A DNA stretch of 64,000 nucleotides from Styela clava (Eukaryota). Where the stretch lies: positions 19,220,001 to 19,284,000 of the forward strand of contig NC_135250.1 of the NCBI RefSeq assembly GCF_964204865.1, written 5' to 3'. The notes under the pieces were generated by a model. It did not search any database and was not told the DNA's origin. It was given only the letters and a program-made list of their open reading frames with translations. Shown piece by piece: positions 1-64,000 of this stretch. Each line of letters opens with the position of its first letter. Within the stretch, counting starts at the first letter, position 1. The position numbers were made by a program, and so were the translations under genes.

Positions 1-507
1 CCTTACAGCTGATTTACGAGGGTAGTCTCGTACGAGGTTTCCGTGATTTGTTTCATGGTACCGTTCAACATTGCTGACTCTATTCTGAGAAGCTTATGAA
101 AGATTAAGCACAAAGTTTTTTTTTTCTTGACTAGTGAATGCGTATTCTTCTTGCCATTATGACTTGACAACACTGTTTTCATCTTCGTATTTTTGCTCCT
201 TACTTGACATATCGCAAGAGGGACTAACTGCAATCAAATTGCAATACCGCCAACTCAGCAACATACATTTGACCATTGTGATGTAAGATTTGTCGCTTGA
301 CTAATTCAAAGTTCAACGCCACAACAATTTTCATACCAAAATATACTTGGTCTCAATCATTGATGAAAGCTTCTTCCATCGCTTAATAAATTAAAAAGAG
401 TACTGTTACACTACAGTTTCTTTAACTTAATTTGGATAATAATTAATGGTAGCGAGAAGAGCCACATGCGGATCGCTAGTCGCGGTTTGCCTACCGTTGA
501 CGTAGAT

Positions 508-953
508 CAGGGGTCGGCAACCTTTCGTCGCTCGCAGGTCAAAATAAGGGTTGCAAGTCATTGGCGGGTCGCACATATTTTTAAAAAGTTGAAAACCGAA
601 CGGATTATACTTTTATAATCAAAATCAAGCAGTGATACATCTCTCGAATAGAATATAGATTTATTTCCTCATTGCATTGCATTTTCGGCGCCATTGAACT
701 CTTTGTACTTAGCATCAAATTTTCTGCGTTTTGTTGCCATTTGTCTAATTATAATTAAACTATAGGCTCATTAAACGAGTAATTGTGAATTTTATACTTG
801 TTAGTTTATAATATAATTTAGTCTACACGCGTCTCATAGTGAATTGTGTAACGTGAAAAATATCATCGTCAAAACAGCTGTTTTTTTACTATAAATCAGT
901 GAAACGTCGCGGGCCGGATTATGTTACTCCGCGGGCCGGGTTGCCGACACCTG
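508..953. mobile_element. Non-autonomous hAT (Charlie-like) MITE
   Basis: Terminal inverted repeats (TIRs) caggggtcggcaacc (508) and ggttgccgacacctg (ends 953). Flanks acgtagat/acgtagag match 7/8, consistent with an 8-bp TSD. Subterminal gcgggccgg motifs. A related fragment lies at about 24571-24644. Confidence 0.8.
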
Positions 954-1247
954 ACGTAGAGCAACACTGATCTCAAATTTCGACAGACGAGATGACAACA
1001 TAAATTGTTGACTTTTTTCGAATTTAGCAGGTAATTACAGTCTACGATAGACCTTAGCTCAGTGAAGATGCGACCAGATCTGAATGGTCGTACGAGTTCC
1101 TAGACCGGATATAGCGTACTTTGTTTTTGTAAAACATTTTTTGTCCAACCGTTAACAAAATGTGGCGGTACTATCAAAGCGCAAAATGGCTCTCAAAACA
1201 CTATTTTGTCAAATGGCTCAAGCAGTTTTGTATGATTTCTGTCGCAG

Positions 1248-1371
1248 GTCAAATCGTTCCGTGAACGAAAATCTTCAATACCAAAATGCGCTGGTGGAAT
1301 TCGCACAATACACTAACGACGATGTCGAGAATATCCGCATTACAGAAAACTTTGTCGACAAGAAATTCTAA
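1248..1371 (+). CDS. Possible terminal coding exon of an unidentified gene (SNRSVNENLQ...FVDKKF*)
   Basis: Acceptor-like ttctgtcgcag ending 1247, open frame to TAA at 1371, ATTAAA/AATAAA downstream. No homology recognised and no upstream exon established. Confidence 0.25.
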
Positions 1372-1927
1372 AATTGATTACGCCCTCGCCTCTATTAAAA
1401 CAAGAACATAATATGTATAAATTATTGAACAAAATAAATATATTAAATAAAATAATCTTCGGTTCTTGATTTGGCTGATTTAACGAAATATTAGAAAATT
1501 CAAGTTTTAGCCGAATACGAATGCATCACTTTGCCTCCTGTAAAGGGTCGGTGAAATAAATAAAATAGTATGTTAGTACCTTATCAAAAGGTCGCACCAT
1601 ATAACTTATGGAATGCAACATGGTCGCAATTAAGGCAATCGTGCTTGTTGATTATGATAGAAATGTACTAACTTTTAAGACAAATTAAAAATAAAGTAAT
1701 TTGCGAAATAAGACTTTCACTAATATTCAGGTAAAGGAACATAACAAATAAAAATATCGAATTAAATAAATATCTAAATATTATCAATGATGTGCACATC
1801 TATTTTGGATTAGGTATATGTTTTAGGATAAAGAGCATTTTCAGATCTGTATTTTAATTTGTATTGCATTCGGCTATAGGTTACCAAAAGAATGGCAAAT
1901 AAGTTAAGGCCGTATTGAAATTTAGGA

Positions 1928-3588
1928 TCACATCACATCAGCTGAGTAATCCTGAGCCCAATATGCTTGCCTATTATTATATCGTTGCATGTAATATTGA
2001 TCTGATAGAAAACTCGTCATATTTGGAGGGTAGTAACCCCTCGTGCTTCGACTCATCATACCACCATGCATCGGATGAGGAAATGGGTAAGAGTGATAAT
2101 CGTTTCGTGAAGTAATTTGGGTCGAAATACGTGAGAAATTTGCATTGTGATTAGGACCAAAATGTTGTCGACGCTGTAGTTGATTATTTCGTTTTTTCAT
2201 GTTGGGACGTGTCTTTGAAACAGCCTTCGCCTTAGTTGTGGAATCACGCGATGGTTCAAGTGATGAAGACTCCGGAGCTTTAATTGGCGACGGTGGTACT
2301 TTTGGTTGCTCTGAAATACATGAATGCGAGTCTTTTTGCGGATCATCATTCACTTGAGAACACCCAGGCTCTAAAATACATGAATGAGAGTCGTTTTGCG
2401 GATCAGCGGTCACTTGAGAACATCCAGGCTCTGAAATACATGAATGTGAGTCGCATTGCAGATCATCAGTCCCTTGAGAATCTCCAGGCGAGTCTGGAAT
2501 TACAATAGTTGGGATGTCTATAGAATCCGATGTCTCTTGTGAAGCAGGTGGCTCCGTTGTTTTATCAGTCAATTTCTGAGGACTATTTATCAAAGATTCT
2601 TTGAGTGTGGAAGTCTTTGGGTAAACCTTCTGCGCACCTATCGCAGGAGAAGAGGGATGAGGTTGCGCCTGTTCTGTTATAGGATCTCCGACTGTTTTCG
2701 AGGTAGATTCCTGCTGGTCTGTCATCGGTGGGGTATCAGGTGTCGGAAGCAAAGGTTTTGAGGTAGTCGCGCCGTCCAGGGGGCTGGGCGATCTAGGAGT
2801 TGATACAGCCGCTTTGGGATGACAATAAGGTTTAGGACGAAATGCATCTGGAACTTTTGTTCTGTGACTGTCCAACGTTATTCTATCAACATCTATTCGT
2901 TTTGGTTTAGACCTAGAAGTTGGTGATCTACTTCTGTGGGAAGTATACGGTCTTGGAGATTTTGAGCTGCGCCTGCTGTAAAATGGCGGCTGCGAATATC
3001 GAGGTTTTTGCCCTGAAGCACGACTGTTTTTTTCGGACCGAGAAATGTTACTACTCGAATGATGAGCAGTCTTTGGTCTTTCGGGACGATTTTCTTCGCG
3101 GCGTGTTGGAGGTGTTCTACATCGCCTTGGTGATCTAACAAAGTTTTCGTTGTGTCGGACGGATTCCCTGGTTTCTGCAAAACGTCTTCGTTTTGTCGAT
3201 CTCCCGGTCGAGTCGTCTCGACAGTCACGCACGTTTGGGCAGGCTACTCCGGTAGGAATATCAATGCGACGCTTCATTGTATTTTCTTTCCCTGTTTTGG
3301 CAGGACTTTTATATTTTTCAACCACGCTGTTTTTCCGTTCGCGATCATTGCTAGGACTCCTGCTTTTAGCGCGACAACTCCGACTAAACGTCAAGTGCCA
3401 AAATGAATGGTCTTCAAAAATGGCTGCCATGACAATTTTATCTTGGGCCATGACATGAGATGGACTTTCAGTGGCAAATTTCTTGTTGAGTTGCAAAATA
3501 TGATCGGCATACTTTTCTGTTAATGTTACTAGTCCTGACATGCTGGAAGCCTTAAGCCTTCCTACATCATCGGAAACAGATTTCATCA
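1928..3588 (-). CDS. Orphan, mostly disordered protein of about 550 aa with an Arg/Ser-rich segment, a Pro/Ser/Thr-rich middle, a 3x20-aa repeat and a Tyr/Gln/Asn-rich tail
   Basis: 1.7-kb ORF, more GC-rich than its flanks. An acceptor (ttcacttacag) lies just upstream of the first ATG (MKSVSDD...). No recognisable domain. Confidence 0.65.
2308..2489. repeat. Coding minisatellite, 3 x 60 bp
   Basis: Three copies of ctgaaatacatgaatg.gagtc...gatca...cacttgagaaca.ccaggct, encoding DSHSCISEPGCSQV..DPQ on the minus strand. Confidence 0.9.
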
Positions 3589-3926
3589 AATTCTGTAAGT
3601 GAACAACAATTATGGGACAATGCAAAATGACAAGTAACTTGCTAGCATTAAAATAGCGACGATAAAATTAAAAACGTACAGCCGTTTAAGAAGATTGTGT
3701 TAAACGCGATCAAATATATAAAGAATGAAACAGGAAAATCGTATAGAGCTTAAAGTGCGCTTAAACGATATTAAGGAATAGTATCTCTTCATTCTGTCCG
3801 TATTTGAGGAACAAAGAAACGATTGAATGATTGTTAAAATAAACTGAAAACTTATAACTACTTTTAAGGCATTCAGTAATATATTTACTATTCATGGAAA
3901 TAGAAATAAATAAAAATTCAAATATA

Positions 3927-4514
3927 TTACAAAGTATTAACCTTCAATCTCTCCAAATGAGAACCGAGATAATCCATTTGTTCCTGGAATTCAGCGATGC
4001 CAGATTTCCTAGGCGAAGTCTTCATATTATCGTCAGTGGCCTCTGAAGATTCTCGTCTCATCTTTATATAGCTTTCATATGATATTTTGTTCGTTTTTGA
4101 AGTATTATGCGTGAAATGCTCAGGCCCGGAAGTTGCGGTAGAAGTTCTTCGAACTGGCAACACAATACTCGAACGTTTAACAGGTGCTGTGTTGACGCCT
4201 ATCTCTTTTACTGCTGGAATTGATGCAGGCATGGTTGCAGAGTCGCTAGTCCTAACTACAGCGTTACAGGAGACATCTTTCATTTTTCTTTTCGTCTGTG
4301 TCTTTGCTTCTCTAGTTCTCATTTTTATTGGATCATTGCCAGCGTTCTTTTTCCCCACATAAGTGGTCTGTGTGTAACAGTGTACTCCTGATTTTTTGGT
4401 CATATAATTCATTTCCTTCACAGAGTCGAAAAAATCTTCCATTTTCATCATTTCAATGGTCCCACGCGGCGACGGGTTTGGGGGAATGAGCATTATATAA
4501 GTTGAATCTAACAT
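3927..4514 (-). CDS. Orphan 195-aa protein, or an upstream exon of the 1928-3588 gene
   Basis: ATG-initiated 588-bp ORF preceded by acceptor-like AG sites, with coding-like composition and a short amphipathic C-terminal helix (IAEFQEQMDYLGSHLERLKV). No family recognised. Confidence 0.5.
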   Translation of the reverse strand: MLDSTYIMLIPPNPSPRGTIEMMKMEDFFDSVKEMNYMTKKSGVHCYTQTTYVGKKNAGNDPIKMRTREAKTQTKRKMKDVSCNAVVRTSDSATMPASIPAVKEIGVNTAPVKRSSIVLPVRRTSTATSGPEHFTHNTSKTNKISYESYIKMRRESSEATDDNMKTSPRKSGIAEFQEQMDYLGSHLERLKVNTL

Positions 4515-5396
4515 TTTCTAATATATTAGTTGCTTTTACCTAAATGCGATAAGAAAAGAAATTGAGGTATACCTAACAAGCCTTTGACAAAACAACTATC
4601 TTTCTCAGCTACTAAAAATAGAATTTTCAAGGGTGGTACTCGTGGCTTTATTGCATAAGTCTAGGCTAATAATTTCTAATTATCATATTGACATCTTTTA
4701 TGCATGACCGTTCATGGTACAGAGGTATAGAATAGAGTAGCGGTTCCCGGTCGCAGGCCCGTGGACCACCAAGGGGGCCACATAGCAGTTGGAAGGTTTA
4801 ACGGATATCCGTGTAGGGGAAATCGGGATCAGGGGATGAGGCAAAGCGGGGTGAAAAATTTTGATAATTTAAAAAAAAGTCCAGAAACGATCAAAAAATT
4901 ACACTGCGTTCCACAATAAGCATTGGGGGTCTACTATTGTAAAAGTTTGATAAATGAGAACATTTTGTGCATCTGTCCTGAAACCACGCCAACGGGAACA
5001 TAATCTTCAGAAGCAGATAACGTGACAAGAAAATTAAAAAACCGTCGGGATAGAGTGTATTTATTTTAAACAAGTTTATTAAACAGCAAGAGGACTCGCT
5101 TATTTTTGAGCCAAGATTGGGTATTGACGTGTTAAAAGTTCGTGATATTCCAACTTTATCGCCATTTGTAGCAAATCAGCGTTAATCAACAAAGCCCAAT
5201 CTCTGAACGGTACCCCAGTTTGTTCCCCAGCATTTCAATATTGGAGGGGTGTTTCCGTATTTTGAGGAAAACTTAAGACCTATTTGACTGCTCATTGAAT
5301 TATGTTCAACTACTGGGTGTAGCGAAGAACAATGAAAATATGATAGACGAGAGGTAATAATATTATAATTGAAAAATATATATACAGAAGACTCGC

Positions 5397-5742
5397 GTGC
5401 CTAAAGTACTTCTAGTGGGCATAAAAAATTTTGCATATGTTAATCCTAACTCCCACCTGACTGCGTCACCCAATAATTACTGTCACTACGACGTCACAGT
5501 CATGCATTAGAGCTCTTCAAATTATACAAATTGTCATCCAAATCGCGCAGACGATTACCCGAAATCGAGCAAGCTATTTCTCTCGTTTTCTCATCGCAAC
5601 GTATGTACAGTATGTCATCGGCGCAGATGCCATCTCGGGCGATCGTAGCTATACTTTGGCAAGCGCTATGACGTTTTGTGACGTTATTTTTGGATGGTGT
5701 AGTAAATATTTAGGCTACGTCCACTAGAAGTACGTTAGGTAC
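5397..5742. mobile_element. Diverged copy of a long-TIR MITE, same family as 5937-6404
   Basis: Inverted ends cctaaagtacttctagtggg and tccactagaagtacgttagg. The interior (atcctaactcccacctgact, cccgaaatcgagcaagc, gcgcagatg..ggcgatcgta) aligns with 5937-6404. Confidence 0.7.
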
Positions 5743-5936
5743 AAAACTACAGGAGACTCGCGGGACCATGGGTTAGAAAAATTACGTCGCCAAAATCTGG
5801 GCATGATAGTTCATTCACCAGCGACGAAGTCAAAATTGTACCAAGATTGACCAAATCACCAACGCATTCTACTGTAAATTTGAGTTGGGTCGCGCGACAC
5901 TAACTCCCTATCTTTTCCCTATGCCTTTATGCTAGT

Positions 5937-6404
5937 GGATCCCGGGTCTGGTATAGTTTAGTACCACATGTACTTCTAGTTGACCTGGCTCAACAATTTT
6001 TGCATAGGTCAATCCTAACCCCCACCTGACTACGTCACCGAAAAATTACGTCATTTCGACGTCACAGTGGCGTAATAGGGCCCATCGAAGTATGCGGATG
6101 CTCGTCCAAAACGCACAGACGATCACCCGAAATCGAGCAAGCAATCTCTCTCGTTTTCTCGTCACAACGATCACTATAGGAGAGAGATCGCCGGCTTTAG
6201 CAAGTTCGTTATCGGCGGCGCAGATGTCATTTCAGGCGATCGTAATTATACTTTGGCAATCCCTATGACGTGATGGTGACGTCGTAATGACGTAATTTTT
6301 GGATGGCATAGTCAGGTGGGGGTTAGGAATAGCATATGCAAAATTCGTTATGCTACGCCCACCGGAAGTACTTGTGGTACTAAACTATACTAGACCCTGG
6401 ATCC
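5937..6404. mobile_element. MITE with roughly 115-bp imperfect TIRs
   Basis: ggatcccgggtctggtatagtttagtaccac...aatcctaacccccacctgactacgtcacc is mirrored by ggatggcatagtcaggtgggggttagga...gtggtactaaactatactagaccctggatcc. Confidence 0.85.
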
Positions 6405-6449
6405 ATATGCGTATACTGCAAGGATGCTGTAGCTGGAATAAACAAAACT

Positions 6450-6667
6450 ATTCTATCCAATTAAAGAGTCCAGCTGTACACTAACACAAATGTATTTCTG
6501 TAATGTTTCGTCAGACTTCCTCAAACAAGCAGTTTACAACACCCACACTTCCACAGACAACACCTGTTTTACACTGCTTGTCTAAGAAAGTCTGACTCTG
6601 GTCGGACGAAACGCTACAGAAACACATTTGTGTCAGTGTGCAGCTGGACTCTTTTAATTGGATAGAA
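6450..6667. repeat. Fold-back inverted repeat with roughly 66-bp arms, probable MITE
   Basis: ttctatccaattaaagagtccagctgtacactaacacaaatgtatttctgta pairs with tacagaaacacatttgtgtcagtgtgcagctggactcttttaattggatagaa. Confidence 0.8.
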
Positions 6668-9600
6668 CATTCAACTGTTGCGAGAAATACAACAGCATTC
6701 ATCTCATCATACCGGGACTGGAATCGAATTCACTAGGCTGGTCTGATCAAATCACCTAATAGATCTCCAGTTGCAAGATACTGCAAGTTAAAACAATACA
6801 CATATTGCTTTACGAAATTCCCTAAAGATTCTGAGGAAATGAATACATTAAAGAAACCAACAAACGGCATACCAAGGATAAATTAGTCGCTTTTCTGGAT
6901 AGCATGCGAGCAGGGCCAGTGCACTAAATTGGGAAATCTCACATCAAGGTAATGGGTAGAGCATTTCACATTCTGTCGTCATAATGGTCATTATTGACCA
7001 ACAAATAGTATAAAAATGTAACCATGAGATGTCTTATTACATTTATTCAGCGGTAGTGTGAGACAAGACTCCTGAGTCACGTAAAATAATTGATTGACAT
7101 TTTTCAAAATTCCACATTCGCAAAAAATAATTGAAATTCGTGATAAGATTCGACTTACCAGTTCGAAGTCTGTCGCTGTGAGAAATACGACACAATCACA
7201 GCGCCAATTACGCTAGAGAGAAGAAGGAATACCAGACAACTGACGCCCGAATGCAACAATAACAGACGCGTTCCGGCGTTAGTGCCAGCAATACCGCGCA
7301 GTGGAAATGCGATGTCTGCAGCTAATCACTCGGTTGTTGGGGAAAAAATGAGGTTGATTATTGGCAACCATGTGCGCCGAATTATCGTCTGCACGACGGA
7401 GTGTATTTTCGCTTAACCTGTTCTGTCGCAGTTGTACTGCATCACCGTTTTCGAAATGCAGCGTTGATGGAGCGTCGACGGTTGCCAATTTCACAATAAG
7501 CCTACAGCGTCACGTCGACCTGCAGTGCGAGACAAGATTGCAGTTATTTGGGTGAACGACTTCCTGATGTGACGCTGACAGAATTTATGCAAACCACCAA
7601 GTGCGTAAATGTCATATTCTGCATGCCATTTTCGTTTTTATTGCATGAACGCATATTACTTAATCACGTATATATCATTTGTATTTCTGGGAAATATACA
7701 TTATTGCTCATAAATCCCAAGGTATGTGTTCTGGACGTGTATAATTGAATATAAATTAGCCTCGTCGGTTTTTCGGCCGTGAGAACCATAACGCTTTTAA
7801 CGGGAAATAACCCAGTAATTTTATCAAGTAATGTGTACGTTTTGTCAAACGGCCGCCGCGGGGCTACCTGTTTAGCAAATATTTTTGTGCTATTATACCG
7901 TTTTACGGATTACATTTAACAAGATAAGTTTCATGTTCCTGTTGAAACGGATCAATATTTGGCTCGCGGTGATTAGAGGTGGTATGCTCAAAAGCGGGCA
8001 CGCTCTGACGAAGTCTTAGATGACTAAATGTAAGTGGCAAAGTCATATTTTAATGTTGAACGCCATGAAAAGATACCGATGAGACGCGCCGCCTCAAATG
8101 AACTGGCAGTTTCGGCAACACGGTCATTGCAGAACGCTATGGTGTGGTTTTGCTTGGATGGCACGGATTGATGGAGTTCAAGCTGCCACCAGTCAAGGCA
8201 GATCCTGGGCACCTGCCGGCTTGTTTTTTACTTCTTCGATTCGAAAATACTCATGAGCAAGCAAAAATACGCGATACAAATCTATATCACTCTGTTTATC
8301 GGTGGTTTTCCGCTACAAGGCTGAATTCCCACTCTGGCCCTATTTGTGAACAAGAATATTTAAATTATAGTGACTTATTTTCATTTCCTTGAGCTCTTTC
8401 TTACGTTAGTGTTCACATTTTTGGATACTCAACCTTATGCCCTAACTTTTTATAACATGTTGAATGCGAGTTTTGCGATCTATGCAAAATGATAATGATT
8501 GTGAATTCTCATATCCGCCTTCATTCGCGCTATCCCATAGTTGCTGACTTAGAAAATTAAAGAGTTAAATATAAGATCAGAAAAGGCGCCTGAAATAAAG
8601 GTGTTCAAAGTGTTGTTGATGATTAATGATTTTTCTTCATCTTTAATTCCAAGGAAAAATAATCAAAATCGGTTGTCTCGAATCGAATTAATTATGCTCT
8701 TCAATTTTTCCACAAAACTATCTGTGACCCAAACCTGACTGATATTTTTCAATTTGTCATACATCACGCATAATGGCGAAACTTTGTCGTGTCTCTATGT
8801 TAGAATCAAGCTTCATTATATAGTCTTCGCCGCAAGCAAAATCACTACCTGTAAATATATTAACCGCCCTCGGGGCTCGGATCCAGGCATCTAACAGCCA
8901 GAAATTCTGGGTAGTATTTTTATGAGGCGTGTTCAACTGAATTAGTTTTTCTTGGTATTTAGCATTTACTTGCGCCTAAAGCTTTTACGAGATGTTAAAA
9001 TTTCAACGATAAAAGTTTCAGTCAAGTTGCAGTAATTAATGACTTCTTGATTTTGCTTGTTGGCAGTCTTGCAAAATCCCTCGAAAACATTACAAAAATG
9101 CCTCTTTGCTTTATCCTTTTTTCTCAGTTTGACTACATATATATAGATAAGATTGTAGGAAATATATTGTTTCGTTAACGTCTCTTCTTTACTTCCCCCA
9201 GCAGTGTGATGCTAAATTGACAATTTAAGTTTTGGCCTAATTAGTACGAACGTGTTAGGTAAGTGATTTTTTTCGAATTAGAAAAAGTTTTTTTACCAGT
9301 TGGGATCGATCTGAATCATCATTTTTTCTTTTGTTGTTCAAGATTTTGTTCAAATTACTGATATTCCCCACAAAATGTCTTGGTCATTTAGTAATCTATT
9401 TCCCCGCCTTGAATTATAGAACTTTATCTATATTCCGGCAATTTTCTTTTCCCTCTTTAAAAGGCAAGAAGCAATGTTTAACCCTTTCGTATTATAGATA
9501 CTGATAATCTTTTTTCCATTTGCACAATTACTACTCTCAATTTGTCGTAACATCCAAGCGGCAACAACCTTAAATACAAATTACGGCAGTAAAATTTTTG

Positions 9601-12443
9601 TCTCATAGCGATCTCGACAAGAAGAGTTATGAACAGAGACAAGTGGGCTACGTCAACGACGCCACAAATTATATGGTATTAATTACTATTGGCGCCGTAG
9701 GCCTTCCTGCCTGGTACTCATTTTGTGGCAAAAGCAAACACCAACATGGTCGAGTATATTGGCGGCCATTACTACCGCAGCTTGTGCACTCCTGAGTCTA
9801 TCGGATGACACAGTTCCTCTATATGTGTTCCTTGCTAACAAACGGGAAATATTTATTGATGGAAGCAGTCTAACTCTAACACATAGAAGTCGCTAACAAG
9901 AATGCAACACATAAAATTAACTAACGCCATATAAGAGGTGCGAAATGTCCAAAACAGTATGCGATGGAACTGTTAAATTTCCCACTACCACAGCGGCAAC
10001 GTTGTTTGCTAATAACATTCTAAACGTAATCTCTCAGTATGGTTACACCCGAGCTTATGAAATTTCACGCAGTTACTCCATTTACTCTCGTTCCAACAAT
10101 GAGAGCCGTTACTGATTATAAAGGTGTCCCATCTGGCTTCGACCCTCGAACGGTATAATATTTTAATTATCGCGCAGTAATATGCTAATTTATTACGTAT
10201 AAACAACGCGACACAGTTCCTATCGTTAGAACGTTTTTGTGAGTGGTCGATGGGAAGAATGGACTAGAAAAATTGACATTCGTCACTTGTGACCGTAAAA
10301 TCAAATTAGAAGTATTCAACGATGAAAGCTGTTCATAAAATAGTGTTGCCCCGAGTAATTAACATACTAATTATGCCATAAAAGGAGAATTTCGTTTAAA
10401 GACCAGCCTTTGAACATTTCTTGGAATGCGTCAGAAAAAATTACAAGCCTTATAGAATTAACGACCTGGTAATTGGTACCAGATCTCCTACAGTTCTTAT
10501 AAAACGAACTTATCTAACTACTTAATATAATCTAATTACACGGGAAAGTATAACTATGACGAAAATGCAAGTGTTAATCATCTCGAGATCACGAATACCA
10601 TTTTCACAAGTAAATAATTGAAAATAATATTATCAATTATCAGCATCGCCGTTAAAATTATTCGCATCGATACTGTTTTTATTTTTTAGTATATATATAT
10701 GGATATATATTGTTGCCTTATATGCAAGTTGAGAATATACTATGCCCATAGCATATTTTATTTTCTTTACCGAAAATACATTTATATCAATTAGTATACT
10801 GCGATTTGATTAAAATATATATGATATTTGCGAAATATTTCTACCGAACGAAGTTTGCAGACATTCCGTCGTCTCTACCACCGACTTTCATCTAAAATGA
10901 CTCGCAAATAACTGAATATTGACGAGAAGTGCACGAATGCATTTGCAAAAGATTTCAAACTAAATTCAGTAATGAGTAGCTTGTTTTTAAACATGATAAA
11001 AATACCTACTGTACAAATAGAATGTAGACAAAAACGGGGCGACGCGAAAACCAATACTGGTTATCAAGCAGCGACACTCTCGACCTTATAAGTTCAACTA
11101 AGAATGAGATTTATGTATTTAACACCTAATATGAAGCTATTCCTGAAAGGAACACAAATTCTATCTGGTATGCCAGTATGCGAAACTACAACGAAATACA
11201 ACTCAGCGCGACTTCACTTTCTAAATCGCGAGAATTATCCCTGTTTTGGTTTAAATCCTATAACTCTCTGGTACGCCCATGCAAAGCAACACTATTCAGT
11301 TCTCAGAGCACTTTTGCGTGGCCTCTCTTCGGCTCAAGCTTGGAAGTAATCAAGTCAGCTATTCGCCTTTGCCAAGTATAAATTCATCGAATGACCAATT
11401 CAAAAGTAAAGAATTATTAGGTTTCAAACAGGCAATATATACGAGATAGCGTACTGTAATTCGACAAATAAAAAAAAATATTGAAAAAATGAAATATTTT
11501 CACCAATATTACTTTGTAACTCGAATGACGTCAGCCTTCAACGAAAATCAACATTAAATATAATTTAGAGTAAATCAGGATAAACGGCGACACATATAAT
11601 TAAGCGCTTGGTAAAATTACAGGAACAAAGCGACGTGTACGACATGATTTCTATGCGCTACGATACATAGGTAAACATTTCCTGCTACGCTCAGTTTTGT
11701 TATGTTGAGAACAATGTTCAGCTTTGCAAATTTTGCACTGCAACCCAGATTTGGAACACTCTGACTTAAAAATCAGAATGCATTACATTTACCTATACGT
11801 TTTTGATGAATAAAATTATATTTAAATAACGAAATAAATAACAAATCACAACCATTTGAATAAAAAACCTTTTCAGTTATTCTATATCCTGAAACATCTT
11901 TATTTTTTGCGAAAATACATTGATCTTACTTAGCACGTTCAATTGAATACAGTAATAGTACATAATTTATAGTGAATATTTAATTTGATCTAATTGTCAA
12001 TAAATTATATGGAATTTGTGAATGAAGCCTCGAATATTATTGCATTCCATACATTGGAAGAAACAAAAAAAAAACTGGTTTTCAGCTCAGTTTCCATCTG
12101 TGACACCAAATGCATCCGACTAAAGGGCTGATAAGGTCGTTTCCTGCTTTGAGGTTTTTACATGGCATCATGGCGCAGTTTCTAGTGAATTTGTTATTTT
12201 TCATTCATTTTATCAAACTACAAATTTTGTAAACGCAATTCAGTTGCCTCCATCTATACATATTTCACTCAAAGCATGACTTTTGATTGGTATAAACTAT
12301 GTACACATATATAGATTAGAGTTTAGACAGCAGCAAACGCTTAGGTCCATTCATACTTTGGCAATGCATAATTATTTCGATAAAAAGGAAGCTAGCTGGC
12401 AATCACAAAGACGCAATCCAGTTAATTAACTTCCTACAGAAAG

Positions 12444-12694
12444 TGTACCATTTGTTTTCTCAATCGATATTTCCGTACGATGACAGCCTCGCAATGGAAG
12501 AGAGTATTTCAATTGCAAGTTGTAATATTACGCAAAAGTATAATAATGTTACCATGAAACATGAAAAAGGAAATGATCTATCAAGCGTACTATTTGTTTT
12601 CTCAATTGATTTTTCCTTACGGTGACAGCCTCGCAATGAAAAGAGTATTTTTAATTGCAGGTTGCAATATTACACAAAAGTATAATGTTACCAT
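12444..12694. repeat. Local direct duplication, 2 x about 110 bp, period about 143 bp
   Basis: tac.atttgttttctcaat.gat.tttcc.tacg.tgacagcctcgcaatg...caaaagtataatgttaccat occurs twice. Confidence 0.85.
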
Positions 12695-15600
12695 ACGCCG
12701 AATTTAATGCGGTAGCGTCAACAACATTATTTTTGATCTAATAATTGCAAGTTTAGAGATTAGTCGGACGATTTTAAAAACACTTTCACGGACGGCGGTA
12801 AAACGCTGATTTTAAAATATCACAGTAATATTATGGTACTGGAAAAAACTTATTCCTCGTAACATGCCCGAATCGCAGACAAAGTACTTGTGGATTTAGT
12901 TATTTCAGTAGTTGGGAGCACGCCTGTCCTTATACCGCAGGTTCCAATCCCACGAGAGAGAATTAGAATTGATATAGAAACTTCGCCATCGCAGGTCTTA
13001 TTTACATCTATAGCTTCAGAATTTTGGCCTTCTTGTAGGCAAAATAGGTGATGCGATATCTCCCGTACGAAACTTCGAGGGCTCGCAATTTTGTCTATTT
13101 ACCTGCTGCAGCGTATGTTACGAGTAGCTGAAATAGTCTCTCCACAAGCAGTTGGCACTACGCAATAATCCGCATCTACCGTTACGTCGGTATAATATCT
13201 CCAAATAGCAACATGGATGAGCCACAGCTTACCCTATACAGAAGAATACTTTATTATTTAATCTAATCCTTATACACTTGAATAAAAACTTGATTTCATG
13301 TTCATCTATCTCATTCTTTTTTTACACCTTCCACGTACAAAAACCAGAGAGCCATTTTAACTTATTCCACCAATACCGTGTTATTGATTGAATAACTGAA
13401 AATGACTAATTTACATACCTATGACTCTATCCACAGACCTACAACAATTTTTAGTTGTTAAACCTGGAGAACCATCTCAGCAGTGAACAAAACAAAGAAT
13501 TTGAGGTCATGTGATGCGGGCGTGATTTACAGGCGTTTTTTAAGGTGGAAACGCACACAACGTTAACCTCTCGTGCAAATAATACTCAGCTTTATGAATA
13601 ATGGTAAACAAAGATTCGATGGTATATTCTGGACTGAGATGGGACTTCATACTAGTCTTAAAGGTCGCGTTTTCTCACAAATGACACAAAACCCTTATAG
13701 GTATCGACTTCAGACTCAGACTAATCATACATAACCAAGAAAAATACTATTAATTTTTAGATGACCGCTCTTGATTGCAAAAACATCACTTTATATATAA
13801 ATTTCATGGTAGAACTAAACAATCTCAAATGGAACTCTTCAATTTTTAGTGTTATTGTCTACTCTCATGCCTATACCCTAGTATTTACCTATAGTATTAC
13901 CTGGGCATCGCTATAACTAGTTTAGGTCACTAGCTTCAAGTCAATATTTAATGAGTACCTCTCAGAGACAAGTGTTACGTTACGCAACTTGAATATTAAT
14001 TATTGCTTTATAAATATATAGTAATTTATTAGTCTTTTGTATTTATTGAAATTATTTGTTCTGTGTAAATATAAGCTTATGGTCTCATATGATGCCAATA
14101 TGAGGAAATAGTGTTCCCTGGATACGAGATATATATGGACCAGGCCTACGCAATTATAATTTTAGAGAGCTGGCATCTGCGCTTGAGTCGTCACCGCCCG
14201 GAAGGAGTCTGTATTCGATATATTCGTACACCCCGATTTTGCAAAGTTATTAAAAATAAATCCATCATCACAATAAGTCCATCACAATAAGAAGATTTTG
14301 CCATTATTTGTTTTGTCATTGTCCGTTAGTTTTATGTTTCCATGTATCCTACAGTTACAGCTCATAGTTTCCCAGCAAAAATTTAACACTGGAAACAAGT
14401 TGATATATGACCACAGGCCAGACAAATTAAATACCTCATGATATAGATCACTACCTCTATTTATATTATCAAAGTTTTAATAAATAAAACTGGAACACAT
14501 TTAGCTGACGAACTAAGTTTTAGTAGAGGCTTCCTGATGCCAAATTTTTTTTGTTCCATCCATTAATTAAACGATCGACCGATTACTCTGTTATATCAGG
14601 TCATTTCGTGGCAATGAATTGGTATTAAAGGCGATGTTGAACGTATAGGTTTAATTAGGGTAGCGTGTACCTAACTACACATCCTCTCTCGCTGCCTTTG
14701 AGTTTTTTGTATATCTAGCTGGTATTGCACTTTTAAATTTGATTCTGCAACGGTTCGTCTGACTGGAATCAGATTTCCCCTGAGAAGCAGAACTTGAAGA
14801 AAGATTTTTGTTTGGACTTATCTCATTTCTACTCTGGCCTGTTATTACAGCGATGGTAATTATCTTAAGGTATTACCCAATACCCTAAATTTAGTGATAA
14901 TTATCTGTTATAGATTTACGATGTCTTCCCGAACGTTAAATCCAGCAAATATAGCTGTATAATATTCTGCTAGAAAATCTCAAAAGTGATTGTATGATTA
15001 TAGAGCAGCTATACATATAAAAGCAATGTATTACTTTGGCAGAATTTTATACATATTTTATATATGATAACAAAATCCGTGTTATTGGGAGCGTTTGAAA
15101 ACACCCGCCGTTCCCGTGGGAACCCAAAAACAAAACGGAACTATCAAGTCATTTAAATCACAATTTCACGGAAAATTCAATGTGTTTCTGTGTAACTCAA
15201 TGTAGAGTTCGGAAAATGATGAGTACAATAACAAATATTTGCCAAACCTATCTGCCTTTACGCTTTTATTCAGTCAAAGCTAATACGTTGGCGAACAGTA
15301 AACGAGTAACCGTGATTTGAGAATATTGAATGGGCGATAACGTAGGTCAATTACGACTTTGTGTTACAAGATCTCCAAATTTTGAATAAGTCTACGACGC
15401 ATAAATGCGATGAAAATGACCTAATACAGGATATCAAGTCGACTCCTGTTTTGTCCAATGTCCAGGATTTAATTTTATATGAGATACATGAATACGTTAT
15501 CACACAATAACTAAAAGTCATTCGTATATAAATCGTAAACCCTTTTCCAATTTCACTAAAATTTATCCTTCTGCGTTTTTGCCAATTTTGGTTTTCTGAA

Positions 15601-18600
15601 TCTTGTATTTCTATCGGAGGCTGTTCCATACCAATGAACTCTGAGCAGTATAGGAATAGCTGACACTAATAGCATTTCCCCTTATCTATCTATCACCTTA
15701 TTTTTGCATACTTCTCACATAATCAGGACAGAACAATTCACTGATAATTAAATTCACTAATTGAAAACGATTTTGTAGAATATTTCCTCAAATTGCTGAA
15801 AGCTTAAGGCTTTTATCATTCGATAATATGAATAGAATTTATAATTGTCTAACCCTCGATTTCGCATGCTATAATTACTGCCCATCATTTACACTTTTGA
15901 AGCTGAAGTGTCCGTAATCGTACTTGTCACAATTAACTGTCATTTACACTGATACAAATTCCAATTCCATCTCCCAGATCGTGACTGTGTCAGCAAATAA
16001 AATGAAGCATATTTGAATGGTTAATAGGAGTTATTATCTTATGCGTATACGTCATGTCGTAAACCTTCTGTGGTGAACTGAACACAAGCAATAAAACTCT
16101 TCACCCTCGTCAGAAACTGTCTGAAATATAAATGGCATCGATTTGAAAATGTTGAGTCCGACCTCTGAAAAGCTGGTAAAAATCACTTTATGTTATAACA
16201 ATTGAAACCTCAATGGTTATAACCCAGAGGAGAATGACAGCCTTCCTTAAATTTACTTTGTATCGGGCGTAGCATGTATTTTTAGTGATCCATTGGCACC
16301 GAAATGCTTTCAAAAATATGACATTTCCCTCTATCATGCAAGTTGTAGACTAGAATAGATCGTAAAAGCAAATGTCGCCGTAACGGCACACATCGGGTTG
16401 TTTACGACTCGGTGCGTCAATTATGGGTAACAATTACTAGCTAATTCGCATTCGCTGCTCTTCGAAGCTAATTAGGGCGTCAGCATGAACCCTAACCTGG
16501 TACACATACTATTTCCGGTGTCCGCCATCTTGGTTCACATACTACGAAATTATCAAAAATCTTCCTTAACTTTATGAAATGACTAGAACTGGTGTGCAAA
16601 ATCTCTAAACTCCGATGATGGCATTGCCAAGCAATGGCTCTACTTTCAACGAAACATTTGGAAACAAATTTGACTATGAATAATTTGTTACGTTAAAATA
16701 AGCAAGTACTAAACTGATTAACAGCTATAATAAATACCAACCGAAGTTACAATTCACGAACACTTCGGCCTGAAATATTATAATTATAAAATGGCTTCAT
16801 GCGTGCACTCAGTTATTTCCCATAAACCATCCATCATAAGATCTCTTTTGTGCATCAATACATTGTGTCTATACTCTTGATCATACATGTATGTATGTAT
16901 ATTCCTGAGAAGCGGGCGCAAAATGTGGACAATTCAAATAGTATATATTTTCAACTGTACTACTTCTATTCCAAATTTGTGGCCATAAATTTCATATATG
17001 GAGACGAGGGTCGCAGATTCGATACTTATTCTAGCAATGAGCACCAAGTTTGCTGACACAATCGGCGGACACAGTGTGACGAAGGCGACCTAGCGGGGCG
17101 GAAAAGAATGTTTCTCATTTATTAAAATAAAACAGCAATATCTTGATGAAGATCGGATCCAGCAGAATTTTGAAGAAATAATAGCTTCCCAGCGCTCCAG
17201 ATATCTTTAAATACAGAAAATTTAAAACAGGGTGTTTTATTGGTTGCAGAATATAGCTATTTTCCAAACAACCAAAACAACAATATTAATAACAACATTA
17301 TAGCAAAACGTCCACTTGGTGTCCAATAATAAAAACCATATACGTCGACTTGGTGGACTTATATCTGAGAGAGAAGGAAATTGTAAAAAAGGGGATCGAA
17401 GCGCATTCAAAATGCTATGCAAAAACTCAATTGAATATTTACTCAAATGTATTTTTCCACTTTCTTTTCATTGATTCCATATATTTATTTTATCCAAATT
17501 ACTGGCGCATAAGGTACTTTCATTCTCTGATATTTGAGTTTGGTTTCTTGTTTCGAGAACATAATGATTGTAGGAGTTGGGAATATTAGGCCGCACCGTA
17601 TTCACAATACTTCCCAGAAATATCTCGTTAAAATATGTTATAGATAAATCAAGAGTAGATATACAGAAGTTATTGAATTTTTTGGAAAAAATAGACGATA
17701 ATGCTTCGACGCGAAACGTTACAGGGAATAGACCGCCTTATTTCTTTCACTTGATATTTCAGCCAATGGTCACAATAGCAGCATGCTGTTTTATAACATA
17801 TCATCTTCATACTTTTGCTTCGTTCAAGTCTCATTTCAAACATAAACATTTTCTATGGAAATAGAATACCCAATTTCTCTTGCTATGGAATTTTGAAACG
17901 CAACATTCGATTTTTTTCTTGATATATGCTACGTGATAAAAGAAATACAAGAACCGCCCGAGCCGGCTCTTTTTCATGTTTTGTTTTTAAAGACTAATTA
18001 TGACCTTGCATTACCCGTCAAACTTCAAAACCTAGACGAAAAAGACCAATTTTCAAGTTGCAGATACTTCCGTAAAATTATCTCAGTTGTTTCTTCAGTT
18101 TGAATTACATTCATGTAGACATTTGATGGCTACTAATGGCTATGTCTGATGGCTACGTCTGATATTTTTATATTACATATTCAAAGTCATTCGAATGTCG
18201 ATAATACAAACATTGTATATTCCAACATCGTCTAGATTAGAAGACTAGAATCTAAAAAAACTCGGTTATTTATCAGTCATTATTAGAAATCCCATCGATT
18301 TTACTATCGCTTGGTAGGTCATGATAAAGTGATCCTGTTATATATCAGAAATCGTGAAAGGGTTTCTTGGTAACAATAAGAGATGGGCTTTGCTTAGGGC
18401 AATTCCGATTTTGAATCATAAACATTTCGAGATTTGCAAAATCGGACTAGGTTTTCGGAGATAATTTCCGACGGACTTGTTGATTTGTAAATCATTATAG
18501 GCCATGAATGATTCAAACGGAAGCAATATTACCTTGATTTGTCGAATTCGCAGAATAGTAAAAAAAATTACACATTTTGGATAAATGAAAAATTTCTGTC

Positions 18601-21600
18601 TGTCGTCGAGATAAGAAAACGTTGACCGGGGCCTATCGCAAATCGGAAAATGCAATTACAAGTTTCAAGCTCCTACTTAATGCATTATATATTAGTCTCA
18701 TAAATCTGGTCCGTCAAGGAAAACAAAAAACACTTTTTAGAGAAAATTTCCAGACATTAATTTTTCAAACTTTTGGTTTTTCACGCGTTCATTTTATAGC
18801 ATGATTACTCGTGGATCATATGTGACCCTGTATATATCGGGTCTATTTTCTATCCCACGTTTGATTAAGTATAGATAAAAAGTTATTACCAAGCAAGGAA
18901 AACCATATGCTAGGAATGGAACTCTGCAATGATTATATTTCCCTCTTTTTGAAACAGAATGTAGATCTTTAAAAGATTATTTCTGACATAAACTGTAATC
19001 TAAATTTCTTATCTGTCACTTTTCGTGTCGCCTCCCTTTAAACTAAATTATTTTAGCCCTCTTAAACTTTCAGGTGAATTGTGGCACAAATTTAATTTCC
19101 GATCTCCGAAAGCGACAAGTCAATTTGAGCTCTCTATCTTTCCAACAATCAAGATAATTTTTTAAACGAATTATTTACACCAAAAAGTCAAAGCGATGTT
19201 TTTGACTTTCAAATTCTTAGTTTTTGTTTGTTCAGGTCAGCATTTGTGGTTTATTATATGTATTTTTTTATGTATTTGCTTTAAAGTAGATAGATGCTTC
19301 GACAAGATGACCCAAAATAAACGTTCGCCAATATTTGAAAAAAAAATTGTTTGAGTGAATGTAGATGTGATAATTATACCAAATGGCAATTTATGTATTT
19401 GGGGCTTGAATATAAAAAACATATATAATTGATAGAAAAACATAACTTCATTAGAGAATAAATACTCAATACTTGCTTTTGTCAATATGCCACAGGAGAT
19501 AAAACATAAATTTTATCATATTTTTGCAAAAAAAATTTTGATTCGTCCAAATACAAGTTGCCCTAAATCCATTGAAAAGTTAAGTAACAAAAAATGCCAG
19601 ATTGTTTTTTTTTCAACTTTTCTTTAATCATTCTATTTCAATGAATAAGATTTAGCATACGTGAAACATTCACGAAAGCCATGAGACCATAACTCACTTA
19701 ACATAATGTTATCAATCTCTTGTGAACATTTTCTTCGTTCACTCAATTAATTTGGATTAAAAGCGGATAACGAGACGATTAAAAGTCTTTAATCGATGTA
19801 AAGTATTAGCGCATAATGGACGTTAGGAAATATTATGATCCAACATATGCTATACATATGGTAACATAATTTAATTCCTTATAATTAAAATTGTATTTTA
19901 TTATTGTCCTTGTTGTTAATAATAATATTTTAAAATTAAAGCAAAAATCGATTTCTATTACATGTTCTACAAAATAAATCAGTAAATATAACTGTATTGA
20001 ATTAGATATTAAGTCGGAATTTGGCCGTTGCCGCGGGTGCTTTGTATCGATAAAAACATATACTGGATACTACTTATTTCCAGTAAAGTTGCTTTTGTTT
20101 TACATAGTATATGGATTGGATCCATTAGTAATGAAAATTCAATTGACGAATTGAACGGTTAAGGAAATCCCTGGAAGTTGTATTCGTCGCTCTAAATTTG
20201 TTATTGGAAATGTGTTATAAGCATTTAAGAGTACGAATTTCGTAATTCCAGGTTGGCATTCGAGAAAATGAAAAATTTCAATTATAGGAGTCGGGGACGG
20301 CTATGCAGACGTTAAAATCACCACATTCATAACTTGATAATATAAGCTCTACCCCCCCCCCCCCCCCCCCCCAAATAGCTAATCGAATCCCCAGAAGAGT
20401 TTGAAGTTAAAACAAAAATAGGCTTTACCAAATAAAATAAGTAAATCACACCCTAAATGCGCGTGACTAGAATAGGTTTACTATCAGAAATAATTACTTA
20501 TAATTGCGTAATGAAGAAAAATATTTTACCGGTTAGAATCGAGCCGTTTTGAAATTTAACCCGCACTCTTTTAGGAAATAATACCGTATAATGACGTGGT
20601 GATTTTTTTTTTATTATTATTAATGTAGTATCAACCTGTTTTGATAATTCCTGCTATGGTAGGAAGAAACAAGAAAATGTTTAGAATAGGAAATAATAAA
20701 GTATAAACAATAAATGAATAATCACAAAAATAGTCACACACCCCCAGGTAATGTTTAGCAATAGAAAAGTCGCATTGATGTGCTCAAAGTTATAGATATC
20801 GTTAGATGGCAGTTTCCAATCGATCCCAGGCAAAATTGTTAGGAAACAGCTAGGCTGAATTAAGTTAAACAATTCAGTAATTCGTAGATAATAAAAAATA
20901 TTAGTTGGCCTAAAAATCTTCTTGACAATTGGGGACAATGTGCTAAATATTCCTGAGTTATACCATTCTACAAGAGGCAATTTCAACAACTGGCACAAAG
21001 AAATTAAAACGAATTTAAATTAACTTTGTTGTTTCACACTTGCATTGATTGTTATTACGCAAATTATAATATATTAGCAAATCAAATAACTCAAATGAAT
21101 ATTAAAATAAAAATCAATACAAATCATCAACACAAATGCATTAGTTACTCGAAGGAGAGAAAGAGCGACTTTTTTCAGACACAAAATGGCGCCGACATAA
21201 ATACGCATGGTCCGTTCCTTGCAAATCAGATTATCTAAAATGCAGGGTATATCGATGTTGCTGTTCATTTGGAAATTGAGCAATAAAGACTGTATGGATA
21301 TATTGGAAGTTGACTATCAAACAAACATGAGGAAAGGGCTATATAAAGAATAAGTTAATGTCTTGTATTCTTTTTACAACATGCAATGCTCAGGTTAATA
21401 AGTAATCTTAAAAAACATCTTCGCAGTGTTTAGAGAAACGTTTCCCGTCCACGGAGGAACATTGCCGTTTTGGTGAAGGAATGTTGCTTTGTATTCGCTG
21501 TAGTATCACCAATATTTTTTTTAATTTTTTATTGTTTCTATAATACTTGTTTACAAACACATGATAAACTACTTGAACTGCTCAAAAATGGGAGTTTGGC

Positions 21601-21966
21601 TTGCGTATAACACTGCGAGGGGTCTATCAAGATTGAACAAATAAAGTAGTTTTATGCATACTGAGGGCGGAAAAAAGAATTCCGAAATAGAAAAAGGAAT
21701 TAAACTAAAACGGTTGATTTGGAGCATTGCGATTATGGATTGTTTTTAATACTCTTGATATTGTTTTAACTGTAATTACACTGTCTTTACATTTTATAGC
21801 ATCCCTATGAGAAATTGCCTCAGATGATTCAAAATCCATGATATAATTTGGAATTGAGCTTAAGTGAAATATTATATATCGTGTATATTACCGTGTACTA
21901 ATTTGAACTATAAAATTTATATTTCATGTTTACAGCACGATATTTTATTTTTCAAATAATATTACT

Positions 21967-24260
21967 ATGTCACTATCCAGCGCTAATGCTGTTGACACGG
22001 CTGGGGTGGAAAGAGAGAGCCATGCTATTTGGAAACCTATAGATTTGTCTCAGTCTTCAAAAGCGGTATCAATACATTGGGAGTCAACCAGCTATGGAAA
22101 CTTTCCACGGAGAACCGAAGAAAAAACAAGCCAACAAAAGGTTCTTAAATTGACCACCCCTAGTGAAGAAACACGAGATATTTGTGGAAAGCACGTAAAA
22201 GGACATGTTTCGGCAGAACCTTCTCCAACAAAACAAAAAACGGAATTAAAGTTTCGGAAATCGTATTCGTGTGACGATATATCGACGATAGGGAGAGAAA
22301 TCGCTAAGGAAAAAGAAACATCTACGTTCAAAAGTATGGACAATAGTAACCCCATAGAAAATTCCGAGGAAATACGTGCAAAACCTTCTGCTTCAAATCA
22401 TCCTATGCCTGTGCAAAACGAGATCAACCTCGAGAATGATTCTATAAATTTCAATACACAAAATGCATATTACCTTGCATCATACGAACAGTACATTCAA
22501 AAAATGCTACACTCTGTAAACTTGCCAGAGTACAATAAAACAGAATTCTATCGTCAACTAATGCTAACAATGTTAATGAGTTATACCCAAGATCCCAGAA
22601 ATATTAACTCGTTATCCACGGTTATTAACCCGTTTGCAATGGCCCAACAACCTGAAAAAATTCAACAAGAATTACACAATAAAGTGCTTGCATCATCAAT
22701 AGAAAAATATTCTGACACAAGATATGTCGCGAGAAAGCGGAGTTTGATAAAATCGCCACACAACGAAACTGATAATGACGAAGAGATAATAGTTGATGAA
22801 ACAGTGGAGCAATATGGAAACAACACAAATTCTAAAGGAAACAGCCAAGACAAATATTACAAGCGCCATTTTAGCAATCAGAGTAACGAACCAAAAGAAA
22901 TTCAACAAACAGACGACCAAATGGACACAATTAAAAATCAAGGTATTTTTAGAAATGGCACCAGTCATATTAAGATTGAAACAAAGGATGATCAAGATAC
23001 AACGAGTTCAAATCATTTGATGCCCATTCGCAGTGAATATAATCACCAATATTCCAGAGAGTTTGATGACACAACTTCAATGGCTAAAAGTTATACAACA
23101 GGAGGACGTAACCAGCATACTACACAACGTTCCGAACAGAACTGGTTCAAAAATTCAGTCATCGACAGACATGAATACGAAAAAAACAGTGAGTAATTTA
23201 CCCTAAATTTCTTAAAAACCAATTCGAAGTTTCAATCATTTTAAAATATAGTATTGGAATGGTATTGATAATTATTTTTGTAGAACATATATATATGTCA
23301 TTTTCAACATTTCTGATGAATATTTGCACAATTACAATGATGGAAGAGAGCTTTAAGGTCTAAAAACCTGGATTTATGTTAAAGCTGAGATTTTCATCAA
23401 TGGTAATACTGTATTTTAATAACCCAAATATTAATATTTTTCAAATTTCCAGAAAGTTCTCCAGAGAAAAAACATCGGAGAAATCGAACGACGTTCACAA
23501 CATATCAACTGCATGAACTAGAAAAAGCTTTTGAAAAATCCCATTATCCGGATGTCTATAGCAGAGAAGAACTAGCAACAAAAATTAGATTACCAGAAGT
23601 CAGAGTACAGGTACGCTTCGTTCAAATTTCCACCATTTTATCCGTATAGTCGCAATTTCGAACAAAAACTGATTTATGAGACTGAGAATGTTAGGGCCTC
23701 ATTGAGGCTAAGATTCACAGATATAATACCACATTGACAATGAGTCTTATACATATGTTGTTTATATTTCAGGTATGGTTTCAGAATCGACGGGCAAAAT
23801 GGCGTAGACAAGAAAAAGTAGATATCAGACATACAGTTATGGATTACGAAAACACTACTCATAGATTGAACAGTAAGCTGTCGTATTATGAGAAAGACAC
23901 AATCAAATTTCGCGTTTATTTCTTTTCAGGGCTCTTCTACTGCCATTAATAGCATTTTATAAATTCATGGAATGCACTGAATGTTTATGAATATATATGC
24001 TGTACGGCTTGCCCTCAAATATCGTATAAACCCTTATTCAAATGAAGTTACGCACTAGAATAAACTATTATCTTATAGCTTAGATTAGTATCAGATAACA
24101 TCATTTTATTTCAATGTAAGTATTATCATTTAATATGAAAATAAATTGTCACTCTTTCCATTTAGCAACTTCTCATTTTCAAACGCCAAGGAAGGATACA
24201 GCGCCACTTTTGCTTGCTTCTAACGGTGCCGGATTTCTTCTTCAAGCAGCCAAGCAATGA
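21967..24260 (+). CDS. Rx: Retinal homeobox protein Rx/Rax (PRD class, Q50). Exons 21967-23188, 23453-23610, 23773-23872, 24166-24260; the last exon is less certain
   Basis: The spliced homeodomain reads [48 protein letters not shown]|[15 protein letters not shown], diagnostic of Rx, with the typical PRD-class intron between Q and VWF. All junctions are GT-AG and in phase. Confidence 0.95.
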
Positions 24261-24684
24261 TGTGCTGTTCAATATTGTGACGTAAAGACAGAAAGACGAA
24301 AATTCAGCGTGTCGCTTTTTTATTTAAATTCATTTGTTTTGTAAAATATAAAGTTTGAAAAAAAGTGTTTTGTTCTATTTTTACTAAGGTAATCTGACGT
24401 AGTTGGGAACGAACGCACAGTGCCTTCCAATATAACCAAATTCACCTACATCTGTTTTTCTAATTATAATTCAATTGTTGACTCGTTAAATAAATAGCTG
24501 TTCTCAATAAAATCTGTTTCCTAAGGAATATAATCTACTCCTCGAGCATAGATTATAATATTAATTAATTCATCGTCAAAATCGCCGTTTTGTCGCTATA
24601 ATTCAGTGAAGCGTCGCGGGCCGGATTATTTTACTCCGCGGGACCTAGCTCTGAATTTTAAGAACGATTTCAATATATAAGTCC

Positions 24685-24973
24685 TCCCCTTAAAATAAGA
24701 CCTAGTCAATAGCGCGAATTTTTTTTTACCTAATCGATAGCAATAAATCTCTCCGACACGTTAAATGATTAATCTAAAACGTGTGAGAGAGGAAAACGTG
24801 TCATTTAAGTAAATTGATATCGGTTTTCATATTTGAAAATCTCGTAATTCTCTACTTTGTAATTTTGTTTTTGATGAATGAAAATAAAAAACATCACCCG
24901 AAAATAAGCCCTAGTGTTATTTTGGAAAGAAAATTGAAATAAGACACTGTCTTATTTTTGGAGAAACACGGTA
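24685..24973. mobile_element. Tc1/mariner-pogo (Tc2-like) non-autonomous remnant
   Basis: Repeated aaaataag(a/c)c subterminal motifs and a right end gtcttatttttggagaaacacggTA typical of these MITEs. Confidence 0.5.
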
Positions 24974-25505
24974 TATGTTGTATGGTGCAAAGTAATCAAG
25001 GAAAATCAAAAAACGTGTGGTAATTTAGATTGGGACAATACAAACAATAACAAAACAGTTCGAGCATCGCTCGCAGCTCCTCACCAAACGCGGATTCCGG
25101 TTGTCAGTATCGTAGGAGTGAGGTGGGAGTTCAATAGGCTAATGACAGCACTTTGTTCGGGTGATGTCAAATAAAAACAAGATGCGCTTAGATGTAGTTT
25201 TACGAAAGTGAGTTTATGTGTGGTTTAAAAACATTGTACTTGCGAAAGGCGTTCCTGTTCGTGAAAGCAATCAGCAGCTTCGCAGTCATAGTCAGGCAAA
25301 TTGCCCAAAACTGTATAAGCAAAGGTCAGACGTCATAATCTGTTCTGAGGGATTGCTACAGATCTTCCAGTGAATCACCACCTTAAGTACTTTAATATAG
25401 CTATTTTTATATATACATTACAGTTTTTACCCGCATTCTTTTGTTTAAAAGTCTTGAGTTCAATTTGCTAACATTTTAAAAATCTTCAAGTATCAAAGAC
25501 AAAGG

Positions 25506-28500
25506 ATGAACCAAAGTGAGGGATGTTCTTCGGAGTTCAAAAACAGATTAGAATATTTGGAATTCTCGCCATGTAAAGGTATGCTACGTACTACTACGAT
25601 TCGTGTGTCTTACCATTAATACGCATTTCCAACAAATACTTACCTCAAAAGCGCTGCCATGCACTAATTTACCGTAGCCAATAACGTTTAATTGCAGGTA
25701 TATTGTCGCACTTGCATAACGACCCATTTTAATTTATTACACTGTATATTGGATGACTCAGAATTGTAGTCTACGGCTCTACGCCATCCCCGAATACTTT
25801 CCAGATCATTGAATAGATAAGAGATCCAACCCTGCGCCTGAAATAAATTATATCAAATATACCTCGAAGCCTACGAGGTTGACTACGCAGAGAATATCTG
25901 ACTTCGTAAACTGTTTGGATGGCACTATTGCAATATACTCTTCATAACGTGTTTGGATAGGATCTAGTCATAAAACAAGGCACCTTTTACCGGTCATTTA
26001 TCTTAGACTATCACGAAGTGCATATTCTGATTCATTCATGCTAGATTTTTGTTTTCGTATCACAAGCTGAGATGCGTATATGCAGCAGAGCTACTGTGAT
26101 AATTGTGGTTTATTTTCGGGTTGACTGCACTTTCTAAAGAGGCACAACTGTTTCAAACCTTTTAGCAATATGTAATTGTATTCTTGGTACAAGATTAATA
26201 CACAGGTGAAGATGCTTGTAGCTTCTTTTTAACGAGTTCACTTGATGCCAAAACAATTTTAATGTTTTTCGCTGTGATCTTGTAGGATATATTTTGTTAA
26301 AAATACTAATATTCCCTTCAATCTCGTCAAGTTTTTCATACATATATATATCATTTTTTTTTATTATCATCTCACAGACAAGGACGTTTCTTCACTTGTA
26401 CCTGGAATCAACAAATGGAGTACTGAAGATCACAGTAATGACATTCACAGCGAATTCCGACCAAGACTGCATTCGTCACCTTACGTTGACGAGAATTTTG
26501 TTGGTCGTCTACGTACGATAAACAAAGAGAAGCAACGTTTTCAACCTGTGCCCTTTTTATCCATCGACGACGAAAGTTCTCACATCCTAACAACACCGCA
26601 CCTGTCACATTATACATCAAAAGAACATGCAGAGCAGTTTACGGATTCCGGGGTTGATTCTGTCGTCGGTTTACAACAAACGCGCTTCTATGACAATCTA
26701 TCGTCCCGTGGCTACCCAGCAGACTCTGGCGTTGTGTCGTCTGTGGGACTTGGTTCCTTAGGCAGTTTATATCATAGTAATGATACTGGCGAATTCGAGG
26801 CTATCGAAAAGCGCGCGGAAGAAGAAAAATATGCTTTCGACCCGCTCGCGCCACCTTTCAAGCCGAGGAGTACCGTAACAACAACGCATGACCTACAATT
26901 TGATAAAAGCAATGTCATGGCAATAGACGTAGCAAATTACGTGTCGTCCAAGTACAACAAAAAGCCTGTTTTGGAAGAAGCCCGCTTACCATTTTCCGAT
27001 ATTACAAATCATATATCGGATTTACCCGAATTGAAAATGACAAGTAGAATTCCAAAAGCAGGATTATCCCATGAGCCGAATTCGAACACGTTAATTCCTC
27101 CTTCCTCAAACTGTTATTGGTCAACAACAAACGAAACAACATCTAAAATTGTTCTCTCGACTTCAGTCAGCACAAATGTTGCTGCGTCTTCGCGAGAGAA
27201 AATGCCTGTTTTGAGCGACATAGTAACTTCTGACAGCGTACTACGGCAACCTGCAATTGCGAAATTGGAAGAACCCAATCCAATCACGAATGGAATAAAG
27301 AATTCACCACTTGCGAAGACCTGGATATCACCACGTTTTGGAGACGCTACGAATTCGAAAGTTATGACTGCTAAATCAATTTCTCCTACACCCTCTTTTC
27401 AAAATAGAAAGGAAAACATACAAACAGAAAATATGTCAACAATATCTAACCCATTCGATCTTGGACTTGGTCTCGCCACAGGAAGCAACATCTCTGTTTG
27501 GAAGGATTATGACCTTTTAAATCCGCATGAAAATCCAAAGACTTCGGCGTCACATAATGATGATGGGAATTTGGACTCCAAGTGGAGGGTGAATCAGAAT
27601 CTTTTTCGCATGAACTCTCTCTCTAGTCAAAGATACACGGGTGAGTTTGTTGTAATGTGTACTATATATGCCACAGCATACTAGTCACAATTTTTTTTAA
27701 AATAACTTTGATGTGGAGACAAACAATTCATAGTTTATGTTATGATCAAACTAATTCACCATTTGTTTTAGATCTGCAAAATCCACAGAAGAAAGTAACA
27801 TTTGCTGATATTGTACAAGCCGGAATCAGGGCGATAAACAGACAAAAGTAAAGATTGTATTTATTAATCTAGTTAACAAATAGTTAGTTATAAATTCATG
27901 TAAAAAGAGCATGAAACAGCCAAACGCTGGAACAATAACTGCAATGAAAAAAGCAAAAATTAGATTTCAAATAATAAAACTTTCGTCAAGTTCTTTGTAG
28001 AACGAAATGTAGTTTTTCAGTTGTTGTGTAAGCAGCCAAATATAATGAACTCGTAACATTGCATACTTGCATAAATGTGCTTTTCCGTTGGAAATTTTTA
28101 TTTTTACAGAGCCGAAAATCCGGATTTTTACGCCCCCACCTATGAACCATCATCATCTTCAGCCATGGAACCGCCCACTATTCTTCATGTGACGACATTC
28201 GATCCAAATCACGAGCGAAATGATATCTTTGTCGATACGGGGAAACTGAAGAATGGTATTTATGACAGATTACTGTGTGTTTAATTTATGCCACTCATAC
28301 CTGTATTCTTATTTTAGATGAGCAAGAAACGCACAAGCCTTCGAAGTATCGCACAGAGCCATGCACAACCTTTCATACGATCGGCGTTTGTCCATATGGT
28401 ACACGTTGCAATTTCTATCACACGGACGCAGAGCGAAACGAACTTCCGACCCTTTCCAGTGCAATGAGGCAAGTTAACTTATATAGCAGGAAAATGAATT

Positions 28501-29318
28501 TGCGACCTTGATCCTTTCCTAATGACCCTTCAATGTAAATTCGGGTTTCAGCTATTTACTTTTTTTAGGTACAAAACAAGACTTTGCAAGACCTGGCAAA
28601 AGGCGGGAGAATGTCCATATGGGAATAAATGCGACTTTGCTCACGGTAAGCTAACGAAGCTTTCAGTGTTTGCCCAATATAAATCAAACGAAATTATATA
28701 AGCCACTATGTTATATTTTCCCGAAATGCAATTTTAAACTTGAAGAAAAAAAACTGTTCTAAATTACTATTATTTCTTATAAACCAGGTACTGACGATTT
28801 GGCTTCCAATTGCCCATACAAACCTCATTATAAAACTAGGATGTGCAAAGTTCTTCAACAAACCGGTAGATGTCCTTATGGAGCACAATGTACTTTTGCT
28901 CACGAACATTCGGAACTCAGAACCGACATATCGATGATATACAAGTACAAAACTGAAATATGCAAATCGTAAGTAAATACTCAAATATATTAACGAAATA
29001 ACCCTAAAAATATACATTTTAGGGAGTACTATAAAATTTTTAATGGATTTGGAAAGGGTAAGAGATGGAACATCGCCCCTTTTCACTGGAAAATAGTTTA
29101 CATACGGGCTAACAGAATAAATCTGGTGTCGTATCAAAAGCGGCATAAATAGACAACGTAAAAATAGAAGTCAATTTTGTCAATACCCATGTTCTAATAT
29201 ACCAACATTTCGTTGCAACAGGTGGTCAAGGGGATTAGAATGTGCGCATGGTACCGACTGCCATTTCGCCCACGGGGAGAAAGAATTGAAGAATGAATCA
29301 GATTTATTTGGTAGATGA
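25506..29318 (+). CDS. TIS11/ZFP36 (tristetraprolin)-family protein with four CCCH fingers, C3H-4/Cth1-like. Exons 25506-25578, 26378-27640, 27772-27847, 28110-28255, 28318-28468, 28569-28645, 28788-28968, 29222-29318
   Basis: Four C-x8-C-x5-C-x3-H fingers with YKTxL-type lead-ins: KYRTEPCTTFHTIGVCPYGTRCNFYH, RYKTRLCKTWQKAGECPYGNKCDFAHG, HYKTRMCKVLQQTGRCPYGAQCTFAH, KYKTEICKSWSRGLECAHGTDCHFAHG. All exon phases are consistent. Confidence 0.9.
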
Positions 29319-30291
29319 ATGTACTATCTTTGGATACTTGTTGAAAATTTGCGTTTTTAAATGAACCAAAATGATGAATTGTAAAAGTGTTGACTGACTC
29401 GTATCATCACAACTTATAACACACAACTATAAAAATAAAAAAAGACTTATGTTATTTATCGTACTACTTTATGAAAAAAAAAAAAATGTACTTATGGTAT
29501 TTATTGATACTGAAGAAGTATTCAAGTTAATATTTAAGATTGAACATATTTTTGATAAATAAAATTAAACAATTTTCTATTGAACTCCCTTCATTGTTAA
29601 CGTAGTTCATCGGCAACTGCTCCTTGGAAATGTAAATTAAATGCGTTTGCTCGTTAGATGCGGTTGATAATATTGGATGTCAATATTGTATTTTTATGAA
29701 CATAGCCGCAGTTATTTTCTCAGAGTGTTTTTCTAAAACTTCAGTTTCCAATAGATTCAAGTATTTTCTCGGGAACTAAATGCACCGTATATTGTTTTCG
29801 TTTTGTGTGTCTTTCCTTATTTTGCTGTAAGATTATTTGAAGTTTATGTGTGTTGTATTACCTTACATTAGAAATTTTGTTCCAAGTTTAGTTTTCGTTT
29901 GTTTATAATTTCTGTGATAACATGTCACTCTTGAAGCGGGCATCACCATAAAAGTCTGATTATTGTTTGTAAATAGAGTAGCATTTAATGAAAAACAAAT
30001 GTTCGCGAACATTGTGTGTGGAGTATTGTTAAAAGTAAATTCTACCAAATTGATAAGTTCCTCGAAGTGCTTTTTTACAACTTTTACTCCACAATTTTTG
30101 TACGATTTTGTATTGTTATGAAAACTATTTGCATATGCACGTTTGAATGTGTGAAGTGTTGTGAAATAAACTTGATTAACTTAAAACATCTTTTCATAGT
30201 CTGCATTGGCGATTCAATGTGGCGTGTTCGTGGTCGTATAAAACGAGGCAGCGCTGGCTGATAGTGATTCTTTTTGTTGCAATAGCTATGC

Positions 30292-30911
30292 CAGGGTGGT
30301 CCGGGGTTGTCGGCTTCGCGGGTCACAAAATTATTTTTGCATTGTTCGCGAGCCACAATAGTGACAAAATAGGTCAACGGTGCAATACAAAACAAACAGT
30401 ATTATTGTGCAAACACATCGAACATTATTTGACATTCATCATGCTAAAAATCACCAAAAAACTCACTAAAACGTGCAAAAGTCTTCCTATATTTACATTT
30501 AGTGTAAGATTTCAAACTCTTCATAACAGAGAAAGTGCTTCCGTGAATGTTAGTGCTTTCGATAACATTCTCAAAGCAAAATTCCCTAACTTTGGAAAAT
30601 GCTCATTTCTCACAAAATTTCGAAATGCCGGTTTAGATTATATTCTCTTGTCCCCGACGCAACTTGCAGACATATCAAGCAAGCATTGTGGTATTTTCCC
30701 TCCCATATCCAGTCATTCCTAGCCAAGTAGATTATTCAACTCTGCTAGTTGCGTCAGCTAGCCATAACACTCGTCAATTCGGTGACATTCGTGATGGAAC
30801 AAGATGTTAAAAGACTTTTCTGGTTATCTTTTTGTGACGAAACAACACCAAATTCGATTTTTGATCACCCTACATCAAATGCGATGTGCGGCCTTGGTTT
30901 GGACCACCCTG
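30292..30911. mobile_element. Non-autonomous hAT element, 620 bp
   Basis: Perfect 11-bp TIR cagggtggtcc/ggaccaccctg. Flanks agctatgc (30284-30291) and agctatac (30912-30919) form an 8-bp TSD with one mismatch. Confidence 0.85.
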
Positions 30912-30930
30912 AGCTATACAGTATATATAC

Positions 30931-33900
30931 CAGTGGCGGCGCGTCAATAGGGCCAACCGGGCCATTGTCCCGATTGTTTTTTCGGTATAATAAAAATATT
31001 CGAAAAATACCTCAATATCGGTTGCACAGACTGTCTACACTAGCCATATTCTCCCGACATGGTTCATTTTTCGCTCGCAAAGCCGACATGGTTCATTTTT
31101 CGCTCGCAAAGCCTTCGCCGAACGTCGACGGGGCGACGCCGATTTCGCCCCGGTTGCTCATTGTATATCGTATTCTCTCTTTTATCTTCCACTCGCCGCG
31201 TTTGTCTCGTTTCTTTTACTAAATCATCGGGGCCGTTGGGGGCTAGCCCCGAAAAATATGACGACACAATGCCGACGTTTCTTACAACAACGTGTTGACA
31301 TATTCACGCATTCCTTCTCGTTCGTTGGTTGCTTGAAGAGTTGATAGTTTCCTCGCTTTCGTTTTTGTCGCTTGTTTCGCTATTTGAATCAGTTAGAGAC
31401 CTTTAGTCCATTTGCTTTCGATTTTCCACATTCCTTTTGAGCTACTCACTTCTTTCCGGCTTCGCATTTCTTAGCCTTAGACCTCATAATGAATTGATGC
31501 ACTATTTCGCACTCCGTTTTCGCAGCTGCCGCTGGAACAAAAATTAGAGGTACAACGTCTTGGGCCTTATCAACCAAAAAATTGTTCACTGGAACAATCC
31601 CATGACGGAGGAAAGCGTCGGCGTACATTCTGCGCAGAAACTTGGTATAAAAAACACGAATGGTTATGTTACAGCGAGGACAAAAATGCATTTTTTTGTT
31701 TTTATTGCCTACTTTTTGCTACCGCCCGTTACTCACGTTGGTGTAAATTTGGTTTTAGAGATCTTAAACATCTTTCCGAGCGTGCCAGGGATCATCAATC
31801 TTCTATGGAGCATCTGAACAATGCAGTAAAATACCGAACATTCGGAAATGTTAATATTGCAGCACAGTTGGATGAAGGACGCGCGGTTTCTATTCGTCGG
31901 CACAACCAAAACGTCGAGAAAAACCGCCATGTTCTCGGTCGATTGATAGATGTTTTGAAGTTCATTGGTTGTCACGAGCTGTCCCTCCGTGGGCACGATG
32001 AACGGGCTGGCTCTTCTAATAGAGGGGTATTTTTGGATATGGTGGAATACACCGCATCCCTAGATACAGTATTGAGAGATCATCTTGATGCCGCAACTGT
32101 TTCGAAAGGGACATCTAAAGATATCCAAAATGATTTGCTCGACTCAATGTATAAAATTTATTTACAAAATTTGGCTCTGGAAATTAAGAATTGCCAGTTC
32201 CTTTCGAGACAACTGACATCACGTGCGTTTCCCAACTGGCTGTGATTTTTTCGGTTTGTGAAAGATGGTAAACCTACCGAGAGATTTCACAGCTTTGTAC
32301 CAATCGTTGATAGCACGGCTTGCGGGATATCGGCTGTACTGAAAGAAGTGTTACAGCCTTACAAAGCGAAGTCAAAATTGATAGCACAAACTTATGACGG
32401 CGCGGCAGTCATGAGTGGGTCGAAACATGGTGTTCAAGTTTATATAAAAGAAGATTTTCCTCATGCGCATTTTTTACATTGTTATGCACACTAATTTAAC
32501 CTCGTTATTAAAAATATGTGTCTTGATACCCCTCTCGTCCGTATATTTTTTGCAAATGTTTCGGGGTTTTCTTCATTTTTTTCCGTTTCGCCGAAGCGCT
32601 CTGACCTCCTTCGCCAGATATGTAGCCGCCGTCTCCCAGCTTGTGCACCAACACGTTGGAACTTCCAATCACGCGTGGTGCAGGGCGTGTCCGAAATTAG
32701 GTCTGAGCTCATTGAGTGTTTCAATGGCATTCAGAGCTCTACGGTTTGGGACGAACGCTCTGTGAGGGAGGCGGCAGGTCTAAAGCGTCTGCTAGAAGAT
32801 GGGGAGTTTTCATTTTTCTCGCTTTTTTCTCCACAATATTCTATCACGTGGATGTATTATACGACGCATTGCAGTCAAGGCTAATGGATGGAGCGTCTGT
32901 GCAGTCGTGTATTTCAGACTTCTGCGATGCTGTATCTCGTATCCGGCAAACAATAAAATACGACGACACATGGAGTGCTTCTTCACGCCGCGGGCAAACA
33001 ACGCAGCGTTTGATTTTGTCTGCAAAGGAATGCTGTGACATTCTTGTGAATCAAATAGGCGATCGTCACTGAACACCCTGCCGCGTTCTCTTTGATGAAC
33101 CGCAAAATTTTTTCAAAATTTGCACGTCAATTTCCCATCCATTTGTTGGCTACTGTCTCCAAATTTTACCCCATGATAAACGTGGGTAAATTGGAAAATG
33201 AATTGCGATGTATATACACCAATCAAACTTTTTTGAACATCACATCAACTTGCGCGCTCTATGGGTTCCTCATAGATAACACTCTAGTAACTACCTTTGC
33301 AGCGTCTGCAAAATTTCTGGACATCTTTTGACGACGCCTATTTCTTCCGCCGACGCAGAGCGAACATTCAGCACGCTGAAGCGTATTAAAACGTATCTCG
33401 GAAACACAATGAAGCAAGATAGATTAAATTCCTTGGCTGTTTTATTCATTCAGAGAGACGTTATTTCTGGGATGCATGACTTTAATCAGCGCGTTATTGA
33501 GCATTTTGCTTCCAAGAAACCGCGGCGTGTTGCATATATGTTCAAGCAGTATAAGTCTAGCAGCATATATATATATGAGTGAGCGACGCATGTCCTTATC
33601 TTTGCATTATCTTTCTTTTCTTCATAGTAACGTTTTAAACCTTATTTTAGGTTTTGTTTGCTTTCCCGAAGTTTCTGTTAATATGTCATTGTATTTATCT
33701 GGGTAAATATTGCCTCTCCTTTTGAAAGAGGTTTCAAAATAAACTATGTCTATATTTATTAATCCCTTGACTTGGACCGGTTTTAAAGACACTTTCTTAT
33801 CGTTAAAAATTGTCGCTTTTGCCGATTGATTGTTACCGATGGAATGGTTTTTATACTCATAAAATGATGGGAGAACTTACAGCGCTCATCCTGTCCCCGT

Positions 33901-33966
33901 AGATGGGGGTGACTTGGTCCCGCAGTAGCTTGCCCCGGTTGTCAAAATGACCACGCACCGCCACTG
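30931..33966 (+). mobile_element. Full-length hAT DNA transposon (ZMYM1-like/Tip100-Blackjack type), 3036 bp
   Basis: TIRs cagtggcggcgcgt and acgcaccgccactg match 13/14. Perfect 8-bp TSD atatatac at 30923-30930 and 33967-33974. Transposase remnants lie inside. Confidence 0.95.
31602..33582 (+). pseudogene. Frameshifted hAT transposase
   Basis: Ordered motifs across shifting frames: TTF-type Zn finger (WYKKHEWLCYSEDKNAFFCFYCLLF), LSLRGHDE..SNRGVF, QTYDGAAVMSG, HCYAH followed by an in-frame TAA, PTRWN, and the hATC dimerisation motif PISSADAERTFSTLKRIKTYLGNTMKQDRLNSLA. Confidence 0.9.
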
Positions 33967-35423
33967 ATATATACTATGGAGTGTTATAAATGTGGAAAAT
34001 AGTTCCTCCGAGATATCCCGATACGCGTAGTATACAAAATATTGCCTCGCAGTAAAAGGCTGCGGTACCCGTCACGAAAATCGAATTAAGGGTTGAAAAA
34101 ACAACCGATAAAAGTCTCGTGCAAAGAAACCGTTGCGCAACATTAATTTTATGAAGCTTAGTCGATGCTCAGACCTGTAGTCCTGTACGCATCGACTATC
34201 TCCAAGCTGAAAATTAGCAATCAAAAGGTCGTTTCCTCATATCTACTGCGATTACGATATCGTTCACAACAATATTTTGTCAATACATTGCCCATTCACG
34301 AAGCTGACTCACAGTTTGGAACACACAACTTGTAGTTATCTCAGCAGGACTACTCAACTATTTTTACCGAAGATCCGCACACAAAACTTTCGGCAAAACA
34401 CAAATATTTCGGCATCCTTAAACGCGCACTTCCTGGGCCCGCTAATGATTATTAGCTAATCAAAAATGTTTATTAGGGTGCTATAGTTATTTTCATATAT
34501 ATTCAAAACAATAAAAGTTTTTATAAAGTGAAACTTTAAAAGTGGGGCTAATGATCCAAAATAAAGAATTAGGTGCGGTCCGAATCAAATACTCGAAAGG
34601 TCCGGATTCGGACCGTGGTCCGCTAGTTGAGTAGCCCTGGACTATCTATCTTGAACAGGCTTACGTCATAATGGTCACACAATGGCAACGCAGTTGGATA
34701 CGCTTCATTTCCTATACTATACATCAAACACCAAGGCGGAAAATATTCTGCTTTTAGCGAAAAGACTATGTGTAACCTTTTAAAATAAGTTTTTTATAAG
34801 ATGCCATCTGCACTGGTATACACTTCCTGAATATTCAAATACAATTCTATTCAAGTTGGGAATTAAAAGAAGTGTGGCGATACATCCTCAAATTAGAGGG
34901 CGGTGTTTGGAATTTTAGGAGGGAAGGGGAAGTTTAAAGGAATCACGGATGCTTTGCAATACATTTTTTTTTTCAATGAATATGCTTGACATGTAACACT
35001 AGCCATGGTTTTTGCCAACATCATACTCCGTGCGGCTTTCACTACAGATTTCTGCTGGTATATTTAGGTAGGCTGCAGTATATATTACTGTATTAGCAAA
35101 TTTTGTGTATTGATATACATCAAAAATAATTTTTTATTTTGTGTCTAAAATGAGATGTAATAAATTAGTCAATATATATATATTCTATATAAACAAACAC
35201 GACATATCGATACGAAAAATAATAAAAAAAAATAAGAAAAAATGTTGTTCGCATGTTAAAAATGAAACTAACTATATCCGATCGCTAGCGGGACTGTTGT
35301 TGAAGTTTTGTTTTGAAATCCACACTTGCGCCGCCGATGAAAATAATTGCAAAAGACAGCCTAACGGCAAGACAAATGATATTGTCTTAGGTATTGATTT
35401 CGCCGCTTATATACTGTTGTTAT

Positions 35424-35746
35424 AGCCGGGGTGGACAAGGTTTTTGGACCGGGGCCGTAAAAAGTTACATTTTGTGAACAATATTTACAGTGTTACAAAT
35501 GCAAAATTGAAAAACAATAAGCCTCGCGCCAAAACTAAATTTAATCGAAATCTCAACAAATTCCTTGAGCTATTTTGAGGCGAAATAAATAGATGTGAAA
35601 AGCGCGCCGCCCAATCGAGCGAGCGAGAAAAAACATGAAGATTTGTTGACGTCCCCTTAACATGAAAGTCTGTGGCTACCTAAAATACAAATCGCACAGG
35701 CGGGCCTGATTGAATGACCTATCGGGACGGATTTGGCCCGAGGGTG
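35424..35746. mobile_element. Degenerate Charlie-like hAT MITE
   Basis: Left end ccggggtggacaaggtttttggacc and right-end subterminal motif gcgggcc...cggatttggcccgaggg. No clear TSD. Confidence 0.45.
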
Positions 35747-35958
35747 TTATAGTTTTGTATTTTTCTAGTTTTTGAAATTAAAACTCAATACTATTCATAA
35801 GTGGAAATTCCCATTGGTGGAAAATTCAGTTACTGGGTTGTTCTCAATTCTGTTGCTAAGGTCTAGACTTGATCTGCCTCTTCACGTTTATTCACCGAAT
35901 TGGATCGCCCAAATCCAATATATATACATGATTTGATATTGATATGTGTATAAATGAA

Positions 35959-36823
35959 TCATGATATTTCGGTCACTGTCCAAGATGAAGCAGAATTAAC
36001 TTGACCTTCCATGGCGACGGCATATCCCTTTTCATCAATGTCTAGCCATAACTTGGGGACAGTGACAGATTGAAGATGTGCTTTTCCTGTCAATGTACTG
36101 TGGATTAGTCTCAAAACGCGATTGTCTTTTTTAAGATTTGGTATGTCTTCAGGCTCACAGCCTTCTCTAGTTACTACAAGACGACCAGCTGTGGATGGTA
36201 CTTCAATATATCCGATTGTATTTGCGCAATGATCTTCAATTCCGAACAAAAATAGATCTTCGGCAAGTTTCCATCCCACAAGTTCGTAGTCTGGGGTATC
36301 ATAAGATACTTTAACTGCGAAACGTGGTCCTAACTTTCGGACAATCCAACTGGTGTCACTAATGGTATGACGTATTAGGGCTCTGAATTTGTGTGTGTAC
36401 ATGACATCAGAATAATCGATTGTAAAATTTTGTCTTTCTCTACGTATTCTACAGAACAAAAACAAATAATGAATATTGATGCAGCTTTTGTAAATGGGTT
36501 TAAAAAATTAGTGGTTGGTACTATTCAGACGTCCAAACTATAAGTAGTATTTTGCAGATGCGATTCATGGCAATTATGGAAAATAACAAATTTTGACAAG
36601 CACGAAGTTTGACATATGTACCGAAAACATGGATTCATAATATCCTTCGTCGACAGAAATGGGGGCTAAGACCCGGTTCTCACTTTCCACTGTGACGGTG
36701 ATGTGTTACTAATTATTTTACTAAGATTATGACATCAATACTGTAATCAATATCTCGCCATGGTTCCAATGAGCAAAACCTAATAAAGCTTGGAACTCAC
36801 TTTCCCGGTTCTTTATTACCCAT
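35959..36823 (-). CDS. Leaderless protein of about 170 aa, predicted beta-trefoil cytokine-like (IL-1/IL-18-like; FGF-like is the alternative). Exons 36823-36801 and 36448-35959, with an alternative in-frame ATG at 36838
   Basis: ATG GGT AAT AAA GAA CCG GGA AA|gtgagt splices in phase to tttgttctgtag|A ATA CGT. The alternating beta-strand pattern and the C-terminal HLQSVTVPKLWLDI resemble the IL-1 signature FESAQFPNWYIST. The family call is by eye only. Confidence 0.7.
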
Positions 36824-37801
36824 TTTTTTGACATACATTTGAAGGAATAAGAACTCATTTGGCGAAGTGTTACGAATTGGTGAAGCAACTCAATATTCTA
36901 GGTTGACGAATATATATATCACAAAAACGATACATGCCTACTTATTCAATTTGAGATTATTGCATATGGGCGTCAAATAACACTAAATGTCTCAAATATT
37001 AAGCAAATGTTTTATATACTAAATAATTTTTATTATATCTTTCTTCCTACCGCGGGTCAATGCCAATGACGTTCAGAGTTAAAGAGCTCAATCAATCAAT
37101 TAATAATCTTTACTTGTCATTTGGACGATATCTGTTCTATAGAGTTTATGCTATTTAGTATTAATGAAACTTCTACTAGCGAAGGCTCTGATAGCTAATA
37201 TACTTCAAACGACGACGCTCTCTCACTATAAAGCACAGTAGTCTATAACTATCCTCTAAAATTATTATTTTGCTAAGCACCTTCTACTGCCACGACAATA
37301 CCAGAAAATAATAAATATTGATGACATATGCCCACAGGCAAATTTGAATTAGTGATTATTCCGTGGACGGCCCCTATCATAGAAATGGTATTTGGAAATC
37401 ATATACGAACAAGTGTGAATTATAGATGGATGTGTTGGTAAAACGTGGTTCATCTATAGTTCAGTCTTGACCCTAGTAAATTTTCTTGATAGCTCTCTTA
37501 ATCGATCTACCATTTCTAAAAATTAATAAATAACGTGACACGCACTTGAAATACGCTTCCGGTATTCAAACATATCTATTATATTTTTATCTTCAAGTAA
37601 TTGTATAGATATTCTACTATGTATTAATAAGAGTAGACTTTGAAACTGTCTAGGATACATTCTTCCGAGAAATTTTGGTAATAGATTGCTCGGCATTGGC
37701 GTCTTTAAATGACAATTTTACTAAACGCGATTCTTCATCTTGATCGCCATGCCATGCGAAACTTTAAATTCTACCACTGAATTTCAAACGTTATTGTATG
37801 A

Positions 37802-38339
37802 CAGCGATGGCAAACCTTTTTTTTAATGGGTAAGGAATGATATTCGAATCAATGAGAAACGCCATGTTAAATGTTTTTTCGCGCGTCTTGTAATCATGGA
37901 ATGTTTGTGCGTTAATAACGCTACAGAAACCATTGTTTCAAAAATTTGAAAGTAATTCCAAATAAAGTCACTGCCAACCTGCCCCATTATTATTCCATAT
38001 TTCTGTAGTCGTTAATTCAAGTCTTTAAAAAAACATTCCGCTGCACCACTTGTTTTCTGCACGTCCAAAATGGAACCGTTGTAACAAGACAAGTTGCACG
38101 AAATGAACAGATCATTTTGATTTTGATCTCATAAAGATAAACGATATAGAAGCATTGTTCTCGATAGCTGCATGGCGGGACTATAGTACTCCATTTATCG
38201 TTTGTTTTCTATCATTTTAATAGTATATATTCATCACAGAAATATCAATATGTTTTTTGCATGATTCATGACTTGGCGGGCCACTGGAAAAACATGACGG
38301 GTCACTTCTGACCCTCGGGTCAGTGGTTCACCATCTCTG
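37802..38339. mobile_element. Old hAT/Charlie-like MITE
   Basis: Imperfect TIR cagcgatggcaaacc/ggttcaccatctctg and subterminal ggcgggccac...gaccctcgggtc motifs. Confidence 0.5.
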
Positions 38340-40744
38340 GTACATGATATGCTAAACAATATTTCAGTCCTCATTTTCACTCTGAACTTGTTCACGGACG
38401 CTCGACTCTAATGAGGCACAGCTAGTCTGAGTAATTTTGCGAATTTGTTAATTATTCCTTCTAATAACCCATGACTATCTATGAAGAAACACTAATGCTA
38501 TTTTAAAATGCCACGAAGTTCGGTGTTCAAAATTTTCCAATGCGCACACTAAGATTACTATAATATGGGACAACTAGATTGCTGTGGCTACAGGGACCTT
38601 TCGTCAACGCATAATGACCGTCATAAATACATTAGTCGTGCTGTTCAACAGGGTGATAATGCATAAATAGTAGGCGCTAAGCGCTGTCACTTAACATCGG
38701 ACTCCTCATGTACCGGTATGTCATATTTTAACATACTGCTAATCAGCTAACTCTCGCGGCACGTTAGCACAATGACTGATTAGTTATCACTTAGCTGTCT
38801 GATTAAATTCACTTTTACTGAGTAGCTAGCTATACATCAACGGAAACAGTTTCCAAATTGGCGCATGCCGATCAAAGCGTATAGATTGATTACAGAAAGG
38901 TACAAGCATATAGAACTGAAAAAAAAATCTTGACGAAGCACAATCTGTCCAATATGTCGGAATGACCAGAAAACTCCAAGTAAAATTTACCTGTTTTATA
39001 GAGTTCGAAATCCGTCTGAACGTACCTTACAGACGTTTTTAAACGAAGCATCATTTGCCAATTTTGTGATCGCGTACAAATGCAAAAGGTCATTTGTCTG
39101 GTCAAAATATTTCGTGATGAAATGGAGAATACGTTAAATTCGTTCGAAACAAAATTTAACTAACAAAGCAAGTGAGCGCCATTATGTAATTATCTTTATA
39201 TAGTTATTAAAAATGCGTTTTCCCAACTTTTCTGTTTTAACAGAAACGATCAGTAGTCCACGGAGAAAAGATTGAAACATAATTTACAATGAGATTGCAG
39301 AATCTCTCGCAGGAATAATGTTTCGCATGCCAATCGTTTAACTTTAAATGGTCTGTGTTTAGTTGTGATTTGGACTGAGATTTTGCTCCAAAAAATTATA
39401 ATGTAATTAGATATCAGATAAGTTTGATATATATAAAATATATTAAGGTAGATATATATAAAAAAAAAAGTGCCTAGGTGAATTTTATGCGTCATACTAG
39501 TTTTATCGACCATGTACACATAATTCTTGGAATTGTCAAACATTTGGCGATCTGTGTAGTCTGTGCAATAGTTTATATACAGTTTTTGAGACATTTGGGC
39601 GCACGGTTACCCAACCCTATGTAATATTACTATGCTAATTTTAAGCCAAAACCATAGTAGTAGACTCTACCGGAAGTGATATTTCAAATTCGGTCTCCTT
39701 TTGACGTCACATTTGACTGATATGACCATTACTCGCATCATTCATTCACGTTGAAGATGCCTCGTCGCATTGAATCGTGATAAAAATTGAAAATAAAAAA
39801 CTCTACACGATGCTTTACACAAATTTTGTGGGAAAGGAGAAAATTATGTAAATATTTTTCCATGAAGAAATCGCTGTTTAATGAGGTATAGATCGAACAG
39901 GAAATATGACCCATATTTAATAGTATAACGAAACCTATTTTACAATGGAGTTATACCAAATTTTAATATGTCGATGTTAAGTTATTATGCCAACATTTAT
40001 AGTCTGCTTTTTTAAGAATTGAAAACATAATTTAAAATGTAGTTCAAAATCAAATTATAGAAGTCACACGTTTTATATATATTTATATAATTAACAGGAT
40101 TTGAATATCTTTAGCATGCAAATATGATAGTACATGGTTTACTGACTGAAAAGCAATAAACTTAATGAATTCCGGTATTTTCACTTCACGCAATTAAATT
40201 TTCTCCCTTCCAAAATTTCCTTTTAATTGTGCAAATTTTCTCAATCGCCAAGAAAATTTATGCCATCAGTGCTACTTTGTGAAATTCATTGTCACCCAGA
40301 TAATTTTTGAGTGTTCACGTTTAACGCTTTAAGTCAATTCGTGATTTTGTTTTGGACGAAAACAAAATATGTTTAGTTTTTAAATAATTCAGATCGGCTA
40401 TAAAGTTGCAATGTTATCATATTTTGTTATGTAGTCAGTCATAGTCAAGTTTATTTTTTCCATGTAGTAAAAAATAGCATACGAAATTGACAAAATACAA
40501 AATTGAACACACATATTTACTGGGGAGGGAAGTCGCGGGGAACCAGGATTGGTTATCGAGCGGCGACACCCAAATGTATGTATTTGGTTGGACGACATGT
40601 CGATTTAAAAATTTTCGACCGTGCCATACTGACACAAGATTACTAATCGAACACTCCTGGAATTGCACAGATAGCTGAGTGGAGTAATCTGCAAAATATT
40701 ATATACATGTTTCAATTATTGGACACGAAATGTACATATGGATC

Positions 40745-41040
40745 GTTATGTTATTATTATGATGTTGTTGTTCTTGTTGGTATTTTTCTCATTGTTGTTA
40801 TGAAAAAATCGCTTTACTCATTAACTATTGGACCGATTGCTTTGAAATTTTCAATGGTTAACGCTTGTATTTTTCGCTAGAAGTCTATCACCTTTATTTA
40901 TTTCATAACTTAATGTGAGCTCTATGTAATTCGTTTTTCACTTTGAAATTTTGTGTAATGAACTCTTCAAAATCAATAAAAATTATTCGCTGCGACCTCG
41001 CTCCTATTATTCCCGTGCTACTTTTTGACCGTACCGTGCA
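40745..41040. repeat. Helentron/DINE-1-like non-autonomous repeat, copy 1
   Basis: (tta/ttg)n microsatellite followed by aaaatcgc...tggaccgattgctttgaaattttca.tggtt. Matches 42810-43045. The class assignment is inferred from architecture. Confidence 0.55.
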
Positions 41041-41878
41041 GTAGCAGAATAGGCAAGCTACTGTATAACAGTAGTCATCAAACTTTCGGTTTATGGGGCC
41101 CGTGAGGAGGTTGAATATTATTTACGGAGCCCCACGAAAATATTATGAAGAAAAAAACGAAAAATTGCGACATCTACTAATCATTAGGGCATTACTGACA
41201 ATCTCTTGTGTTGCGAGCGTGCAGCTCTGGTGGTTCGGTTTGTGTCGTCATATAAGTATGTGTAATAGTCACTCTTGCTTTGAACAAACTCACTCCAAAC
41301 TTATTTGCTGACTAGGGAAACAATCTGTCTTACCATTCATATGATTGTAATGTAAAATATCAACTACAATCACCGGAACCCAGGCAATATTGTACTTTGT
41401 TATCTGGAATCGTACTGAAGCTATGCTGAGCATCATGGTTGGGGCATAGCTGCATATTTCGCTAGCGATTGTTTGATTCAATTTGACAAAGTGAAGTTAG
41501 ATGAACCGTTCAAACAATCAACTTCTGTCAATGATATAAATGTTGGTTAGCTTATTTGCATATATATAGAATCAAAATTTTTCAATAGTTCCAAATATAA
41601 TATAAAATATTGTTAAAACATATTGATAAACAGTCACTTCACGGATAGTTTCATCATGAATAATGACTTTCATGTATCTAACTGCGTCGTCCTATAACAT
41701 CCGTTATTTCGGCGATGATAATGTGTTCCGGAAGCGTATAATACATAGAGCCATTATTTTTTGAATTTATTTTTTCGCAGTTTTACCAACTGAGAAAATG
41801 ACATGACAGAATAGAATTGGACATTTGCTACATCAGTTTTATCGCGTTGAGGGCATACAGCACCGACAGCAGCAAGAA

Positions 41879-42564
41879 ATGATAATGATCATAAAGGTTG
41901 TCATCGTAACTATGCTATCTCTTAGTATTCGGTAAGTCTCGTTTTAAGTTTTGAAATGTATGGAAAACCTAATTACTGTACTTAAGATGTTGGCATAATA
42001 ACTGTTATTGATTCTCGTTTCAGTGGAAAGATATACAGAAGACGTGAGCCACACTTATTTTTATTTATTTAATTTAGCTTAATCGTTGGCTCCTATTTTT
42101 GTAAATTGTACGTAAACTTTTTGATCAAAGATAGCAAACTTTACACTGCCTCGAAAAGAAACAATTGTAGCTTTTATATCGGTTCATAGTTCAAAATATG
42201 CGCTCGTGTTCTTAATTAAAATTGAGATTGTAATTACAATTTATTCACATAGTGATAATTTGTCAGTTTAGGAGAAGTGATTTATGCTGCTTTACGCTAA
42301 ACTGTTGAACAATACTGTGCTCATTTGTCCAAATGGTTAAAAGTGAAATACAGTAATAATGCTGTAACAATGTTTCTGCTTTCAGGTTACAACGATGAAA
42401 AGGGAATTCATGGGCCCGCATACGATTATGTGGATGTAACGAATACCTACTATGATCACGTTAACAATGAAAAGAGATACAAACTGGAAGATTATATGAA
42501 CAAGGATACTGAAAAAGTTAGGAATCACTTTTACGACGTGGTATACAATGAATTGGTTGTCTGA
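41879..42564 (+). CDS. 83-aa Tyr-rich microprotein with a hydrophobic N-terminus. Exons 41879-41931, 42024-42043, 42386-42564
   Basis: Donors CG|gtaagt and C|gtgagc and acceptors gtttcag| and ctttcag| join in phase to give MIMIIKVVIVTMLSLSIRGKIYRRRYNDEKGIHGPAYDYVDVTNTYYDHVNNEKRYKLEDYMNKDTEKVRNHFYDVVYNELVV*. There is an in-frame stop upstream and a strong acceptor (ttttttcgcag) at 41780. Confidence 0.7.
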
Positions 42565-42809
42565 TAAACTAAGGTCGATTCTTAAGAAAATATTTAGACA
42601 AGCGTATAAATACAGTTGCCATGACTATATTTCATTATAGAAGTTTGATTTTTCACTCAAATATATCTAGCCTATACACAAAAAAATCTGATTCTTTCGC
42701 GTTGAAAGACCTAGTAACTAGTTGAAAGGCTCTGGAGTAGACGACTGGGCAGGGCAAAATTGATTATTGAGAAGGATTCTGCTTAGCCTTTTTGGACTCG
42801 AAATGGACA

Positions 42810-43045
42810 TAACGATCGTTTCAATGTTGTGTGTTGCGTGTTATGTTGTTGTTGTTCTTATTCTTTGACAATTTTTTAAAAAGTCGTTTTTCTCTTAGAT
42901 TACTGGACCAATTGCTTTGAAATTTTCAGTGGTTGAAGATAAAATTTTCTTCAGAAGGATATTACTTTTTTTTTGCTATGACGTCATCAAAATTACTGCC
43001 ATTAGGTGACGCTACGTGTCTATATATTATTTGAGCATAGCTCGT
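42810..43045. repeat. Helentron/DINE-1-like non-autonomous repeat, copy 2
   Basis: (gtt)n tract followed by tggaccaattgctttgaaattttcagtggtt, homologous to the copy at 40745. Confidence 0.55.
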
Positions 43046-45204
43046 TTGTTTATTTTATGGAGCGTTGGGGATCATCCATGCGACATGAAAACAATATAAC
43101 TTCACTTCATGCATTGCCAGAGTATTTTGCAAAATTAGATAAAATATTACAAGCGAAGATTTGACAGGTTACGGTTTCGCAATAAGAAGGTAATTTATTG
43201 AAAGACTCAAGAAAGAGAGAGAGAAAGTTTTTATTACCACAAACAATATCAACACTATGATGCATTCGAAGCCACCAAAATAATATAATTCAACAATAAT
43301 TGGTTGATCACTTTTTGTGAGGGTCAATATACAAGATCGGTTAGGTCGCCGAAGCTCCTGGCCCATAGCCTACTGTATTTAAGAAATCAATCAGATATGG
43401 TATCAGCGATGAAACATGGATTAAATATATACCGGAATGTTCGAGTCAATTTAATATTTTAAAGTTAATAATGCAAGTTGTGATGTTAATAAGTCACGTG
43501 AAGTTTTGAATCAGGACATGTCCATAGAATCGAGACAATTATCAAGAGTGTATATTCAGTTATTACAATTATTTATAATAGTTTTTGGGATTAAATATTC
43601 ATTGGATAAGTAACGGGTTCGACTACAAGGAGAAAAAATTATGAGGCAATCGGGTTTTCACAGATTCAACGAAATTTATAATACAGTGTCCGGCACATTT
43701 ATTTTAAAATATTAAACTCAAGACATATTGAGATATTAGAACAACTTTGAGTATTTATGTAAAAAAACGTTTTTATTTTTTTGAAAACAAGCACATAACT
43801 TTTTTCAATTGAAACATTGCCCCAAACCTGTACACCTATATATATATACTACTATATAAAAATATGTTTTGTCCACCTCAGTGTACACTTGCGGAATAAA
43901 ATAGCGTGTTTAATGAAGACCTGGTGCAGTAATATTGCACTTTTTGTAATGGGATGAAATAGTGCTACAAGGCTGGGCGCTTGAGGCCATTTAAATACCT
44001 ATGCATAAACTTCGCAATTTATATTGTATACCTATCCAAATACTTCAGGAATTCCATGCTGGTGGTAGAGCTTTAAATTGGTTACATGACTTATCACTGT
44101 AAATTCATTCTTGGACAAGTGAAATATGTTTATTATCCGGATGCTATTCTGGTACCATGCTGGTTATAGAGTCTTAATAAGTTCAAATTTTGAAAATCAG
44201 ATATGATACTGTAATTGTTCTCGTTACCGATAGTTCAAACCATCGTAGCCTATACCACGTCCTCCTTAAAAAACTTTCGTAGGCGACCATTGTCGGATTA
44301 GGATTTCAGCAAGTAATTATCTGTACTTGGAGAAAGTTAGCTACAGTATTTGGTTTGAGACGTTCTATCGACTGAAGAAATAAGCAAAAGATGAACAAAG
44401 TTTGTTTGGCTACTTATTACCAACTTCCCAATTGTAAATTCACTTTTCCAAATTATTATTTACGCTTTAGAGCGAAACCCATAATTAGGACTTCAATGCG
44501 ACTCAAATATAAGTGAGTATGATAAAAATATAAGTTTACTAATACTGATCAGTGCGAAGGTCATCGAGGACCCATGTAGCCTACTTGGAAATTTAATGAT
44601 GACATTTGCATAACAGGACTTCACCTAAATGTCTTTACGCTGATATAACTATGCTGATACCAACGGCCAGCCACGCCTAAATTTACTGAAGTTAATGAGA
44701 ATTAAATTTGTTGCAGAAATTACAGATTTCATATCAAGCGCGCTCCGTCGCCTAATTCACAATTTACCAGAAACTGATATTGTCTCATATGGAATTCCAA
44801 GTTCGTTTTGAAAATATTTCAACAATGGCATAATAATATGCATCATAAGTTCATTCATACGAGACGTCAGACTAGAACATCATCTGAGAATTATAAGATT
44901 GAGTATTTATACGCGTTTTTAGAATTATATAATAATTGATATGGTCGACCTGTGATAAGCAAGGTCTTTCTAATATTTTCACCTCGAATATCTTGTGTTT
45001 AGACTTAGAGTTATCTACAGTCGATACTGCAAAACTCAGCCACTTCACCAAACAGCACATTTACTTATAGTGTTACTAAGTGTTACTAAGAATCAGTCCT
45101 TAAAAACAGTTACTGTATATTTCAAAAAGTTCTCGTTGTTAGCATGAAACGCGAGAAATATAAAGTGTGGAACACTAGCTGGACGTTTAAACGTGATGAT
45201 ATCA

Positions 45205-45385
45205 AGAGTTATGGACCTTTCCCCGACCTTTGACCCCCGAAAAATTCTTTTCATACTTTACCATTGGAAAATTTTTGGGGATATTTTAAAAGTGCTTTTG
45301 CGAGTTGGCGCCTGTAAAATGGGGTATGTGTTTCAAACCATCATTAGGATACATCGCATACAACAATCTGTTTTTCAAAAATACC
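45205..45385 (+). repeat. Dispersed repeat, with a second copy at about 59470-59620
   Basis: tggac.tttcccc.acctttgacc...accattg.aaaat.tttgg...ggcgcctgtaaa.tggggtat...tttcaa.ccatcatt...caacaatct.tttttc is shared by both copies. Confidence 0.7.
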
Positions 45386-46102
45386 AGTAAAGAATTTTAG
45401 CCTGGTCTATCACAGCTATTTCTACACTAATTTTTATTACTGCAATTAAATTAAAACTCCCAGGAAGACAGAGTAATCATTGAGTTATTTGATTTACATT
45501 TAGATTTCCGAAACACAACTGAAAACTAACAAATAGAGTTCAAAAATGCGCAAACGAGGTAGTGTTTACGACCACGCTTGAAAATCTGTCTGGGTGAGAC
45601 AAGTGTCTGAGCGGATGCAAAAAGGGAGCATTGTTACGTCACTTTTTGCATCTTGCTGATTAGCCAATGTCACGAAGTAAACAAGGCAGTCGATGCTCTG
45701 GGAAAGGTCCATTCATTTTTCAAACCAGAATAAAATTTGCCCTAAACGTGAATAACATATTTGCAGACCTGTAGCTTTGTCATGGATGTTTTTTTTTTTT
45801 GTTAGTTCGACCGTGTTTATGAATGAGCTTGGCAATTCTGATATCTGATATGCTGAATACAAATTCATCCAAAAAACGTGATCGAATCATGGTTAACTGA
45901 TCATCGAATCCACCCTTCGGCATTATCATCAAATATTTTTACCGCGTGGGACAAAATTTTTTGTTCAACAGTTTCTCCCAAACGTCCCGGACTTGTCCAG
46001 CTTTTGTCTGTTGTTCCGATCGTCTCGCATTTGTCGTCTGATCGAATCCCAGTGCTACAGTCCAGCAGTCGGAGAAGCCGGCCGTACTTGAGCGGCTTGA
46101 TT

Positions 46103-48571
46103 ATGAAAGAATATTTCGCCGTAAATGGCTCTCGGAACTCACTTCCTGGAGGAGCTAGAATTGCTAAAAAGGGGACTACCAACGGATGGAATTCAGTATC
46201 AGAAAGACCTGTCGAGGAAGAAAGCATCGACCATCTCACATGCGAGGATGAGCAGATACCATCCTGTGCAAGTAACATAATGTCACCCCAAGGATCCGGT
46301 TTTCAACAAAATGTAGGATTTACAGGACTAAATAATCTCGGAAACACATGTTTTATGAATTGTGTGCTTCAAGCTCTCGCAAACATTCGGGATCTTCGAG
46401 ATTATTTTCTAAGCCACAATTTTCTTCAAGATCTCAATGAAGAAAATCCACTCGGCACTGGTGGTCGACTAGCAAAAGCCTTTTATACAACATTGAAAAA
46501 CTTGTGGTCTGGTAATGATACTTATGATCCAGCAAGGTTGCGGAATATTGTAGCAAAAAAAGCTCCTCAGTTTTTGGGAATTATGCAACAGGATGCGCAA
46601 GAGTTCATGTCATTCTTTCTTGATGCTTTACATGAGGATTTGAACAGAGTTCGAAATAAACCAATATTTGAAGTGGGTGATTATGATGGTTATCCAGATG
46701 AGGAGGTTGCGAGAATTTCTTGGAAATTGTATAAGTCTCGTAATGATTCGTTTGTAATAGATAAGTTTCATGGCTTGTATAAATCAAGATTGTTATGTCC
46801 TGTTTGCGAAAAAGAATCAATAACTTTTGATCCGTTTCTTTTTCTATCTGTTCCTTTACCTAAACCAACAAAAAGTGTTCCCGTTATATTCTTCCCATTG
46901 CTTGATGACACAAAACCTTTATTCATTGATGTCAAAATATCTGAAGAAGGCGGCCTTGCGTCAGATGTTTTAAATCACATCGTAAAGACTTATGGCATAA
47001 ATTCTCAAAACTTAAGAGTGTTTTTAACAGAATCTGGAAAAATAGTCAGAACTATTCCACCAAGTTCACTTTTGCCCTATTTGACATCACCAGAATCGCT
47101 TATCGTGTGTGAGATTTCACAATCTGAAGAACCAAGCCATGAAATCATTCTTATGCAAAAGAAGGAGACTCCAAAGATGGTTGATAATTGCGCAAAGTGC
47201 GGAAAATGTGAAGACGAATTGGGCTTCAAAATCAAGCGATGTTTGAAGTGTAAATCAGTCGGATATTGTGGTCAAGATTGTCAGAGATCTGACTGGCCTC
47301 AGCATAAGCTAAAATGTAATCAGATAAGATTTATTGGTTGTCCATTGTTTTTGAACATACAGTCATCAATGGCTAATTACCACAAAATTTGTGATATTGC
47401 ATATTCAAATGCAAGGCATTCAGTGAAAATCCTCAATGATGAAAGAATGGAAGGTATATCAAAGTTTGATGGATTAAAAAGAAATTTGAAAGAAAGTGAA
47501 AAAGCAGCAATAGCGTGTGCATATGTTGGAGACTCCCTACCTGCTTATATGAAACACGAGAGCATGTTTAATCTATACATTTGCCATGATGAAAAGCTAA
47601 CAAATATGACATTGCTCGAAAATAAAGCTGGCGAAAAAATCGATCTAACTGATGTCACACACTTTGTGATTGAGTGGAAAATTGGTGTTAATGTTGCAGA
47701 AAAGCCTTTACATTCAGGCATGAAATCTGGCAGGCATAATAATACAACCTTACAAGATTGTATACAATTATTCACAGAGCCCGAAGTGTTAGCCAGAGAA
47801 GAAGCATGGTATTGTCCGAGATGCAAGAAACACAGAGAAGCGACAAAAGAATTATCACTTTGGCAGCTGCCTGATGTTCTTGTTATACAGCTCAAACGAT
47901 TCTCTTTCAGGAACAGACTTTGGCGTGATAAAATTGATAAACTTGTCACATTTCCTGTTAAAGGTTTAGATATGAGTCCATTTTGTATAAAACAGCAGAC
48001 AGAGCCACCTGTATATGATTTGTTCGGAGTTGTCAATCACCACGGTGGCTTGTTTGGCGGACATTACACTTCTTTTGTTCAATTAGCGGATGAAAATGGC
48101 GGAGACACTGATCTTGGATGGCGTCTATGTGATGATACACATGTGACCACAGTCAGGTCAGAAAAAGAAGTTGTCACAAGTTCATCTTATGTAATGTTCT
48201 ATCACAGACGTAAAAAACAATCTGTTTTAAGTGGGGATTGTTTGTCTGATGATCAATTTACACAACTGAACATGCCCCATCATTCTAATGAAATAAAATG
48301 CACTAAACAGTGCTCTGAAATTAAAGACAGAAATGTGAAAGTTCCAAGACAATCAAAGATAGCCAAACAACCAGATGAAAAAAATTCACCCATCAATCAG
48401 AAAGCGTCACAGTCAACACTTAGTACAGATAACAAATTAACAAGTAATGATGGAAAATCTGATCGGTGTCCACACGAAGAAAAAAGCATTGAAATGAATG
48501 TCTCAGCTAAAGTCGATACAACAAAACAGGAAGCACCTCTGCCATATACCGATATGGATGCTATGGATTAA
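46103..48571 (+). CDS. USP19: Ubiquitin C-terminal hydrolase 19-like (USP domain with an inserted MYND finger), single coding exon
   Basis: Cys box GLNNLGNTCFMN, QQDAQEF, MYND CAKC..CLKC....YCGQDCQRSDWPQHKLKC, WYCPRCKKH, His box NHHGGLFGGHYTS and WRLCDD. A MYND finger inside the USP domain is characteristic of USP19. The first in-frame ATG is 46103; the ORF track start at 45878 is a GTG. Confidence 0.88.
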   Translation: MKEYFAVNGSRNSLPGGARIAKKGTTNGWNSVSERPVEEESIDHLTCEDEQIPSCASNIMSPQGSGFQQNVGFTGLNNLGNTCFMNCVLQALANIRDLRDYFLSHNFLQDLNEENPLGTGGRLAKAFYTTLKNLWSGNDTYDPARLRNIVAKKAPQFLGIMQQDAQEFMSFFLDALHEDLNRVRNKPIFEVGDYDGYPDEEVARISWKLYKSRNDSFVIDKFHGLYKSRLLCPVCEKESITFDPFLFLSVPLPKPTKSVPVIFFPLLDDTKPLFIDVKISEEGGLASDVLNHIVKTYGINSQNLRVFLTESGKIVRTIPPSSLLPYLTSPESLIVCEISQSEEPSHEIILMQKKETPKMVDNCAKCGKCEDELGFKIKRCLKCKSVGYCGQDCQRSDWPQHKLKCNQIRFIGCPLFLNIQSSMANYHKICDIAYSNARHSVKILNDERMEGISKFDGLKRNLKESEKAAIACAYVGDSLPAYMKHESMFNLYICHDEKLTNMTLLENKAGEKIDLTDVTHFVIEWKIGVNVAEKPLHSGMKSGRHNNTTLQDCIQLFTEPEVLAREEAWYCPRCKKHREATKELSLWQLPDVLVIQLKRFSFRNRLWRDKIDKLVTFPVKGLDMSPFCIKQQTEPPVYDLFGVVNHHGGLFGGHYTSFVQLADENGGDTDLGWRLCDDTHVTTVRSEKEVVTSSSYVMFYHRRKKQSVLSGDCLSDDQFTQLNMPHHSNEIKCTKQCSEIKDRNVKVPRQSKIAKQPDEKNSPINQKASQSTLSTDNKLTSNDGKSDRCPHEEKSIEMNVSAKVDTTKQEAPLPYTDMDAMD

Positions 48572-51317
48572 TTTACACCATTTGTTATGTTAGATGATAC
48601 TTCCACCCCCATTATAATGCATTATTGCACTTGCGTTGTTGTTTGAAACCATATATTAATAATCACTAGTAGAAATGTTCTCGAGATGTTATTTTCATGC
48701 TCCATGCAAATATCAAGAACTATCAACGTCATGTTGCTCCCATTAAATAACCATTTATCCATAATTTTATTTATTTATTCTCATCATCTCATGCATAAGA
48801 TGAAATGTTTTTATATTGATTTGTTTTGAAAATCACAACAAGATTGCAGAATTCACAAAGTAGCTAGTCTTCGTCACTTTAAATGCCTAGGGTTATGGAT
48901 GAAAAGTCCACAAGATGTACATTATATGTTAAGATGTTTAAAATTCTCTGAAAGAATTAAGATTATTTCCACTGAATGAAATTTTTCCTCTGTGTGCCAT
49001 GTCAGTATCCATTCATTTCTTTTTTTATTGCGTGCCTGGTTTAATTTTTGAGTGCATTTTTTCGACCAATGTGATATTGCTCCTCTGTATATAAATCCCA
49101 AATGTTATAGGTGATAGCAATTGGCTAGCATTAGCATTGCTCAATTTGTTCATAATGGCGGCCATAAGAATTAGAAGTTTAGGTTTGGACAAAATGCTGA
49201 AATTTTAATGTAGTTTTGAGCTTTTAGTTGTAAACATATATGACAAGAATCTGCTTTCTATTGTTCTCGACTATCCTGTCTGTACACAGTTACATGTATA
49301 ATAAGTATTTTACATCTTGTGCTTGGTGTACTGGAGTTTTTTTTCTTGTGGATTGGAACCCTGGACTATCAGGGGTGTGGAGTCTCTCTGGGTTGGCAAA
49401 AAATTTTGTCTTCTCAAGATATTGAGTATAATTGCAGTTGGCAGCAAGCTTTCACTTACCTAATCGGCGTAGACTTAATTTTGTGTACTATAAGCCAATA
49501 AATTTAGATTGGATTTCAGATGTGCAGTTCTCCACTGCAGAGTAAGCTGAAATTACTTGTTTTCAGAGTTGCTTATTACGTCACTCCAATCTCGAGAGAG
49601 AATAAATATCTTTTGCCTACTAGCAGTCCCCTCAGAACACAAGTTTCCTGGCAACCTGCAACTATGAATATTCATGCGCCATGGGCAAACTTTACTGTAA
49701 TGGACAGACAGTTTTTCATGGGTAGAATTCTATTGCTAGCTCAACCTACTGGTTTAAAGTCTGATGCTTAGAAAGATTGCATGAATCTCTAAAGTTCATA
49801 TCAGAGAGATTTCACTGACAAACAGTAACTAACTTGGATGAATACCTGCTATCCCCAGCAATAAGAAAGACATGCTCGTACCATTCTTATACAATAAATA
49901 ATTCACATAAATACAATTAAAACAACATGAAAGTTTGCACGATTAGAGATTGAAAAATTATTCAGCACCAGCGAGAATTTGCACAAATCAGATATCTACC
50001 TGGTGATCAATCCTAAAAAAAAACATTTGAACCAACACCAGCAAGCAATTATCATCAACTTAAGTATGGATATTCTCCAAACAGGTAAAAAAAATCATAC
50101 AAATTTGACAGTCATTGGTGCAAGATTGTTACACATAACATCTTGAGTGAATGAGGCAAAAGTTTTAATAGCAATATATTGGTGCAGTAAAATGAAAAAA
50201 AGTGTGTGCAAATTCGAAAAAAACAATGAAATACCAAGAAAAGAGCATTGCAACATTTTAGTACCTCAATGTATGATCACAGTTGGAAAAATAATACTGC
50301 ATATAAAAAATGACAATCAGATAAATTTAATTCCGTATTAAATGATTCATTTTGATTGATATTCTTGTGGAAATTTGAATACATTTTTATTAATATACTA
50401 CTGCAATCTTGGGTTCTATTTTTATTGACAATATTCATATTTGAAAAAATATTATTTCGATATTTTATTTTTGTACAATATACAGCATTATTTTTTCAGA
50501 AACTAGTCAGTTGAGCACAACATAAAAATTTCTAATGAACAATGCTGATTAATTTGCCATCAAAGATAAATGAAACTAGTTCATATTTTATCTCAGAGAC
50601 TAACAATTTGAAAATCCAATCTATTGTATCATACATGAAAAATCTCCATTTACCAAATTCAGTGCGGTTTCACAGAAAGAAAATAACATTTCATGAAACA
50701 CTCCTAATCATAACTGCAGTATTTGTGTGATAAATTAACATTTTATTACGGAATCCATAGAACTACGATTGCAAAGAAAACATAAAAAACGTGAGGTCCC
50801 AATGTGTACAATTTACAAAATATACCAAATCGGTCATGGCACTGCAAATTAAAACTTATTAACAGAAACACTACACACAGTAATCAGTCATCCAATAAAT
50901 TGAAGAATAATAAAGAACAAAAATTGCACATTACCAAATGTAAAATAGGCAGTTTATAGTTCACCAAGCGTTGTTGTGTAGTCGTGCAAACGTAATACAG
51001 CAGATAAAAATAAATAAACATAATATATGTGATGAAATAATTACAGACACAGTGACGAGCATGCAATATCGAAAAAATATATCCCAAACGACACAAAAAA
51101 GCAGCGCAGTGGTTAGGGTACTTGGATCAAATTGCATGTAATCTTGAAGAGGGCATTCTTGAAGACTAGTAGAGAGCTGATAAATGCTAGTGACACAAAA
51201 CATCCATCAGTTTTGTCAATATAGTGAGGGAGGGAGGCATAGACCTCTCGGACTAAGGCCCAGTTCAAAAGAACAAACTGGAAATTTCTTTTCAATAGCA
51301 ATTTTTACAGTAGTTCA

Positions 51318-63094
<11,777 letters not shown>

Positions 63095-64000
63095 CTAAAA
63101 TATATAATTTGGAAATTCGTATTAACAAAACAGAAAAATAAATTAATATCATTAATTTATTATTTTACAACTATGCTATGTTTGTAAAAACTGCAGGATA
63201 TACCCTACCTCGAAAAGTTCTAAAAACCAGAAACCTATTACAAGATAAATCTGTGACATTGAAGTTGTGTTGCATGACCATCTGCAGCAGTTGCAGATGA
63301 AGCTTCGAGAAGAATTTATTTTGTTATTAAAGATTTTCGATTCTGACCAGCACTTCTAATGACTCAGTATGACTTAGATTAGGAGGTAAATATTGTTAGT
63401 TGCAAACGAACACTAAACAAGGCTTCACTTATCAGAATTCAGGCGAACAAAAAAAATTAACAATTACAGTAAAAACTATCCTCAAAGTTTTCAACCGTTC
63501 CATCATATAATAACTTGATAAGAGATCTATAAATACCACAATGAGAATCTGAGACCATACATATCAGTGTGATTTTTCTAAACAAAAGAGCAATACTAAA
63601 CTACAAGGACATGAAGATCCAATGACTAACATTCGTACCTTCTATGCTTAAACTCAAACTTATTACCGGTATCTAATCCTTCAAAAGCTTTGAAAACAAA
63701 ATAGAAAATCAAGTGTTACCAACATAGCAGTTCACATCGGTACCGATAAGGCTGCAGATGGGCAGTGACCATCAGCTTTGTCAGAAAGATGTCAAACTGG
63801 TCTGACATAACGCCAAGTGGAAGCGCAATATTCATAGAAATAGCAATATTTTGGGTGGAATATCGATCCCATACCTCAGTAGTCAAACATAATTCGTTCA
63901 GGATTCATGTTGACTACCGAAACTTTTTTTGCGATAAGAGCCTAGTCCTTTTAATTCGCAGTACCGCAGCATTTTTGACTAGAATTTTTGGTCAACTATC

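Follow-up and report, generated by a model that had tools for sequence, protein, structure and literature searches.

A signal-peptide-free, predicted beta-trefoil gene of Styela clava belongs to an ascidian family that is probably related to IL-1-superfamily cytokines

The gene and its surroundings

The window analysed here is a stretch of 64 kb (64,000 nt) of the Styela clava genome, and its minus strand carries a small gene whose coding part is divided between two exons. Exon 1 (36838-36801) supplies 13 codons, among them two Met, at 36838 and 36823; exon 2 (36448-35959), with 162 aa in an open frame that ends in a stop, holds the rest of a short N-terminal piece and the whole of a predicted beta-trefoil. 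Between them lies a 352-nt GT-AG intron in phase 2 (36449..36800): the donor at 36800 (GTGAGT) and the acceptor at 36449 (the sole pyrimidine-rich acceptor found by a scan of 35100-37300, 2.2 kb) are both consensus sites that join the exons in frame, and the frame of exon 1, if read on unspliced, stops directly after the donor. The identical join is found in XP_039269174.1 (P0002; Styela clava, uncharacterized LOC120344146, 175 aa), the one model of this gene in UniRef/nr, which differs at residue 2 only. Exon 2 is intact and its protein is identical in the other assembly; none of the 40 variants listed (16 more lie beyond these) falls inside it, and its flanks are variable. The original prediction had called the protein leaderless, and a hydropathy screen indeed found no signal-peptide-like stretch (best 9-residue value 0.4).

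Several features can be placed along the minus strand of exon 2 and its 3′ flank. The motif DYSD (36406..36417; DxxD, then Val) is a candidate caspase site, and two residues past its last Asp an internal in-frame Met (36400..36402) could start a propeptide-free trefoil of 147 aa. The predicted 12-strand trefoil corresponds to exon 2 residues 19-161 (35962..36393). Between its strands 7 and 8 it contains the family signature P..I....D.R together with two short helical turns (36118..36153), and its strand 9-10 region (36037..36075) has L-Q-S at the place of the frequent IL-1 (F/L)ES, a motif taken from PMC13736523. The earlier counts around DYSD were right: 148 aa follow it, and the Ile of IRH is residue +11. 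A polyadenylation-like AATAAA lies 67 nt past the stop (35887..35892). Farther along, 147 nt from the stop, comes a strict NF-kB-like site (35803..35812); it is one of two in the window, such a site is present at 1 of 10 paralogue loci scanned, and as a regulatory clue it is a weak hint. Rfam gave no match across 33000-40000.

The neighbourhood is mixed. On the plus strand, 45857-48571 encodes a ubiquitin hydrolase with a MYND finger in one 903-aa open frame, which we take to be USP19-like; long intronless frames also occur for an esterase and an eIF2A-family gene of this genome. A broken hAT-like transposase (31493-33582, plus; DUF4371 match in several frames) lies 2.4 kb downstream of the gene, and short high-copy repeats (34519-34644 and 35456-35576), with very high depth in 4/4 runs, occupy its 3′ flank. 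Four long low-complexity open frames (21907-23196 and 26278-27684, plus; 1928-3667 and 3927-4517, minus) had no Pfam match at E 0.01, and neither did a kinase-like exon at 60985-61269 (minus), presumably of the BRSK/SAD type.

Transcript evidence was sought in 4 of 12 listed sequencing runs, three guessed to be RNA (X1, X5, X6) and one DNA-like (X8), as assembled, strandless contigs. The two-exon structure, for which the open frame, the splice signals and XP_039269174.1 all speak, was not confirmed here: the 36801/36448 junction was found in no contig of the four runs, and the cover was unspliced only. A single 1605-nt contig of X1 (35550..37154) spans both splice sites unspliced, an X5 contig takes in exon 2 and continues for 33 nt into the intron, and one X6 contig falls within the intron. 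X1 cover is absent from flanking bins where X8 goes on, a weak hint that X1 is RNA, and the end of an X6 contig at 35863 hints, again weakly, at use of the AATAAA signal. Because contigs drop minority forms, they establish that unspliced sequence is present and are compatible with a spliced mRNA. On an unspliced transcript, 14 ATGs precede the internal Met at 36402. Ascidians use spliced-leader trans-splicing; our literature search found no paper on it.

An ascidian family of trefoil genes

The gene is not alone. Genome searches found at least 14 related loci, distributed over four contigs of the assembly: C2 carries two, and C1 (the query copy included), C13 and C14 carry four each. Strands 2-12 lie in a single open frame at 13 of the 14, and at the remaining one they are split by a frameshift. 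Nine aligned paralogues share 15-22% identity with the query, and two paralogue models likewise have two exons with a coding first exon. P0003 has no N-terminal piece; in the others the piece reaches up to ~170 aa and is rich in Ser, Asp and Glu. In most paralogues it measures ~120-170 aa, against ~27 residues in the query copy. On C14, at ~10.453 Mb, there is a recent inverted duplicate of P0003 that is split by a frameshift (L050:4767-5194, plus). Another paralogue, on C2 at ~16.728 Mb (L066:1420-2082, minus), has a hydrophobic signal-peptide-like stretch after its first Met and may be conventionally secreted, by analogy with IL-1Ra or lamprey IL-1.1.

The family extends across ascidians, in keeping with the invertebrate chordate origin proposed for the query, which is itself matched by a named Styela protein. 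When 1.84 billion proteins were searched with a family profile, 31 scored at E up to 0.001. They comprise seven from Styela (four so named, three recognised because they match genome loci), two from Ciona intestinalis, two from C. savignyi, one from Clavelina lepadiformis, 17 assembly proteins, one protein resembling a bacterial lipoprotein (P0016) and one false repeat hit (P0021, dropped from the alignment). Sources were looked up for 20 of the 28 new hits. ORFs cover just 20-29% of the gene-poor, eukaryotic-looking DNA around the one metagenome member that was traced. For four divergent members (P0008, P0009, P0011, P0013) the longest contig listed is 26,895 bases in every case, an agreement suggestive of a tandem cluster in some other organism. 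The best-conserved part of the family is the long asymmetric loop between strands 7 and 8, with the D and R of the signature in 38/38 rows and the P in 37/38; the strand 9 columns of the same 38 rows read L-[Q/R/K]-[P/S/H]. None of 28 full-length relatives matched Pfam IL1 or PDZ. A family tree, built without an outgroup and after removal of four near-duplicate rows, is star-like (6/31 branches starred) and thus says nothing on where the query belongs or which way a transfer went.

Predicted fold, processing and signalling context

The predicted structure is a 12-strand beta-trefoil at the C-terminus (pLDDT 92.8, pTM 0.84); a single-sequence AlphaFold model was set aside at pLDDT 37.3. The trefoil assignment of the original prediction is thus borne out by this model, by Foldseek and by VIA. 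The further expectation that IL-1 and IL-18 would rank above FGF, fascin and ricin-B was upheld by some comparisons and not by others. In Foldseek the IL-1 family came first, with IL-1beta at rank 1, and shared ESM features numbered 177-186 for IL-18 versus 93-108 for lectins and inhibitors. With VIA-align, however, lectin trefoils tied with IL-18 within 1 Z, and in a non-redundant VIA search lectins led the best 50 rows, with IL-1alpha at rank 28, IL-33 at rank 40 and IL-36gamma at rank 47; IL-18 was not among these 50, a range that leaves IL-18 in play. A viral fold library returned generic trefoils only.

Sequence searches are quieter. The query gave one chance hit in Pfam and two in a PDB phmmer search; PF00340 (IL1) found nothing above the cut-off in the genome and matched 0/10 and 0/28 family proteins; PDB profile searches showed no IL-1 link, and a 10-row family profile found only weak ricin-type trefoils in the PDB (best E 0.084). 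The by-eye alignment to IL-1beta and IL-18 on which the family assignment had first been based holds in its strand-1 register, which agrees with the offset of the structural aligner, and not in its sequence matches, which are not significant. The miss by PF00340 is not exclusionary, because PMC13736523 reports that sequence searches also fail for invertebrate members. A threefold internal repeat was not found in the query (in a scan run without a positive control), nor were QxW motifs in the family alignment.

The proposed caspase propeptide remains plausible but weak. IL-18 is cleaved at Asp36 (PMC10232970). When the model is superposed on IL-18 structures, the last Asp of DYSD (model residue 14) falls on IL-18 residue 37, one residue off the Asp36 position; the pLDDT of the model is 60-69 there. 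Four C13 paralogues have an Asp at the same position, each time followed by Gly (DVCD, LQCD, VECD and DRCD). As for relatives that conserve the Asp, at least 14 loci exist and these four share it, but 5/10 paralogues examined lack it there. Any Asp in the aligned segment around this position occurs in 19/27 rows versus 18.9 in shuffles, which is chance level; DG occurs in 6/27 rows versus 1.4 in shuffles, with four of the six from one tandem cluster. The propeptide also depends on a spliced mRNA, which was not seen in the four runs. Val after the cleavage Asp is unfavourable for a caspase. Cleavage of the query copy at DYSD is accordingly possible but doubtful, and more probable for the C13 paralogues.

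A search of the genome for TIR domains found five loci. Three are tandem TLR-like genes on C10 at 21.22-21.25 Mb (L037-L040), with LRR exons, a transmembrane segment and TIR; one of the TIR matches contains two stops. Another, on C2 at ~727-736 kb, minus strand (L041, L042), combines Ig-like exons with a transmembrane segment and a TIR. All 6/6 PDB hits of the C2 TIR are SIGIRR, IL-1RAcP or IL1RAPL, with SIGIRR best. This gene, single copy by a short TIR query, shows one Ig-like domain only across ~40 kb upstream and is 16 Mb away from the two paralogues on C2; judged by its domains, it is a candidate IL-1 receptor-family gene for the trefoil family. A gasdermin family search of the genome returned no candidate, a result that says nothing firm about absence.

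By analogy with vertebrate IL-1-type cytokines, the protein would most likely be made in the cytosol without a leader and leave the cell upon damage or lytic death, and the trefoil would then bind an Ig-TM-TIR receptor and activate NF-kB signalling. The N-terminal piece of ~27 residues in the query copy could be trimmed by a caspase at DYSD or bypassed by use of the internal Met; a propeptide this short may be dispensable for activity.

Origin of the family and comparison with known systems

We consider it probable that the gene encodes an IL-1-superfamily cytokine, a single predicted beta-trefoil closest in shape to IL-18. It would alternatively belong to a tunicate expansion of another trefoil lineage, such as a cytosolic lectin, a protease inhibitor or an offshoot of FGF or fascin, with its IL-18 likeness due to convergence. 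The VIA results and the ricin-type hits of the 10-row profile point that way, as do a partial Fascin match in one C. savignyi member (E 0.0013, below the cut-off) and conserved Trp residues at strand ends that are reminiscent of ricin-B. Against these stand the missing threefold repeat and QxW, the smaller number of ESM features shared with lectins and inhibitors, the first place of the IL-1 family in Foldseek and the fact that the most conserved part of the family is the asymmetric strand 7-8 loop, and overall we regard this other ancestry as unlikely. Far less likely again is acquisition from bacteria by horizontal transfer in place of descent from an animal IL-1. P0016 is the main reason to raise it: this 183-aa protein is homologous over its full length (E 8.7e-9, hhalign 97%), carries a lipoprotein-like signal peptide and presumably resembles Bacteroidota lipoproteins. 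An Atlas bacterial cluster at 0.93-0.94 has IL-18-like features, and the trefoil is intronless. Yet only 1/31 hits is bacterial-looking, searches of 185,579 genomes and of JGI metagenomes turned up no locus for P0016, those of genomes and viral contigs none for P0025 and those of viral contigs none for P0020, the traced metagenome member sits in eukaryote-like DNA, and long intronless frames such as the 903-aa hydrolase in the window occur elsewhere in this genome. Transfer from a tunicate to a bacterium fits equally well, and P0016 could be a captured cytokine mimic as much as a donor.

A separate question concerns the query copy alone. The family may be real and this copy nonetheless mostly unspliced, with little protein, or expressed only as the propeptide-free 147-aa form through trans-splicing at the acceptor, of the spliced-leader type that ascidians use. 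Intron sequence in 3/3 putative RNA runs with the junction in none, the stop right past the donor, the 14 upstream ATGs, the single database model and the existence of a propeptide-free paralogue (P0003) all fit this. The in-frame consensus splice sites, the two-exon paralogue models, the intact and apparently invariant exon 2 and the loss of minority forms from contigs speak for an ordinary spliced gene, and on balance we think a mostly unspliced or propeptide-free copy unlikely; either outcome is compatible with an IL-1-type family.

If the family is IL-1-derived, its position is of interest. Tunicates are the sister group of vertebrates. PMC13736523 (Nat Ecol Evol 2026) describes IL-1anc genes across Eumetazoa (lamprey, amphioxus, echinoderms, molluscs, crustaceans and cnidarians), with no IL-1 candidates in Ciona intestinalis, Botryllus schlosseri or Styela clava, a statement with which the preprint agrees. 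Its survey began from the PDZ domain, and it warns that divergent members were possibly missed. LOC120344146 was not found by keyword in seven supplements of that paper, and a literature search (subscription papers mostly outside it) found no description of a tunicate IL-1 gene family and none of six family identifiers in any paper. The family is likely an IL-1 relative of the kind that the survey did not detect among the invertebrates nearest to vertebrates: a new superfamily variant, PDZ-free and expanded in tunicates, from which IL-1 was reported missing in 2026. It would fill that gap, indicate that PDZ-free IL-1 forms expanded outside vertebrates too, and bear on how the IL-18/IL-33 branch arose. 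IL-1-like activity on tunicate cells was reportedly observed long ago (Beck et al. are said to have described it in 1993), and the family offers candidate molecules for such reports; LOC100187150 and LOC100181539 are testable family genes in the model Ciona intestinalis. More speculatively, and as a reading that we think unlikely, the ascidian PDZ-free branch could be the sister of vertebrate IL-18/IL-33, with caspase-activated IL-18-type signalling dating from the tunicate-vertebrate ancestor. There would then be a 14-gene system of long-prodomain forms with DxxD followed by Gly, propeptide-free forms, a signal-peptide form as possible antagonist and a matching Ig-TIR receptor in this species, and a bacterium would have acquired one member for use as a surface lipoprotein.

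Among known trefoils, the ricin-B/CBM13-type lectins (MOA, Mitsuba-1, galactanase CBM13) differ from the family in having the threefold repeat and QxW, and against the query they align fewer residues at higher rmsd and share far fewer ESM features. Vertebrate IL-18 (PDB 2vxt, 1j0s, 4xfs) is only ~10% identical to the query, which lacks a PF00340 match and the FES motif and has Val after the Asp; the family has its trefoil in one exon and 14 paralogues, and both its processing site and its receptor are candidates. With IL-1beta, IL-1alpha and IL-33 it shares the predicted fold, and most paralogues resemble them further in placing a long Ser/Asp/Glu-rich N-terminal piece before a C-terminal trefoil (270-325 aa in all). 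The query, however, is almost without a prodomain, and its geometry is fitted less well by these three than by IL-18 and several lectins.

A further comparison is with IL-1anc as described in PMC13736523. IL-1anc have an N-terminal PDZ in most members, (F/L)ES in strand 9 and a trefoil spread over 3-5 exons with two conserved central introns. Filing the family as IL-1anc was therefore considered and rejected, since by that description it stands apart: no member scanned has a PDZ (the N-terminal piece of the query is too short for one), none has (F/L)ES, and conserved trefoil introns are absent, although the long intronless frames elsewhere in this genome weaken the intron difference. IL-1anc are linked to GCC2, ESD, EIF2A or IL-1R. 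For the ascidian family, no linkage to ESD or eIF2A-family genes was seen, with an ESD-like gene on C18, eIF2A-family genes on C3 and C17, and none on the family contigs, whereas the IL-1R-like gene shares C2 with two paralogues at a distance of 16 Mb. The two groups also have features in common: both comprise invertebrate IL-1-type trefoils (in the ascidian case a predicted fold and a probable kinship) unseen by Pfam and BLAST and expanded in particular lineages, and in both a short helical element lies between strands. A PDZ is missing from some IL-1anc too, and a signal peptide is present in one lamprey member and perhaps in one ascidian paralogue.

What the first reader, a model, noticed from the sequence alone, without database searches (positions are those of the whole stretch)
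41879..42564. Three-exon 83-aa microprotein: hydrophobic N-terminus, basic cluster and repeated YDxV/YNEL motifs
Seen: a 17-aa hydrophobic start, a 20-nt micro-exon encoding most of RGKIYRRR, then a 58-aa acidic tail with 9 Tyr, including YDYV, YDHV, YDVV and YNEL and an internal repeat (YYDHVNNE vs FYDVVYNE). RRR and KR sites bracket a 28-aa segment. Hypothesis A: a secreted peptide precursor cut by convertases at RRR and KR, releasing Tyr-rich peptides suited to sulfation (as in cionin/CCK) or DOPA modification (as in ascidian blood-cell peptides). Hypothesis B: a minimal LAT/DAP12-style membrane adaptor, with a transmembrane segment, a positive-inside cluster and SH2-docking tyrosines. YDxV is the Nck-type motif and YNEL occurs in CD3zeta ITAMs. 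I recognise no known family for it.
Basis: partly seen in the sequence, partly recalled or inferred. Interest (0 to 1): 0.75.

Follow-up and report, generated by a model that had tools for sequence, protein, structure and literature searches.

The report
Unannotated orphan tyrosine-rich microprotein gene
The three small exons are real and are spliced together exactly as predicted into a short messenger RNA for an 83-residue protein with a greasy front end and a tyrosine-rich acidic tail that has no known relatives, but whether it is secreted or sits in a membrane is still open.

Summary
Exons 41879-41931, 42024-42043 (20 nt) and 42386-42564 read as described. Both predicted GT..AG junctions occur in assembled contigs of 3 of 3 RNA-like runs from three studies. 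They are absent from the one full-coverage DNA-like run, which carries the unspliced locus. The transcript spans about 41812-42686.

The reading frame looks translated. It starts at the first ATG, and the chance of 83 open codons is about 0.001. Codon periodicity exceeds all but 3 of 215 chance open frames in the window.

The gene is single-copy in its own genome. Its 58-residue tail has no relative in the word-indexed protein search or in 1.84 billion representatives, not even itself, so it appears unannotated. Pfam and the ESM Atlas gave only noise.

YDxV occurs three times; 2 of 20000 shuffles reach that. The KR site is not enriched, and there is no canonical ITAM.

Function is unresolved. 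My estimates are secreted acidic Tyr-rich precursor 0.4, N-terminally anchored membrane protein with a cytosolic YDxV tail 0.3, and non-coding 0.12. This scan has already noted many other orphan small-peptide genes in this genome, but not this one.

The parts
41812..41878 (+). 5' untranslated part of exon 1 (minimum extent; the true start may lie further upstream)
   Evidence: Contig of X1 reaches 41812, X5 reaches 41851 and X2 reaches 41865. There is no ATG in 41812-41878, and an in-frame TGA lies at 41804-41806 just upstream.
41879..41931 (+). Exon 1 coding part: start codon, 17 hydrophobic residues (Lys at 6, Ser at 14 and 16), then two bases of an Arg codon
   Evidence: The donor GTAAGT starts at 41932. 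The junction is seen in X1, X2 and X5.
41932..42023 (+). Intron 1 (92 nt, GT..AG, phase 2)
   Evidence: joint 41930->42023 'skips 92, GT..AG (cut +1)' in 3 of 3 RNA-like runs and not in X10. GC is 0.30.
42024..42043 (+). 20-nt micro-exon 2: the basic cluster (five of eight residues are Arg or Lys once the split codons are counted)
   Evidence: In one search it is the 21-letter 'side' between the two joints in each spliced contig.
42044..42385 (+). Intron 2 (342 nt, GT..AG, phase 1)
   Evidence: joint 42043->42386 'skips 342, GT..AG' in X1, X2 and X5. Depth is 0 in bins 42138-42371 of these runs and 22 in X10.
42386..42564 (+). Exon 3 coding part: 58-residue acidic Tyr/Asp/Asn/Val-rich tail in two weakly related halves separated by KR, with three YDxV, one YxN and a C-terminal YNEL; stop TGA at 42562-42564
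   Evidence: A polymorphism at 42440 C>T (Thr to Met, at a CpG) is seen in X1 and X5.
42565..42686 (+). 3' untranslated region. AATATA at 42660-42665 lies 14-19 nt before the place where contigs stop (42679 and 42686), at a genomic run of seven A
   Evidence: Contig ends are 42654 (X1), 42679 (X5) and 42686 (X2); sequence. That this is the poly(A) site is inferred, not shown.

Best explanation
This is a real, single-copy, apparently unannotated and lineage-restricted protein-coding gene. Three exons are spliced into an mRNA of about 440 nt, and its first ATG opens an 83-codon frame.

Most likely mechanism (inferred, not shown):
- Exon 1 is a short cleavable signal peptide. Lys6 closes the n-region, 9-11 hydrophobic residues follow, and Ser sits at -3 and -1 before Ile17.
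- The product enters the ER and is secreted as a cysteine-free, acidic, tyrosine-rich polypeptide.
- The RRR encoded at the micro-exon and the KR in the middle of the tail may then be cut by proprotein convertases. That would release two weakly related 28-residue peptides, each starting with Tyr and each carrying the [aromatic]-Y-D-x-V-x-N-E motif.
- The Asp/Glu-flanked tyrosines are candidates for sulfation or oxidation.

A variant inside this reading: the +5 basic stretch and the -5 acidic tail form the charge-balanced layout of antimicrobial-peptide precursors.

My confidence by layer: the transcript about 0.97; that it is translated about 0.85; that it enters the secretory pathway about 0.7; that it is secreted rather than anchored 0.4.
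For: Transcript:
- Both junctions occur in 3 of 3 RNA-like runs from three studies and in 0 of 1 DNA-like run. Introns and flanks (40968-41786, 43074-44000) have zero depth in X1 and X2.
- 9 of 13 listed runs hold only 0.10-0.26 of the words of the 1101-nt query, which is the exonic share.
- It is not a retrocopy. Protein and DNA searches of the whole genome find this locus only.

Coding:
- The frame starts at the first ATG of the transcript.
- With p(stop) = 0.080 per codon, P(83 open codons) = 0.001.
- Base composition differs by codon position (chi2 31.2, p = 2e-5). Purine at position 1 is 0.753, above all 215 chance open frames of 58-120 codons in the window. Periodicity is exceeded by 3 of 215.
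- GC3 is 0.43 against 0.30 in the introns.
- Only one variable site was seen in the transcript across three studies, and no indels.

Secretory reading:
- The n/h/c layout of exon 1 is read directly. The -3/-1 rule is recalled knowledge.
- The tail splits into two 28-residue halves around KR that align over 16 residues.
- Basic stretch +5 against tail -5 (and reading).
- A review states that antimicrobial peptides are generally made as precursors from which an anionic propiece is removed, and that clavanins and styelins come from Styela clava haemocytes (PMC2866484, passages).
- Earlier notes of this scan report many orphan secreted peptide precursors in this genome. I did not test these.
Against: - No signal-peptide or topology predictor was run, and no cleavage, secretion or modification is shown.
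- Five basic residues directly behind the hydrophobic segment is the classic stop-transfer (positive-inside) picture and argues for the rival topology.
- The single KR is not more than chance (2814 of 5000 shuffles). There is no Gly for amidation.
- RRR lacks Arg at P4 of the furin consensus (recalled).
- The internal repeat is only marginal (259 of 5000).
- The thrice-repeated YDxV (2 of 20000 shuffles) is a known cytosolic SH2-docking motif.
- There is no cross-species conservation evidence of any kind, because no relatives' genomes were available and no homologue was found.
- The one coding polymorphism is non-synonymous.
Confidence: 0.4

Rival explanations
1. N-terminally anchored single-pass membrane microprotein (N-terminus out or lumenal, tail in the cytosol). 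Exon 1 would be an uncleaved reverse signal-anchor and the micro-exon the positive-inside stop-transfer cluster. The tail would be a tyrosine-phosphorylated docking platform with three YDxV (Nck-type), one YxN (Grb2-type) and a C-terminal V-x-Y-x-x-L. It would then work like the nephrin tail or vaccinia A36 rather than like LAT or DAP12.
For: - Five of the eight residues after the hydrophobic stretch are basic.
- YDxV occurs 3 times against 2 of 20000 shuffles reaching that. YxxV occurs 4 times (64 of 5000) and [SIVLT]xYxx[ILV] twice (262 of 5000).
- There is no Cys and no N-glycosylation sequon in the tail (and reading).
- A36 Tyr112 in the context I-pY-D-S-V binds Nck and Tyr132 binds Grb2 (PMC9333988, passages).
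- Nephrin signals through 3 cytoplasmic YDxV motifs (PMC11247170, abstract start in the listing).
- Earlier notes report ITAM-like receptor tails in this genome (untested).
Against: - The hydrophobic stretch is only 17 residues from Met1 and has Lys at 6, which leaves 11 uninterrupted residues. That is short for a plasma-membrane span (recalled knowledge on span lengths).
- There is no juxtamembrane Cys for palmitoylation.
- The tail has no Ser and a single Pro, which is unlike typical disordered signalling tails.
- The single-sequence AlphaFold2 model makes one helix, residues 14-57, at mean pLDDT 65.6 (weak evidence).
- There is no canonical ITAM (0).
- Two of the three YDxV copies are the two arms of one internal duplication, so there are fewer independent events than three.
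- Short Tyr motifs are easy to find in a tail that is 15% Tyr and 14% Val.
Confidence: 0.3
2. A spliced non-coding RNA, or a very young de novo transcript, whose 83-codon frame is a by-product of A/T-rich sequence and is not translated into a functional protein.
For: - There is no homologue anywhere and no paralogue.
- No conservation test was possible.
- Stop-free stretches of 58-120 codons are common in this window (215).
- The composition (Tyr, Asn, Lys, Ile) is what A/T-rich codons give.
- The structure prediction has low confidence.
- The only coding variant seen is non-synonymous.
Against: - P(83 open codons from the first ATG) is 0.001.
- The frame is kept across two introns, including a 20-nt exon.
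- Codon-position periodicity and position-1 purine content lie at or beyond the extreme of the 215 control frames. That control set includes this exon's own genomic open frame.
- GC3 is above the intron GC.
- There is a repeated, composition-independent motif.
Confidence: 0.12
3. An organelle-targeted microprotein, either signal-anchored in the mitochondrial outer membrane or inserted in the inner membrane. The moderately hydrophobic N-terminus plus the basic flank would be the targeting signal, and the acidic tail would face the cytosol or the matrix.
For: A short N-terminal hydrophobic segment followed within a few residues by a cluster of Arg and Lys is the layout I recall for Tom20-type signal anchors and for several mitochondrial microproteins.
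Against: The resemblance is recalled only and no tool tested it. The Ile/Val-rich segment is more hydrophobic than I recall for such anchors. A Tyr-rich acidic tail is not a known feature of those proteins.
Confidence: 0.08

Closest known systems
Antimicrobial-peptide-type precursors of ascidian haemocytes (clavanins, styelins) and peptide-hormone precursors in general
   Same: Small multi-exon gene. Short hydrophobic N-terminus, then a basic stretch, then an acidic tail of equal and opposite charge (+5/-5). Basic cleavage-type sites are present. Removal of an anionic propiece is general for such precursors (PMC2866484, passages).
   Different: The basic stretch is only about 9 residues, far shorter than the 23-residue clavanins. 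There is no detectable sequence relation to anything else in the same genome, so it is not a paralogue of those genes. There is no amidation Gly. The dibasic site is not enriched over chance.
Nck/Grb2-recruiting tails: nephrin cytoplasmic tail and vaccinia virus A36
   Same: Three YDxV motifs, as in nephrin (abstract start of PMC11247170). YDxV and YxN occur on one short tail, as with A36 Tyr112 and Tyr132 (PMC9333988, passages). That A36 also has an N-terminal membrane anchor with the tail in the cytosol is my recollection.
   Different: There is no sequence homology. The topology is unproven and the hydrophobic segment is very short. Phosphorylation and SH2 binding are untested. The tail is 58 residues with the motifs 10 and 27 residues apart.
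Transmembrane adaptor proteins LAT/NTAL/PAG and ITAM adaptors DAP12/FcR-gamma/CD3-zeta
   Same: Small size, almost no ectodomain, a basic juxtamembrane cluster and several tyrosine motifs.
   Different: There is no Cys at all, so no CxxC palmitoylation motif and no disulphide. There is no acidic residue in the hydrophobic segment (a Lys instead). There is no canonical YxxL/I-x6-8-YxxL/I (0). There is no homology.
Sulfotyrosine peptides
   Same: Tyr next to Asp or Glu at 5 places in the tail, with possible convertase sites.
   Different: Acidic neighbours of Tyr are not enriched (1474 of 5000 shuffles). By my reading there is no C-terminal amidated WMDF-type core; that motif is recalled. There is no homology.

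Membership tests
Convertase-processed secreted peptide precursor | Cleavable N-terminal signal peptide | tested here: inconclusive
   The 17-residue hydrophobic start has Lys6 and Ser at -3/-1, so the layout fits by eye. No predictor was available and the joined protein was not built. The basic cluster right behind it argues the other way.
Convertase-processed secreted peptide precursor | Di- or multibasic sites that flank the product peptides, more than chance or conserved | tested here: inconclusive
   RRR and KR are present. One dibasic site in the tail is reached by 2814 of 5000 shuffles. Conservation could not be tested because there are no homologues.
Convertase-processed secreted peptide precursor | Repeated or related product peptides | tested here: inconclusive
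   The two 28-residue halves align over 16 residues at offset 27 with score 34, which 259 of 5000 shuffles reach.
CCK/cionin family | Sequence homology and the family's C-terminal amidated core | tested here: not met
   No homologue and no Pfam family. The tail ends without Gly and without such a core (the motif itself is recalled).
LAT/NTAL/PAG-type transmembrane adaptors | Juxtamembrane CxxC palmitoylation motif | tested here: not met
   There is no cysteine in any of the three exon translations.
LAT/NTAL/PAG-type transmembrane adaptors | Membrane span of about 20 or more hydrophobic residues after a very short ectodomain | tested here: inconclusive
   There are 17 residues from Met1 with Lys at position 6. 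This is borderline, and topology is not testable here.
LAT/NTAL/PAG-type transmembrane adaptors | Multiple tyrosine docking motifs in the cytosolic tail | tested here: met
   YxxPhi occurs 5 times (84 of 5000 shuffles) and YDxV 3 times (2 of 20000). Phosphorylation is untested.
DAP12/FcR-gamma/CD3-zeta ITAM adaptors | Canonical ITAM YxxL/I-x6-8-YxxL/I | tested here: not met
   There are 0 canonical ITAMs. One Val-variant spacing occurs at tail residue 12, which 429 of 5000 shuffles reach.
DAP12/FcR-gamma/CD3-zeta ITAM adaptors | Acidic residue in the membrane span and an ectodomain Cys for dimerisation | tested here: not met
   The hydrophobic segment holds Lys, with no Asp or Glu and no Cys.
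Clavanin/styelin precursor families of the same animal | Detectable sequence relation to the family's genes in the same genome | tested here: not met
   Whole-genome searches with the tail (E up to 10) and with 951 nt of the gene find only the locus itself. The 17-residue signal exon alone was too short to search.
Nck-recruiting YDxV platforms (works-like, not a homology family) | Phosphorylated YDxV motifs on a cytosolic, membrane-tethered tail that bind the Nck SH2 domain | not testable with these tools
   The motif count is met. Topology, phosphorylation and binding need experiments.

The most novel reading that the evidence does not exclude
The gene encodes a minimal, endogenous membrane-tethered actin-signalling platform of an invertebrate chordate. 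A 17-residue N-terminal anchor and a stop-transfer micro-exon would hold a 58-residue tail whose three YDxV sites and one YxN site, once phosphorylated, recruit Nck and Grb2. That is the combination used by the nephrin tail and copied by vaccinia A36 and EPEC Tir, here compressed into an 83-residue orphan protein that arose within the tunicate lineage.
Probability: 0.12. Interest if true: 0.75.

Novelty: new variant of a known kind. Interest (0 to 1): 0.45.

Why it matters
The finding shows that a reader working from raw sequence predicted a three-exon gene, including a 20-nt micro-exon, exactly. It also shows that this gene is missing from a collection of about 15 billion predicted proteins. 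The case documents how small spliced genes escape annotation.

The protein is a clean orphan with a composition-independent repeated motif (YDxV three times). Its two live readings are easy to separate at the bench, by topology and by tyrosine modification.
- If it is secreted, it adds a cysteine-free, Tyr-rich acidic peptide to the unusual modified-peptide chemistry of ascidian blood cells.
- If it is anchored, it would be a very small natural multivalent phosphotyrosine scaffold outside vertebrates.

By itself, with function untested, it is one more lineage-specific microprotein in a genome where this scan has already noted many.

Tried and rejected
Searches that led nowhere:
- Homology. The exon-3 peptide gave nothing in the word-indexed search of 5.8 billion proteins. 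phmmer over 1,835,955,588 representatives gave 0 hits at E up to 0.001. Pfam gave only UspB at E 0.23, 11.9 bits against a cut-off of 28.6, which I take as noise. The ESM Atlas gave a best score of 0.80 to phage and bacterial hypotheticals with recognition 1291, below any useful level.
- Paralogues. Protein and DNA searches of the own genome found only the locus itself.
- Structure. The single-sequence AlphaFold2 model of the tail has mean pLDDT 65.6 and is one long helix. That is too weak to search against fold libraries, so I ran no fold search.
- RNA families. Rfam over 39000-45500 on both strands gave no match at E up to 0.1.
- Literature. 'Styela clava' plus 'tyrosine-rich' gave 1 paper, a general review seen in the listing only. 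'Styela clava', orphan genes, transcriptome and signal peptide gave nothing relevant, listing only. I did not search papers for the peptide's letters, so I make no claim that it is not in print. Supplementary files were not opened.

Readings considered and rejected:
- Exon of a neighbouring gene. The next gene downstream is an intronless-looking 904-codon USP/MYND frame at 45857-48568, but the RNA contigs stop at 42654-42686 and depth is 0 from 43074 to 44000.
- Antisense gene. The GT..AG junctions fix the + strand.
- Processed retrocopy as the source of the 'spliced' contigs. There is a single locus and no joint in X10.
- ITAM adaptor. There is no canonical ITAM.
- Precursor of known ascidian DOPA peptides. 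My recalled sequences of tunichrome Sp-1 and plicatamide do not occur. This rests on recall only.

Not done:
- Signal-peptide and topology scoring, exact-sequence look-ups and a whole-protein fold were therefore left out.
- I did not test the species name given in earlier notes.
- No relatives' genomes are available for this genome, so no conservation or dN/dS test was possible.
Full report
WHAT IS THERE. The window is A/T-rich animal DNA (GC 0.30-0.42 in 2-kb steps).
- An ATG at 41879 opens 17 hydrophobic codons. Two more bases follow, then the donor GTAAGT.
- After TTTCAG comes a 20-nt exon, 42024-42043. It encodes GKIYRR plus one base on each side and is followed by GTGAGC.
- After CTTTCAG, exon 3 starts at 42386 and gives a 58-residue tail ending at TGA 42562-42564.
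- The two codons split by the introns (cg|t and c|gt) both read Arg, so the product has 83 residues.
- I read those two codons by eye. In practice that meant exon 3 only, because exons 1 and 2 are too short to search.

IS IT TRANSCRIBED AND SPLICED THAT WAY. Yes.
- The run search listed 13 runs. Nine of them (X1-X9, studies P1-P3) hold only 0.10-0.26 of the sampled words of the 1101-nt query, which is about the exonic share. Four (X10-X13, study P4) hold 0.99-1.00.
- I laid X1, X2, X5 (one from each of the three studies) and X10 on 40500-44000.
- Each of X1, X2 and X5 has one contig with both joints: 41930->42023 (GT..AG, cut +1, that is 41931/42024) and 42043->42386 (GT..AG). The 20-21 letters of the micro-exon lie between them.
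- X10 has neither joint. It has an unspliced 2000-nt contig over 40927-42926.
- In X1, X2 and X5 the depth is 0 in intron 2 (bins 42138-42371) and 0 from 43074 to 44000. In X1 and X2 it is also 0 from 40968 to 41786. X5 has one low-depth (2.6) unspliced contig at 41354-41620.
- The database only guesses that these runs are RNA. An intron-less form with silent introns and flanks, a single genomic locus and no such form in the DNA-like run together show that it is RNA.
- The contigs span 41812-42654 (X1), 41865-42686 (X2) and 41851-42679 (X5). AATATA at 42660-42665 lies just before a genomic run of seven A where the contigs end. That fits a poly(A) site but does not show one.
- The true 5' end is unknown. 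A strong acceptor-like TTTTTTCGCAG ends at 41780 and a TATAAT lies at 41737-41742. I did not pursue either.

IS IT CODING. Probably, about 0.85.
- There is no ATG in 41812-41878, so 41879 is the first ATG of the known transcript. An in-frame TGA at 41804-41806 closes the frame just upstream.
- With the transcript's own base composition a codon is a stop with p = 0.080. The chance of 83 open codons is 0.001, and of the 59 codons in exon 3 alone 0.007. The other two frames of exon 3 are broken by 4 and 8 stops.
- Over the 81 whole codons, base composition depends on codon position (chi2 = 31.2, p = 2e-5). Purines make up 0.753 of first positions, more than in any of 215 stop-free stretches of 58-120 codons in the six frames of the window. 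G at position 1 (0.333) is reached by 6 of 215, and the periodicity measure by 3 of 215.
- That control set includes real exons, transposon frames and this exon's own genomic open frame, so the comparison is conservative.
- GC3 is 0.43 against 0.30 in both introns, but 50 of 215 controls have as high a GC3.
- Across the three studies the transcript shows one variable site, 42440 C>T at a CpG. It changes Thr to Met and is seen in X1 and X5. There are no indels. The frame is therefore intact in all data seen, but one non-synonymous change says nothing about selection.

RELATIVES. None.
- The 58-residue tail finds nothing in the word-indexed search.
- phmmer over 1.84 billion representatives gives 0 hits at E up to 0.001. 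Not even the protein itself turned up, so the gene product is absent from that collection, which means it is apparently unannotated.
- Pfam gives only a sub-threshold UspB match (E 0.23). The ESM Atlas gives scores of 0.80 or lower, at noise level.
- In its own 377-Mb genome the tail (E up to 10) and 951 nt of the gene match only this locus.
- The genome has no relatives in the searchable genome set, so conservation could not be tested.
- Earlier notes of this scan name the animal as the sea squirt Styela clava and describe many orphan small secreted-peptide genes in it. I did not test the name or those claims. None of those notes concerns this locus.

ANATOMY OF THE PROTEIN.
- Exon 1 holds seventeen residues, all hydrophobic or small except Lys6. 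Ser is at 14 and 16 and Thr at 11.
- Exon 2 with the split codons holds eight residues, five of them basic.
- Exon 3 is a tail of net charge -5. It has 9 Tyr, 8 Val, 7 Asn, 7 Asp, 5 Glu and 5 Lys, and no Cys, Ser, Trp or Gln.
- The basic stretch is +5, so the two parts balance.
- The tail falls into two 28-residue halves separated by KR, and both start with Tyr. The halves align without gaps over 16 residues at offset 27 (score 34; 259 of 5000 shuffles reach it, so the repeat is marginal).

Motif counts against shuffles of the tail:

| Motif | Observed | Shuffles reaching it |
|---|---|---|
| YDxV | 3 | 2 of 20000 |
| YxxV | 4 | 64 of 5000 |
| YxxPhi | 5 | 84 of 5000 |
| [SIVLT]xYxx[ILV] | 2 | 262 of 5000 |
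| ITAM-like spacing with Val | 1 | 429 of 5000 |
| Canonical ITAM | 0 | not applicable |
| YxN | 1 | 3536 of 5000 |
| Tyr next to Asp or Glu | 5 | 1474 of 5000 |
| Dibasic site | 1 | 2814 of 5000 |

- The one feature clearly beyond composition is therefore the thrice-repeated [A/Y/F]-Y-D-x-V. Two of its copies are the arms of the internal duplication.
- The single-sequence AlphaFold2 model of the tail is one helix (residues 14-57) at mean pLDDT 65.6 and pTM 0.35. I give it little weight.

HOW IT MOST LIKELY WORKS. An N-terminal hydrophobic segment of this kind should take the protein to the ER. The open question is whether it is cut off.

For a cleaved signal peptide:
- One positive charge (Lys6) sits before a 9-11-residue core.
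- Small residues sit at -3 and -1 (Ser14, Ser16; the rule is recalled, von Heijne).
- The span is short for a membrane helix. My own hand sum with recalled Hessa-scale values is near zero, which is not a tool result.
- Cationic peptides directly behind signal peptides are common in antimicrobial-peptide precursors, which are generally made with an anionic propiece (PMC2866484, passages).

For an uncleaved N-out, C-in anchor:
- Five basic residues lie directly behind the segment. This is the positive-inside or charge-difference rule, which I recall.
- There are no cysteines.
- The enriched YDxV is the Nck SH2 docking motif of nephrin (three copies; abstract start of PMC11247170; title of Blasutig et al. 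2008 in the reference list seen) and of vaccinia A36 Tyr112 (I-pY-D-S-V, with Grb2 at Tyr132; PMC9333988, passages).

I weigh these as follows:
- Secreted 0.40. This includes the variants 'cut at RRR and KR into two related 28-mers with modified tyrosines' and 'charge-balanced cationic and acidic precursor'.
- Anchored adaptor 0.30.
- Non-coding 0.12.
- Organelle-targeted 0.08.
- Other, the rest.

What is shown: the transcript, the junctions, the frame statistics, single-copy status, the absence of relatives and the motif enrichment. What is inferred: translation, targeting, cleavage, modification and binding.

COMPARISON WITH THE KNOWN.
- It is not a member of the CCK/cionin, LAT-type, DAP12-type or clavanin/styelin families. 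For each, at least one defining feature was tested and not met (see the membership table).
- It may still work like a convertase-cut precursor or like a YDxV platform.
- The kind of thing, a lineage-restricted microprotein with an ER-targeting N-terminus, is well known. This particular sequence family is new and unannotated.

SURROUNDINGS.
- The gene sits alone between two copies of a very high-copy dispersed repeat (40798-40873 and 42873-42948, 76% identical, same orientation). Depth there reaches 226371 in X10.
- Upstream lies a 182-codon minus-strand frame at 35962-36507 with no Pfam match.
- Downstream lies a 904-codon plus-strand frame at 45857-48568 with UCH (E 1.4e-67) and zf-MYND domains.
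- Other Pfam-supported features of the window are a homeodomain exon at 23407-23646 and hAT transposase remnants at 31493-33579.

VERDICT. The gene is real and very probably coding. It is an orphan and apparently unannotated. The mechanism is undecided between two readings that simple experiments can separate. Interest is moderate.

Noticed in passing
window 40798-40873 and 42873-42948 (with GTT-rich 40757-40778 and 42841-42862): Two same-orientation copies (76% identical over 76 nt, 2075 nt apart) of a very high-copy dispersed repeat bracket the gene. Depth there reaches 4560-7573 in the RNA-like runs and 226371 in X10, and many DNA contigs jump between the two copies. I did not examine whether the 2.1-kb unit between them ever moved as a block. 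The gene is single-copy, which argues against that.
   Followed up: partly
window 42440: C>T at a CpG changes Thr to Met in the tail. It is seen in contigs of X1 and X5 but not in X2 or X10. It is the only variable site seen in the transcript.
   Followed up: partly
window 40927-42926: The 2000-nt contig of X10 differs from the window at 5 places, all between 41137 and 41656, and at none in the following 1270 nt that hold the gene and its introns. This could be lower diversity around the gene or just haplotype structure.
   Followed up: no
window 45857-48568 (+): An uninterrupted 904-codon frame with ubiquitin C-terminal hydrolase (UCH, E 1.4e-67) and MYND zinc-finger domains. It looks like an apparently intronless USP gene 3.2 kb downstream of the microprotein gene.
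   Followed up: partly
window 23407-23646 and 23695-23946 (+): A homeodomain split over two open frames. The first matches Pfam Homeodomain at E 1.3e-15. The second continues with a WFQNRRAKW-type helix 3. This is a homeobox gene in the window.
   Followed up: partly
window 31493-33579 (+): Broken frames with DUF4371 (E 3.3e-07, below the curated cut-off) and the hAT C-terminal dimerisation domain (E 8.6e-10). This is a decayed hAT-type transposon.
   Followed up: partly
window 41354-41620: A low-depth (2.6) unspliced contig in RNA-like run X5 only, with 5 differences from the window in 267 nt. It could be background DNA, pre-mRNA or an upstream transcript. It is not joined to the gene.
   Followed up: no
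window 41798-41814: Two overlapping mini-frames (ATG ACA TGA and ATG ACA GAA TAG) lie just upstream of the known 5' end of the transcript. They would be upstream ORFs if transcription starts further upstream, for example after the TATAAT at 41737-41742.
   Followed up: no
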